A model generated the notes under the pieces. The model ran no database searches and was not told where the DNA came from. It was given only the letters and a program-made list of their open reading frames with translations. From positions 1 through 46,063 of the forward strand of contig JAICFA010000001.1 in assembly GCA_025923935.1 (NCBI GenBank): a DNA stretch of 46,063 nucleotides, read 5' to 3'. Of the stretch, positions 1-46,063 are shown in pieces; the stretch's first letter is position 1; each line of letters begins with the position of its first letter. Source of the DNA: Candidatus Krumholzibacteriia bacterium. Its GTDB lineage: Bacteria > Krumholzibacteriota > Krumholzibacteriia > WVZY01 > JAKEHA01. The position numbers were made by a program, and so were the translations under genes.

Positions 1-186
1 GATCTCGCTCAGCATCTCCGGCTCCTGCTGGGTGCCGATGATGATGCGCCCGCCGTGGACCGGGCCCCGGGACGAGTCCGACACGGCAGAGGACGACGCG
101 CGCGCGACGCGCTCATCGGTCGTTCCGCAGGAGAGCGACGCCGCCGCGAGGATCGAACAGAGGGCAACGAGGTGTAACCGGGACAT
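1..186 (-). CDS. Lipoprotein N-terminus, probably a family-5 (peptide/nickel type) ABC substrate-binding protein; the gene continues past the window edge
   Basis: Absent from the ORF track because the window truncates it. Reverse ATG at 184-186 gives MSRLHLVALCSILAAASLSCGTTDE...GGRIIIGTQQEPEMLSEI: a signal peptide with a lipobox-like LSC, then a G-x-I-x-I-G...EP..L segment typical of mature family-5 SBP N-termini. Confidence 0.45.
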   Translation of the reverse strand, partial: MSRLHLVALCSILAAASLSCGTTDERVARASSSAVSDSSRGPVHGGRIIIGTQQEPEMLSEI

Positions 187-238
187 ACACGGCGTGCGTT
201 GCAAGTTCCACGCCGCCAGGAAGTGGGCGCAGGGCGAC

Positions 239-268
239 AAAAAAGGCCGGCCCTTATCGGACCGGCCT
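239..268 (-). terminator. Rho-independent terminator downstream of trxA
   Basis: Minus strand reads AGGCCGG-T-CC-GATAAG-GG-CCGGCCT followed by a T6 run: a 7+2 bp GC stem then a U-tract, starting 24 nt after the trxA stop. Confidence 0.85.
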
Positions 269-291
269 CGCATCAATCGTCGGTGACCGTA

Positions 292-627
292 TTAGCTAGC
301 CAGCACCGCGTCGATCTTGCTGACGAGTGTCTTCTTGGGCTGCGGCCCCAGGCCGATGATTTGCGCCACCATTTCGCCCTTCTTGAAGATCAAAATGGTG
401 GGAATGCTCATCACACCATAGCGCACGGCGATACCCTGGTTGTCGTCGGTGTTGAGCTTGCCGACCTTCAGCTTACCCGCGTACTCCGACGAAATCTCCG
501 CGACAATCGGTGCGATGGCGCGGCACGGTCCGCACCACGGCGCCCAAAAGTCGACGAGGACCGGTCGATCGGCCTCGAGGACCTCCTGGTCGAAGTTGGC
601 GTCGGTAAACTCCAATTCCTGGGACAT
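292..627 (-). CDS. trxA: Thioredoxin
   Basis: MSQELEFTDANFDQEVL...VDFWAPWCGPCRAIAP contains the WCGPC active site. ATG at 625-627 is preceded by GAGGAGGA. The longer track ORF (to 795) is an upstream extension. Confidence 0.95.
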   Translation of the reverse strand: MSQELEFTDANFDQEVLEADRPVLVDFWAPWCGPCRAIAPIVAEISSEYAGKLKVGKLNTDDNQGIAVRYGVMSIPTILIFKKGEMVAQIIGLGPQPKKTLVSKIDAVLAS

Positions 628-688
628 CAATTCCTCCTCGAACGTGTTGTCACTCTCAAGATGGCGGGGATCTCCCCGGGGTCGGCCG

Positions 689-717
689 ATTATCCTCGTC
701 GGCCTCGGGTCTGTAAA
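689..717 (-). promoter_or_regulatory. Candidate sigma70-type promoter for trxA
   Basis: Minus strand: TTTACA (712-717), 17-nt spacer, GATAAT (689-694), about 60 nt upstream of the trxA ATG. Confidence 0.45.
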
Positions 718-871
718 GATGCTTTCCCGTCCCTTTTTCCGCCCTTTCGACGGCGGGCCGCGGTACATCCTTACAGTCCCGGGGCGGGCTCCCACATGCA
801 GCGCGGCAGGATGCTTGCCGCGGCCGCACCGGTGTGCTTATGTTGCATCCGGCGTCGTTGCCCTAACCAAT

Positions 872-1669
872 ATGTCGCGAACCTTTCGAGCTCAACCGCC
901 GTTTTCCGGACCCTCGTTCTTCGAGTCCGCCGTGGGACGAATCATCCTCGTCACCTTGGCGATGTTTTTTCTCCAGAACCTGTTTCCGATGGTCGAACGC
1001 TACCTCACCCTGGTTCCGCGCGACGTCGTCGAGCGGCTCTTCCTCTGGCAGTTGGTCACCTACATGTTCCTGCACGGAGGCTTCTGGCACCTCTTTTTCA
1101 ACCTGCTCGTTCTTTACTTCGTCGGGAACATGGTGGAAGGGGTATGGGGCCGCAAGCGCTTCATGCGCTACTACCTCGCCTGCGGTGTGGGCGGTGGGTT
1201 ACTGTCGATGCTGATCAACTACCCATCAAGCGTGGTGGGCGCAAGCGGCGCCATCTTCGGACTGTTTCTCGCCGCCGCGATGCTGTTCCCCGACGCCTAC
1301 GTGTACCTCTATTTCGTGGTCCCCGTGAAGATCAAGTATTTCGTGATCGGACTCGCCGTGCTGAACCTGGCCTGGGGAATCGCCGGTCCATCGGGTGTCG
1401 CCTACTTCGCCCACTTGGGCGGCATGATCACCGGCTTGTTTTTCTTTCGCTACGAGATTGCGTCCCGGCTGGGCTGGGTGGTACCGCGCCGCCGCGGTCC
1501 GACGTGGCGCCCGCGCGTCGGTATTCCCAAGCCGCGACGCTCGCACGACCCCGCCAAGATCGACTCGATCCTGGACAAGATCTCGGCCAAGGGCTACGAG
1601 AACTTGACACCGACCGAGAAGCGAATTTTGGAGAATTACAGCCGCCAGCAACGCGAACCCGGCGAGTAA
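872..1669 (+). CDS. Rhomboid-family intramembrane serine protease with a short soluble C-terminal tail
   Basis: Catalytic motifs GASGAIFG (Ser) and AHLGGM (His) within multiple TM segments. Start taken at ATG 872 (MSRTFRAQPP...). The track ORF from 440 overlaps trxA antisense. Confidence 0.85.
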   Translation: MSRTFRAQPPFSGPSFFESAVGRIILVTLAMFFLQNLFPMVERYLTLVPRDVVERLFLWQLVTYMFLHGGFWHLFFNLLVLYFVGNMVEGVWGRKRFMRYYLACGVGGGLLSMLINYPSSVVGASGAIFGLFLAAAMLFPDAYVYLYFVVPVKIKYFVIGLAVLNLAWGIAGPSGVAYFAHLGGMITGLFFFRYEIASRLGWVVPRRRGPTWRPRVGIPKPRRSHDPAKIDSILDKISAKGYENLTPTEKRILENYSRQQREPGE

Positions 1670-1812
1670 CTGATTGCCGCGATGACTTCGATTGTCCCTC
1701 CGCTCATACGTCCTCGCGCGAAACATTTGAAATCGCGCTGCGGAAATCGCGTCGGAACAACCGAAGTCATCCGACAACGACAGAGGGAAAGAAAGCCCGA
1801 AGGCGCCCTTGA

Positions 1813-2301
1813 TTAGTTGCCGTTTTTGGTGGCGGAGGCGAGGGCGGCTTTTTCTTCTTCGCCGAGAGGGCGGGCAGGTTCTCCCGTCTTGATCTCCACC
1901 GCGTAGCTGCGGCTGAAGTTCGTTCCCACCAGGTTCGAGATCAAAATGCCGTTCTGATTCTCGTCGAGCAGGCACAGCGAATAGCTTTGCTGTCCCGCAA
2001 CACCGTCGAAGGCGTTGTAGCGCACGATGCTCATGCGCTTGAAGTGGGTGCGGGCTTCGACCAAGGCTTGCTGAAACGCGTCTTGCAACTCGCGCACGTC
2101 GCGCCCGTTGTTTTCAACCGCGGCGAGCAGCTTCGGGAGCGTGTCGATGTTCCCTTCGCTCTTGTCGGTCAGCCACGAGAATCGCCCCGACATCGAGCGC
2201 AGTCGCATCAGCGCAGCGATTCCGAGGATGACGCCGAGCGCTCCGAGTGCTACGGCGCCCAGTACGACGTACTCAAAACCGATTTGATCCACTTGATCCA
2301 C
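1813..2301 (-). CDS. DUF4446-family membrane-anchored protein
   Basis: One N-terminal TM segment (VVLGAVALGALGVILGIAALM), then ...MSIVRYNAFDGVAGQQSYSLCLLDENQNGILISNL..., characteristic of DUF4446. GTG start with a GAGGGGG SD. Confidence 0.75.
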   Translation of the reverse strand: MDQVDQIGFEYVVLGAVALGALGVILGIAALMRLRSMSGRFSWLTDKSEGNIDTLPKLLAAVENNGRDVRELQDAFQQALVEARTHFKRMSIVRYNAFDGVAGQQSYSLCLLDENQNGILISNLVGTNFSRSYAVEIKTGEPARPLGEEEKAALASATKNGN

Positions 2302-2419
2302 ATTGCCCCCTCTGTCGGACCGACTGGCTAAGCAAATCCGCGGCCAATCTAATACGGCCCGAGCGACGGTGTAAACAGCAATGTGGGCAGGATCGCGGCG
2401 TCCTCAAGCCCATTCTCGA

Positions 2420-3844
2420 CTAGTAGCGCACCTCCGCGGTGTAGGTGAGCTCGGACGAGCCCTTCGCCTTGACCGGGACGTCGAAGCGCACGCGGTGTGA
2501 GGCTTCTTTCTCGAACTTCTGCGACGAGGTGGTGATGGTCCAATCGCCCGCCATCAGCTCCACCACCTGCACGCTGATGTCCTCGCTCTTGTGATTGCGC
2601 AGCGTCACTTTGTACGACGAGCGATACAGGTGCCCGCTGGAGAGAACTTCGAAATTGGTTTGTACGCGCTCGGCCACCACGTCGAACGCATCGCCCATCT
2701 TGATGCGGATGGTTTCGTCCTCCGGGGTGTGATCGATGCGGTCTTCGCCGATGAATTGCAACGAACCGGCGGAGTCCTTCTTGTAAACGCGCACGATGCC
2801 CTTGGGCAACGGCATGCCCATTCCGTTCTTCTTCGAATTGTCGAGCGAAACGTACACGCCGACTTTGGTTTTGTCGCTCTCGGGCAGGCGCGAGAACCAA
2901 TACTGGACCTCGGGCTGCACCACGTACGTCTTCTTGACGCTCACGTTTTCGGCGTCCAACAAGGAGATTTGTTTGGTCTGGCGGTCGCGCACCGTCGCCG
3001 GACGCTCCAGCGTGTAGAGGTGGTACTCAAAAAAACCTTCTTCGCGGAAATTTGCCTGCTTGGCCACACCGCGCGCCGCCATGTTCTCCGCCATCTCCAT
3101 GGGTTGGTATTCAGGAAGCACGCGATGGACGTCGCCGGCCACCAGCTTGAGCGCCGCGTTCCGGTAGGTGGCACCGCTTTGGTTGTCGATAGTCACCCAG
3201 CCCGACAAGTCCGTCTTGGAGTCGTCGGCGGCGAGCACGGCGACGTAATCGGAGCGCCAGCCGATGCCCCCGGTCAGGTAGCTCGCTTCCACCGTGTGTT
3301 TGGTGCGACTGGTGTCGAGCAGCCACACCAGCGACGGCTCGGAGATGAGTCCGGCCGGCAACGCAGGCAGGACGACGCGCCCGGGTGGATTGATGGCAAT
3401 CTTGCCGTTCTCGAGCTCGTAGACGGTGCCACCTTGGGTGCCGATCAGCTTCGCGCGGATGGTTTCGTCGTCCTTGCCTTCGCGCGTGGTGACCAGCTCC
3501 ACGGTTTGGCCGATGTACTTCTGCATCAGCCGCTCCGGAGAGACCAAGTCGTACTCGAAGTTCTGCTCGACCACCGCGAGTGCATCGGGCGCGTCGACGG
3601 AGCGAATGTGCACCGTGGTGGGGTCGATCTGCGCGGCCACGCCTTCGAACCAGAGGCTCTGCTGGCCGTTCTTCAAGCTCAGCGTGCGCACGTCCTTCAC
3701 CAGCCCCAAGTTGTCGTTGTAGATGGTGATGCTGACCGACTTTTGGTCGGCGGGCGTGCTGCGCGTATCCGCGGCGACCGAAGGCGAGGTACCGGCCGCG
3801 GCGGCCAGCGCGAGCGTGCTGATCATGGAAACGTTACGAATCAT
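2420..3844 (-). CDS. Secreted DUF4139 (DUF4140/DUF4139) domain protein
   Basis: MIRNVSMISTLALAAAAGTSPSVAA signal peptide, then ITIYNDNLGLVKDVRTLSLKNGQQSLWFEGVAAQIDPTTVHIRS, typical of the DUF4140/DUF4139 family. ATG 3842-3844 follows a GGAGGAG SD. Confidence 0.8.
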   Translation of the reverse strand: MIRNVSMISTLALAAAAGTSPSVAADTRSTPADQKSVSITIYNDNLGLVKDVRTLSLKNGQQSLWFEGVAAQIDPTTVHIRSVDAPDALAVVEQNFEYDLVSPERLMQKYIGQTVELVTTREGKDDETIRAKLIGTQGGTVYELENGKIAINPPGRVVLPALPAGLISEPSLVWLLDTSRTKHTVEASYLTGGIGWRSDYVAVLAADDSKTDLSGWVTIDNQSGATYRNAALKLVAGDVHRVLPEYQPMEMAENMAARGVAKQANFREEGFFEYHLYTLERPATVRDRQTKQISLLDAENVSVKKTYVVQPEVQYWFSRLPESDKTKVGVYVSLDNSKKNGMGMPLPKGIVRVYKKDSAGSLQFIGEDRIDHTPEDETIRIKMGDAFDVVAERVQTNFEVLSSGHLYRSSYKVTLRNHKSEDISVQVVELMAGDWTITTSSQKFEKEASHRVRFDVPVKAKGSSELTYTAEVRY

Positions 3845-3913
3845 TGAAACTCCTCCTACGATTACCCGTGAGTCGTCACAACAGCGCATTTGGTTTTGCA
3901 AACTTTGACCGGG

Positions 3914-3942
3914 AACGAAAACGGGACGCATGTGCGTCCCGT
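3914..3942 (-). terminator. Probable intrinsic terminator after tRNA-Leu, ending the gap-pgk-tpiA-secG-tRNA unit
   Basis: Perfect 10-bp inverted repeat ACGGGACGCA/TGCGTCCCGT (3921-3942), followed on the minus strand by TTTCGTT. It starts 17 nt past the tRNA 3' end. Confidence 0.55.
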
Positions 3943-3958
3943 CTCGATGAGTTTTCCA

Positions 3959-4045
3959 TGGTGCCCAGGGCGGGACTCGAACCCGCACAGACTTTCGTCT
4001 ACTACCCCCTCAAGATAGCGTGTCTGCCAATTCCACCACCTGGGC
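3959..4045 (-). tRNA. leuU: tRNA-Leu, anticodon GAG, type II with long variable arm, CCA encoded
   Basis: Reverse complement: GCCCAGGTGGTGGAATTGGCAGACACGCTATCTTGAGGGGGTAGTAGACGAAAGTCTGTGCGGGTTCGAGTCCCGCCCTGGGCACCA. Acceptor stem GCCCAGG/CCTGGGC, anticodon stem CTATC/GGTAG with loop TTGAGGG (GAG), T-arm GCGGG-TTCGAGT-CCCGC, 87 nt. Confidence 0.93.
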
Positions 4046-4072
4046 AGCTCAATGCAAGCGTTTGGGCGACCG

Positions 4073-4447
4073 TCAGGGCTTCGAGGTTGTGTCCGCGCCG
4101 GCCGCGGCCGAATCCGCGCCACCCAGAATCTCGTCGATGGACTGACCCGACGGGATCACGTTTTGGTTTTGCTCCGCGGCTTCGCGAACCAGGCTGCGCG
4201 AGGTGGGCGTCGAGCGCCGCGCCGACAGGAACGCGAGCAAAAGCGACAGCACCATGAACGCGATGGCGAGGTAAGTGGTCGCCTTGCTGAGGAACGTCGC
4301 GGTTTCCTGGCCGCCGAACATGGTCTGGCCACCGCCGCCGCCAAACGCACCGGCCAGCCCGCCTCCCTTGCTCGACTGCAACAGGACGACGAGAATCAAC
4401 ACGATGCACACGACTACGTGGAGACCAATCAACAGGTTGAACAGCAT
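4073..4447 (-). CDS. secG: Preprotein translocase subunit SecG
   Basis: MLFNLLIGLHVVVCIVLILVVLLQSSKGGGLAGAFGGGGGQTMFG... shows the SecG two-TM and Gly-rich loop signature. ATG 4445-4447 has an AAGGA SD. Confidence 0.9.
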   Translation of the reverse strand: MLFNLLIGLHVVVCIVLILVVLLQSSKGGGLAGAFGGGGGQTMFGGQETATFLSKATTYLAIAFMVLSLLLAFLSARRSTPTSRSLVREAAEQNQNVIPSGQSIDEILGGADSAAAGADTTSKP

Positions 4448-4552
4448 CGAAATATCCTTGGTTTTCCGCGGGGAACCCGCCAACAAAAATGCGGTGAGGT
4501 GCCACCGCGTGGCGGGAGACTAGCAAACGAGCCCCGCAAAGTCAAACGGGCA

Positions 4553-5317
4553 CTAGGCAGCGGGGACCGCACCCGCAATCGCGGCGAATGAGCCGGCGTC
4601 GAGGCTCGCTCCCCCTACCAATAAACCGTCGATGTCCTCGCGGGCCAACAGCTCGGCGGCGTTGTCCGGGTTGACGCTCCCCCCGTACTGGATGCGCGCT
4701 ACCGCGGCCGCGGTCTCGCCGAAACGGGTCTGCATCCAGTCGCGAATGGCGCGGTGCATCGCCACGGCATCCTCCGCGCTGGCGGTGCGCCCGGTACCGA
4801 TCGCCCATACCGGCTCGTACGCGATCACGGTGGGGGCGGCCGCGCGCTCGTCCACCGCTTCGAAGGCCGTCGTGAGCTGCCGCTCCACCACGCCGGTTTG
4901 GCGGCCCGCTTCGCGCTCGGCGAGGGTTTCCCCGACGCACAGAATCGGAATGAGCGAGGCGCGCAACGCGGCGGCCAACTTCTTCGCCACCACCGCGTCG
5001 GACTCACCCATGAGGTGGCGCCGCTCGGAGTGCCCGACGATCACGTAGGTGGCACCCGCATCTTGCAGCATCGCGGCCGACACCTCGCCGGTAAACGCGC
5101 CGCTTGCTTCCCAATGCAAATCTTGGGCACCCACGTGAATCTGGGTTCCGGCCAGCGTATCCGCGACCGGCCGCACCGAGAAAAACGGAGGAATGATGAC
5201 GATGTCGCACGCGTCCGCCAAGTCGGAGCGGCGGCTAAACTCGCGCGCGAATGTCTCCGCCGCGGAGATGCTTTTGTTCATCTTCCAGTTGGCGGCGATG
5301 ATCTTGCGGCGGTGCAT
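4553..5317 (-). CDS. tpiA: Triosephosphate isomerase
   Basis: IIAANWKMNK, GHSERR and AYEPVWAIGTG motifs. Confidence 0.97.
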   Translation of the reverse strand: MHRRKIIAANWKMNKSISAAETFAREFSRRSDLADACDIVIIPPFFSVRPVADTLAGTQIHVGAQDLHWEASGAFTGEVSAAMLQDAGATYVIVGHSERRHLMGESDAVVAKKLAAALRASLIPILCVGETLAEREAGRQTGVVERQLTTAFEAVDERAAAPTVIAYEPVWAIGTGRTASAEDAVAMHRAIRDWMQTRFGETAAAVARIQYGGSVNPDNAAELLAREDIDGLLVGGASLDAGSFAAIAGAVPAA

Positions 5318-5344
5318 GCAGGCGTTAAGTGTTCCCCGCGGGAA

Positions 5345-6556
5345 TCAGCCGGCCACTTCGGCGACGTCGCACAACGCTTCGATTCCGGGGAGCGTGCGTC
5401 CTTCCATGAACTCGAGCGAAGCGCCGCCGCCGGTGGAGATGTGCGTGAAGCGGTTCGCAATGCCCATCAAGTTGATGGCTGCGACGCTGTCGCCTCCGCC
5501 CACGATGGTCTTGGCACCGCGGTCGGTCGCGTCGGCGATGGCGCGCGCGATGGCCTTGGTTCCCTCGGCGAACGTGGGCTTTTCGAACACACCCATGGGC
5601 CCGTTCCAAAACGCCGTCTTGGCGCTCGCAATCTGTGCCTTGAACAAGTCGACCGTCTTGGGACCGATGTCGACGCCGATCCAGTCTTCGGGAATGTCGG
5701 CGATGGATACTTCGCGCGCCGGCGCGTTGTCGTCGATCTCCTGCGCCACGATGGTATCCACGGGCAGCAGCAAGCGTCCGCGACCGGGCCGCGTCTTGGC
5801 CAACAGCTCCTTGCACATTGGGAGATATTTTTCGTCCACGATGCTCTTGCCAACTTCCAAGCCCGACGCCTTGAAGAAGGTGTACATCATGCCGCCGCCC
5901 ACCAACAACGCATCCACCCGCTCGAGCAAACTCTTGATCAAGTCGATCTTGCCGGCAATCTTGGCCCCACCCAGCACCGCGATGAAGGGACGCGCCGGAT
6001 TGTTGAGTGCTTCGCCCAGCGCATTGAGCTCTTTTTCCATCAAGAACCCGGCAGCGCGCAGCGCGATGTATTCGGTGACACCAACGGTGGAGGCGTGGGC
6101 GCGGTGCGCGGTGCCAAAGGCGTCGTTGACGTAGATGTCGCCGTGCTGCGCGAGCTCGCGCGCGAAGACGGGCGAGTTCTCCTCTTCGCCGGCATGGAAG
6201 CGCAGGTTTTCCAACAAAAGGATGTCGCCGTCGCGCATCGCGGCTACCTTTTGGCGCACATCCTCTCCGATGCAGTCGTGCGCGAACCGCAAGGGATTGC
6301 GCACCAGCTCCGCCAGCCGTGCGGCCACCGGAGCCAGGCTCAAGTCGGGGTTACGCTGCCCGCGCGGGCGGCCCAAATGGCTCATCAGGATCAAGCGGCC
6401 GCCGCGGTCGACCACGTCGCGAACCGTCGGCAGCGACTCGATGATGCGCGTGTCGTCGGTGATCGCGCGATCGCTGTCGAGTGGAACATTGAAATCAACG
6501 CGTGCCAGCACGCGCTTGCCCTTGACGTCACAGTCACGAATAGAAAGTTTTTTCAT
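5345..6556 (-). CDS. pgk: Phosphoglycerate kinase
   Basis: Full-length PGK: RVDFNVPL, ILMSHLGRP, FWNGPMGVFE, STGGGASLE. Confidence 0.97.
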   Translation of the reverse strand: MKKLSIRDCDVKGKRVLARVDFNVPLDSDRAITDDTRIIESLPTVRDVVDRGGRLILMSHLGRPRGQRNPDLSLAPVAARLAELVRNPLRFAHDCIGEDVRQKVAAMRDGDILLLENLRFHAGEEENSPVFARELAQHGDIYVNDAFGTAHRAHASTVGVTEYIALRAAGFLMEKELNALGEALNNPARPFIAVLGGAKIAGKIDLIKSLLERVDALLVGGGMMYTFFKASGLEVGKSIVDEKYLPMCKELLAKTRPGRGRLLLPVDTIVAQEIDDNAPAREVSIADIPEDWIGVDIGPKTVDLFKAQIASAKTAFWNGPMGVFEKPTFAEGTKAIARAIADATDRGAKTIVGGGDSVAAINLMGIANRFTHISTGGGASLEFMEGRTLPGIEALCDVAEVAG

Positions 6557-6568
6557 CCGTCCTCACCC

Positions 6569-7567
6569 TCATCGTCCGATGAGACGCAGCATGTCCACCA
6601 TACGGCCGGAGTAGCCGTACTCGTTGTCGTACCAAGCGAGAACCTTGAAGAAGCGGTCCCCGATCGCCATCGTCGACTTGGCGTCGAAAATAGCCGAGTG
6701 GGGGTTGCCGATAATGTCGACCGACACGATCGGATCTTCGGTGTACTCGATGATGTCTTTGAGCGCACCCTTCGAGGCTTCCAGCATCGCTTTGTTGATG
6801 GCGTCGATGGAGGCTGCCTTGTCGACACCGAAAGTAAAGTCGATCAGCGATCCGTCGCACACCGGCACGCGCACCGCGGTGCCGTCGATCTTCCCCTTGA
6901 GCTCGGGCAGCACCTTGGTGACGGCTTTGGCCGCGCCCGTCGTGGTCGGGATCATGGAGAGCGCGGCCGCGCGCGCGCGCCGCAAGTCTTTGTGCGGCTG
7001 ATCCAGAATCACCTGGTCATTAGTATACGCGTGGATCGTCATCATGAGCCCGTTGGTGATGCCGAAGGTGTCGTTGATCACCTTCGCCACCGGCGCCATG
7101 CAGTTGGTGGTGCACGACGCGGTCGAAATAATGGTGTGCTTCGCTTCGTCGAACTGGTCGTCGTTGACCCCCATCACGATGGTGATGTCGGGGTCGGTGG
7201 CGGGCGCCGAGATCAGCACGCGGCGGGCACCCGCGGCGAGATGCTTGGCGGCGTCGTCGCGCTTGGTGAAAAATCCGGTCGACTCGACCACCACGTCGAC
7301 GCCGAGTTTTTTCCACGGCAGCTTGGCGGGATCTTTTTCCGACAGAACATCGAGCACGTCGTCGCCGACGCGCATGCCGGTCTCGGTCGGTGTGACATCG
7401 GCGGGAAAGCGACCGTGCACGGAATCGTATTTCAACAGGTGGGCGAGAATAGCGGGGCTCGTGAGGTCGTTCACCGCGACCACGTCGAAGCGCGGGTCGT
7501 TGAACGCGTGACGATAGACGAGCCTTCCGATGCGTCCGAATCCGTTGATCGCTACCTTGATCGCCAA
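6569..7567 (-). CDS. gap: Type I glyceraldehyde-3-phosphate dehydrogenase
   Basis: INGFGRIGR, catalytic ASCTTNC, WYDNEYGYS. Start is TTG at 7565-7567, 7 nt after AAGGAGGA. Confidence 0.96.
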   Translation of the reverse strand: MAIKVAINGFGRIGRLVYRHAFNDPRFDVVAVNDLTSPAILAHLLKYDSVHGRFPADVTPTETGMRVGDDVLDVLSEKDPAKLPWKKLGVDVVVESTGFFTKRDDAAKHLAAGARRVLISAPATDPDITIVMGVNDDQFDEAKHTIISTASCTTNCMAPVAKVINDTFGITNGLMMTIHAYTNDQVILDQPHKDLRRARAAALSMIPTTTGAAKAVTKVLPELKGKIDGTAVRVPVCDGSLIDFTFGVDKAASIDAINKAMLEASKGALKDIIEYTEDPIVSVDIIGNPHSAIFDAKSTMAIGDRFFKVLAWYDNEYGYSGRMVDMLRLIGR

Positions 7568-7672
7568 AGTCCAATCCTCCTTGGGGAACGGGCCGAGCTA
7601 CCAACCTAAATGAAAGATGACCGGGGTGGCAAATGCATCTGGAACATCCGGCACAACCGCTGCGGTCCGGCT

Positions 7673-7701
7673 AGCATAACAGCGGCGGAAGTCGTTGTCA
7701 A
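7673..7701 (-). promoter_or_regulatory. Candidate sigma70-type promoter of the gap-pgk-tpiA-secG-tRNA-Leu unit
   Basis: Minus strand: TTGACA (7696-7701), 17-nt spacer, TATGCT (7673-7678). Lies in the 177-nt gap between the comF-like stop and gap. Confidence 0.5.
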
Positions 7702-7744
7702 GATTGCATTAACGCCTCTTCTGCCGGGGCTTTACGCCACCGTC

Positions 7745-8575
7745 TCAGGGGCGGTAGCCCACGCACGCGACGCGCACCTCGCGCGCCCCCGCGGCGTAAA
7801 GCGCGGCGGCACACGCGGCCGCGGTGGCACCCGTGGTCACCAAATCGTCGATCAGAACGACGCAGTGCCCCGCCACGCGCGCTCTTTCCACGACGGCGAA
7901 TGCACCGGCGACATTGCGCGCGCGCTCGGCACCATCCAATGTCGATTGCGGCGCCGTCGCCCGCGTTTTCGCCAGGCCTCGGGGAACGAAGGCGGCGCCG
8001 CAATTCGCCGCGAACGCACTCGCCACGCGCTCCGCCTGGTTGAAACCGCGGCGGCGCAGCGAGGCCGGATCCGTCGGCACCGCGACGATCCTCGCGGTCC
8101 CCGCGGAAGACAGTGCGGCCGCCGGGAGACCGGCGGACATGGCGCGGGCGAGCCACGGACCTAGGCGCTCGCGGCGGGCAAACTTGAGCGCGTGCACGAC
8201 GGCGAGCAGGCGGTCATCGGTTTCGAAGGCCGCCCACACACGCAGCTCGCGGTCATGCGCGAGCGGCAGCGGTGATGTGGGTTCCATCCCGGCGCCGGAA
8301 TTGAGCGAGACGGCGCCGTCGCAGTGAATCGTGCCCACGCGCACGGGCTCGTGCACGGCAGACAGGCGGTGGCAGCACGCACGGCAAAGCGGGTGAGTGT
8401 CCACGCCGGCGAAGCGAGGACCGACGTGCAACGGTTGGGCGAGTGCGGCGGCGGCGGCGTGCGGGGGAACCGCGAGTGATCGCAACGCGACGACCGGTCG
8501 GCCGCAGGCGTGACAGTCCTCGCGCGCTAGAAAGTCCGCGAGCGCTTGCAGCGCGTAACCGACCCCAGCCACCAC
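7745..8575 (-). CDS. ComF-family phosphoribosyltransferase-domain protein
   Basis: N-terminal Cys pairs (CHACG...CRACC). C-terminal PRTase motif VVLIDDLVTTGAT. RRRGFNQAE is typical of ComF. GTG start; the exact start is uncertain. Confidence 0.8.
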   Translation of the reverse strand: MVAGVGYALQALADFLAREDCHACGRPVVALRSLAVPPHAAAAALAQPLHVGPRFAGVDTHPLCRACCHRLSAVHEPVRVGTIHCDGAVSLNSGAGMEPTSPLPLAHDRELRVWAAFETDDRLLAVVHALKFARRERLGPWLARAMSAGLPAAALSSAGTARIVAVPTDPASLRRRGFNQAERVASAFAANCGAAFVPRGLAKTRATAPQSTLDGAERARNVAGAFAVVERARVAGHCVVLIDDLVTTGATAAACAAALYAAGAREVRVACVGYRP

Positions 8576-8594
8576 CCCGCCTCCCCGGAGCGCG

Positions 8595-9398
8595 TCACGC
8601 GCGCGCTTCGGCCGGTACCCGCGACCGCCGCATCAGGAGCATCATCCCGAGGAGGATCAGCCCGATCGATATCACCTGGTTGAACGAGAGCCCGAAGAGA
8701 ACGCGCGCGTTCGATTCGTAAATGCGGAAGAAATCGACCACGAAGCGCCCGATACCGTAGAGCACGAGCAAGAGCCCGAACGTCGAGCCCGGCTTTTTGA
8801 GCTTGGGCTGCAGGGCCATCAACGCGACGAAAATGATGAGGCCCTTGAGGGATGAGTAGATTTGCGCCGGGTGGAGGGCGACGGTTTGGCGCCCCATCTC
8901 TTGCGCCAATTGCGCGGCCGCGTGCCCCGCCGGGCTATCGGGCGGAAACACCATGCCGACCGCACTGTCGGTGGGTTTGCCGTAACAGCAGCCGCTGAGA
9001 AAGCACCCCACGCGCGTGAACACCAAGCCCAGCGCGATCGACGGCGCGACCACGTCGGCCACCGTCAAGAACGACAGGCGGTGGCGCTTGATCCACCAGT
9101 ACGACGCCGCCACCGCGAGCAGGAAGCCACCGTAGAAGGTCGCACCCCCCTGCCACAGGGCGAACACGTCGAGCGGGTTTTGGTATTGGTCGAGGTGAAA
9201 CGCCACGTACAAGAGGCGCGATCCCACGACCGCGGCGAGGATGATGACCACGCTCAAGTCGAGGATCTTCTGCGCGTCGATGCCGCGCTGCTTGGCGCGG
9301 CGGCCCGCCAGCCAAATGCCCAGCAGGAAGCTGAACGCCAGCATGAAGCCGTACGAGCGAATCTGTAGGCGGCCGAATTCGATCAATACCGGGTGCAT
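8595..9398 (-). CDS. lgt: Prolipoprotein diacylglyceryl transferase
   Basis: MHPVLIEFGRLQIRSYGFMLAFSFLLG...QGGATFYGGF...GRFVVDFFR matches the Lgt family along its whole length. ATG has a GAGGA SD. Confidence 0.93.
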   Translation of the reverse strand: MHPVLIEFGRLQIRSYGFMLAFSFLLGIWLAGRRAKQRGIDAQKILDLSVVIILAAVVGSRLLYVAFHLDQYQNPLDVFALWQGGATFYGGFLLAVAASYWWIKRHRLSFLTVADVVAPSIALGLVFTRVGCFLSGCCYGKPTDSAVGMVFPPDSPAGHAAAQLAQEMGRQTVALHPAQIYSSLKGLIIFVALMALQPKLKKPGSTFGLLLVLYGIGRFVVDFFRIYESNARVLFGLSFNQVISIGLILLGMMLLMRRSRVPAEARA

Positions 9399-9444
9399 AA
9401 ATCCTCGCTATATATAACCCGTCGGCGGCTCGCTGTCACGTGGG

Positions 9445-10692
9445 TCAATACTCGCCCCAACGGACCGCGCAGTTGAGCAATAGCCCCACCAGGAAGCAGC
9501 TGACCAGCATGGAGCTGCCGCCGTAGCTCACGAACGGCAGCGGAATTCCCGCCACCGGCGCAATCCCCGACGTCATCCCGATGTTGACGAACACCTGGAA
9601 CGCGAAGTACGCCGCAATGCCCACGCACAGCGTGGCGGCGAATTCGCTCTTTGTTTTCTGGGCGATCATGAGCGCGCGCGTGATCAAGATGGCGAACAGC
9701 ACCAGAACCGCGAAGGCCCCCACGAATCCGAGCTCTTCGCCCAGCACCGAAAAGATGAAGTCGGTGTGCTTGGCGGGCAGATATTCGAGCGCTTTCTGCG
9801 TGCCTTCCAGATAGCCCTTTCCGCCGAATCCGCCCGATCCGATAGCGATCTTCGACTGAATCACCTGCCAGCCCGCGCCGAGCTTGTCGGAGTCGGGGTC
9901 GAGGAAGTTGGTGACACGGCGCTGCTGGTACGGCTTCAGGTGTGCCCACAGCGCGGGCAGGAACAAACCGATGCCTACGTTGGCCACAACCAACGAGATG
10001 CTTTCGACCAGGAAGGCACGGCGCAGGTACGCCACGATCAGAATCAACACGATAAAGATGCCGAAGGGCCACGGATTGTGCGTCACGTTCTCGCCGTAGA
10101 TGATCAAGATACTGCTCACGATCGGCGAAAGCAGAAACAAGATGTGGAGCCCGCGGAAACCGCGCCAGAACAAGACCGGCAAGACGATGCCGGCAAACAC
10201 CATGGCGGTGCCGAGGTCGGGCTGCTTCAACACCAGCAGGAACGGCACGATGAACAAGATGAACACGGGAATTAGCGTGTGCAACTTGTTGGGGTCGGCG
10301 CGGTGCGTGGACAAGATTCGCGCCCACACCAAGATGACGGCTACTTTGGTGAACTCGCTCGGCTGGATGGCGAGAGGTCCCACGATGAACCAGCGCTGCG
10401 TTTCGCCGCGCGCCGGCAGCATCAAGACGACCACGAGCATGATGAGGCATACCGCGTAGGAGGCAAACGCGAGCGACTCGAACATGCGAAATGGGATCGC
10501 GAACGCGGTCAGCATGACCATGAGGCCCGCACCCAGCCAGATCAGCTGGCGCGCGAAGTGCGTGCCGTGCATCGCGACCGCGGACACCTCGCCCACCGAT
10601 TGCGAAACCGAGTACACCACCGCCAGGCCGATGGAGGAAAGACACGCCACGCACAACACGATCACCCAGTCGAAGTCGCGGCCGGTCCTCAC
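9445..10692 (-). CDS. rodA: SEDS-family peptidoglycan glycosyltransferase RodA
   Basis: FtsW/RodA/SpoVE topology, QPSEFTKV and GGSS motifs. Directly follows mrdA with a GTGA start/stop overlap. Confidence 0.92.
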   Translation of the reverse strand: MRTGRDFDWVIVLCVACLSSIGLAVVYSVSQSVGEVSAVAMHGTHFARQLIWLGAGLMVMLTAFAIPFRMFESLAFASYAVCLIMLVVVLMLPARGETQRWFIVGPLAIQPSEFTKVAVILVWARILSTHRADPNKLHTLIPVFILFIVPFLLVLKQPDLGTAMVFAGIVLPVLFWRGFRGLHILFLLSPIVSSILIIYGENVTHNPWPFGIFIVLILIVAYLRRAFLVESISLVVANVGIGLFLPALWAHLKPYQQRRVTNFLDPDSDKLGAGWQVIQSKIAIGSGGFGGKGYLEGTQKALEYLPAKHTDFIFSVLGEELGFVGAFAVLVLFAILITRALMIAQKTKSEFAATLCVGIAAYFAFQVFVNIGMTSGIAPVAGIPLPFVSYGGSSMLVSCFLVGLLLNCAVRWGEY

Positions 10693-12545
10693 GGCGTGCC
10701 TTTCTTCGCCGGCGCGGTCGACGCTGGGGTGTCGATCGTCACCGCGCTATCGACGGGCGCAGGAGGATGGAGACGGCTCGGGCGGAAGTATTCCGCCAAG
10801 AAGGCCTTGGCGATGGGCGCGGACACATCGCCGCCGTGTCCCGCGTTCTCGACAATGATGGCGAGTGCGATCTCGGGATGGTCGGCCGGCGCATACGCCG
10901 TATACCACGAGTGGTGGTCGCCGTGTGGATTCTGCGCCGTACCGGTCTTTCCCGCCACCGGCAGCCACGGAATGCGCGTCCAATACGCCGTGCCTTGCGG
11001 GTTCTCCACCACACCGCGCATGGCACGGCGCAGAAACTCGAGAATGTTGCCGTCGAGTCCTTCGATCTTGGTGCGCGGGTGCTCCGCCGGCGTACCGTTC
11101 ATGGGACCTTCGACGAAGTGCGGTGTCACCAGCCAACCGCCGTTGGCCACGGCCGCCGACATGCGCGCTACGTGCAGCACGGTGGCGAGATACTCCCCTT
11201 GCCCGATGGCATTGTTGAGCATGAGACCCTGCGTCCAGCGCCCCTTGCCCAACCGTTGGTCGTAGTACTTGCGCGTCGGCACGTTGCCCGACACTTCGAT
11301 GGGCAGATCGACGCCGGTCTTGCCGTCGTAGCCGAATTGGTGCGCGGCGTCGGCCAACACGTCCACGTCCAGCATTTCGGCGACGCGGTAGAAATACACG
11401 TCACAGCTGTTGATGATGGCCGACAGGAGGTTCATGCCGCCGTGCCCTTCTTCTTTCCAACACCGAAAGATGCGGTTACCGAAGCGGTGCGTGCCGTCGC
11501 AATACACCAAGATGCGGTTGGGATCGAGCACCTGGTTGGTGAGGATGGCGTGGGCCACGATGATCTTGAAGGTCGACGCCGGCGCGTATCTGGCTTGCGA
11601 GATGCGGTTGAACATCGGCTTGGATGGATCTTTGAGCAGGTCGACCACCAACGACGCGGACAAACCCATCGCGAAGGCATTGGGGTCGTACGCAGGGCGG
11701 CTCGACGCGGCGATGATGCCCCCGGTTTCGACGTCCAGTACCACCGCCGCGCACGGGTTGGGCCGCACCGCGAGCAGCGAATCGAGATACTGCTGCATGT
11801 CGAAGTCGAGCGCGAGGCGCAAGTCGCGCCCCGAGATGGGCGCGGTCGACAACTCCGAGATCTCCCCGAGCGCAGTACCGGAGGCGGTGACTTCGACCGC
11901 GCGCTGTCCCGGTGTACCGCGCAGCGAGTCTTCATAGACGCGCTCGAGCCCCGCCTTGCCCAAGAAGTCGCCCGCCACGTAGATCTCGTCGCCGGCGGAG
12001 GTGATCTCTTCGGTGGTCACTTCACCGACATAGCCGAACACATGCGCGGCCACCGACTGGGGATAGCGCCGCCGCAAGCGCGACTCTACGCGCAGCGTGG
12101 GAAATTCCTTCCAGTTTTCGCGCACGAAGGAGATGACGAACTTGTCGGCGTCGGGAAAGAGCGGAAAGGCCACCCGGCCGTAGCGCTTTTGCCACGCATC
12201 GAAGCGCGTCTTGGCACGGGTGGTATCGATGGGGATGAACGACGCCAGCTCGCGCACCGTCGCGATCGCCTCGTTGCGCGAGCGCCACTGCATCACCACT
12301 TCGAAGTGGAGCGCGTTGTCGACCATGATGACGTCGTGGCGGTCGCGCATGAAGCCGCGCGGACCGGGCAGGCGCTCGCGTTGGAGCTGGTTGTCGCGCG
12401 CGAACTGGGCGTACTGCTCGTGCTGGATGACCTGCATCGTGAAGAGGCGGACGAGGAGGACGACGAAGCCGACGGCGACGACGAATAGGAGCGTTCGGAT
12501 CCGCAGCGGTCCGTCGGCCAGGCTCCTACTGTCTCTCTTTGCCAA
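10689..12545 (-). CDS. mrdA: Penicillin-binding protein 2 (elongasome transpeptidase)
   Basis: N-terminal TM anchor, STFK (SxxK) and KTGTAQ motifs, PBP dimerisation domain. The only in-frame start before the TM anchor is TTG at 12543-12545; the start is uncertain. Confidence 0.9.
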   Translation of the reverse strand: MAKRDSRSLADGPLRIRTLLFVVAVGFVVLLVRLFTMQVIQHEQYAQFARDNQLQRERLPGPRGFMRDRHDVIMVDNALHFEVVMQWRSRNEAIATVRELASFIPIDTTRAKTRFDAWQKRYGRVAFPLFPDADKFVISFVRENWKEFPTLRVESRLRRRYPQSVAAHVFGYVGEVTTEEITSAGDEIYVAGDFLGKAGLERVYEDSLRGTPGQRAVEVTASGTALGEISELSTAPISGRDLRLALDFDMQQYLDSLLAVRPNPCAAVVLDVETGGIIAASSRPAYDPNAFAMGLSASLVVDLLKDPSKPMFNRISQARYAPASTFKIIVAHAILTNQVLDPNRILVYCDGTHRFGNRIFRCWKEEGHGGMNLLSAIINSCDVYFYRVAEMLDVDVLADAAHQFGYDGKTGVDLPIEVSGNVPTRKYYDQRLGKGRWTQGLMLNNAIGQGEYLATVLHVARMSAAVANGGWLVTPHFVEGPMNGTPAEHPRTKIEGLDGNILEFLRRAMRGVVENPQGTAYWTRIPWLPVAGKTGTAQNPHGDHHSWYTAYAPADHPEIALAIIVENAGHGGDVSAPIAKAFLAEYFRPSRLHPPAPVDSAVTIDTPASTAPAKKGTP

Positions 12546-13026
12546 GCTTGGTCACCACCTTCGCCCCCAGGAGCGCCAACAGCCGCTCCACCACGATTCC
12601 CGCCAGCGCCGTGTAGAGCGCGGACGGCAGCGCGTTGGTGAATATACCGACGAAGGCGCGATCCACGCGGGGCCACTGGTATACCAGCAAATAGACGATG
12701 TCGTGCCCGAGAGCCGCCAGAAAGATAACGAACACCAGCACCACTGTCCCGGGCGAAGCCGTGCTGCCCAGCCGCCCGCCCGCGTATCCCACCAGCGACT
12801 TGGTCAGGGCGTTGAGCCCCAGGTAGCCGGGATTGCCCAGGTCGACCAAGAAGCCGGCTAGGAAGCCGAACAGCGAGCCCACGATGGGGCCGCGCTGCAG
12901 TCCGAACAAGATCACGCACACGACGATGAAGTCGGGGGCGATGCCGCCGATCGCGATCTTGGACGCGACGGTGGATTGCAGTCCCAAGAAGACGACGACG
13001 GTGAGGAGCGGTACCAGGAATCTCAT
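12526..13026 (-). CDS. mreD: Rod shape-determining protein MreD
   Basis: 166-aa polytopic membrane protein between mreC and mrdA, with an ATGA overlap with the mreC stop. Confidence 0.85.
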   Translation of the reverse strand: MRFLVPLLTVVVFLGLQSTVASKIAIGGIAPDFIVVCVILFGLQRGPIVGSLFGFLAGFLVDLGNPGYLGLNALTKSLVGYAGGRLGSTASPGTVVLVFVIFLAALGHDIVYLLVYQWPRVDRAFVGIFTNALPSALYTALAGIVVERLLALLGAKVVTKLGKERQ

Positions 13027-13886
13027 CGCCGCTTCCTCTCGATCACGTCACGCATCAGAGAGGTGTCGGCTTCCTCGTAGAAGAGCGAGCGGTTCCACGG
13101 AATCTCGGCGGTCATGACGAAGACTTCTTCCAGCGCCATGAAGTCGACGGTGCTGCGCGCAGTCACCCGTAGCGAAAGTGCGTCGGGGCTGGAGGTGACG
13201 CGCTGCACGATGGCGACGGGAAACCCCTTGGGAATGGTGCCGCCGAATCCGCTCGTCAAGAGCGTGTCGCCCGTGGCGATGTCTTCCACCACGCCCACGT
13301 GCTTCAAGTCGAAGTTGTTGCGGTTGTTCCACTCCAGCACGCCGACTACCCGGGTGCGCTTGTCGATGCAGCTGACGGGGTGGTTCTTGCTCGCGAGCAG
13401 CTGCACCCACGCCGATTTTTCCTCGACGTGCGATATGGTTCCCACCAACCCCTCGAACGAGAACACCGGCATGCGCTCGGCGAGCCCGTCGACGGTGCCC
13501 TTGTCGATGACCAGGCTGGTTTGAATGCGGTCGAAGTCGCGGCCGATGACTTCTGCCGGAACCAGCTTCAGGGTTTGTTCTTCTTTGAACTCGGCCAGAC
13601 GGCGCAGTCGCTCGCGCTCGTCGCGAAATTGCAGCAAGCGGCCCCGCTCCAGCATGAGGGTCGCGATCATGCGGCGCAGGCGCTCGTTCTCGGCGCGCAC
13701 CGTGGAATAGTCGGAGATCAAATCGACCGTGCGCTGCGCGGGGCGCATGATGCGCGAGAGCAGGGAGCGCGCAAAGTCGAGCTGCCGCGTCTCGGGCAGG
13801 GACAGAAGCGCGAAGGAAGCGGTGATGAGGATAACGAGCACCGTGCGGTCGCGGTGCTTCTCGAAAACGGACTCGAGCAGCCGCAT
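13023..13886 (-). CDS. mreC: Rod shape-determining protein MreC
   Basis: N-terminal TM segment, coiled-coil (ENERLRRMIATL...), then beta-rich MreC domains (GLVGTISHV..., TSGFGGTIPKGFPVA). Confidence 0.92.
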   Translation of the reverse strand: MRLLESVFEKHRDRTVLVILITASFALLSLPETRQLDFARSLLSRIMRPAQRTVDLISDYSTVRAENERLRRMIATLMLERGRLLQFRDERERLRRLAEFKEEQTLKLVPAEVIGRDFDRIQTSLVIDKGTVDGLAERMPVFSFEGLVGTISHVEEKSAWVQLLASKNHPVSCIDKRTRVVGVLEWNNRNNFDLKHVGVVEDIATGDTLLTSGFGGTIPKGFPVAIVQRVTSSPDALSLRVTARSTVDFMALEEVFVMTAEIPWNRSLFYEEADTSLMRDVIERKRR

Positions 13887-13889
13887 ACG

Positions 13890-14930
13890 CTAGTCGCGCG
13901 AGCTGTGCATCAACACCCGATCGTACTCGTGGACGTTGTCGAGCACCTTGCCCGCGCCGAGCACGACGCACAGCAACGGATCGTCCACGACGTTGATCGG
14001 GAGACCCGTCTCCCGTTTCAAGAGTTGATCGAGCCCCTTGAGCATCGCACCCCCGCCGGTCATCACGATGCCGCGGTCGACGATGTCGGCCGCCAGCTCG
14101 GGCGGGGTTTGTTCCAGCGCATTCTTGAGCGCTTCTACGATCTGCGAGATGGGCTCGCTGATGGCCTCGCGAATCTCTTCGCTGGTGAGGCGCAGGTTCT
14201 TGGGAATGCCCGCCACGAGATCGCGTCCCTTGATTTCCATCTCGTACGGCTTGTCCATTTTGATGGCGCACCCGATCTTCATCTTGATCTGCTCCGCGGT
14301 TTGCTCGCCGATGAGCATGTTGTAGGTGCGCTTGACGTAGTTGACGATGGCTTCGTCGAGCTCGTCGCCCGCGACGCGAATCGAGCTGTCGGCCACGATG
14401 CCGTCGAGGGCGATGACGGCGATCTCGGTGGTGCCGCCGCCGATGTCGATGATCATGTTGCCGGAGGGCTTGTCCACCGGAAGTCCGACGCCGATGGCGG
14501 CCGCGATGGGCTCGGCGATCAGGAACACTTCGCGCGCACCGGCGTGCTCGGCCGAGTCGCGCACCGCGCGCTTCTCCACTTCCGTGATGCCGGAAGGAAC
14601 CGCGATCACGATGCGCGGGCGGATGAAGTGTTTCTTCTTCTGCGATTTGCGGATGAACTCGCGCAGCATCATCTCGGTGATCTCGAAGTCAGCGATGACA
14701 CCGTCCTTCATGGGGCGGATGGCGTTGATGTACTCGGGCGTCTTGCCGAGCATGGTCTTGGCCTCGAGGCCGACGGCGTACACCTTCTTGGTGCGCTGGT
14801 CGACGGCCACTACCGACGGCTCGTTCAACACGATGCCGTTGCCCTTGACGAACACCAGCGTGTTGGCGGTACCGAGGTCGATAGCGACGTCGTTGGTGAG
14901 ATAATTGGACAGCTTGGAGAACAGCGACAT
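13890..14930 (-). CDS. mreB: Actin-like rod shape-determining protein MreB
   Basis: [36 protein letters not shown]. Full length. Confidence 0.97.
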
Positions 14931-14952
14931 TCGTTAAACTCCCGGGCTGCGA

Positions 14953-15645
14953 CTAGAAGTGCCCCGCTTCTTTCAAACTTTGAAACCGGTCGGCGCCGAT
15001 GACAATGTGGTCGAGCAGCTCGATGCCGATCAGCTCGCCGCACTTCGCGAAGCGGCGCGTGAACTCGACGTCTTCGCGGCTCGGAGTGGGATCGCCGGTC
15101 GGATGGTTGTGCACCAACACGATGGACGCCGCGCTGGCCGCGATGGCCGGCTTCAAGATCTCGCGCGGATGCACGATGGAGGCGTTGAGCGATCCGATCG
15201 AGACCGTGACGACCTTGATGATCTGGTTTTTCGTGTTCAGGAACGCCGCCTTGAAGTGTTCGCGATCGTAATCCTTCATCTCGTCCATGAACATGCGTGC
15301 AATGTCGCGCGGCGCGCGCACGGACGTCCCGGCGGATCGCGATTCTCTGGCGAAGCGCTTGCCCAGCTCGAACGCCGCCGTCAACTGACACGCGCGCGCG
15401 AACCCGATTCCCGGTACCCGTCGCATCTCGTCGACGCCGGCCCGACCCATGACCACGAGATCCCCGAATTCCCCAAGCAAACCTAGCGCCAGTACCAAGG
15501 CACTCTGCCCGCGCGTTCCGCCCCCGATGACGATGGCCAAGAGCTCTTGCAACGAAAGTTCTGCTGCGCCGCGCGTATACAGCCGCTCGCGTGGCCGATC
15601 GCTCGACGGAATCCCCTCCCGAATCTTCTTTCCCATCCCATCCAC
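14953..15645 (-). CDS. radC: RadC-family JAMM/MPN+ protein (UPF0758)
   Basis: N-terminal HhH-like region, C-terminal JAMM motif LVHNHPTGDPTPSREDV. Sits in the classic position upstream of mreB. Confidence 0.9.
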   Translation of the reverse strand: MDGMGKKIREGIPSSDRPRERLYTRGAAELSLQELLAIVIGGGTRGQSALVLALGLLGEFGDLVVMGRAGVDEMRRVPGIGFARACQLTAAFELGKRFARESRSAGTSVRAPRDIARMFMDEMKDYDREHFKAAFLNTKNQIIKVVTVSIGSLNASIVHPREILKPAIAASAASIVLVHNHPTGDPTPSREDVEFTRRFAKCGELIGIELLDHIVIGADRFQSLKEAGHF

Positions 15646-15748
15646 CTCCCGTTTGGCACCGCCGCGGCCGCGCGCAGGCTAACACCGGGTCGGATGCAAT
15701 GGCAAGAATATTACCGAGTTGGGCGTACGGGCGGCCAGCGACTGGCCT

Positions 15749-16966
15749 TCAGATGACCGCCGCCTGGAGCCGGCGGCCGTGCTCGGCGGCAAACTCTGCC
15801 CAGGTGTCTTCGGGGTAGCGGAGCGGGATGGCGAGGTAGCAGTCGCGAGCACGCGCCAGGTCGCCCCGCTTGGCGTGCAGGTTGGCGGCGCGCAGCAGCG
15901 CAAACGCGGCTTCGGAGTGGTGAGAATACGACGAGACAAAATCTTCGTAGGCGCGCAGAGCCGCGTCGGGCTTGAGATTTCTCTCCAGGCCGTAGCACAA
16001 GTCGAGGTGGCGCTCGGGCGAAAGTATGAATTGCGTAATGGAGCGCGTCGCTTCCAGATAGGCGCGCTCCGCGTCGCCGCGCCGGCCGGCCGCGAGGAAG
16101 CACTCGCAGGCACGCGCATAGCTCGCGTGCGCACCGGCGCGGTCGCCGTTTTGGGCGCGCGACCGTGCCAGCTCGAGGTGCGCGCTACCGTCGTGGGTGC
16201 GCGCCGCCGCGTAATGCTCGAGCTCGTCTTGCGCGCCATAGCCGTCGCCGCGGCGCTGGCAGCGCTTGGCGCGCAGCAAGTATCCCTCGATGCGACCCTT
16301 CTCCCATCCACCCATCGACAGCGCCACCACCACACCAAAGGCAAAGCCGGCCACGTGCGTGACGTAGGCAACGTTGGCGGCCGCACCTTCGAGCTGAACC
16401 AGGCCACGCACCACCTGGATCAGCACCCACATGCCAATCGCCGCCACCGCGTGCAACTCGGAGCGCCCCACTTTGTTCGTCGCCAGTAGCGGCGCGAACA
16501 CCCAGTACGCAACTCGCACGCGGTGATGCCGCATGCGCACCAAGAACGCACCCAGCACACCCGAAACACCGCCCGATGCGCCGATGATGCCGGCACTGGT
16601 GTGCAGCAAATGAATGTTGTACCAACCCTGCATGACGTTGCCCACCACCGCCGCGCCGAGAAACACCAGCGCCATGCCGTACGTTCCCAAGCGGTCTTCG
16701 AGATAGCGCCCGAAGAGCACCAGGTAGATGAGGTTGGTGACGATGTGCAAGTAGTCGAAGTGCAGAAACGCAGCGGCGATGGCTGGGCCGATGCCCGAGT
16801 AGCCGGGAAAATAGATGTACTGGCGGAAGTCGAGCGGAACAGATGCGCCGAAGAACTTGTTGAGAACGAACACCAGCACGCACAGCGCGGTACACGTGGC
16901 GGTGATGAGCGGCACGCGCCGCACGCGGGCGTCGATTCCGACCGGGAAGTAGTAGAAGAAGTACAT
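15749..16966 (-). CDS. Rhomboid-family intramembrane protease fused to a C-terminal TPR-like repeat domain
   Basis: GASGGVSG (Ser) and THVAGFAFG (His) in a six-TM core, then ~170 aa of Ala/Arg/Tyr-rich helical repeats (AHASYARACECFLAAGRRGDAERAYLEA..., AAFALLRAANLHAKRGDLARARDCY). ATG at 16964-16966 is preferred over the TTG at 16984. Confidence 0.8.
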   Translation of the reverse strand: MYFFYYFPVGIDARVRRVPLITATCTALCVLVFVLNKFFGASVPLDFRQYIYFPGYSGIGPAIAAAFLHFDYLHIVTNLIYLVLFGRYLEDRLGTYGMALVFLGAAVVGNVMQGWYNIHLLHTSAGIIGASGGVSGVLGAFLVRMRHHRVRVAYWVFAPLLATNKVGRSELHAVAAIGMWVLIQVVRGLVQLEGAAANVAYVTHVAGFAFGVVVALSMGGWEKGRIEGYLLRAKRCQRRGDGYGAQDELEHYAAARTHDGSAHLELARSRAQNGDRAGAHASYARACECFLAAGRRGDAERAYLEATRSITQFILSPERHLDLCYGLERNLKPDAALRAYEDFVSSYSHHSEAAFALLRAANLHAKRGDLARARDCYLAIPLRYPEDTWAEFAAEHGRRLQAAVI

Positions 16967-17129
16967 GCTGCAGCGGACCGGCAATTACCGCTTTCCGCGG
17001 GTCTACCGTGTGAGTCAGCAAGTACCACGCCCCGAACGCGGCGGGTGCCAAGGGAAGCATGAGGCCTCATGGGAAGCGCCCCGACACGCGCCGCATCGCG
17101 TTGCGCGCGATTTATCCCAGCGGCTCCCC

Positions 17130-17164
17130 AAAAAAACGCGGCCCCCTCGAGTGAGGGGGCCGCG
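17130..17164 (-). terminator. Strong rho-independent terminator after the outer-membrane barrel gene
   Basis: 12-bp GC stem CGCGGCCCCCTC/GAGGGGGCCGCG with a 4-nt loop, followed on the minus strand by T7. Starts 38 nt downstream of the stop. Confidence 0.9.
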
Positions 17165-17202
17165 CCACCAATCCCGATCAATCGGGAGAATCAGCCTACG
17201 AC

Positions 17203-18510
17203 TTAGTAGTTGTAGACCGCCGAGATGCGACCGACAGGTCCGTGACCGGAGCCATCGTCCCACGCATCGTCGTAACCGGTGAGCCAGAAGCCCAAGCCGA
17301 ACGGAGTTTCATGCGCCAGCTCGAGGTCGACCGTCCACTCGGCAAAGTTGAAACCGCAGCCGAGGAACCAGTCAAAGCCGTTGACGATCGGATAATCCCA
17401 CGGATGACCCGGCGTGACCTTGATCTCGTCGCCGTTGTTTGCCTCGGCCTTGAGCGAGCCGATGTACTTGGCGGCGCCGATACGGGTCGTCAACCACGAG
17501 GTGATGTCCGACTCGAGCGAGAGACGAATCGTCGGCAGGAAGTTCGCAGTGACTTCCTTGACGGCCGTCGCGGTCGTATCCGGATTCGCAAACTCGCTGC
17601 TGCGATTCATCCACTCGAGCGCGAACACGAGCATGTTGTCCTGGTTGACATCCATGTTGAGGCCCAAGCCGACCATGATGTCGGTGGTCTTCTGACCGTT
17701 GGGCTCGAGAATCGGATTCGCGGGCGTTTCGGTACGTGTCTGGCTGTATTCCGACGTCGCAAAGTCGAACACCGGAACCAGCGTGACGTTGTCCTTCCAG
17801 TCATAGAAGATGCGGGCGGCGATCTCGAAAGCCGTGCCGCTGTCCCACTCGAGCGACGAGCCCGGGCCGGCCAAGCCGGTGGTTTCGCCGCCGGCGTTGC
17901 CGAAGTTGAACAGAACGTCGAGAACCATGTTCTCGTTGTTCGTCCAAGTGGCACCTGCGCCGAACACGAGCCAGCTGTTATCCGACTCGAAATCGGTCGA
18001 GGTATCCTCGACGCTCCACTTCGACTGGGTAATGGAAACGCCCAGCGCGAACGACTCGCCGAGCTCCCACGCACCCGCGATGTCCCAGCGGTTGATCGGA
18101 GTTTCCTCGTACGGGAATTCCAGATCGCCCACGAACGGGAAGCCGATTTCCTGCGGCGCATGGTTCTGATAGAACGGATTGCCGATCCAGAAGCCCGGAT
18201 GGCTGAGCGAGGCCTCGTTCAAGGTAATGCGGTACGTGCCCCACTTTCCGTCCTCGCCGCACGTGTGATTCCAACCCAGTCCACGCGTGTCGGTCAGATC
18301 GGTGCCGGTCCAGTCGCCCATCTCGGCATTTACCTGATTGCCGAACGAGACGAGTGTGCTGTACCAACGGTAAACGGCGGAATCGTCACTGATGTAGTCG
18401 CCGACATTTGCCAACGACCGGACTCGGGACGTGGTCGCATTCGCAGCCATCGCACCGAGCATTAGAACTAGGACCGAAGCCAGAGCAATTTTGCTCCAGT
18501 TCTTCAACAT
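17203..18510 (-). CDS. Outer-membrane beta-barrel protein; family not recognised, possibly a distant PorV/FadL-like relative
   Basis: Signal peptide MLKNWSKIALASVLVLMLGAMAANA, alternating beta-strand pattern throughout, C-terminal ...GRISAVYNY aromatic terminus. ATG 18508-18510 lies 8 nt after GAGGAGG, and the gene has its own strong terminator. Confidence 0.75.
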   Translation of the reverse strand: MLKNWSKIALASVLVLMLGAMAANATTSRVRSLANVGDYISDDSAVYRWYSTLVSFGNQVNAEMGDWTGTDLTDTRGLGWNHTCGEDGKWGTYRITLNEASLSHPGFWIGNPFYQNHAPQEIGFPFVGDLEFPYEETPINRWDIAGAWELGESFALGVSITQSKWSVEDTSTDFESDNSWLVFGAGATWTNNENMVLDVLFNFGNAGGETTGLAGPGSSLEWDSGTAFEIAARIFYDWKDNVTLVPVFDFATSEYSQTRTETPANPILEPNGQKTTDIMVGLGLNMDVNQDNMLVFALEWMNRSSEFANPDTTATAVKEVTANFLPTIRLSLESDITSWLTTRIGAAKYIGSLKAEANNGDEIKVTPGHPWDYPIVNGFDWFLGCGFNFAEWTVDLELAHETPFGLGFWLTGYDDAWDDGSGHGPVGRISAVYNY

Positions 18511-18843
18511 TGTATTGACCTCCTCTGGTGGGAATGGCGTTTTCACCGATCTTCGCCGGTCACCACCGGCCCATTCCCGTTGATATCGGCTACTAACCAA
18601 ACGCCCTGACGGGTGCTCCGCTGGGGCAGTGCGCCTTGCGGCGAACGATCAATTACCCGAGCCCATTCACCTCCTTGCCGAAGGCACTCCTGGCAGCGGC
18701 CCTTGCGGACCGCCTTTACGAGTCATCAATCGCGCGGCCTGTCGCGGCCCACGCCCTCCGGTTCGTCTTCCGGCACCCGCCACGCGGGCAGAAGCTCCGG
18801 GGAAGGGCCTCCTTTTCGGAGACACTTCCAGCTTTGAGCGCGA

Positions 18844-18873
18844 AATCTATCGGCGCCCCTCAAAACCTGTCAA
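18844..18873 (-). promoter_or_regulatory. Candidate sigma70-type promoter of the barrel gene, implying a ~325-nt leader
   Basis: Minus strand: TTGACA (18868-18873), 18-nt spacer, TAGATT (18844-18849). Lies just downstream of the NlpC/P60 stop. Confidence 0.4.
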
Positions 18874-18923
18874 TCATTCTTTTTAGGAGGTTTCCGGGGG
18901 CGAGATTAAGGGGTTCTACCGAG

Positions 18924-19961
18924 TCAAGCAAGGGGGTCGCGAGTGGAGCGCCAATCGCGGGCGAGGCTGGCTTCGTACAAGGGATGGGACGGATCTAGTG
19001 AATTGACACGAACTTGTCCGTATGCGTGAAGAAAAAGACGGTCCGGGAGCACCATCGCCACGTGGGTGATCCGTTGGGCGGCGCGGCCGAAAAAGAGCAG
19101 ATCTCCGGGCTGGAGGTCGTCGAGCGAGTTGACCACCTTTTCGACCCCGAAGCGGGCCTGCATGTCGGAATCCCGGGGGAGGATGCGGCCGTTCAGCCGA
19201 AAGGTCCGCTGCACCAGCCCGCTGCAGTCGAAGCCCTTGGGGGTCGACCCGCCCCACAAATACGGGATTCCCAGAAAGCGCAGGCCGGTCGCCGTCAACT
19301 GTTCTCTGGACAGCAACTTTCGATGCCGGCGCTTTTCCAGGTGGGTGCTCTTCACGAAACCGCTGCGGCCGTCGGGCAGCTCGACGGCGAGCCACCCGCG
19401 CCCCGAGCGCCCGGTCACGGCCATCGGCGTTCCGATGACGACGTCGGTCACGGGGAGTGCATCCGAAGATGGCGCCGACAGGACTTCGGAGTGGTTGAAC
19501 GCGACGCGGTGGTCGGCGCGCGAGTAGAAGTTGTGAATCTGCTCGGGGGGTGTGGCGATCAAATGCCAGCTCCGCATCCACCCAATGTACCCGTCGTCGA
19601 GGCGCACCAGCACCCACTCGCCTTCCACCTTGAGCGGCTCGACGCGGTCCCCCATTACCGCCTGCGAGACGAGCTCGGACGGGTGCGCGGGCGAGCGGCG
19701 TACGTCGGCGACACTGCTGGAAACGATCATGGCGGCGGGCACATCGCCCGCGGGCAGCTTGACGATGCGCAGCCGGCGCGCGTCTTCCTCGGTAGGATGC
19801 AGCCGCTCGGCGGCGGCGTCCGCCACCGTCGCGTCGCTGCACTCGAGCTCCACCGTCCACCCGTCGGGCGGAAGCGACGTCACGCGCACAGAGCAGGTGC
19901 GTGCGTCGAGTCCGCGCTCTTCGAGCACGGCCGCCACGGCATCGTTGACTTCCTGAATCAT
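18924..19961 (-). CDS. Cytoplasmic NlpC/P60 (C40) peptidase with SH3b-like N-terminal domains (YkfC-like architecture)
   Basis: C-terminal IPYLWGGSTPKGFDCSGLVQ (catalytic Cys) and ITHVAMVL (His). No signal peptide. ATG 19959-19961 forms an ATGA overlap with the upstream permease stop. Confidence 0.85.
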   Translation of the reverse strand: MIQEVNDAVAAVLEERGLDARTCSVRVTSLPPDGWTVELECSDATVADAAAERLHPTEEDARRLRIVKLPAGDVPAAMIVSSSVADVRRSPAHPSELVSQAVMGDRVEPLKVEGEWVLVRLDDGYIGWMRSWHLIATPPEQIHNFYSRADHRVAFNHSEVLSAPSSDALPVTDVVIGTPMAVTGRSGRGWLAVELPDGRSGFVKSTHLEKRRHRKLLSREQLTATGLRFLGIPYLWGGSTPKGFDCSGLVQRTFRLNGRILPRDSDMQARFGVEKVVNSLDDLQPGDLLFFGRAAQRITHVAMVLPDRLFLHAYGQVRVNSLDPSHPLYEASLARDWRSTRDPLA

Positions 19962-20857
19962 GTCACCCTTCGTTGCGTTCGTCCCAGCTTGGGGTCGTAC
20001 AAGTCGCGCAAGGCGTCGCCCACCAGATTGAATCCGAGCACCGTGAGCGTTACCACGATGCCGGGTGCCAGCGACAGCCACGGCGCTACTCGAAGATAGT
20101 CAAGTCCCCCGCTGATCATCGAGCCCCAGCTGGGCTGCGGCGGTTGCGCGCCGAGGCCGAGAAAGCTCAAGGACGATTCAGCCATGATGGACGCGCCCAA
20201 TCCCATCGAGAAGATTACCAGTATCGGCGTCAGCACATTGGGGAGCACGTGGCGCAGGATGACGCGTGAATTGGCGGCCCCCAACGACCGAATCGCCGTG
20301 ACGAACTCGCGCTCCTTGAGCGACAACACCTGCGAACGCACGAGGCGTGCCACGCCCGCCCAGCCGACCACTCCCAGTGCGATGAACAACGAGACCTTGC
20401 TCGGCCCCACCGCCGCCACCACCGCAATCAAGAGCAGCAAGCCGGGGTAGGCCAGAGTCACGTCCGCGAGGCGCATCACGATCTGGTCGGTGCGCTTGCC
20501 GTAGTAGCCCGCCAAAAGCCCCAGGAACGTCCCCAACACCAACGCCAGCAATCGCGATACCACGCCCACTTGCAGTGAAAAACCGGCACCGTGCATGACG
20601 CGGCTGAGCACGTCACGGCCGAAGGCATCGGTGCCGAGCACGTGCTGCGCGTTGGGCGGCTCGAGCGCGTGATCCATCGCGATGACGGTGGGATCGTACG
20701 GCGATAACCAACGTGCAAACACGCCGCCGGTGACGACGATCGTCACCAGCACCGCACCCACCATCCCGGCGCGATGGCGGAAGAAGCGCCAACGCAGATA
20801 CCGCTTGCGCGCCGCGGGCGCCGAATCGGGCGACGATTGTGCGCTGACGACGTTCAC
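19958..20857 (-). CDS. Peptide/nickel-type ABC transporter permease (DppC/OppC-like)
   Basis: HVLGTDAFGRDVLSR N-terminal motif and EAA-loop region (AIRSLGAANSRVILRHVLPN). GTGA overlap with the upstream permease. Confidence 0.9.
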   Translation of the reverse strand: MNVVSAQSSPDSAPAARKRYLRWRFFRHRAGMVGAVLVTIVVTGGVFARWLSPYDPTVIAMDHALEPPNAQHVLGTDAFGRDVLSRVMHGAGFSLQVGVVSRLLALVLGTFLGLLAGYYGKRTDQIVMRLADVTLAYPGLLLLIAVVAAVGPSKVSLFIALGVVGWAGVARLVRSQVLSLKEREFVTAIRSLGAANSRVILRHVLPNVLTPILVIFSMGLGASIMAESSLSFLGLGAQPPQPSWGSMISGGLDYLRVAPWLSLAPGIVVTLTVLGFNLVGDALRDLYDPKLGRTQRRVT

Positions 20858-21795
20858 GCGTTCGATTCCCGGGCGAGTTTTACACGCGGGTCGACGCGCG
20901 CATACAGCAGATCGACCAGCAAGTTGACGGTCATGAACAACACCGCCATGAAGAGGACAGCGCCTTGAATGGCGGGTAAGTCACGTTTCAAAATGGCGTC
21001 CAGCGTGAAGCGCCCGAGACCCGGCCAGGCGAAGATCGATTCGGTGAGCACGGCACCGCTCAAGTAGCTGCCGAAGTCGACCCCGACGACCGTAATGATG
21101 GGCAAGAGCGCGTTGCGCAGTGCGTGACGCACCAGCACCCGGCTTTCGGGCGCACCCTTGGCGCGCGCGGCCTTCACATACGTCTCGTGGACTTCGTCGA
21201 GCACGCTCGAGCGCGTGATGCGCGCGATGTAGGCGGTGGACGCCATGGCGAGTGTCAGCGCCGGGAGAATCAAGTACAGCGGGTTCCCGTTTCCGAATCC
21301 CGACGCGGGCAGCACGCCGAGCCGCATCGAGAAAATGTAGATCAGCACCACGCCCAGCCAGAACACCGGCATCGACACCCCTACCACCGCACCGCCGACG
21401 AGCAGATAATCGAACGCCGAGCCGCGCCGCCATGCCGCGAGCACGCCGATCCCCACCCCCACGACCACCGCGATGGCCATCGCCGCCGCGGCCAAACGCA
21501 GCGTGTTGGGAAATCGCTGTAGGATCGTCTTCGTGACCGGCTCGCCGGTGATGTACGAGTTACCGAAGTCGAGCGTGGCGAGGTCGACCAGGTAGCGCCC
21601 GTAGCGCTCCACCAGCGGCTTGTCCAGATTCATCTCGGCGCGCAGGCGCGCAAGGGTTTCCGCGTCGTAGCGCTCGCCGACCATGCTCAACACCGGATCG
21701 CCCGGGAGCACGTGCAGTAATAGGAACGTGACCGTGGCTACGCCCAGCAGTATCGGGAAAAACCAAAGAATGCGCCTAAAGGTGTATGCGAGCAT
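20854..21795 (-). CDS. Peptide/nickel-type ABC transporter permease (DppB/OppB-like)
   Basis: MLAYTFRRILWFFPILLGVATVTFLLLHVLPGDP is the canonical DppB N-terminus; also YVKAARAKGAPESRVLVRHALRNAL. ATG at 21793-21795 is preferred over the track start at 21834. Confidence 0.9.
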   Translation of the reverse strand: MLAYTFRRILWFFPILLGVATVTFLLLHVLPGDPVLSMVGERYDAETLARLRAEMNLDKPLVERYGRYLVDLATLDFGNSYITGEPVTKTILQRFPNTLRLAAAAMAIAVVVGVGIGVLAAWRRGSAFDYLLVGGAVVGVSMPVFWLGVVLIYIFSMRLGVLPASGFGNGNPLYLILPALTLAMASTAYIARITRSSVLDEVHETYVKAARAKGAPESRVLVRHALRNALLPIITVVGVDFGSYLSGAVLTESIFAWPGLGRFTLDAILKRDLPAIQGAVLFMAVLFMTVNLLVDLLYARVDPRVKLARESNA

Positions 21796-21852
21796 GTGCG
21801 CGCGAGCGTAGCGCAAGCCGCGCGCCCGCTGCAATCGAAGCGTTTGGCGCTT

Positions 21853-23406
21853 TTAGTGCGCGACGCGCACGCCGCTGAAATCGTTGCCGAGGTAGAGACT
21901 GGGCAGGCGGTATCCGTCCACGCGTTCCGCCACGATGTGGAAGGTGGTGGGAAAATACAGGTAGACCCACGGTGCTTGGGAGAACACCAGACTGTCGACG
22001 CTCGCGCTGGCCGCCGCGCGGCGCGCCGGGTCGAGCTCGCGGCTGGCGTCTTCGATCATCCGATCCACCTGCGGATCGGAGAAGAAGGAGCGGTTGCCGC
22101 CGCCACCGTGATTGGAGGAGTGAAACAGCGGAAACAGGAAATTCTCCGCGTCGGGATAGTCGGCAAACCAATCCAGCAAGAAGGCGTCGACTTTGCCGGC
22201 GCTGACCGCCTGCTTGAAGGCACTCCATTCGCGGCGCACCAGTGTCGCATCCACCCCCACCGCACGCCAATACCCCTGTACCGCTTCCATCACGCGGCCG
22301 CCCTCGGCACTTTCCCGCAGCCAAACTTCCAGGTGTAAATTCTCCGCGCCGGCTTCCTGCAGCAGGCGCTTCGCCAGCACGGGATCGTACTCGTAGCCGG
22401 GGCGCTCCTTGAAACCGGGAATGCCCGGCGGTATGGCGCCGTGGGCGGGAATCGCGGCACTCGCTTGCAACACGCGCGACAGCTCCGCCACATTGACCGC
22501 GTGATTCAACGCGCGGCGCACGCGCACGTCGGTGAATTTTGGATTGTTGATTCCGATGTAGAATACGCGCAGCTCGGGGCGCTTCAGCACGCGCGACGCC
22601 CGCTGGGAATCGTCGAGAAAGCGCGGCACTTCCGCGTCGGGAATCTCCAGCACGTCGATGGCACCCGTCTCGAACTCGGCGATACGCGTGAACGGTTCCG
22701 GGATGATGCGGTAGCGCACGCCGTCGATGGCCGTCGCGCGCCGCGCATGGTGGGGATTGGGCACCAACGTGATGTGGTCGCCGCGTACCCACTCCGATAC
22801 CACCCACGGCCCCGAACCCAACGGTATGCCGTCCACCGGCGTACTGCGCGTGTCGACGACGCGCGCCGCCGGCAGCGCCAGCATCGACAAAAACGGCGCA
22901 AACGGTTCCGCCAACTCGACGACGAGCGTCGAGTCGTCGCTAGCCTCCAGCCCGGCGATCGCGCTGGCCTTACCGTCGCGAAAATCACGCGCGCCGCGAA
23001 TACGCTCGAGCACCCACGTGCGCGGCGAGGCCGTGGCCGGTGCCAGCACGCGCTCGAAGCTCGCGCGCACATCGTCGGCCCGAACCGAACGCCCGTCGGA
23101 AAAGCGCGCGCGCGCGTCGATGTGAAACACGAAGCGGCGCCCGTCGGGTGTTTCCCACGCGCGCGCAACTCCGGGCGAAAGGACTCCTTCCGGCGATAAA
23201 CCCACCAACCCTTCGAACACGAGCGCGCAAATCTCGCCTTCGGAGACATCGACGGCGAATGCCGGATCGAGACGATTGGGGGCTGTCTCCAACGCCAGCT
23301 CGAGCATGGGTGAAGACGCACGCTCCTGCCCGCAACTGACTGCCAAAGCGGCGAGGGCGACGCAGAAAAGAATGCTGGGACGATACGATCGTTCCTCTCC
23401 GCTCAT
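21853..23406 (-). CDS. Family-5 ABC substrate-binding protein (peptide/nickel type), probable lipoprotein
   Basis: MSGEERSYRPSILFCVALAALAVSCGQ signal with Cys, then a full-length SBP_bac_5-like body (...RVFYIGINNPKF...WFADYPDAENFLFPLF...). ATG at 23404-23406; no obvious SD. Confidence 0.85.
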   Translation of the reverse strand: MSGEERSYRPSILFCVALAALAVSCGQERASSPMLELALETAPNRLDPAFAVDVSEGEICALVFEGLVGLSPEGVLSPGVARAWETPDGRRFVFHIDARARFSDGRSVRADDVRASFERVLAPATASPRTWVLERIRGARDFRDGKASAIAGLEASDDSTLVVELAEPFAPFLSMLALPAARVVDTRSTPVDGIPLGSGPWVVSEWVRGDHITLVPNPHHARRATAIDGVRYRIIPEPFTRIAEFETGAIDVLEIPDAEVPRFLDDSQRASRVLKRPELRVFYIGINNPKFTDVRVRRALNHAVNVAELSRVLQASAAIPAHGAIPPGIPGFKERPGYEYDPVLAKRLLQEAGAENLHLEVWLRESAEGGRVMEAVQGYWRAVGVDATLVRREWSAFKQAVSAGKVDAFLLDWFADYPDAENFLFPLFHSSNHGGGGNRSFFSDPQVDRMIEDASRELDPARRAAASASVDSLVFSQAPWVYLYFPTTFHIVAERVDGYRLPSLYLGNDFSGVRVAH

Positions 23407-23495
23407 ACCGGCGCGCGATTCGTCGCAAATTCGTGTCTTAGTCGCGCGCCGAAAATCGCGTCGAGGAATCGATCGTATCGTCCCGATTCGCAAAC

Positions 23496-24776
23496 TCACA
23501 GGTCGCCTTCGACCAATTTGAAATCCCCCACTCCAAACATGTCGAAGAAGACGAACGTGCGATTCTGCGAGTAGTAACGCCAAATCTCGTATTCGCCCTG
23601 CGCGCGCTGGTCCATCGCGGTATCAATCTGCTCCGGCGGCCCGAAGCGAATGTAGACGCGCCCGCGGTCCGAGCGCCAGCCGGCGCCGAATTGCGAGTAA
23701 TGCCGCACCGCGTACTGCACGCGCTCGAGGTGCTGGGTGAGGGCCTCGTTCTCGATGGTGTTCGGGTCCGGATCGCGCGCTGCCCAGAACTTCGCCCACG
23801 CCGCCGGGCGGTCGGCGGGAGCGGCGTCGCGCAGCGGCTCGAGCTCTTTCTGGTTGGCGATCAATCCCAACACCTCCAGCGTCGCGTCGAAGTCGGCGCC
23901 GAGCATGGCGCGCGTCACGTCGATACGGATCTCGGTGCTGGTGGTCGCGTCGCGCTGTGGAGCATCCGTTTGCGCTCGCAGGTTGACGCGATACACGCCC
24001 GGGAGCCATTCGTCCACGTTGAAGATGAGCACGAACTCGTCGTCCGTATTGCCGGTGGCCGTCAAGTCGACGCGGCGTTTCCCGTAGACCATTTGGTGAT
24101 CGTTGGCGTCCACGACTTCGTAGAAAACATCCACCGGCACGCGCCGCTCCGCTCCGTCTTTCACGAACACAGTAAAGCGCACTCCCGGCTGGCGGTCGAA
24201 CCCCACGATGGCTGCGTCGGGCGGCGCATCCGCGCCTTTGAGCTGCTGGGCGAGTTCGCTCCAGCGCGCAAACGTCTGCCGAAACGGCGTGGGCACGGAG
24301 ATCACGGTGGGCGTGCCGAACGCCATGCCCGATGCGAGAAAGTCGGGCACACGCAGCGTCACCGTGCGGCGCATGCCGATGCTCGTGTTCTTGATGGTGA
24401 GGAGCGCGTCGATCTGGTAATCGCCCGGCGGCAGTTTGATCACGCGCCACGCGCGCGATTTGGCGTCGCGCCGCCGCGTTTCTTCGTACGTTTTTACGGT
24501 GGCGAAGCCGTTCAGCACGTAAGTGGTCGGCTCATCGCCACCGTCCTTGCGCACCGAGATGCGCGCGTCGTAGCGAGCGTCGTAATAGCCCTCTTTCTTG
24601 AGGAACACGAGCGTGCGAAACGGAACCTCGACGGTGACGCGCGCCACGGGAGTACGGGTCGAGTCGAGGTACGCGTTGGCGAACAATCCGAACGGCTGTG
24701 CCTGGGCGGACACGGCCGCGCCGGCGATGACGGCCGCGGTCAAGACGGCGAAAATGCTGCGGTGGATAAGACTCAT
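23496..24776 (-). CDS. Secreted GWxTD-domain protein (canonical motif)
   Basis: Signal peptide MSLIHRSIFAVLTAAVIAGAAVSAQA. C-terminal ...FGAGWRSDRGRVYIRFGPPEQI...YEIWRYY...FVFFDMFGVGDFKL matches the GWxTD signature. The 1004-aa track ORF is this CDS plus an out-of-frame read-through of the upstream permease genes. Confidence 0.85.
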   Translation of the reverse strand: MSLIHRSIFAVLTAAVIAGAAVSAQAQPFGLFANAYLDSTRTPVARVTVEVPFRTLVFLKKEGYYDARYDARISVRKDGGDEPTTYVLNGFATVKTYEETRRRDAKSRAWRVIKLPPGDYQIDALLTIKNTSIGMRRTVTLRVPDFLASGMAFGTPTVISVPTPFRQTFARWSELAQQLKGADAPPDAAIVGFDRQPGVRFTVFVKDGAERRVPVDVFYEVVDANDHQMVYGKRRVDLTATGNTDDEFVLIFNVDEWLPGVYRVNLRAQTDAPQRDATTSTEIRIDVTRAMLGADFDATLEVLGLIANQKELEPLRDAAPADRPAAWAKFWAARDPDPNTIENEALTQHLERVQYAVRHYSQFGAGWRSDRGRVYIRFGPPEQIDTAMDQRAQGEYEIWRYYSQNRTFVFFDMFGVGDFKLVEGDL

Positions 24777-24850
24777 GGGTCGGGCCGAGCGGCGACTTGA
24801 AGGGAACTTAGGCGACCGCCCGGCTCGGGGGCAAGGAGGAACCCCAGCGA

Positions 24851-26101
24851 TCATTCGTGGCGGAGCGCAGCCACCGGGTCCATGTCGGAGGCGCGCCGTG
24901 CCGGGTAGAGCCCGAAGCCCACGCCCACCAGGATGGAAAACACCAGTGCCACCACGGTCCAACCGGGAGAAAAGACGAACGGAAAGCGAATCAGCTTGGA
25001 GACTCCGATGGCCAGCGCCGTGCCCAGTGTCACGCCGATGACCCCGCCCACGCCGGTGAGCGTGGCCGCTTCGATCAGGAACTGCCGCATGATGTCGGCG
25101 CGCGCCGCACCGATCGCCCGCCGCACACCGATTTCGCGCGTGCGCTCGGTCACCGAAATCAACATGACGTTCATTACCCCGATGCCGCCCACTACCAGCC
25201 CGATGGACGCGATGATGGTGAGCACGATGCCGATGGGTACGGTGACTTTCTTGACGAGCGTAAGGAACGACTCGCTGGTTTCGATGGAGAAGTTGTTGGG
25301 CTGACCGGGCCGCAGTCCGCGCCGCACGCGCAGCGCCCGCGTCACTTCTTCCACGCCTTGTTGGAGGGATGCCCCGTCGCGCACGGTTGCACCCAGCGTG
25401 ATCCAATCGTTCTCGGTGTGCAAATCCTTGCCGAACGTCGGATGCGGAACGCACACGAAGTTGTCCGACCACGCACCGAATATGCTCTTGCGCGGCGCCA
25501 TGGTACCGATGACTTCGTACTTGGCGCCGTTGATGAGGACGAAGCGGCCGATGGGGTTCAGCTGCGGGAACAAATCCTTGGCCGGTCCCGCCGCCAACAC
25601 CACCACGCGCTCGCGAAAACGCTCTTCGCTCTCGGTGAAGAATCGCCCGCGGTCGACGGAGAGCGAAAACAGCTCCGGCAGCCGGTAGGAGCAGCCCAGC
25701 ACAGTCGTGGGCGGTGTTTTTTCCGCGCCGTAGCGAACCACATAGGTGCCTTGCGACTCGATCATGAACACCGAGGCATCCACGCTGGGGCAGGTGGACG
25801 CGATGACGGCGGCGTCTTCGCGCGTGAAGTCGGGGCGGAGCCACAAGTTCTCGGCACCCTCGTCTTCCACGACGAAATCGAACTTTTGCGCGTAGATGTA
25901 GGGGCGGTTGGCGGACGCCATGTCCTGGTAGATCTTCTTGCTCAGCCCCGACAGCACCGTCACCATCATCAGCACGGTGGCGATACCGATGGCCACGCCC
26001 ACGATGAGCAGTGCGGAGCGCATGCGGTGCGCGCGCATCACTTCCACCGCTTGCGCGATGTTTTCGTCCCACAGACTGTTGCGGCGAATGGGTGCCGGCA
26101 T
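24851..26101 (-). CDS. MacB/FtsX-type ABC transporter permease (second of two)
   Basis: N-terminal TM, ~230-aa periplasmic MacB_PCD-like domain, C-terminal FtsX three-TM bundle (ISVTERTREIGVRRAIGA...). Confidence 0.9.
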   Translation of the reverse strand: MPAPIRRNSLWDENIAQAVEVMRAHRMRSALLIVGVAIGIATVLMMVTVLSGLSKKIYQDMASANRPYIYAQKFDFVVEDEGAENLWLRPDFTREDAAVIASTCPSVDASVFMIESQGTYVVRYGAEKTPPTTVLGCSYRLPELFSLSVDRGRFFTESEERFRERVVVLAAGPAKDLFPQLNPIGRFVLINGAKYEVIGTMAPRKSIFGAWSDNFVCVPHPTFGKDLHTENDWITLGATVRDGASLQQGVEEVTRALRVRRGLRPGQPNNFSIETSESFLTLVKKVTVPIGIVLTIIASIGLVVGGIGVMNVMLISVTERTREIGVRRAIGAARADIMRQFLIEAATLTGVGGVIGVTLGTALAIGVSKLIRFPFVFSPGWTVVALVFSILVGVGFGLYPARRASDMDPVAALRHE

Positions 26102-26104
26102 GGC

Positions 26105-27349
26105 TTACTCCGAGCGCAGCGCTTCCACCGGGTCGAGGCGCGCGGCGCGCAGCGCGGGATAGGTGCCGAAAACGAGCCCCAACGCGATGGTCACCGCCAG
26201 TGCCACTCCTACCACGGCGGCGTTCACCACGTAGGGAAGCACCGACAGCGCCGACACGATGGCCGCGATGGAGAATCCGATCGCCATTCCCGCCACACCC
26301 CCGAATACCGACAGCGTTGCGGACTCCACCAGGAATTGCCACATGATCGCACCCTGCGGCGCGCCCACCGCCTTGCGCAATCCCACTTCGCGGGTGCGCT
26401 CGGTGACCGACACCACCATGGTGTTCATCAGCACAATGCCGCCCACCAGCATGGACACGCTCACCAACGCCACCAGCGCGGTCATGACGCCGCGACTGAC
26501 CGACTTCCATAGATTGATCAGCTGTTCGCTCGACGACACCGCGAAATCGTTTTCTGCGCGCGGGCCCAGGCCGTGGCGGATGCGCATCGCGACCGTGGCC
26601 TCCTCCATGGCGGCGTCGAGATTGCGAATGTCGTCGGCGACAATTTGGATCTGGACCGATTCATTCGGACCGAAGAGCTTGCGGAACGCACCCAGCGGTA
26701 CGATGACGAAGCGGTCGCGGCTCTGCCCCAGCACCTTGCCGCGTTGCGCGGCCACGCCGACCACGCGAAAGTGGCGGTTGCCGATACGAATCACCGCACC
26801 CGACGCGTCGCGCGGCGCGAGCAGCGCCTGGTACACGTCCCACCCCACCAGTGCGACTTGCGCGTTCTCGCGGTCGTCCACCTCGGTGACGTGGCGGCCT
26901 TCGGCCAGCGGAATCTCGTTCACGAACGGGTAGTATGCGTCGCAGCCCGCCACCTCGACCTCGACGCTCTTGCTCAGCGCGGACACCTTCACCGCGTCCT
27001 GGGCAGCGCGCGCGCTCACGTAGCGCGCGTGCTGGAGCGACTCGCGCAGCGCGACGGCGTCGGCGCGCGTGAGCTGCGGGTTGTGCAAGACTTTATCGAC
27101 GAACTTTTCGAAGTCCTCGATGGCCTGGAAGAAATCGACGCGGCGAATGGTGAAGAGGTTGCTGCCTTCGGACGCCACCTCGGTACGCATGTACAGATCG
27201 ATGCCGCCCAAGAGCGACACCACCGCGATCACCGACATGATGCCGACGATGTTGCCGAGCAGAGTGAGAAACGTGCGCAGCTTGTTGGCCGAGAGCGCGT
27301 GGTACGCGATGCGCACGCCCTCGAGGACGACGCGAAGAGTCGGACGCAT
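26105..27349 (-). CDS. MacB/FtsX-type ABC transporter permease (first of two)
   Basis: Same architecture as its neighbour (VSVTERTREVGLRKAVGA...). 3-nt gaps on both sides. Confidence 0.9.
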   Translation of the reverse strand: MRPTLRVVLEGVRIAYHALSANKLRTFLTLLGNIVGIMSVIAVVSLLGGIDLYMRTEVASEGSNLFTIRRVDFFQAIEDFEKFVDKVLHNPQLTRADAVALRESLQHARYVSARAAQDAVKVSALSKSVEVEVAGCDAYYPFVNEIPLAEGRHVTEVDDRENAQVALVGWDVYQALLAPRDASGAVIRIGNRHFRVVGVAAQRGKVLGQSRDRFVIVPLGAFRKLFGPNESVQIQIVADDIRNLDAAMEEATVAMRIRHGLGPRAENDFAVSSSEQLINLWKSVSRGVMTALVALVSVSMLVGGIVLMNTMVVSVTERTREVGLRKAVGAPQGAIMWQFLVESATLSVFGGVAGMAIGFSIAAIVSALSVLPYVVNAAVVGVALAVTIALGLVFGTYPALRAARLDPVEALRSE

Positions 27350-27352
27350 GCG

Positions 27353-28639
27353 CTACGACCCCTTCCGGCGCTCCGCGTCCTGCTTGACCTTGACCGCTTG
27401 ACCGTCCTTCAAATCGGCGATGGTCTTGAACGGCCCTGACACCACCTGTTCGCCCTCTTTCAATCCCGAAAGCACCACGAAATGGCTCTGGCCGGCGATG
27501 CCGACGCGCACCGGCCGGAAATGAGCGACGCCGTCCGCCACCACGAACACGCCTTCGATTTCGCGAGGCTTTTCGTCGCTGGAGGCGGTGTCCGCGGAGG
27601 TGGTGTCGCTCGCCTGCGCCTCGTCGTTCTTGCCGCGACGCTTTTCGCGCGCGAGACGCGCGGGGTCGCGCACGGTGAGACACTGAATCGGAACGGCGAG
27701 TGCTTTCTTCTCTTTCGCGACACCGATGTCGACCGACGCCGACAGTCCCGGACGAATGTTGGGGATGGAATCGTTGATGGCAACCACGACTTTAAAATCG
27801 ACCGACTCCTGCCCCATGCCGACTTGCATGCGCAACGCACTATTGCCGACTTCGGTGACCACGCCGCGATAGGTGGTGTCGGGCTGCGCGTCGAGGCGGA
27901 CGGTGGCGTCTTGCCCGGTGCGCACGAGCACCACTTCAGTCTCGTCGACGCGCACCTCCGCCTCCATCTCGGAAAGATCGGCGATGGTCAACAGCACCGT
28001 GCCGGGGTTGTTGATGGTGCCCATGATGGCGCTCTCGCCCTCCTCGACGTTCAAGGTGGTAATCACCCCCGACATCTCCGCCACGATGCGCACCTGGCGC
28101 AAGTCGTGGCGCGCCCGCCGCAGGTTGGCCTGCGCTTGCGCGTGCATCTCCTCCGCCGACTGCACGCGCGCGCGCGCCATATCGAGCAACGCTTGCGCGT
28201 CCTTGAGCTCGGTGTCGGACATGAATCCTTTTTCGCCCAACTGGCGCGCGCGGTCGAAGTCGTATTCCGCCTTGCGCAGTCCCGCTTGCTCGAGCTGGAG
28301 GGTCGCTTCCGCGCCGCGCACGGCCGCCTGCAGCTGCTCGACCGTGGTTTCGTACGGCTCGGCGTCGATTTCGAGGAGGAAGTCGCCCTTCTTCACCCGC
28401 TGCCCTTCCGCCACCGCGAGCTTGGTCACACGGCCGATGGTGGTCGCACTGACGTCGACGCGGCGCTTGGGCTGGATCTCGCCCGACGCGGTGACCACCT
28501 TCGATACGTCGCGGCGGCCTACGTCCGCCACTTCCACGTCCACGCGCTTACCGCGTTTGCTCCCCAGATTGATGGCGAGCAATGCGGCCAGCACCAGCAC
28601 GCCGGCCGCCACCATGATGGTCTTTCGCTTCCTGGTCAC
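27353..28639 (-). CDS. Periplasmic adaptor (HlyD/MacA-type membrane fusion protein)
   Basis: N-terminal TM, lipoyl/barrel-sandwich halves flanking a coiled-coil hairpin (LQAAVRGAEATLQLEQAGLRKAEYDFDRARQL...). GTG start 5 nt after AAGGAG. Confidence 0.9.
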   Translation of the reverse strand: MTRKRKTIMVAAGVLVLAALLAINLGSKRGKRVDVEVADVGRRDVSKVVTASGEIQPKRRVDVSATTIGRVTKLAVAEGQRVKKGDFLLEIDAEPYETTVEQLQAAVRGAEATLQLEQAGLRKAEYDFDRARQLGEKGFMSDTELKDAQALLDMARARVQSAEEMHAQAQANLRRARHDLRQVRIVAEMSGVITTLNVEEGESAIMGTINNPGTVLLTIADLSEMEAEVRVDETEVVLVRTGQDATVRLDAQPDTTYRGVVTEVGNSALRMQVGMGQESVDFKVVVAINDSIPNIRPGLSASVDIGVAKEKKALAVPIQCLTVRDPARLAREKRRGKNDEAQASDTTSADTASSDEKPREIEGVFVVADGVAHFRPVRVGIAGQSHFVVLSGLKEGEQVVSGPFKTIADLKDGQAVKVKQDAERRKGS

Positions 28640-28651
28640 TCGTGCTCCTTA

Positions 28652-29344
28652 CTACGCCGGAATGGGGTCGCGACGCCGGTCCACTTCGATGCGGCCGTCG
28701 CGCAGCCGCACTTCGCGTCGCGCGTGCGCCGCGACGGCGTCGTCGTGCGTCACCACGATTAGCGTGTTGCCGCGAGCGTGCAGCTCCTCGAACAGCTTCA
28801 TGATCTCCGCGCCCGACTTCGAGTCCAAATTACCGGTGGGCTCGTCGGCGAGAATGATGGAGGGCCGGTTGACCAGTGCGCGCGCGATGGCGACGCGCTG
28901 GCGTTGCCCGCCCGAGAGCTCGTTGGGTTTGTGGTGGGCGCGATCCTGCAGCCCCACCGCCTCCAGCGCGGCGGCCGCGCGCTCGCGCCGCGTGCCGGCG
29001 TCCAACCCCGCGTAGATCAGCGGCAGCTCGACGTTTTGAAACGCCGACGCCCGCGGCAAGAGGTTGAAGGTTTGAAAGACGAAGCCGATTTCTTTGTTAC
29101 GAATGTGCGCCAGCGTGTCGTCCGACATGCTCGTCACATCTTCGCCGTTCAAGACGTAGCGGCCCTCGGTGGGCGAATCGAGGCAGCCGATGATGTTCAT
29201 GAACGTCGTCTTGCCCGAGCCGGAGGGGCCCATCAAGGCGAGGTACTCGTTGCGGTCGACGTCCAGGTCGACCCCGTCGAGCGCGTTCACCACATGGCTG
29301 CCCATTTGGTAGCGCTTGGCAATACCGCGCATTTCGATGAGCAT
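28652..29344 (-). CDS. ABC transporter ATP-binding protein (MacB-NBD/LolD-like, stand-alone)
   Basis: Walker [11 protein letters not shown]-loop, LSGGQRQR, Walker [14 protein letters not shown]-loop VTHD. Confidence 0.95.
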
Positions 29345-29422
29345 AGAAGTGTATGGAGCATAGCACGCGGGCGGGTCGCCGCCTAGCAGCGCCCGCCCGC
29401 GCGAGAAGTGTGCAAGGATCGA

Positions 29423-30751
29423 TTAGCGCGCGGTGACTTTGCGTCCCGTAGCGCGCTGCAGATCGGCACGATTGACGAGATAGTCGACGCGTGCGTCGAT
29501 CAAGCTGGCCTGCGCGGACGTGAGCGACGAGCTCGCTTCGATGGTTTCGAGAATGGTACCGGCACCCACGCGATAGCGCTCTTCCGCCAGGCGCAGGTTT
29601 TCTTCCGCGGCTGCGACCGTTTCCTCCGCCAGCTCGAGGCGCTCGATGGCCTGCTCCAGGTTGAGCACGATCTGCTTGACGTCGAGCACGGCGTCGATCT
29701 TCGCCTGCTGCAAATTCCACTCGGCGATGCGCTGCTGCGCCTCGGTGGCCTGGATGTTGGCCTTGGTCTGGAAGCGGTCGAAGAGATTCCAGTTCAGGAA
29801 CGCACCCACCGACCATTGGTAGTTGTTCTTGAATACCTCACCGCTGCCGGGGAACTCGCGGTCGTTCCAACCGTAGCTGAAGGATCCGTCGATGGTCGGA
29901 TAACGCGCTTTTTTCACCGCCGACAGCTCGGCGCGCGCCGCGTCGATGCGGAACTGGCTGGCCAAGAGGTCGGACCGATTCTCGAACATGTACGCGACCT
30001 CTTGGTTGAAATCGACCTCGGCGGGTCCGAACTCGATCGACTCGTCGATCTCGAGCTCGGTCTCCTGTGGAATGTTGAGGCGCGACTTGAGGCGCGCGTC
30101 GGCTAGTGCCTGCGCGTTGCGCACGTTCATGAGCAACAACTCGCTGTTCGAATAGTCGACACGAGCCTGCAGGTAATCCGCCTTGGTGCGCGAGCCGATG
30201 TTGTAGAAGGCTTCGATCTGTTCCAGGTTGCGGCGCTTGGCCTCCAGGTTGGCAACCTGCACTTCCTCCAGACGGTTTTGCCGCACCAGCTCGTAATACT
30301 CGCGAATGGTAATGGCGCTGACCAGATCCTGCGTGTACTTGAGGTCGTATGCGGCAGCGTCGGCGCTGCGCTTGGAGCGCGTGATGTTGTTGTAATTGGC
30401 ACCCCAGTTGAACAAGGAGAGCTGACTCGAGAGCGAGAACGAATACTGCTCGTAGTCGAAGCCGCTGGGCTGGATGGGACGCCCTTGAGCGTCGATGACC
30501 ACACCGGTGGTCGGCCCCGCCCATGCGTGCCCCGCCCACAAGTTGACCCCCAAGTCGGGCATGAGTCCGCCGTAGCTGCGCATGACATCGCCGCGCGCCA
30601 CTCGCAGGTTTTCCCGCGAAACGCCCACGTCGGTGGACGCTTGCAGAGCGAGGTTGACGCTTTGCTCGAGGTCGAGTACCTCGGCCTGAGCAGTGGGCAC
30701 GAGCGCGCACACGATTAGCAGGTGGGCAGCAATCGCCCGGCGAAGAGTCAT
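29423..30751 (-). CDS. TolC-family outer-membrane efflux channel
   Basis: Signal peptide MTLRRAIAAHLLIVCALVPTAQA, then two OEP repeats along the full length. ATG at 30749-30751 is preferred over the track start at 30814. Confidence 0.88.
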   Translation of the reverse strand: MTLRRAIAAHLLIVCALVPTAQAEVLDLEQSVNLALQASTDVGVSRENLRVARGDVMRSYGGLMPDLGVNLWAGHAWAGPTTGVVIDAQGRPIQPSGFDYEQYSFSLSSQLSLFNWGANYNNITRSKRSADAAAYDLKYTQDLVSAITIREYYELVRQNRLEEVQVANLEAKRRNLEQIEAFYNIGSRTKADYLQARVDYSNSELLLMNVRNAQALADARLKSRLNIPQETELEIDESIEFGPAEVDFNQEVAYMFENRSDLLASQFRIDAARAELSAVKKARYPTIDGSFSYGWNDREFPGSGEVFKNNYQWSVGAFLNWNLFDRFQTKANIQATEAQQRIAEWNLQQAKIDAVLDVKQIVLNLEQAIERLELAEETVAAAEENLRLAEERYRVGAGTILETIEASSSLTSAQASLIDARVDYLVNRADLQRATGRKVTAR

Positions 30752-30912
30752 CTGGTCACCTTCCATTGGCAAGTAAAGAGATGCGGCCACCGCCGCCGTT
30801 GTTTTCGCGAGCAAAGACGAACGTAGTACGGCGGGGGGCGTTCGAATGTTCCGGCCATTATAGCCGCGACCGCCCGCCGGCAGGGGTAAAAAAAGGCGGG
30901 ATGGGAACGTCC

Positions 30913-31350
30913 CTAGGGGGCGCGCGGCGGGGCCGGGGCCCGTTCCTGCTCGCTCGTGAACGACAAGCGCGCGGCGTTGGCCTGCTTGAGCTCCTCGATG
31001 ACGTCCGCGACCACGCCGTAGGGGGCGTGCGTATCGGCGTTGAGCGCGACCACGGCGTCGGGCCGCTCCATCATCGTCGCTTTGATGAGATTCTCGACCT
31101 CGGACAACGCCACCAAGCGGTCATTGATCGAAATTCGTCCACCTTGGTCGATCCAGATGTCGGCGACGTGCTCGCGGCTCGGCTTTTCTGTCGACTGGGC
31201 GCGCGGTAGAACGATCTGAAGCCCCTGGTCGAGCCGGAAGATGGTGGTCGCCATGAAAAAGATGAGCAGCAGGAACGCCACGTCGCCCATCGACACCGTC
31301 GGGATGGTGTTGGCCACACGATTCTTTCGTTCGAAGCGAGACGCGCGCAC
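30913..31350 (-). CDS. exbD: ExbD/TolR-family biopolymer transport protein (second copy)
   Basis: MGDVAFLLLIFFMATTIF TM motif plus a periplasmic ExbD fold. GTG start. Confidence 0.9.
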   Translation of the reverse strand: MRASRFERKNRVANTIPTVSMGDVAFLLLIFFMATTIFRLDQGLQIVLPRAQSTEKPSREHVADIWIDQGGRISINDRLVALSEVENLIKATMMERPDAVVALNADTHAPYGVVADVIEELKQANAARLSFTSEQERAPAPPRAP

Positions 31351-31353
31351 GAA

Positions 31354-31764
31354 TCACTCCACCGTCTTGAGGGAGATGCGGCGACAGTTGGCCAGCTTGA
31401 TCTCGTCCAGCAAATCGACCATCAATCCGTATTCCGCGCTGCGGTGCGTGGTCAATAGCACCACCAACTCGGGATTGCTGCGCAAGCGCTGCTCGATGAT
31501 GCGGCGCACACCCGACACCGCCACGGGTTGGCCCTGGACTTCGACACGGCCGCCCGCCAGCGCCTGGATCTCGAGCACAGCAGACGCGTCCACGCGCGTC
31601 GCGGTGGTGGCTTTTCCGGGCAAGACGAGCGGAATTCCCTCCTCCACCGCGAAGGTGGTCGTCACCACGAAAAACACGAGCAAGAGGAACGCGAGGTCGG
31701 ACATCGACGCGGCCTGAAATTCGCACGCACCAAATTGGAATCTGCCGCGGCGGCGCTGAATCAT
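31354..31764 (-). CDS. exbD: ExbD/TolR-family biopolymer transport protein (first copy)
   Basis: MSDLAFLLLVFFVVTTTF TM motif. Lies 2 nt after the exbB stop. Confidence 0.9.
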   Translation of the reverse strand: MIQRRRGRFQFGACEFQAASMSDLAFLLLVFFVVTTTFAVEEGIPLVLPGKATTATRVDASAVLEIQALAGGRVEVQGQPVAVSGVRRIIEQRLRSNPELVVLLTTHRSAEYGLMVDLLDEIKLANCRRISLKTVE

Positions 31765-31766
31765 GG

Positions 31767-32633
31767 CTAGCTGCGCGACAGCGGAGGTCGTCCGTTCGGG
31801 CGGGACGGGCGATCGAGATCGATGAGCTCATCGACCAAGTCCGCGCTCGCTTCTTCCATCTCGAGCACGAAGCGATCGATCTGCAAAACGAAGTACGAAT
31901 AGAACGCGGACACCGGAACGGCGATCATGAGTCCCGCGGCGGTGGTGATGAGCGCTTCTTCGATCCCCTTCGCCACCAGCTTGGCCGACACTTGCTCGGC
32001 CGCGGCGATGGCGGCGAACGCGGCGATCATACCGGTCACGGTGCCCAAGAATCCGAGCAGCGGGGCCACGTTCGACACCGACGCGAGTGCCAACAGGCCG
32101 CGCTCGAGGTGCGCCATCTCGATAGCACCGGCCGAGTTGATCGCCTTCTCCACCGCTTCTGGGCCGCGCTCGGCGCGCAACAGCCCGGCGTGCATGATGG
32201 CGGCGATGGGACCGCGCGAACGCTGGCACATTTGCAGCGCCGCGTCCGGGCCTTCGGTGCGCAGCGCCTCCGTCACTTCCAGCATGAGCTTGCGCGTGTT
32301 GGTGCGCGCGCGCGAAAGCGTCCACAACCGCTCGACGATGAGCACCAGGCCGATGATGGCGCACAGCAGAAGCGGGTGCATGCAGACGCCGCCCTTGATG
32401 TAGAGCTGGCCCAGCGCACTGTTGCGGATGCGGCCGAAAAACGAGCGGTCGCGGGAGGAAACGGCGGTGTCGGTAGTGGACGGCGTGATAGTGGCCGCGA
32501 CGGAGTCGGAATCCGCCTTCGCGACCACCGGTGCGGTGCGCGGGATGCCGCCTTGCGCCGACGCCACGACCGGCATCAGCAAGAGCGTCAACAGCGCGAG
32601 AACCGGCCAGGTGTTGTTCGGAGTCACTCGCAT
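31767..32633 (-). CDS. exbB: MotA/TolQ/ExbB proton-channel protein with signal peptide and extended periplasmic N-terminus
   Basis: MRVTPNNTWPVLALLTLLLMPVVASAQ, then a ~55-aa Ser/Thr/Ala/Asp-rich stretch, then the ExbB core (...VAPLLGFLGTVTGMIAAF...EALITTAAGLMIAVP...). ATG at 32631-32633; the 478-aa track ORF overlaps the upstream gene. Confidence 0.9.
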   Translation of the reverse strand: MRVTPNNTWPVLALLTLLLMPVVASAQGGIPRTAPVVAKADSDSVAATITPSTTDTAVSSRDRSFFGRIRNSALGQLYIKGGVCMHPLLLCAIIGLVLIVERLWTLSRARTNTRKLMLEVTEALRTEGPDAALQMCQRSRGPIAAIMHAGLLRAERGPEAVEKAINSAGAIEMAHLERGLLALASVSNVAPLLGFLGTVTGMIAAFAAIAAAEQVSAKLVAKGIEEALITTAAGLMIAVPVSAFYSYFVLQIDRFVLEMEEASADLVDELIDLDRPSRPNGRPPLSRS

Positions 32634-32651
32634 ACGCAGTCGACGTGCGCG

Positions 32652-32680
32652 ACCATAGCGGCGCAGCCCTCCCCTGTCAA
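32652..32680 (-). promoter_or_regulatory. Candidate internal sigma70-type promoter directly upstream of exbB
   Basis: Minus strand: TTGACA (32675-32680), 17-nt spacer, TATGGT (32652-32657). The -10 ends 18 nt before the exbB ATG. Confidence 0.35.
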
Positions 32681-32698
32681 CCGCGGCCCGAGCGGGTA

Positions 32699-34261
32699 TT
32701 ACTTTTCGGATACGGTGGAGCTGCGCTCCAGCGTGTAGACGCCGTGGCCGTCGCGGTCGATGAACAGGAAGCGCATACCGATGTCGGTTTCCTGAACCTT
32801 GTCGCGCGCCAGCATGGGCTCGCCGCCGGCTTGGTAAACCCACAGCTCGTAGGGCACGCCCGTGTTGTCTTCCGGCCGGGTGCGCGCGTTGGGCGAACCC
32901 CCGGTGATCGAGTTGCGAATGACGGGCAGCGTGTACGCCTTGGTGGGCCCGGAACTGTAGTTCATGGGATGGTACGGGTCCTCGACGATCGTTTCCGCCT
33001 CTTGCAGGGTTTCGTAGTTGAGGGGAATCACGTCCTGAATGACCTCGTCGGGTGGGCCGTAGCGAAGGTAAATCTCGCCTTGCGGCGATAAGATCGCGGG
33101 ACCGCGCTCGCTGTAGTGCGCATTGATGTACGCCATGCGCTCCACGAAGGTGTCGTACGCCTCGTTGCCGCCGCTGTCGGGTGTGGGGTCGAAGCCCTTC
33201 CACAGCGCATCCAGAACTTGCTCCTGCTCGCCGGGACTCTTCGACTGGAAGGCTGTGAATTCGTCGTCGCCCAAAAGAAAGCGCGCTTCCGCCAAGTACT
33301 CACGCCGCGGAATCTCCCACGTGCGCATGTCCCACGCGACCGAAAAGTCGCCGCTCTTCACGCGCGCGATCGATTCGCCGCCCAATCCGAACGATAAGTA
33401 GAGCGAGTAGACCCCGGCCTGCACCGCGGCGAGGTCTTCGCGCAAGAACACCGGGTAGGCGCGCAAGCCCGTCCCGCTTTGCACCGACGGGTTGGGCAGC
33501 GTGCGCTTGGTTTCGCGCACGAGCTCGCCCTTGGCGTTTATAATTTCCGTGCGAAAGTCGAAGGTCGGTGCTTGGGCCAGCGAGTCGGGCAGATAAAGCT
33601 CGACGTACACCTCCAGCGTGTCCTTGTAGAGCCCGAACATGCGCGCCGGGTTGGGCTGGTACTTGCGAATTCCCTGCTCGCGCTCGTTGACCCCCCACAC
33701 GAAAAGCGGTGTCGAGAACGACGGTTCGTTGTCCGGAATCTCGGGGATGGCGAAGCGGGTGCGCCGCACGACCGACGTCTTGTTCTTGTTCTTGATCAGT
33801 CCCAGGACGCTGATCTTGGGCGCGTCGAGGTTCTCGAGTGCGACCGTGAGCCAGTATCCGCCCGGGGCCAGGTTGAACTGCTTGATAACGGTCTGGTACG
33901 CGAGCGAGCTTTCGACGCGCGCGGCGTTCGTCTCGACGAACGTCATCGTCTCCTTGAGCTTCGCCACTTCCTTGCCGGCGTCGTCGGTGAGTAGGTAGCT
34001 GAAGACCACGCGCGTCTTCCACTCCGCCTTGCCCGACTCCTTGAAACGCAGCGAGTGGTTGCCAATGCGCACGAAGACGTCCGACACCACTTTATCGTCG
34101 CGACCGCGAAAGACGGCGGTGTCGAGGTAGAAGTCGAAGTCGCCGTGGCCCACTTGCTGGGCCGCGGCCGGCAGTGCCGCGCACAGCAGCGCGGCGGCCA
34201 AGAGAAAATGGGCGCCCCGAAGGGCGCCCACGTTCGCGGAAGTCTTCCGCTGTCGAATCAT
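32699..34261 (-). CDS. Secreted GWxTD-like protein with a degenerate motif and an inserted C-terminal segment
   Basis: Signal peptide MIRQRKTSANVGALRGAHFLLAAALLCAALPAAAQ. C-terminus ...ERGPAILSPQGEIYLRYGPPDEV...(63 aa)...YELWVYQ...RFLFIDRDGHGVYTL aligns with the GWxTD protein at 23496-24776, but the GW.TD residues are replaced. ATG at 34259-34261. Confidence 0.75.
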   Translation of the reverse strand: MIRQRKTSANVGALRGAHFLLAAALLCAALPAAAQQVGHGDFDFYLDTAVFRGRDDKVVSDVFVRIGNHSLRFKESGKAEWKTRVVFSYLLTDDAGKEVAKLKETMTFVETNAARVESSLAYQTVIKQFNLAPGGYWLTVALENLDAPKISVLGLIKNKNKTSVVRRTRFAIPEIPDNEPSFSTPLFVWGVNEREQGIRKYQPNPARMFGLYKDTLEVYVELYLPDSLAQAPTFDFRTEIINAKGELVRETKRTLPNPSVQSGTGLRAYPVFLREDLAAVQAGVYSLYLSFGLGGESIARVKSGDFSVAWDMRTWEIPRREYLAEARFLLGDDEFTAFQSKSPGEQEQVLDALWKGFDPTPDSGGNEAYDTFVERMAYINAHYSERGPAILSPQGEIYLRYGPPDEVIQDVIPLNYETLQEAETIVEDPYHPMNYSSGPTKAYTLPVIRNSITGGSPNARTRPEDNTGVPYELWVYQAGGEPMLARDKVQETDIGMRFLFIDRDGHGVYTLERSSTVSEK

Positions 34262-34262
34262 C

Positions 34263-35210
34263 CTAGTAGCTGAACCCGAGCGAGATGCGGTGGACATTGC
34301 CCAAGAAGTCGAAATCGTTCCACGCATAGTCGAACGTCAGATCCGACGTCTGGCTGGTGTCGATGCGCAACCCCATGCCGGCCGACAACCCCTCGGCGTC
34401 GGTGTTGAAGTTATAGCCGCCGCGCAGGAAGAAGAACTGGTTGAAGCCGTACTCCGCGCCCAGGTTGATGCGTTCCTGGTTGTCCGACGGGTGGGTGAAC
34501 TCGAACACGCCCTGAAGGCTGTTGACGCCCTGCGAGTACGGGGTCGCCGCCATCGCCACCTTGAACATCGTCGGCATCTTGGAGGAACGGTCGTCGTAGT
34601 CGACTTCGCTGCCGAGGCTCTGGATCATCATGCCCAGCCGCATGCCCCACAGACCGATGCGGTAGATCAATCCGAAGTCGAAGGCGAAGGTGTTCACACT
34701 CTTCTCCGCCAAACCGGAGTGGATGAAGTGCACGGTCGCACCCGAGGAGAACTTGTCGGTGAAGAACTTGGCGTACGACAAACCGAACGACATATCGCCC
34801 GCGTCGAACTCTTCGCCGGTTCCTTCGGGAAGGTAGATGGTGCGCACCACCTGCGGGTCCATGGTGAGCGCGCGCGCGCTGACTCCCCACGTGCCCGGCA
34901 CGAACGGCAGTGTGAACGCACCCGCCGCGTAGTTGAGCTTGATATCGGCGGGCCACCACGTGTACGACAGCGAAATGTCGGTGCGCGTGATATCGACCAT
35001 GCCGGCTGGGTTCCAGTACGTCGCGGTGGCGTCGTTGGAAATGGCGGTGAAGGCACCTCCCATGCCGGAGCCGCGCGCCGACACGCCGATCTTCAGGAAC
35101 TGGAGGGAATATGTACCCACCTTCGCGAAGGGCTCGGTGGCAAACGACTGCGACGGCAGCGCCGCCACGACGAGTGCTGCCGCAATACCCTGCATGAACC
35201 TTGATCTCAC
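34263..35210 (-). CDS. PorV/PorQ-family outer-membrane beta-barrel protein
   Basis: FLKIGVSARGSGMGGAFTAISNDATATYWNPAGM is the hallmark PorV/PorQ N-terminal motif. C-terminal ...HRISLGFSY. GTG at 35208-35210 (9 nt after GGAGG) gives the signal peptide (M)RSRFMQGIAAALVVAALPSQSFA. The track start (TTG, 35219) abuts the SD. Confidence 0.85.
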   Translation of the reverse strand: MRSRFMQGIAAALVVAALPSQSFATEPFAKVGTYSLQFLKIGVSARGSGMGGAFTAISNDATATYWNPAGMVDITRTDISLSYTWWPADIKLNYAAGAFTLPFVPGTWGVSARALTMDPQVVRTIYLPEGTGEEFDAGDMSFGLSYAKFFTDKFSSGATVHFIHSGLAEKSVNTFAFDFGLIYRIGLWGMRLGMMIQSLGSEVDYDDRSSKMPTMFKVAMAATPYSQGVNSLQGVFEFTHPSDNQERINLGAEYGFNQFFFLRGGYNFNTDAEGLSAGMGLRIDTSQTSDLTFDYAWNDFDFLGNVHRISLGFSY

Positions 35211-35246
35211 TGTTTCCAACCTCCTGAAGGATTCCGGCGTACCGGT

Positions 35247-38200
35247 CTAGAACTCAAACCCGAGGCCCAACCGCCACAAACGGTGGGTTTCCCAAATCGT
35301 CGGGTCGAACACCGGGTTGAAGTCGTCGCGGCCGTCGGCGTCCTGATCTTGGAGATAAGCGCCGCCGTACTGCCCTGTTTCCGTCAAATACGATCCGCCA
35401 TCCATTTGCGCCGCGACCAGAGCCGGGAAGGCATTCGGTGCGTTGCCATTGGGCAAAAGCACGTCCTCGTCCAGCAAGTTGCGGCCTTCGAAGAAGAGTG
35501 TCAGCTCGCGTCCGTACACGTTGAAGAGCTTGCGGCCCTGGATCGACAACTTGTGCGTCGGCTCCAAGCGGCGCGAGTTCTCCCACGTGGGATCGTTCAA
35601 ACGCGCGAAGCGATCCACCGGCGTCCACGGGAGTCCCGAGCCGTACTGGTAGATCATGGTCGCGCCCCACTTGTTGCGATCCTGCAAGCGCAGTGTCACG
35701 TTGAACGTGTTGCGCTGGTCCCAGTCGAGCGGATACTCCTCGGTCGGCAAGTGGGTCAAGCCTTCCGCCGAGCGCCCGAAGTCGGAGTCGCTGGCGACAC
35801 CGTCTGCAAACGAATACGTGTAGTAGACCTCGAAGCCCAGGCGGCGCGTGAGCCGCTTCTCCAGCGAGAGCTCCACACCGCGCGAGCTGGCGTACGTGCG
35901 GTTGATGAAGCGAAACGCCTGCACGCCGGTGGAGTCGTCGGTCACACGGGTCGAGGAGATGAGGCCGTAGATGTCCTTGTTGAACACGACGAAGTTGGCC
36001 GCGATGTCGTCGGTGAATTGGTGCGAGATACCGGCCTGATACGACACGGTCAGCTCGGGCTCCAGATTGGGGTTGCCGAGCGTGCCCAGCGAGCCTACCG
36101 GATCCTGGGTGCGAAACAGGAATTGCCGACTCGGCCATTGCGTGAAGCGCCCGTAGTGGAAGAAGAACTTGTCGCGGTCGGTGATGGGAAACGCCACACC
36201 GAGGCGCGGCGAGAGGTTCCACTTGAACTCGTCGACCGATTGGTCGATATCGGCGCTGGCGATGTCGATCTCGCTGTTGTTACCCACCGTGAACCACTCG
36301 TAGCGCAGGCCGCCATTGACGACCATGCCTTCGTAGTCCCACTTGTCCTGCACGTACACCGCGCCTTCGGCGTTGTAGTTCTCGTAGACATTGACGTTCA
36401 GGCCCTGCTGCAGAATCCCGTTCTCGTCGATACGCGTCTGCGCGGGGTTGACGCGCTCGTCGTCGTTCAGGTCGTTATAAAGGACTTGGATACCGGTCTT
36501 GAGGCGGTGACCCTTGAACTGGTCCGAGACCACGTCGCCCTTGAACAGGTACTGCAGCGAGCGCTGGTCCGAATAGAACGGGTAGTCGTAGGCGGTGACG
36601 AAGTACGGGAAGTCGTCGTCCGTGTACCACACCGCATTGGAAACACCCGCGTTCAGGAAGGTGCCGTCCGGCAGGGTGATCGGCAAGCCGGCGGTCGTAA
36701 ACTCCGCCGGCGCTTTCTGCTCGCCCAACTCATCCAGCACCGAGCTCGTGGTCTTAAGATCGAGGCGTGAGAGCTTGAGCGTGTAGAGCAGCTTGGGCGT
36801 GATGTTGTGGCTGAATCCCAGCTTGAGCTGGAGGTTTTCCGCACGCGTCTCGGGCGTGTGCATGGCCGAGTTGAAGGGCACGAACGACGAGTCGGCGCCC
36901 TGCGGTGAGGTGATGAACGGCTTGAAGTCGCTCGCCCCACGCTGGAAGCCTTCGAACAAGGCCCACGGCTTGTAGGTGATGGAACCGTCGGGGGCTTGCT
37001 GGACTTCGTCCCAGAGCACCGTGACCATCGTGGTGCCGATACGGAAGTCGGCCGCGCGGTAGTTGGCGAAGAGCACCTGCGATTGCGTGCCGTCGGGGTT
37101 GCGCACGAAGTCGTACACGTCGACGGGACGCACGTTGAGCATCGCCGCCTGCTTGGCCGGATCCTTCGCGTCCGCCCACGGGCCGTGATTGATGGAGCGC
37201 AGTCGTCCGAACTGGAACTGCTCGCGACCGTTCTGGGGCGGACCGAGCAGGTCGAGGCCCTGGAAAAACCACACCTTTGACACGTAACCCTGAATGTTCC
37301 AGTTGTTGATGAAGTCGTCTTCGCGCAGCGACGAGTAGACCGCCTCGCCGTCGACTTTCATGCGCGACATCTTGTAGGTCATCTTGCCCTGGAGGTTGTA
37401 CGCCGACGTCTGGCGCTGGCGGAATTTGAACCAGTCGGTGATCTTGTGCTCTTCGCGCGGCTCGATGGTGGTGTTCTCGGTGTCGCTCCAGGTCGCTTCG
37501 CCCGAGACGTAGTAGCGCAGGTTCTTCCACCACGTCGGTCCGCCGAAACCAAGGCTCAAGCGGTCGAAGTTGGTGTACGTCTTGTCGGAGCGGCCGAAGT
37601 CGTCGGTGAAGTAGCGCACTTCGCCGCCGAAGGTCGCACCGCCTTCCTTGGTAGCAATATTGATAACCGCCGACTGCGCGTCGCCGTACTCGGCGTCCAT
37701 ACCGCCGGACACGATCTCGGAGCCCGACGTGCCCAAAGTCCCGACGTCGACCGAGCCGCCGCCGAGCGGATCCGACACGGGCACACCGTCGATCTGAATC
37801 TGTACTTCGTTGCTGCGGCCGCCGCGCACGTGCATGTCGTCGCCGGTCTTGACGATGCCTGCCTTCAAACCGACCGCTTCGATGATGTCGTCGACCGGCA
37901 TGTTCTGCACTTGTTCTTCGGAGACGTTGCCGGTGACCTGGGTTTCGGTCACTTCGACCATCGCCTTGTCCGCCGTGACGACGATATCTTGGATCTTCGC
38001 CACAACTTTCTCGTCGAGCTTGAATTGAACCGTCGCGGTGGAGCCGGCGTTGACGACGACGTTGGGTTTTTCCACGGGGGCGTAACCCATCATCATCACT
38101 TTGAGGGTGTAGGTGCCGATGGGGACGGGTTTGATCTCAAACTTACCGTCGGCGAGACTCATGGCACCCATGGTGGTGCCAACCAGAATGACGTTTGCGT

Positions 38201-38342
38201 AAGGGAGGGGCTTACCGTCTTTCGCCGACACCACCGTGCCCGAGATGATCCCGGTTTGCGCCACGGCTGCCGACGTAACAAATCCCAGGAGCGCGAAGAC
38301 GACTACCACAATCGTCAATCCGCGGCTGTCACGTGGGAACAT
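35247..38342 (-). CDS. TonB-dependent receptor with an N-terminal carboxypeptidase-regulatory-like (CarboxypepD_reg) domain
   Basis: Signal peptide, then GIISGTVVSAKDGKPLPYANVILVGTTMGAMSLADGKFEIKPVPIGTYTLKV (CarboxypepD_reg), a TonB-box-like DIVVTADK, the plug (HVRGGRSNEVQIQIDGVPV), a ~800-aa barrel, and C-terminal ...WRLGLGFEF. ATG 38340-38342 is preferred; GTG 38375 is an alternative. Confidence 0.9.
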   Translation of the reverse strand: MFPRDSRGLTIVVVVFALLGFVTSAAVAQTGIISGTVVSAKDGKPLPYANVILVGTTMGAMSLADGKFEIKPVPIGTYTLKVMMMGYAPVEKPNVVVNAGSTATVQFKLDEKVVAKIQDIVVTADKAMVEVTETQVTGNVSEEQVQNMPVDDIIEAVGLKAGIVKTGDDMHVRGGRSNEVQIQIDGVPVSDPLGGGSVDVGTLGTSGSEIVSGGMDAEYGDAQSAVINIATKEGGATFGGEVRYFTDDFGRSDKTYTNFDRLSLGFGGPTWWKNLRYYVSGEATWSDTENTTIEPREEHKITDWFKFRQRQTSAYNLQGKMTYKMSRMKVDGEAVYSSLREDDFINNWNIQGYVSKVWFFQGLDLLGPPQNGREQFQFGRLRSINHGPWADAKDPAKQAAMLNVRPVDVYDFVRNPDGTQSQVLFANYRAADFRIGTTMVTVLWDEVQQAPDGSITYKPWALFEGFQRGASDFKPFITSPQGADSSFVPFNSAMHTPETRAENLQLKLGFSHNITPKLLYTLKLSRLDLKTTSSVLDELGEQKAPAEFTTAGLPITLPDGTFLNAGVSNAVWYTDDDFPYFVTAYDYPFYSDQRSLQYLFKGDVVSDQFKGHRLKTGIQVLYNDLNDDERVNPAQTRIDENGILQQGLNVNVYENYNAEGAVYVQDKWDYEGMVVNGGLRYEWFTVGNNSEIDIASADIDQSVDEFKWNLSPRLGVAFPITDRDKFFFHYGRFTQWPSRQFLFRTQDPVGSLGTLGNPNLEPELTVSYQAGISHQFTDDIAANFVVFNKDIYGLISSTRVTDDSTGVQAFRFINRTYASSRGVELSLEKRLTRRLGFEVYYTYSFADGVASDSDFGRSAEGLTHLPTEEYPLDWDQRNTFNVTLRLQDRNKWGATMIYQYGSGLPWTPVDRFARLNDPTWENSRRLEPTHKLSIQGRKLFNVYGRELTLFFEGRNLLDEDVLLPNGNAPNAFPALVAAQMDGGSYLTETGQYGGAYLQDQDADGRDDFNPVFDPTIWETHRLWRLGLGFEF

Positions 38343-38534
38343 TCGCGAAACCCCTTTCGCTTGCACACGAACCACTACCTAAAGGGCTCGTGCTCAAAAC
38401 GCCGTTAATATGTAGTGGTGGGGACGAATCCCGTCGCGGCGGTCCCAGAGCCTCCGCGGCGGCTTCGAACAAGGTGGGGTCACTCTATCACAGCCGTCCG
38501 CTGCAATACTAGCAATATCAGCGACTTCGACGCC

Positions 38535-38564
38535 AATATAGACCAGCCCGGCGGACATTGTCAA
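38535..38564 (-). promoter_or_regulatory. Candidate sigma70-type promoter of the TBDR operon
   Basis: Minus strand: TTGACA (38559-38564), 18-nt spacer, TATATT (38535-38540), in a locally AT-enriched stretch of the 374-nt gap. Confidence 0.5.
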
Positions 38565-38749
38565 TATAAGTCATCCGTGGGGTGTTCCCGCGGTGTCAGC
38601 CGCCGCGCGAACTAATTGCCAATCACTATCTTGTGGTTACGAGGTGGGGGCGTAACCCGTGGGGAACTTGGGGGAGGGTGCTCCAGCAGTGGATGCACCT
38701 TCATTATGTCTACGACCGCGGGAAGCTGCAAGGCCCGCGCCCGAGATTC

Positions 38750-39769
38750 CTACTTCTCGTACAGCCAGCAGGCGGTTCGATGCCCCGCTTCGACCTCGCG
38801 CTGCGGCGGGGTCTTCTCCCGGCAGATCGCCATCGCATGCGGGCAGCGCGTGTGGAACGCACAGCCCGGCGGCACATTCGCCGGACTCGGCACGTCGCCC
38901 GAGAGCAAGATGCGCTTACGGCGCACGCCCGGCTCGAGGGTTGGCATGGCACTCAACAATGCTTGCGTGTACGGGTGCTTCGGATCGCGATACAGGCGCG
39001 TGGCCGGTGCCACTTCGACGATGCGTCCCAAGTACATCACCGCGACGCGGTCGCTGATGTACTCCACCACACCCAGATCGTGCGCGATGAACAGGTACGT
39101 CAAGTCGAGCGCTTCCTGCAGATCTTTGAGCAAGTTGATGATCTGCGCTTGAATGGAAACGTCGAGAGCACTCACCGGCTCGTCGGCGATGATGAGCTCG
39201 GGATTGACCGCCAGCGCGCGCGCAATGCCGATGCGTTGGCGCTGGCCGCCGGAGAATTCGTGCGGGTAGCGGCTCATGTACTCGGCGGGAATACCGACGC
39301 GATCGAGCAACTCCGCGACGCGCTCGCGCACCGCGTCGCCGGCGGCGAGCTTGTGTATCTTGATGGCCTCCGCGATCATGCTGCCCACGGTGAGGCGCGG
39401 GTTCAGCGAGCCGTACGGATCTTGAAACACGATTTGCATGCGCTTGCGCAGCTTGCGCATGTCACCGGCGTTTTGCTCGAATACATTAGTACCGTCGAAC
39501 GTCACTGTGCCCGAGGAGATGTCGGTGAGGCGCAGGATGGCGCGCGCCAGCGTGGTTTTCCCGCAACCGCTCTCCCCCACCAGCCCCAACGTCTCGCCGC
39601 GATAGATCTCGAAGCTCACACCGTCGACGGCGCGCACCCAGCCCACCACACGCGACAGTACGCCGCGCCGAATCGGGAAGTGCTTGCACAGGTTGTCGAC
39701 CTTGAGCAGCACTTCGCCGCGACGCGCGCTCTTGCGTTCGTTTTGGACGTCGAGCTCAGTGCTAGCCAC
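38750..39769 (-). CDS. Peptide-type ABC transporter ATP-binding protein (OppF/DppF-like)
   Basis: Walker [18 protein letters not shown], Walker [12 protein letters not shown], and the C-terminal oligopeptide-type extension with Cys residues ([17 protein letters not shown]). GTG start overlaps the upstream stop by 8 nt. Confidence 0.93.
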
Positions 39770-40808
39770 CTTGAATGTCCTTCCAGCAGCGAATCCAGTG
39801 CCCCGCGCTCACGTCGCGCAGCTGGATCTCTTCGTTGTCGCAGCGGTACTCGGCGTACTTGCAGCGGTCGGAGAAGCGGCAGCCCTTGGGAAGGGCGAGC
39901 GGATCCGGAACCTTGCCCGGGATGACCTTGAGGCGCTCGCCTTTGTGCGCGATGCGCGGAATGGATTCGCGCAAACCGCGCGTGTAGGGATGTCGCGGGT
40001 CGTTGAACAAGTCGTGGACGCTCGCGATCTCCATCACCTTGCCGGCGTACATGACAATCACGCGGCGACAAGTTTCGGCGATGACGCCGAGATCGTGCGT
40101 GATCATGAGGATGGCCATGCCGAAGGTCTGCTGCAGGCTCTGCAACAGGTCGAGAATTTGCGCCTGGATGGTAACGTCGAGGGCCGTGGTCGGCTCGTCG
40201 GCGATCAGCAAACTTGGGTTGCACGACAGCGCCATCGCAATCATGACGCGCTGGCGCATGCCGCCCGACAGCTGGTGCGGGTACGACTTGGATACGCGCT
40301 TGGGATCGGGAATCTTGACCAGCGACAGCATCTCCAGAGTGCGCTCTTGCGCCTCGCGCTTGCTGACCTTCTGGTGCAGCACGACGGCTTCTTCCACTTG
40401 GTAGCCGCAGGTGAACACCGGGTTCAGGCTGGTCATCGGCTCCTGGAAGACCATCGAGATCTCGTTGCCGCGGATCTTGCGCATGTCGCGCTCGGGGAGC
40501 TTCAAGAGGTCGTTGCCCTTGAAGATGATCTCGCCGCCCTCGATGCGTCCCGGCGGCGTCTGGATGAGGCGCATCAGCGCCAGTGCGGTGACGGTCTTGC
40601 CGCATCCGCTCTCGCCCACCACGCCGAGCGTTTCACCTTGGCGAATGGAAAAACTCACGCGGTCGACGGCGCGCGCGCGCCCGTCGGGCGTGTCGAAGCT
40701 GACGGTGAGGTCGCGAATGTCAAGCAGCGTGTCGACGGCCTCGACGGCCGTGGCACGAGGATCGGTGCTTTTCGCGTCCATCGTCTTGGGATCGTATCGC
40801 CTATTCAT
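39762..40808 (-). CDS. Peptide-type ABC transporter ATP-binding protein (OppD/DppD-like)
   Basis: Walker [29 protein letters not shown], and a C-terminal [17 protein letters not shown] tail. ATG at 40806-40808. Confidence 0.93.
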
Positions 40809-40821
40809 TATTTCCGACAAT

Positions 40822-41864
40822 CTATACCTCGGTCGACGAGCGAACCTCGAGCGCGTCGCGAATGCCGTCGCCCACCATGTTGAGTGCCACCACCGCGGCA
40901 GTGATCGCCAGCGCCGGGAATGCACTCACCCACCAGGCGCTGCCCAGCGCGTCGCGGCCTTCGAACACCATCCCGCCCCAGCTCGGCGTGGGGGGGGCAA
41001 GACCCAGGCCCAGGAACGATAGCGTCGATTCGATCAAAATCACCGTGCCCGCGTTAAGCGTCGCCGCGACTACCACGGCGCCGACCGCGTTCGGCATCAG
41101 GTGTCGCGCCAACAGGCGCGGTGTCGCGACACCGGTCGCGACCGCCGCCTCGACGAACTCGCGCAAGCGCATTCGCCGCACCTCGCCGCGCACGATGCGC
41201 GCGAGGCCCATCCACCCCGTCGCCGCAATGAAGACCGCCAGAGTTCCCGCCCCGGGTGGCACCAGTGCCACTGCGGTCAAGATCAGCAATAGGCGCGGGA
41301 ACGACAAGAGCCCGTCCACCACGCGCATCATGATGTCGTCCACGCGCCGCGGTGCAATGCCCGAGAGCGCACCGAACACGGTCCCGATGACCATGGCCAG
41401 CGCCACCGAGAGCGCGCACACGGCAAACGACGCGCGCGCGCCGTACACCAGCCGCGCCCAGACGTCGCGCCCGAAGCGGTCCGTCCCCAGGGGATGGTCC
41501 GCGCTGGGAGCGCTGTACCGAACCGCGGGGGCGACTTCGCTCGGATCGGCGCCGGTGACGAGTGGGCCCAGCTGGGCCACCCCGATCATCGCCACCAAGA
41601 GCGCGAACGCCGTGAGCGCCACCGCGTCGCCGTCGAAGCGGCGACGGACTCGCCCGCGACGCCGCGCGGTCCAGACCATCACGGCGTAGGCGCACGCCCA
41701 CCCCGACAAGACGACCCCCAACTCGTGGGGAGGTAGGCCGGTCAATGTGGGCAGGCGCACGATCACGACGGCGGAATACGCGCTTACGACCGCTGCAAGA
41801 ACGGCGCCAACGCCCTGGCGCGTCCCGGGGCTCGCAAACGGAAGCCAGGTAACCCCTTCGGCTC

Positions 41865-41868
<4 letters not shown>
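40822..41868 (-). CDS. Peptide-type ABC transporter permease (OppC/DppC-like); N-terminal boundary uncertain
   Basis: [16 protein letters not shown] motif and EAA loop ([20 protein letters not shown]). GTG 41866-41868 makes a GTGA overlap with the upstream permease stop. An internal ATG at 41679 would give a conventional-length protein. Confidence 0.85.
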
Positions 41869-42833
<965 letters not shown>

Positions 42834-42843
42834 GGCCTCCTGA

Positions 42844-44295
42844 TCAATCCATCGGCACCGTGATGACGGGCGTACGATTCGCACTCGCCTCGTCGACGCG
42901 GCGCACCGGCGTCTTCGTCGGCGCGCTCAAGAGCACGTCGGGAGTTTCCGCTGCTTCGCGGGCGATCTGCAACATCGCATCGGCGAAGCGGTCGAGGGTT
43001 TCGCGCCCTTCCGTCTCCGTCGGTTCGACCATCAAAGCCTCCGGCACCACCAACGGGAAGTAAATGGTCGGCGCGTAGAAGCCAAAGTCGAGCAGTCGCT
43101 TGGCGACGTCGAGGGTCTTGACACCGTGTTTCTTCAGCGGCTCGCCGGTGGCGACGAACTCGTGCATACAGCGTTCGCCGTACGGAACGGGATACGCGGG
43201 TGCCACGCGCTTGGCGAGGTAGTTGGCGTTCAGGATGGCGGTCGAGCTGGCGCGACGAATGCCGTCGGCGCCCAAGCGCGTGATGTACGTGTACGCGCGC
43301 AGATAGATGCCAAAGTTTCCGAAGAACGAGTGCAAGGCACCCACGCTCTTCGGCCGCTGATAGTCGAGGCGGTATTTGCCGTCCTTCTCGACCACGCGCG
43401 GTGTCGGCAAGAACGGCTCCAAGTGCGCACGCACCGCGACCGGGCCCGACCCGGGACCGCCGCCACCGTGCGGCGTCGAAAACGTCTTGTGCAAATTGAA
43501 GTGCATCATGTCGAAGCCGAAGTCGCCGGGGCGCGCTTGCCCCATGAGTGCGTTCATGTTGGCGCCGTCCATGTAGCACAATCCGCCGCGCTGGTGCACG
43601 AGGTCGACGATCTCGCCGATGTGCGGCTCGAACAGCCCCAGGGTGTTGGGCACGGTGAGCATGAGCACGGCGACATCGTCGTCGAGGGCGGCGCGCAGCG
43701 TGTCCAAATCGACGCGCCCGTCCTTGCCCGACGCGAACGTCTTGGTCTCGAAGCCGACGATGGACGCGGTGGCGGGATTGGTGCCGTGCGCGGTGTCGGG
43801 CACGAGCACTTTGTGGCGCGATTCCTTGCGGTCGGCGAAGTACGCGCGCGCGAGCAACAGGCCCAGCATCTCGCCTTGCGCGCCCGCCGCGGGCTGCGCG
43901 CTCACCGCGTCCATTCCGGAAACGGCGACCAGCGCCTGCTCGAGCGCGTGCATCACGGCCAATGCACCCTGTGCGTCGTCGTCGCTCTGCTCAGGGTGCA
44001 ATCCGGCGAACCCGGGCATCGCGGCCACCTCTTCGTTCACCTTGGGGTTGTACTTCATGGTACAGCTGCCCAGGGGGAAGAGGTCTTTTTCCACGTGGTG
44101 ATTCTTGGTCGACAAGTCGACGTAGTGGCGCAACACCTGCAGCTCGGCCACTTCGGGCAGTCCGATGCGGCCTTCGCGCAAGTACTCGCGCGGAATGTCG
44201 CGGGGCGCTTCCGTGGGACGCGACGAGATGTGGTAGCCGTGGCGCCCACGGCGGCTCTTGCCGTAGATCGTCTGCGAAAAATCCTTGGCACTCAT
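42844..44295 (-). CDS. gcvPB: Glycine dehydrogenase (decarboxylating) subunit 2
   Basis: PLGSCTMKYNPK and the PLP-lysine region HFNLHKTFSTPHGGGGPG. ATG at 44293-44295; the 676-aa track ORF is an upstream extension into gcvPA. Confidence 0.95.
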   Translation of the reverse strand: MSAKDFSQTIYGKSRRGRHGYHISSRPTEAPRDIPREYLREGRIGLPEVAELQVLRHYVDLSTKNHHVEKDLFPLGSCTMKYNPKVNEEVAAMPGFAGLHPEQSDDDAQGALAVMHALEQALVAVSGMDAVSAQPAAGAQGEMLGLLLARAYFADRKESRHKVLVPDTAHGTNPATASIVGFETKTFASGKDGRVDLDTLRAALDDDVAVLMLTVPNTLGLFEPHIGEIVDLVHQRGGLCYMDGANMNALMGQARPGDFGFDMMHFNLHKTFSTPHGGGGPGSGPVAVRAHLEPFLPTPRVVEKDGKYRLDYQRPKSVGALHSFFGNFGIYLRAYTYITRLGADGIRRASSTAILNANYLAKRVAPAYPVPYGERCMHEFVATGEPLKKHGVKTLDVAKRLLDFGFYAPTIYFPLVVPEALMVEPTETEGRETLDRFADAMLQIAREAAETPDVLLSAPTKTPVRRVDEASANRTPVITVPMD

Positions 44296-44297
44296 CC

Positions 44298-45659
44298 CTA
44301 ACCCACCTTCACCAGCGAGGCGCGCTTGAGCGCGTCGCACAAGGCCTTGAAATCGTCGTCGGAGTGTCGGTCGGTGGCCGTCACCAATAACAGATTGCGC
44401 GCACTCGCGCCGAAGTAGCGCGCGAGCGGAATTCCCGCCAGCATGCCGTGTTTGCGCGCCGTCTCCACCACCGAGTCGGCGTCGGTCGGACACGCCACCA
44501 CGAATTCGCGAAAAAACGGCGCGCGGTAGCGAAGCGAGTAGCCGTCCAGCGCCGCGATCATGCCCGCCAGTTTGTGCGCGCGCTCCGCGCAAATGCGTCC
44601 CAGCTCGGTGAACCCGTGCTCGCCGAGCAGGCTCATATAGACGGTGGCACGCGTCGCCAGTAATCCTTGGTTGGTACAGATGTTCGACGTCGCCTTCTCG
44701 CGGCGAATGTGCTGCTCGCGCGTCTGCAGCGTGAGCACGAACGCGTCCCGCCCGTCGACGTCCTTGGTCGCACTGACCAAGCGCCCCGGCATCTGCCGGA
44801 TGAATTCCTGCTTGCACGCCATGAAGCCGACCAGCGGACCGCCGTAGCTCATCTCGTTGCCCAACGGCTGGCACTCACCCACCGCGATGTCGGCGCCGTA
44901 CTCGCCGGGCGGCCGCAACAGCGACAGCGAGACGGGATCGGTCGACGCGACCACGAGCGCGCCCGCCGCGTGCACCTCTTTCTCGAATTCCCACGGGCGC
45001 TCGAGCACGCCGAAGTAGTTCGGCGTTTGCACCACCACGGCGGCGGTGCGGTCGTTCAACTCGCGATGCAGCGCGGTGGCGTCGATATCGCCGCTATCGG
45101 TCGTGGGAATGGTCTTGAGCTCGATCTTCTGCCCCGACACGTACGAGCGCACCACGCGCAGGTAGCGCGGGTTCAGCGCGTACGGGACCAGCACGACCTC
45201 GCGCTTGGTGATCTTCGCCGCCATCAAGCACGCTTCGGCGAGCGCGGAGGCACCGTCGTACATGGACGCGTTCGCCACCGGGAGGCGCGTGAGGCGCGAG
45301 ATGTGGGTCTGAAACTCGAAGATGACTTGCAGTGTGCCCTGGCTCGCTTCGGGCTGATACGGCGTGTACGCCGTCGAAAACTCGGGACGGCTGGTGATGT
45401 TCTTCACCGCCGATGGGACGGTGTGCTCGTAAATGCCGCCGCCCAAGAAGCTGGTAAGCTGGGTCGACGGCGCGTTGCGGTTGGCCAGCCGCGACAGCAT
45501 GCGCAGCACTTCCGGCTCGGTGCGGCCGCGCTCGATGGGTAGAAGCCCGCGCAGGCGGTACTTCTCGGGGATGACTTGGACCAGCTCGTCCTCGGATTTC
45601 AATCCGAGCAAGTCGAGCATGGCGCGGCGGTCGTCGTCGGTGTGAAACGTGTACGGCAT
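44298..45659 (-). CDS. gcvPA: Glycine dehydrogenase (decarboxylating) subunit 1
   Basis: FLGGGIYEHTVPS, YTPYQPEASQGTLQ, SNICTNQGL. Full length. Confidence 0.95.
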   Translation of the reverse strand: MPYTFHTDDDRRAMLDLLGLKSEDELVQVIPEKYRLRGLLPIERGRTEPEVLRMLSRLANRNAPSTQLTSFLGGGIYEHTVPSAVKNITSRPEFSTAYTPYQPEASQGTLQVIFEFQTHISRLTRLPVANASMYDGASALAEACLMAAKITKREVVLVPYALNPRYLRVVRSYVSGQKIELKTIPTTDSGDIDATALHRELNDRTAAVVVQTPNYFGVLERPWEFEKEVHAAGALVVASTDPVSLSLLRPPGEYGADIAVGECQPLGNEMSYGGPLVGFMACKQEFIRQMPGRLVSATKDVDGRDAFVLTLQTREQHIRREKATSNICTNQGLLATRATVYMSLLGEHGFTELGRICAERAHKLAGMIAALDGYSLRYRAPFFREFVVACPTDADSVVETARKHGMLAGIPLARYFGASARNLLLVTATDRHSDDDFKALCDALKRASLVKVG

Positions 45660-45660
45660 T

Positions 45661-46038
45661 CTACTTTCCGATCATCCTTTGGTAAGCGGCGTGATCCATG
45701 AGTCCGTCGAGCTCTTTCGCGTTGGATATCTTGACGCGAACGAACCACCCGTCGCCGAACGGGTCCTTGTTGACGAGGTCGGGGCCTTGCTCGAGCGAGT
45801 GGTTGATGGCGGTTACGACACCGGACACCGGCGCGTACAAATCGGCCACGGTCTTCACGGCTTCGATGGTGCCCATGGATTGCATGGCGGTGACCGACGC
45901 TCCCACTTTCGGCAGCTCGACAAAGACGATGTCGCCCAGCTCGCCGGCGGCGAAGTCGGTGATGCCGATGGTGGCTTCGTCGCCGTCGACGCGAACCCAC
46001 TCGTGCTCTTTGGTGAATTTCAGGTTCTTGGGATCCAT
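45661..46038 (-). CDS. gcvH: Glycine cleavage system protein H
   Basis: EHEWVRV..., lipoyl-lysine motif GTIEAVKTVADLYAPVSG. ATG has an AGGAGAA SD. Confidence 0.95.
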   Translation of the reverse strand: MDPKNLKFTKEHEWVRVDGDEATIGITDFAAGELGDIVFVELPKVGASVTAMQSMGTIEAVKTVADLYAPVSGVVTAINHSLEQGPDLVNKDPFGDGWFVRVKISNAKELDGLMDHAAYQRMIGK

Positions 46039-46063
46039 GCTTCTCCTATCTCACGCGTCGCGA

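Follow-up and report, generated by a model that had tools for sequence, protein, structure and literature searches.

Two paralogues of the GWxTD family, here called P1 and P2, stand 7,922 bases apart in a same-strand run of cell-envelope transport genes of a Krumholzibacteriota MAG; they are homologous over their whole length, share one domain layout, and occupy a gene order that is conserved in the phylum and recurs in parts in other phyla. Within the 46,063-nucleotide stretch of DNA analysed (contig JAICFA010000001.1, assembly GCA_025923935.1; hereafter the window) this run reads, on one strand, TonB-dependent receptor, PorV/PorQ-family barrel, P2, ExbB, ExbD, ExbD, TolC-like protein, ABC ATPase, membrane-fusion protein, two MacB-type permeases and P1. 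The GWxTD family is large and named and has no described function, and a search of a full-text paper collection for its family names found no paper. Reading from sequence, we tentatively propose that P1 and P2 are exported by Sec and serve in the periplasm as accessories or adaptors of transport machines that span the outer membrane. P2 would form part of a TonB-dependent receptor/PorV-like barrel/ExbB-ExbD(-TonB) module and P1 part of a TolC-based ABC exporter module, both modules being joined in Krumholzibacteriota as one conserved same-strand supercluster. Both proteins would be periplasmic, may associate physically with an outer-membrane component, and could play a role in transferring cargo to or from its channel. 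The relevant features of the window are as follows.

38750..40925, minus strand: context, a pair of oligopeptide-type ABC ATPase genes that immediately precede the cluster (Pfam ABC_tran and oligo_HPY)
38535..38564, minus strand: promoter-like site preceding the receptor gene (TTGACA and TATATT with an 18-base spacer; 11/12 matches)
35247..38375, minus strand: TonB-dependent-receptor-like outer-membrane protein, 1042 aa, with N-terminal CarboxypepD_reg (Pfam TonB_dep_Rec_b-barrel 98 bits, CarboxypepD_reg 68 bits; Plug domain 22.6 bits, slightly below its 23.9 cut-off)
34263..35219, minus strand: PorV/PorQ-family outer-membrane beta-barrel, 318 aa (NCBIfam NF033709, 212.3 bits, cut-off 90)
32699..34261, minus strand: P2, GWxTD-family paralogue, 520 aa (TIGR04514, full-length homology to P1)
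32652..32680, minus strand: promoter-like site in the 65-base P2-ExbB gap (10/12 matches)
31767..32633, minus strand: ExbB/TolQ-family proton channel, 288 aa from the ATG at 32633 (Pfam MotA_ExbB 107 bits)
31354..31764, minus strand: ExbD/TolR-family protein 1, 136 aa (Pfam ExbD 76.5 bits)
30913..31350, minus strand: ExbD/TolR-family protein 2, 145 aa (Pfam ExbD 88.2 bits)
29423..30814, minus strand: TolC-like outer-membrane efflux protein, 463 aa (matching Pfam OEP in two stretches with 197.9 bits; TIGR01844 138 bits, below its 225 cut-off)
28652..29344, minus strand: MacB/LolD-type ABC ATPase, 230 aa (Pfam ABC_tran 122.9 bits; the top NCBIfam matches, to LolD and to the ATPase part of MacB, fall under cut-off)
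27353..28639, minus strand: periplasmic membrane-fusion (adaptor) protein, 428 aa (TIGR01730 171.2 bits, cut-off 94.9)
26105..27349, minus strand: MacB-type permease 1, 414 aa (Pfam MacB_PCD 105 bits, FtsX 69 bits)
24851..26101, minus strand: MacB-type permease 2, 416 aa (Pfam MacB_PCD 119.5 bits, FtsX 79.9 bits)
23496..24776, minus strand: P1, GWxTD-family paralogue, 426 aa (TIGR04514, PF20094, orthologue alignment)
21853..23400, minus strand: context, family-5 solute-binding protein encoded next after P1 (Pfam SBP_bac_5 261 bits)

Intergenic gaps across the cluster range from 1 to 98 bases, with a single base between the stop codon of the PorV-family gene and the start of P2. The two promoter-like sites are only a lead, since 2 were found against 2.8 expected in shuffled sequence, which is no excess. 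The longest open reading frame over P1 extends to 26510 (1004 aa), and the start at 24776 is backed by the orthologue alignment. Both P1 and P2 reading frames are present on the minus strand where the original prediction had placed them, and the genes, put some 8 kb apart in it, are separated by 7,922 bases.

Membership of the family was judged by NCBIfam TIGR04514 (GWxTD_dom, cut-off 28 bits) and Pfam PF20094 (gathering score 26.9 bits). Both proteins lie above the TIGR04514 cut-off, P1 at 96.2 bits (E 1.4e-27, residues 301–402) and P2 at 54.1 bits (E 1.8e-14, residues 323–410), while against PF20094 P1 scores 47.5 bits and the P2 of the window 15.1 bits, the former above and the latter below threshold; the same model matches 35/35 P1 orthologues and 30/35 P2 orthologues at E values up to 5, the best P2 value being 5e-10. 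Pairwise BLASTP aligned only 74 C-terminal residues of P1 and P2 (31% identity, E 3e-12). Comparison of profiles built from 18 orthologues each (hhalign) aligned 404 columns with 100% probability (E 2.9e-47), and the N-terminal regions by themselves aligned over 229 columns (99.6%, E 9e-24), with N-versus-C control alignments at 0.1–0.2%. The common layout noticed in the original prediction therefore reflects true homology, extending through the N-terminal regions whose unrelatedness would have counted against it.

Each protein begins with what was read, by eye from the sequence, as a Sec signal peptide that ends in an Ala-X-Ala-type site and lacks a lipobox. Two beta-rich segments come next, each probably a beta-sandwich, and then a GWxTD module in which a helical part seems to precede a small beta part. 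This beta-rich partner region, conserved in P1, P2 and a third paralogue (P3, below), falls outside the stretches matching TIGR04514 or PF20094. The module is canonical in P1 (GWRSD) and divergent in P2, which has lost the name-giving motif (the position reads G-P-A-I-L-S-P-Q-G, lacking W or D) and carries an insert of ~60 residues that is kept in its orthologues; the W of the motif varies within both orthologue alignments. The C-terminal motif of the original prediction is indeed present in both proteins, but not with a common spacing, as GPPE and YEIW are separated by 13 residues in P1 and ~62 in P2.

Five GWxTD matches occur in the 3.16 Mb of the host genome, so that finding two of them within 10 kb of each other by chance in one genome would be no more than mildly improbable, and it is the retention of the pairing in relatives that rules chance out. 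The P2 profile matches 200/201 sampled genomes of the phylum, and in 20/20 mapped loci, drawn from 8 families, the order receptor-PorV-P2-ExbB-ExbD-ExbD-TolC-...-P1 is kept, with the receptor as first gene and P1 as last. By our tally, P1 and P2 lie on one contig and at most 11 kb apart in 37 of 60 relatives, share a contig but lie far apart in one (G027), fall on separate contigs of fragmented assemblies in 16, and in 6 no P1 orthologue was found; among same-contig relatives alone, they are within ~11 kb in 37/38. A further genome, G202, has the entire supercluster in identical order, with a P1-like copy that neither tree places within the P1 group of Krumholzibacteriota. The adjacency is thus not confined to the host genome, and neither of the two outcomes that the original prediction named as refuting it was observed.

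Not every component is equally retained. A TolC-like gene lies upstream of P1 in 20/20 mapped loci and the ABC ATPase is present in 16/20, but the membrane-fusion gene and both permease genes occur in 5/20 only, P1 being kept in the other 15; these genes are optional, and TolC and receptor/PorV/ExbBD are the constant neighbours. P1 is therefore not tied to the ABC permeases, and its steady companion within the exporter operon is TolC and not, as the original prediction would imply, the permeases. At the other end, a receptor-PorV gap of 2.2–2.9 kb is seen in 15/20 mapped loci, filled in all eight such loci examined by a protein of 825–971 aa (protein X), absent from the window, whose C-terminus gives weak matches to FlgD_ig and to the sorting-domain region of PorZ. 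No TonB gene follows the second ExbD in the window cluster or in this genus, the closest homologue in the host genome being on contig C59, whereas a TonB-like reading frame follows ExbD in 11/12 examined loci of other genera (TonB_C confirmed in 3/3 tested).

Conservation of this kind could also arise if the GWxTD genes merely ride in a slowly rearranging envelope block and act independently, an explanation we consider unlikely. The flanks are indeed kept as well: in many mapped loci oligopeptide ABC homologues precede the receptor gene and a family-5 solute-binding protein gene follows P1, and downstream there are genes for rhomboid, RadC and MreB. Synteny within the phylum seems strong throughout the region (Gcv, Opp, cluster, Opp, rhomboid, RadC, Mre), and the inference from within-phylum conservation is weakened accordingly. 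In family f3, moreover, a single P2-profile match was counted by us in 54/87 genomes, and in G041, G051 and G050 the mapped locus stops at TolC-ABC, P1 being absent. P1 thus appears to be missing from many f3 genomes that retain TolC-ABC and is dispensable in part of the phylum, so the idea of a private GWxTD protein for each machine does not extend to all its members. Set against this are the one-base PorV-P2 junction and the single known split of the cluster, that of G027, in which the halves lie ~137 kb apart if its 4,308,810-base contig is circular. The break falls between TonB and TolC and leaves each GWxTD gene with one module, P2 with receptor/PorV/ExbBD-TonB and P1 with the TolC/ABC exporter, the solute-binding protein gene remaining beside P1.

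Loci from other phyla bear on the question from both sides. Among the best 80 loci mapped in a species-genome scan, five (Zixibacteria among them) have the order TolC-adaptor-ABC-permease-permease-GWxTD, five (Gemmatimonadales, Ignavibacteriota) have receptor-(X)-PorV-GWxTD, and nine, in Acidobacteriota, place a divergently transcribed MacB-type ATPase and adaptor beside the GWxTD gene. By our own classing such neighbours recur in 19 of the 73 loci outside the Krumholzibacteriota-type class, in separate phyla and different surroundings, which an uncoupled block would not lead one to expect, and the exporter and receptor-PorV modules, each with its GWxTD gene, are found there apart from one another. 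Both this and the G027 split agree with the original notion of one GWxTD protein per machine. However, 54 of the best 80 loci have none of these neighbours, and Pfam searches of 120 flanking reading frames from 42 of them returned mostly unrelated housekeeping genes; association with such machines is therefore limited to a subset of the family, and trees did not show matching cross-phylum subfamilies of exporter-linked or PorV-linked copies.

A third paralogue in the host genome, P3, is encoded outside the window directly after LptF-LptG, a position kept in 12/13 assessable relatives and likewise at odds with uncoupled neighbours. LptF-LptG thus makes three envelope transporters that have a GWxTD protein of their own. 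The C-terminal residues 303–546 of P3 correspond to the N-terminal region shared by P1 and P2 (probability 96–98%), and the beta region and GWxTD module travel together in either order. The placement of P3 parallels that of P1 after the MacB-type permeases and recalls the LptB2FG lipopolysaccharide exporter, a link of gene order alone, and none of the GWxTD proteins examined showed an Lpt-type (OstA) domain. The role in surface-polymer or lipid handling suggested in the original prediction is speculative, its sole leads being this position of P3 and sub-threshold Wzt_C matches.

That the constant neighbours are outer-membrane proteins rather than inner-membrane parts, and that P1 persists without adaptor or permeases, would also suit assembly or stabilising factors that fold, insert or brace the barrels encoded upstream (TolC in the case of P1, the receptor and PorV-like barrel in that of P2) with no part in transport. 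This seems quite unlikely, as P3 stands behind inner-membrane LptF-LptG and not a barrel gene, the Acidobacteriota copies adjoin an ATPase and adaptor with no barrel labelled, and the host genome, for at least five TolC-like genes and five PorV-family matches above cut-off, has only its five GWxTD matches. It is improbable that P1, P2 or both are cargo, scavenger proteins that leave the cell through the TolC exporter and serve the receptor: the cluster does bring together an uptake machine, an export machine and an energiser, and it is flanked on either side by importer genes, recalling hemophore systems, in which receptor, exporter and dedicated TonB lie in a single operon, yet P1 and P2 are multi-domain proteins of 45–55 kDa with Sec-type signal peptides, domain searches found in them neither a C-terminal secretion signal nor a type IX sorting domain, P1 outlasts the adaptor and permeases, and the LptF-LptG-linked P3 does not fit such a role.

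The accessory or adaptor role proposed here can be set beside several known systems. MacAB-TolC-type tripartite ABC exporters have relatives in DevCBA-HgdD and PvdRT-OpmQ, and the exporter genes of the window resemble them in combining, on one strand, an ATPase, a membrane-fusion adaptor, permeases with MacB-core and FtsX domains, and a TolC-like channel. In E. coli MacB the ATPase is fused to the permease and the protein is a homodimer, whereas here a separate ATPase gene and two distinct permeases are found, as in LolCDE, and the run is closed by an extra GWxTD gene; against the fused-MacB model NF007826 (966 bits for a match) the window reaches 161–260 bits, and the ATPase fusion is not found. 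A Lol system was considered and rejected, the permeases scoring 54.6 and 33.8 bits against TIGR02212 (LolC/E, cut-off 362) and a far better LolC/E match lying on contig C2 (326 bits versus 47). Tol-Pal was likewise set aside, as the window has no TolB-like gene and the best TolB-like match adjoins another TolQ-like (MotA/ExbB-family) gene on contig C36; the ExbB of the window is one of five MotA_ExbB-type loci in the genome.

TonB-dependent receptors that have a CarboxypepD_reg domain (Oar-type; the Oar paper is PMC6434023) offer a further comparison. The cluster resembles TonB-ExbB-ExbD systems with such receptors in its CarboxypepD_reg receptor, one ExbB, two ExbD and, in other genera, TonB; it differs in the PorV/PorQ-family barrel and GWxTD protein between receptor and ExbB and, in this genus, in lacking a TonB gene in the cluster. 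Type IX secretion has the anchor pairs PorZ-PorQ and PorU-PorV, which related loci echo in the placement of protein X beside the PorV-family gene, and the host genome encodes the SprA translocon; the window differs in lacking protein X, and its barrel (92.3 and 92.5 bits) is below the PorV (250) and PorQ (220) equivalog cut-offs. No type IX pair is known to include a receptor or a GWxTD protein.

Overall, the original observation is confirmed as real and is stronger than it was stated, and the interpretation attached to it is supported in part. The persistence of this cluster across an uncultured phylum hints that the large and unstudied GWxTD family serves cell-envelope transport.

Twelve same-strand genes run from 38375 to 23496 in the window, where G+C is about 63% and nearly all genes lie on the minus strand. 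Their intergenic gaps measure 1–98 bases, and the two GWxTD-family proteins, here P1 and P2, occupy the twelfth and third places:

From 38375 (cluster start), minus: gene 1, TonB-dependent-receptor-like protein of 1042 aa with a CarboxypepD_reg N-terminus
Minus: gene 2, PorV/PorQ-family barrel (NF033709, 212 bits)
32699–34261, minus: gene 3, P2
Minus: genes 4–6, ExbB followed by two ExbD
Minus: gene 7, TolC-like protein
Minus: gene 8, MacB/LolD-type ABC ATPase
Minus: gene 9, membrane-fusion adaptor
Minus: genes 10–11, two different MacB-type permeases
23496–24776, minus: gene 12, P1

The cluster's flanks (38750–46050 and 8595–23400) each include an incomplete set of oligopeptide-type ABC importer genes. 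Glycine-cleavage genes also lie on the upstream side, and the downstream side continues with NlpC/P60, rhomboid, RadC, MreBCD, PBP2, RodA and Lgt genes. Two ORFs of the window, 17203–18600 (~480 aa) and 7745–8632 (~295 aa), have coding-like third-position G+C and match no Pfam family (E up to 1e-6). A promoter and terminator scan gave counts not above those of shuffled sequence.

Homology between the two GWxTD proteins extends over their full length. Both exceed the cut-off of the GWxTD model TIGR04514 (P1 at 96.2 bits, P2 at 54.1 bits), and while BLASTP aligned P1 with P2 only over 74 C-terminal residues, profiles built from their orthologues aligned from end to end (probability 100%, E 2.9e-47), bearing out the original prediction of two paralogues with a common layout. 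The pairwise and profile comparison that it had proposed found the N-terminal regions to be related in their own right (99.6%, E 9e-24, 229 columns, against 0.1–0.2% for N-versus-C controls). This region consists of two segments, each of which aligns in register with its counterpart in the other protein (98.4% and 96.9%), the match of one segment to the other being weak. In P2 the literal GWxTD motif is gone, and a conserved stretch of ~60 residues is inserted. The initial observation is thereby confirmed, with two points amended: the spacing of the motif and a 1004-aa mechanical ORF call over P1. The latter open frame (23496–26510, 1004 codons) shares bases with the permease gene, read in a different frame; it is an artefact of high G+C content and an example of how mechanically made ORF lists can mislead in this DNA.

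Sub-threshold Pfam matches to beta-sandwich families (Wzt_C in 15/35 P2 orthologues, best E 5e-4; WxLIP_HBD and Y_Y_Y each in 5/35 P1 orthologues), along with a crude Chou-Fasman propensity profile in which the N-terminal region is almost helix-free, point to a beta-sandwich fold of the N-terminal segments. In the same profile the C-terminal module is helical in its first half, with strands at its end. The idea that the C-terminal part resembles BamE-type domains was discarded, as no BamE-type family appeared in Pfam scans of 35 P1 and 35 P2 orthologues.

Conservation of the pair extends across the phylum. The source genome, a MAG that is 89% complete (3.16 Mb, 418 contigs), holds five GWxTD matches; P1 and P2 each have matches in all 61 genomes of a first sample, and the P2 profile matches 200 of 201 genomes sampled across Krumholzibacteriota (E up to 1e-10). 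A census of paired GWxTD genes in 60 relatives, suggested by the original prediction, placed P1 and P2 on one contig, within 11 kb and on the same strand, in 37; in 16, whose assemblies are fragmented, the two fell on separate contigs; six lacked a P1 orthologue (one of these genomes being just 65% complete), and a single genome, G027, had them far apart. The order receptor, PorV, P2, ExbB, ExbD, ExbD, TolC, P1 is kept in 20/20 fetched loci from eight families, whose ORFs were labelled by comparison with the window's proteins. Within these 20 the ATPase is found in 16, and the adaptor and both permeases in only five; in some genomes of two families (f3 and f7) the cluster ends with TolC-ABC and no P1. 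A P2 orthologue in one genome (G035:C15:85455–86953; 80% complete, 6% contamination) is interrupted by several stop codons and may be a broken gene or reflect poor assembly.

Relatives also differ from the window in two accessory positions. A TonB gene follows the second ExbD in 11 of 12 examined loci of other genera and is absent in the source genus (window 30814–30913), the nearest TonB homologue of the source genome lying on another contig (C59) beside another ExbB. Between receptor and PorV, relatives encode a protein, here X, of 825–971 aa in the eight such loci examined (for example L078:3371–5905 and L074:11402–14188 in other families), and 15/20 mapped loci have a gap of 2.2–2.9 kb at this position. 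X has no Pfam family beyond a weak FlgD_ig match, and weakly matches the sorting-domain end of PorZ; it is absent from the window, and the source genome carries four homologues elsewhere (C23:8854–13960 and contig C106), two of them in tandem. Two familiar identities were set aside for the envelope machines themselves. The window's ExbBD genes, one of five such loci in the genome, are not Tol-Pal, because a TolB-like gene adjoins a different ExbBD locus, nor does the exporter represent Lol, because a much better LolC/E match lies at another site.

The claim that the two machines with their GWxTD proteins form a single functional island stood in part: the supercluster is conserved, but its modules are separable. 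In G027, assembled as one contig of 4,308,810 bases, receptor-PorV-P2-ExbB-ExbD-ExbD-TonB lies in one place and TolC-ABC-adaptor-permease-permease-P1, followed by a solute-binding protein gene, in another; on a circular contig the two sites would be ~137 kb apart. Neither GWxTD gene has left its module. Parts of the wider flanking gene order recur in other families of Krumholzibacteriota. The leading alternative, which we consider unlikely, is that the GWxTD genes hitch-hike in a syntenic block.

Other phyla were scanned using one genome per species and profiles from Krumholzibacteriota genes (a closer 8-row alignment), and the best 80 loci were mapped. Seven were of the Krumholzibacteriota type; five read TolC-adaptor-ABC-permease-permease-GWxTD, a tandem second GWxTD gene being frequent (Zixibacteria and other lineages), and one of this kind (L099) has ExbB-ExbD-ExbD-TonB upstream too; five read receptor-(X)-PorV-GWxTD (Gemmatimonadales, Ignavibacteriota); and nine, from Acidobacteriota, have a MacB-type ATPase and adaptor divergently transcribed beside the GWxTD gene. 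The remaining 54 showed none of these neighbour sets, and Pfam searches of 120 flanking ORFs from 42 of them returned mostly unrelated housekeeping genes. In one further genome, G202, the supercluster is complete and its genes follow the order seen in Krumholzibacteriota. From G027, the loci of other phyla and G202 it follows that the modules can occur apart and reappear in different phyla, fusion with both paralogues being the rule in Krumholzibacteriota. In a second alternative, less probable than hitch-hiking, the GWxTD proteins would assist in assembling or bracing barrels. At four loci (L106, L109, L111 and L113, from KSB1 and other lineages) a ~1040-aa protein is encoded at most two genes upstream of the GWxTD gene, with PD40 repeats in 4/4, Peptidase_MA_2 in 3/4 and an Omp85 domain in 2/4; this PD40 protein is another recurrent outer-membrane neighbour of GWxTD genes.

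A third paralogue of the source genome, P3, lies beyond the window at locus L006 (contig C92), directly after LptF-LptG, and these genes face SprA:

745–2451, minus: P3
2448–3527: LptG
3505–4971: LptF
From 5246, plus: SprA translocon gene (type IX; TIGR04189, 497 bits)

Of 13 relatives that could be assessed, 12 have LptG adjoining their P3 orthologue, and P3 was found in 16/41 genomes (E up to 1e-30), belonging to families f1, f2, f5 and f8 and including one f4 genome. Its parts stand in reverse order, the GWxTD module at residues 37–174 and the counterpart of the P1/P2 N-terminal region at 303–546 (probability 96–98.7%); the beta region and the module therefore make up one unit that can be arranged either way. 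Across the genome's three GWxTD proteins other than P1 and P2 (L006:745–2451, L007:10026–11615 and L008:1327–3390, on contigs C92, C16 and C202) the module is N-terminal or mid-protein, in one case following TPR repeats.

Phylogenetic analysis gave two pictures of the timing of the P1/P2 duplication. A 58-row tree united P1 and P2 against other phyla (SH-aLRT 98). A 43-row tree that included G202's P2-like protein lacked this union and placed the added protein with P2 (support 99). An AU test did not reject a grouping of the two paralogues (p 0.134). Both trees are unrooted with composition bias flagged, and they omit a 203-aa truncated P2-like ORF (L107) and draw on 6/9 Acidobacteriota loci.

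Overall, the interpretation in the original prediction, a single functional island of two machines each with its own GWxTD protein, is partly supported, surface-polymer or lipid handling being a conjectured role. Our preferred reading, drawn from gene order and held with somewhat less than even confidence, is that P1 and P2 act in the periplasm as accessory proteins, exported by Sec and not lipidated. P2 would serve the receptor/PorV-like barrel/ExbBD(-TonB) module and P1 the TolC-based exporter; binding would fall to the beta-sandwich segments and docking to the GWxTD module. That they are instead the exported cargo seems very improbable. A broader and much more speculative version of the accessory-protein reading would make GWxTD proteins a new class of periplasmic coupling subunits in the Fibrobacteres-Chlorobi-Bacteroidetes group and Acidobacteriota, attached to several unrelated envelope-spanning machines: TonB-dependent receptors with PorV-like barrels, TolC-based ABC exporters and LptFG. 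Their beta-sandwich segments might bind lipid- or glycan-linked cargo or a partner and their GWxTD module might dock at the outer membrane, the supercluster then acting as one export-and-recapture system whose halves are linked by the paralogues.

The family concerned is large. Run against 1.84 billion representatives, a P1-orthologue profile (E up to 0.001) retrieved 14,156 clusters defined at 50% identity, and a protein atlas search returned GWxTD clusters only. Cultured carriers of the family occur in Gemmatimonas, Rhodothermus, Ignavibacterium and the green sulfur bacteria, and the species-genome scan listed a Prosthecochloris MAG. Profile searches of Protein Data Bank sequences gave no detectable match, the family is absent from 14/14 model-organism control genomes, a full-text literature search yielded no paper with 'GWxTD', 'TIGR04514' or 'PF20094', and among the Krumholzibacteriota papers listed, titles and abstract openings showed nothing on the cluster. 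The supercluster is a new form of known machines with an uncharacterised, widespread accessory family, and the window and its relatives provide the first concrete functional lead for that family: its members recur at operon ends of machines crossing the outer membrane, and throughout Krumholzibacteriota two paralogues are maintained in a single receptor/ExbBD/TolC cluster. Should a physical link exist, many environmental phyla would have an unrecognised extra subunit in machines that are otherwise well known.

Follow-up and report, generated by a model that had tools for sequence, protein, structure and literature searches.

A conserved outer-membrane module in Krumholzibacteria with a TonB-dependent receptor, a PorV-like barrel and a GWxTD protein

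Related systems and the six genes of the locus

RagAB imports oligopeptides, and the Myxococcus protein Oar, which has a CarboxypepD_reg N-terminus, is a receptor-type barrel implicated in secretion rather than uptake. The locus described here lies in a 46,063-nucleotide stretch of DNA from a Candidatus Krumholzibacteriia bacterium (hereafter the window). It resembles the SusC/SusD and RagA/RagB systems of Bacteroidota in having a receptor with a CarboxypepD_reg-like N-terminus, a V-V-T-type TonB box, a plug and a large barrel. As in those systems, the receptor gene sits beside genes for accessory outer-membrane or surface components, and here genes for a peptide ABC importer flank it. Unlike SusC/SusD and RagA/RagB, the module has no SusD/RagB homologue, and the partners of the receptor are instead a PorV/PorQ-family barrel and a GWxTD protein.

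A second set of comparisons comes from the system for type IX secretion (T9SS), with its barrel-anchor pairs PorV-PorU and PorQ-PorZ and the PorP-PorE-PG1035 complex (PMC9143113; PMC10202324). The module shares with PorP-PorE-PG1035 a three-layer layout of barrel, protein with a C-terminal domain (CTD; present in the module's sister lineages only) and periplasmic protein. However, the module barrel is no equivalog of PorV, PorQ or PorP, the module adds a TonB-dependent receptor and, in the Krumholzibacteria phylum, a Ton motor, and at its locus the window lineage lacks a CTD protein. By the searches made, the GWxTD protein and PorE are unrelated. BamG, a FadL-like 14-strand barrel, binds BamA within the BAM complex of Bacteroidota and holds a surface protein via its loops (PMC12578637). 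This sets a precedent in which a larger barrel has a barrel of FadL/PorV type as a fixed subunit; the likeness is one of FadL-like fold class, and BamG's partner is BamA, not a TonB-dependent receptor. Among receptors, PG0534 of P. gingivalis is a TonB-dependent-receptor-like T9SS component (PMC5445135), and for the motor, the extension of the "long" ExbB of Serratia marcescens binds HasB, a dedicated TonB paralogue (PMC9008036). The window's ExbB likewise carries a signal peptide and extends N-terminally into the periplasm, and a conserved motif in the extension of its relatives co-occurs with a dedicated, adjacent TonB, which would parallel the contact between the Serratia extension and HasB. 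Unlike the Serratia system, the window has lost both the motif and tonB, and it has two ExbD paralogues.

The locus consists of six ORFs on the minus strand, in the order receptor, PorV-like barrel, GWxTD protein, ExbB, ExbD and ExbD, with recomputed intergenic gaps of 27, 1, 65, 2 and 3 nt. The original prediction had described these co-directional genes and spacings, together with a promoter candidate, a TonB box and plug, a PorV/PorQ-type barrel, a degenerate GWxTD protein and an ExbB with a signal peptide and a ~55-aa Ser/Thr-rich extension, and our analysis reproduced each of them. The receptor (35247..38342, minus strand; Pfam profiles and alignment) has 1031 aa when read from the ATG at 38342, which is preceded by an AAAGGGG Shine-Dalgarno sequence; the ORF is extendable to 38375. 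It is made up of a signal peptide, a CarboxypepD_reg domain (68 bits), the TonB box QDIVVTADK, which contains the predicted DIVVTADK, a plug (22.6 bits, slightly below the 23.9 cut-off) and a barrel (PF00593, 98 bits). Every locus, whether TonB+ or TonB-, conserves both the TonB box and the plug. Membership in the SusC/RagA family was considered and rejected, as TIGR04056 gave 51 bits (cut-off 368) with the match limited to residues 44-168.

The second gene encodes a 318-aa outer-membrane barrel of the PorV/PorQ family that ends in GFSY (34263..35219, minus strand) and scores 212 bits with NF033709 (cut-off 90). The PorV and PorQ equivalog models each gave ~92 bits, under their cut-offs of 250 and 220, and F. 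johnsoniae PorV is matched weakly (6h3i_F, E 2.8e-4). The barrel is FadL-like and, by analogy with PorV, would have 14 strands. Its dN/dS of 0.06-0.11 is the lowest or near-lowest in the cluster.

The third gene encodes a 520-aa GWxTD protein of subtype 1 (32699..34261, minus strand; TIGR04514 54 bits, cut-off 28) with no match to Pfam PF20094. The label "degenerate" is correct for this protein, since its name motif reads ILSPQG. It has an SPase-I type signal peptide and is Sec-exported, with neither a lipobox nor a T9SS-like CTD. An AlphaFold2 model (pLDDT 88, pTM 0.83) gives two beta-sandwich domains (residues 35-310) followed by a helical bundle and small sheet (312-514), with a disordered insert at 434-461. 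A search for structural relatives returned no informative one, so the fold yields no functional clue, and we found no mention of GWxTD in the literature searched.

The three motor genes were assigned by profile and alignment, all on the minus strand. ExbB (288 aa, 31767..32633) carries the signal peptide and the Ser/Thr-rich periplasmic extension of ~55 aa, both visible in the sequence, and the signal peptide is presumably cleaved. ExbD-1 (136 aa, 31354..31764) and ExbD-2 (145 aa, 30913..31350) each have the transmembrane Asp.

The promoter candidate, TTGACA-18-TATATT (38535..38564, minus strand), was found by eye and by scan with 11/12 matches, with the -35 hexamer at 38564-38559 and the -10 hexamer at 38540-38535. 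Consensus matches in the region showed no enrichment (2 observed vs 2.2 expected). Both hexamers are unchanged across 9 aligned loci, and pattern recovery found the position and sequence constant in 15 related loci; this invariance is much stronger evidence for a promoter than consensus matching. The scan also gave an internal promoter-like site, TTGACA-17-TATGGT (32652..32680, minus strand), in the 65-nt gap before exbB. Downstream of the main promoter candidate, comparative alignment, covariation and RNAalifold identified a conserved structured 5′ leader (38343..38529, minus strand). Two (G/U)(A/C)CCCCACC motifs surround a covarying hairpin, and a second hairpin and then the Shine-Dalgarno sequence (AAAGGGGU) follow. 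In the leader 92.6% of cells are paired, vs 29-49% in slid controls, and compensatory changes are seen in 5/6 pairs of the central hairpin. In the RNAalifold structure GUGACCCC pairs with the Shine-Dalgarno sequence, and the leader has no match in Rfam.

Conservation of the module and the absence of tonB

In 27 Krumholzibacteria/Latescibacteria loci, with identity as low as ~40%, all six genes stand in the same order, from receptor to ExbD. The core recurs without ExbBD in distant lineages (L031, L032 and Eisenbacteria L033), and it is also found in ~45 metagenome loci. Across more distant lineages, where a non-redundant locus has room upstream, the PorV-like gene directly precedes subtype-1 GWxTD in 53/54 cases, and the single exception is an ORF-calling artefact, making this effectively 54/54; for the other GWxTD subtype the figure is 0/9. 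This comparison shows an invariant core of a CarboxypepD_reg-type TonB-dependent receptor, a PorV/PorQ-family barrel and a Sec-exported GWxTD protein, a stable core that extends beyond the Krumholzibacteria phylum. The core has an ExbB-ExbD-ExbD-TonB motor of its own attached to it in Krumholzibacteria and a few neighbouring lineages. The original prediction of a dedicated six-gene module therefore stands in that the unit is conserved in the 27 loci and the receptor is in tight linkage with the PorV-like and GWxTD genes, but the L031-type and Eisenbacteria loci place ExbBD outside the universal core. Gene order proved to be conserved among relatives, and the GWxTD gene does not vary independently of its neighbours.

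These data bear on whether the genes share only inherited synteny, with the PorV-like gene being the genome's T9SS PorV/PorQ and the GWxTD protein an unrelated periplasmic protein. The evidence for coupling is mostly gene order, the Krumholzibacteria loci share descent, and other GWxTD proteins are solitary (L034) or lie beside MacB-type transporters. However, the trio or quartet persists while both flanks change completely, with the GWxTD proteins only 23-47% identical to the L031 protein between lineages, and adjacency to the PorV-like gene is specific to subtype 1. In addition, gaps of 1-50 nt suggest co-transcription. We consider synteny without functional coupling very unlikely.

As predicted, neither TonB nor SusD is apparent in the window: Pfam on ~39 selected, likely coding ORFs gave no TonB, the TonB proteins of relatives found nothing as phmmer and tblastn queries, and no SusD-like match was seen. 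The description of the module as defined by being "TonB-less" fails, as most relatives encode tonB immediately 3′ of exbD2 (16/24 distinct loci reaching that position). For the same reason, the absence in the window's lineage is a secondary deletion, recent and clean, and no tonB remnant was found in the TonB-less loci. The GWxTD tree has three TonB-less groups, split apart by a TonB+ group, and probably two or three deletion events occurred in the part of the tree that holds the window. Among the best 120 of 1479 TonB-like hits, no TonB ortholog at 56% identity or more lay on the large contigs of TonB-less genomes; because these 120 were the hits examined, divergent TonB paralogues may be encoded elsewhere.

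Changes in the motor accompany this loss. The motif [AM][PMA]NDS...I(K/R)K(E/D) occurs in the ExbB of every TonB+ Krumholzibacteria locus with an ExbB hit and in no TonB- locus, and the window's extension is accordingly without the APNDS...IKKE typical of TonB+ relatives. For exbD1 and exbD2, dN/dS is mostly 0.14-0.43 in TonB- pairs, with one saturated comparison at 0.05, vs 0.05-0.12 in TonB+ pairs; every value is far under 1. Thus, ExbD constraint in the window's clade is relaxed yet still purifying. L011 and L030 have lost both exbD genes along with the ExbB leader. Together, the loss of the ExbB motif, the relaxed ExbD, the exbD losses and the conserved TonB box and plug indicate that the "TonB-less" state is reductive evolution and not a new mechanism.

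A truly TonB-independent system would have ExbB-ExbD-ExbD couple to the receptor by another route that replaces TonB, for example through the GWxTD protein or the Pro-rich tail of ExbD2. Such a system would fit the lack of tonB in the locus and window, the purifying selection still acting on exbB and exbD, and the lack of a close TonB ortholog among those best 120 hits. The GWxTD protein, however, is not a TonB replacement, because it is as present and as conserved in TonB+ loci; it also bears a cleavable signal peptide, lacks a membrane anchor and does not resemble the C-terminal domain of TonB. Further, ExbD constraint is relaxed rather than redirected, and exbD is lost outright in L011 and L030. 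We consider TonB independence very unlikely, the least probable of the readings considered.

CTD proteins, Opp neighbors and the proposed role

Outside Krumholzibacteria, the gene for a ~800-aa protein with a T9SS-like CTD lies between those for the receptor and the PorV-like barrel. The protein's profile matches the PorU CTD (6za2_A, E 0.0033), and its single CTD matches fall under curated cut-offs. In L021 (Latescibacterota) a genuine CTD protein of T9SS type A adjoins the module, and at the locus in the window lineage there is none. The predicted absence of CTD cargo thus holds within the window but not in sister lineages, where a T9SS-like CTD protein lies inside the module. T9SS core genes were seen in no locus examined.

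We favor, with a probability of about one half, the reading that the locus is a version, specific to Krumholzibacteria, of a conserved module of the outer membrane, in which a TonB-energised uptake complex has a PorV-like anchor and a GWxTD periplasmic partner. The receptor would still depend on TonB and would draw on one whose gene lies elsewhere, whether or not the local ExbBDD takes part. By analogy with PorV-PorU, PorQ-PorZ, PorP-PG1035 and BamG-BamH, the PorV-like barrel would serve the receptor complex as a docking or anchor subunit. In sister lineages it would hold the ~800-aa CTD-bearing protein, the gene for which Krumholzibacteria would have lost from the locus; since that protein is lacking there, the anchor role has no visible client in the window lineage. 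The GWxTD protein may serve the complex from the periplasm as PorE does in PorP-PorE-PG1035. The direction would be import, possibly of oligopeptides handed to the flanking Opp permeases.

The same components could instead form a T9SS-related surface-attachment or export device, with a receptor-like barrel in the manner of PG0534 or Oar, a PorV-like barrel handling CTD proteins and ExbBD(-TonB) supplying power. The PorV/PorQ family of the partner barrel, the CTD-like protein inside the module in sister lineages and the true T9SS CTD protein in L021 are all consistent with export, as are the match of L031-type receptors to PF25183 (OMP_b-brl_4) and the position of L031-type modules among housekeeping genes. 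The likeness to PG0534 and Oar is that of receptor-type barrels in secretion, drawn by description; no curated T9SS model matched the receptor, and neither receptor nor barrel reaches an NCBIfam T9SS equivalog cut-off. The lack of T9SS core genes and of a CTD client at the window lineage's locus also argues against export, and flanking Opp importers with additional receptor paralogues (L002, L004 and L030) are typical of uptake loci. We regard export as possible but unlikely.

For the favored uptake reading, the substrate may be peptides, which we propose because Opp genes flank the module. OppB-OppC-OppD-OppF, without a binding protein, lie directly upstream (38750..42884, minus strand; Pfam and synteny). 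OppDF (or OppF) next to the receptor is conserved across loci with the upstream flank covered, plus L077 and L080, and this adjacency is restricted to Krumholzibacteria and the L077 and L080 lineages. L031-type loci adjoin GAPDH-PGK-TIM instead, so the peptide proposal follows from lineage-specific synteny only. Downstream of the module (18924..30814, minus strand; Pfam and synteny) are genes for TolC, a MacB-type ABC transporter (ATPase, MFP and two FtsX), SBP_bac_5, OppB2, OppC2 and an NlpC/P60-SH3 peptidase, and among them is a second GWxTD protein (23496-24776, minus strand) with the canonical motif GWRSD.

Gene order and conserved core of the module

The six genes of the module are co-directional, as had been proposed, and lie on the minus strand, with their identities assigned by Pfam and NCBIfam. 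Re-reading the junctions reproduced the gaps of 27, 1, 65, 2 and 3 nt, and placed the exbB start at 32633 and the best receptor start at the ATG at 38342, which is preceded by AAAGGGG. The suggested profile-HMM searches recognized a receptor (35247-38342), a PorV/PorQ-family barrel (34263-35219), a GWxTD protein (32699-34261), ExbB (31767-32633) and two ExbD proteins (31354-31764 and 30913-31350). In the receptor, the CarboxypepD_reg domain scored 68 bits and the barrel (PF00593, residues 557-967) scored 98 bits against a cut-off of 27. The plug (PF07715) scored 22.6 bits with a cut-off of 23.9, and the plug region is near-invariant over 21 loci, with canonical motifs. The SusC/RagA model TIGR04056 matched the N-terminal region only (50.9 bits, cut-off 368) and there is no adjacent SusD/RagB-like lipoprotein, ruling out the receptor as SusC/RagA; no SusD-family match was found among the ~39 selected window ORFs that were scanned. 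A second, paralogous CarboxypepD_reg receptor lies beside the module in three related loci (L002:168-3266, L004:2157-5183 and L030:2-2575), and the window is without one. Nearly all genes annotated in the remainder of the window are also on the minus strand.

Homologues of the 520-aa GWxTD protein all came from metagenome-assembled genomes of Krumholzibacteria/Latescibacteria. Context look-ups revealed a long arrangement common to three relatives at 78%, 57% and 45% identity, which runs OppD, OppF, receptor, PorV-like barrel, GWxTD, ExbB, ExbD, ExbD, TolC, MacB-type ABC with two FtsX proteins, a second GWxTD protein, and SBP_bac_5. Scanning one genome per species gave 27 loci, all from the same group, and profile annotation, which covered 10 kb to either side in the relatives, found the six-gene order wherever the contig was long enough. 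Gene order is therefore kept in related loci, and the lack of conservation that would count against a module was not seen. Comparative genomics lends good support to a dedicated module in which the PorV-like and GWxTD proteins are partners of the receptor. One GWxTD orthologue, from a locus with tonB directly after exbD2 (L029:9845-11568), is broken across several reading frames, for which either a pseudogene or a frameshift introduced in assembly could account.

In the distant locus L031 (30% identity), the receptor is followed by an 813-aa protein, a PorV-like barrel, a canonical GWxTD protein and then GAPDH-PGK-TIM, with no ExbBD. A search from the L031 GWxTD protein reached further lineages, including Candidatus Eisenbacteria, where context look-ups showed the L031-like arrangement again; a Rubricoccaceae GWxTD protein stands alone. 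Scanning metagenomes with a narrower GWxTD alignment, the broad alignment being too divergent for this, added 80 loci, which were annotated with custom profiles. Counting non-redundant loci whose upstream stretch is 1.3 kb or longer, the PorV-like gene directly precedes a GWxTD gene of the module's type (subtype 1) in 53/54, the lone exception being an ORF-calling artefact. Given more upstream room, a protein of ~800 aa and the receptor precede the PorV-like gene in the metagenome loci, except in L088. For the lower-scoring GWxTD genes of the type found beside MacB/FtsX exporters (subtype 2), a PorV-like gene was directly upstream in 0/9. Two metagenome loci, L069 and L080, join both arrangements: L080 reads OppDF, receptor, ~800-aa protein, PorV-like barrel, GWxTD, ExbB, ExbD, ExbD, TonB, TolC. 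A third, L077, has an L080-like stretch from OppD to GWxTD that continues into MacB/TolC without the ExbBD-TonB genes. Based on these metagenome and distant-lineage gene orders, the invariant core is therefore the receptor, the PorV-like barrel and the GWxTD protein, and the Ton motor and Opp genes are lineage-specific additions.

The ExbB-ExbD motor and the loss of tonB

The original prediction described the module as TonB-less. The window ORFs that were scanned contain no TonB_C, TonB_2 or SusD domain, and relatives' TonB used as queries had no match in the window, and to that extent the description holds; the absence does not define the module, however, and is explained as recent reductive evolution. 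Among the 24 distinct loci that extend past exbD2, 16 have a gene for a ~215-aa TonB_C protein directly behind it, and two loci carry two copies. tonB is missing (TonB-) from the window, L005, L006, L007, L002, L009, L012 and L013, and also from L011 and L030, which have lost more of the motor. In a neighbour-joining tree of GWxTD proteins the TonB- loci formed three groups with one group of tonB-bearing (TonB+) loci nested among them, so tonB has probably been lost more than once. We searched the exbD2-tolC gap for a tonB remnant and none is left. Using a relative's TonB as the query, the best 120 of 1479 matches were all orthologues at at least 56% identity, a set that leaves room for divergent tonB paralogues, and none of these 120 is on the 2.06-Mb contig, the 0.71-Mb contig or the 3.2-Mb chromosome that carry TonB- loci. 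The dedicated tonB therefore seems to have been lost rather than moved. The missing tonB is a secondary loss.

Features of the ExbB-ExbD motor shift along with the loss of tonB. The TonB box, (Q)(D/E)IVVTA(D/E)(K/R), is kept at the motif level in TonB+ and TonB- loci alike, the plug is conserved in both classes, and receptor dN/dS is 0.06-0.14 in both. The window receptor is predicted to rely now on a TonB encoded elsewhere. In the motor, ExbB scored 107 bits with MotA_ExbB (PF01618), the ExbD proteins scored 76.5 and 88.2 bits with PF02472, and both ExbD transmembrane segments retain the transmembrane Asp. For exbD1/exbD2, dN/dS was 0.14-0.43 in most TonB- pairs, with one saturated comparison at 0.05, versus 0.05-0.12 in TonB+ pairs; for ExbB/ExbD the range was 0.11-0.26 within the clade of the window, and values in other TonB- pairs rose as high as 0.43. 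With dS at 0.6-1.3 for most pairs these ratios are approximate; as all lie well under 1, the genes have kept their function.

Every TonB+ Krumholzibacteria locus with an ExbB match carries the motif (D/E)S(F/L)..[AM][PMA]NDS.......I(K/R)K(E/D) in the ExbB extension. At the same position, every TonB- locus has unrelated sequence rich in Ser/Thr/Ala/Pro, and this is the segment that had been picked out in the window as a Ser/Thr-rich periplasmic extension. A precedent comes from Serratia, where ExbB binds a dedicated TonB paralogue, HasB, through its long periplasmic extension (PMC9008036); the motif is a putative contact for the module's dedicated TonB. Two loci, L011:6192-6966 and L030:8645-9359, have lost both exbD genes, tonB, and the ExbB signal peptide and extension; their ExbB core is still strongly constrained (dN/dS 0.065). 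Serial loss of tonB, the ExbB motif and exbD provides a natural experiment that can show which components of a dedicated Ton motor rely on each other.

Proposed partners of the receptor and direction of transport

The window barrel matched the PorV/PorQ-family model NF033709 over its full length with 212 bits against a cut-off of 90. The equivalog models NF033710 (92.3 bits, cut-off 250) and NF033711 (92.5 bits, cut-off 220) fell below threshold, and by these two models the barrel is not classed as the T9SS shuttle PorV or as PorQ proper. In published work, barrels hold other proteins: PorV anchors PorU and PorQ anchors PorZ, both of which retain their C-terminal domains (CTDs), and PorP-like barrels hold type B CTD proteins, with the periplasmic PorE as a third member (PMC10202324; PMC9143113). 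The FadL-type barrel BamG, attached to BamA as a fixed subunit, also holds a surface protein (PMC12578637). By analogy with PorV-PorU and PorQ-PorZ, where a CTD protein is held by the barrel, the PorV-like barrel may be an anchor or docking subunit, and by analogy with PorE, GWxTD may be the periplasmic member of the complex. Gene order and weak domain similarity point to this arrangement.

A candidate for the held partner lies between the receptor and PorV-like genes outside Krumholzibacteria, where L031:6478-8919, L032:6556-8889 and ~30 more loci encode a family of 750-1000 aa, the ~800-aa protein. Acidic repeats of the DxDxDG type occur in it, together with a strongly conserved C-terminus (VVPNPY..A.WDL.P...DPTG..I.F.NLP....I.IYTL.GDLV....G...WNLISRNGQ.IVSGIYLY.V....G..GRFVIIR) that is similar to a type A CTD of the T9SS; searches of Pfam, NCBIfam and the PDB matched nothing in the N-terminal ~700 aa. 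In all seven members tested, the type A sorting domain of the T9SS and the C-terminal ends of PorZ/PorU were matched weakly and always at the C-terminus, with a best TIGR04183 score of 22.6 bits (cut-off 23), and Pfam returned faint CTD-type matches only. A profile of the last ~100 residues compared with the PDB best matched the PorU CTD (6za2_A residues 1074-1136, E 0.0033), with the PorZ C-terminus lower in the list. No homologue was found in the window or in L001-L030, the related loci, and Krumholzibacteria have lost this gene from the locus. Fusion of the ~800-aa protein into the receptor was rejected, as the receptor shows no similarity to the family. On the Latescibacterota chromosome CP070677.1, a 454-aa protein encoded directly after the module's second tonB (L021:14907-16268) has a bona fide type A CTD (TIGR04183, 35.3 bits against a 23-bit cut-off), and T9SS-type cargo therefore exists in the Krumholzibacteria/Latescibacteria group.

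The window GWxTD protein scored 54.1 bits with TIGR04514 (cut-off 28), and PF20094, which matches some orthologues and L031-type relatives, did not match it. It had been called degenerate, in agreement with a motif position that reads (I/F)(L/F)(S/T)(P/A)(Q/R)G throughout the Krumholzibacteria orthologues. A profile search of 1.84 billion representatives returned 5724 cluster representatives, 1613 of them at E <=1e-10, many of the 5724 being full-length at 450-550 aa. AlphaFold2 with 22 sequences modelled the C-terminal half poorly; with 129 sequences from both clades it reached pLDDT 88 and pTM 0.83, giving a signal peptide, two beta-sandwich domains (35-310), and a helical bundle with a small sheet (312-514) containing a disordered, lineage-specific insert (434-461). 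Foldseek searches of the PDB with the poor and then the good model found generic tandem beta-sandwiches only (TM <0.35), and sequence and profile searches of the PDB found no relative. The signal peptide ends in AxA-type sites with no conserved lipobox Cys, and GWxTD is therefore predicted to be soluble and periplasmic. We rejected GWxTD as T9SS cargo, since no CTD model matched it and its conserved C-terminus belongs to the GWxTD fold. As the original prediction held, the family has no established function: no structure has been solved, and the searchable literature makes no mention of it.

A second GWxTD protein of 426 aa with a canonical GWRSD motif (23496-24776, minus strand) comes after the two FtsX genes of a MacB-type ABC/TolC exporter. 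In metagenome loci L094-L098, L100, L103-L108, L113 and L114, distant subtype-2 genes form tandem pairs next to FtsX-FtsX and ABC ATPase genes; TolC lies close by in three loci. This exporter is the second strict association of the family, the first being the PorV-like barrel with a TonB-dependent receptor, and the two contexts therefore make GWxTD function testable.

The module is a variant of TonB-dependent transport systems, and its partnership of a PorV-family barrel and GWxTD with the receptor is undescribed as far as the searchable literature shows; searches on T9SS in Latescibacteria/Krumholzibacteria, and on PorV together with TonB and ExbD, returned nothing relevant to the module. Export or attachment would fit the T9SS-type partners, the housekeeping neighbourhood of the L031-type loci, and the precedent of PG0534, a TonB-dependent-receptor-like component of the T9SS (PMC5445135). 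Import would fit the receptor's canonical TonB box and plug, the extra receptor paralogues near the module in L002, L004 and L030, the parts of a peptide ABC importer on both sides with an NlpC/P60-SH3 peptidase, and the seemingly tight regulation of module expression. Import and export are not exclusive. We favour a SusCD-like complex that uses T9SS-type parts to capture and import its substrate, with peptides as a possible substrate hinted at in this lineage only.

We speculate that the receptor, the CTD protein where present, the PorV-like barrel and GWxTD form a previously undescribed hybrid machine of FCB-related phyla, with a T9SS-held partner and GWxTD proteins as coupling subunits, a tentative reading to which we give about one chance in four. 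Here, the receptor would be a Ton-powered barrel, and the CTD and PorV-family anchor, instead of lipoproteins, would deliver and hold the surface-exposed partner. As a new family, GWxTD proteins would supply periplasmic subunits that couple envelope-spanning machines; subtype 2 is found beside MacB/FtsX-TolC exporters. Taken as a whole, the results suggest that in phyla outside Bacteroidota the partners of TonB-dependent receptors are anchored in T9SS style and are not SusD-type lipoproteins.

The peptide ABC system of the window comes in two parts: upstream of the module is OppBCDF with no binding protein (38750-42884, minus strand), and 15 kb downstream are SBP_bac_5, OppB and OppC with no ATPases (18924-23583, minus strand), followed by the NlpC/P60 peptidase with SH3 domains. 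A 465-aa ORF (17203-18600, minus strand) with zero Pfam matches resembles the PopA porin-like outer-membrane family weakly (47 bits, cut-off 150).

A conserved leader RNA upstream of the receptor

The promoter candidate that had been pointed out, TTGACA-18-TATATT, is present at 38564-38535, and in phylogenetic footprinting of the 407-nt oppF-receptor spacer the invariance of both hexamers among relatives supports it. Downstream is a conserved 5′ leader of 150-190 nt (38343-38529, minus strand) with two CCCCACC motifs. Its layout is the invariant GUGAUAGAGUGACCCCACC, then a variable hairpin with compensatory changes in 5/6 pairs, then GUCCCCACCAC, a second hairpin, and a AAAGGGGU Shine-Dalgarno sequence. 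In the alignment, 92.6% of cells pair versus 29-49% in slid controls, and the covariation score was above all 500 shuffles. Folded as a single sequence the leader is not unusual (z = -0.83), so support for structure comes from the alignment only. RNAalifold pairs the first C-rich motif with the Shine-Dalgarno sequence; these pairs are invariant in the alignment and so unproven, with sequestration of the Shine-Dalgarno a possible outcome of the modelled fold. Rfam had no match in the upstream region or the whole window, which rules out a known riboswitch that would name the substrate. The leader is therefore a candidate new cis-regulatory RNA and offers a handle on the signal controlling the system.

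Further upstream, oppF and the receptor promoter are separated by a second invariant block, UGCAUCCACUGCUGGAGCACCCUCCCCCAAGUUCCCCACGGG (38656-38731, minus strand; conserved stretch at 38697-38656). It has its own promoter-like TTGCAG-17-CATAAT, and in L009 and L010 a terminator-like hairpin comes after it; the block may therefore represent a small RNA, or else an operator/regulator-binding region. Within the module, a promoter-like TTGACA-17-TATGGT occurs in the gap before exbB (32652-32680, minus strand), and the 98-nt gap before tolC has a perfect TATAAT without a -35 hexamer (30857-30862, minus strand); transcription of the motor and of the exporter may therefore begin at separate sites. 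The window contains 14 copies of CCCCACC versus 5.8 expected, three of them on the minus strand within 38417-38649.
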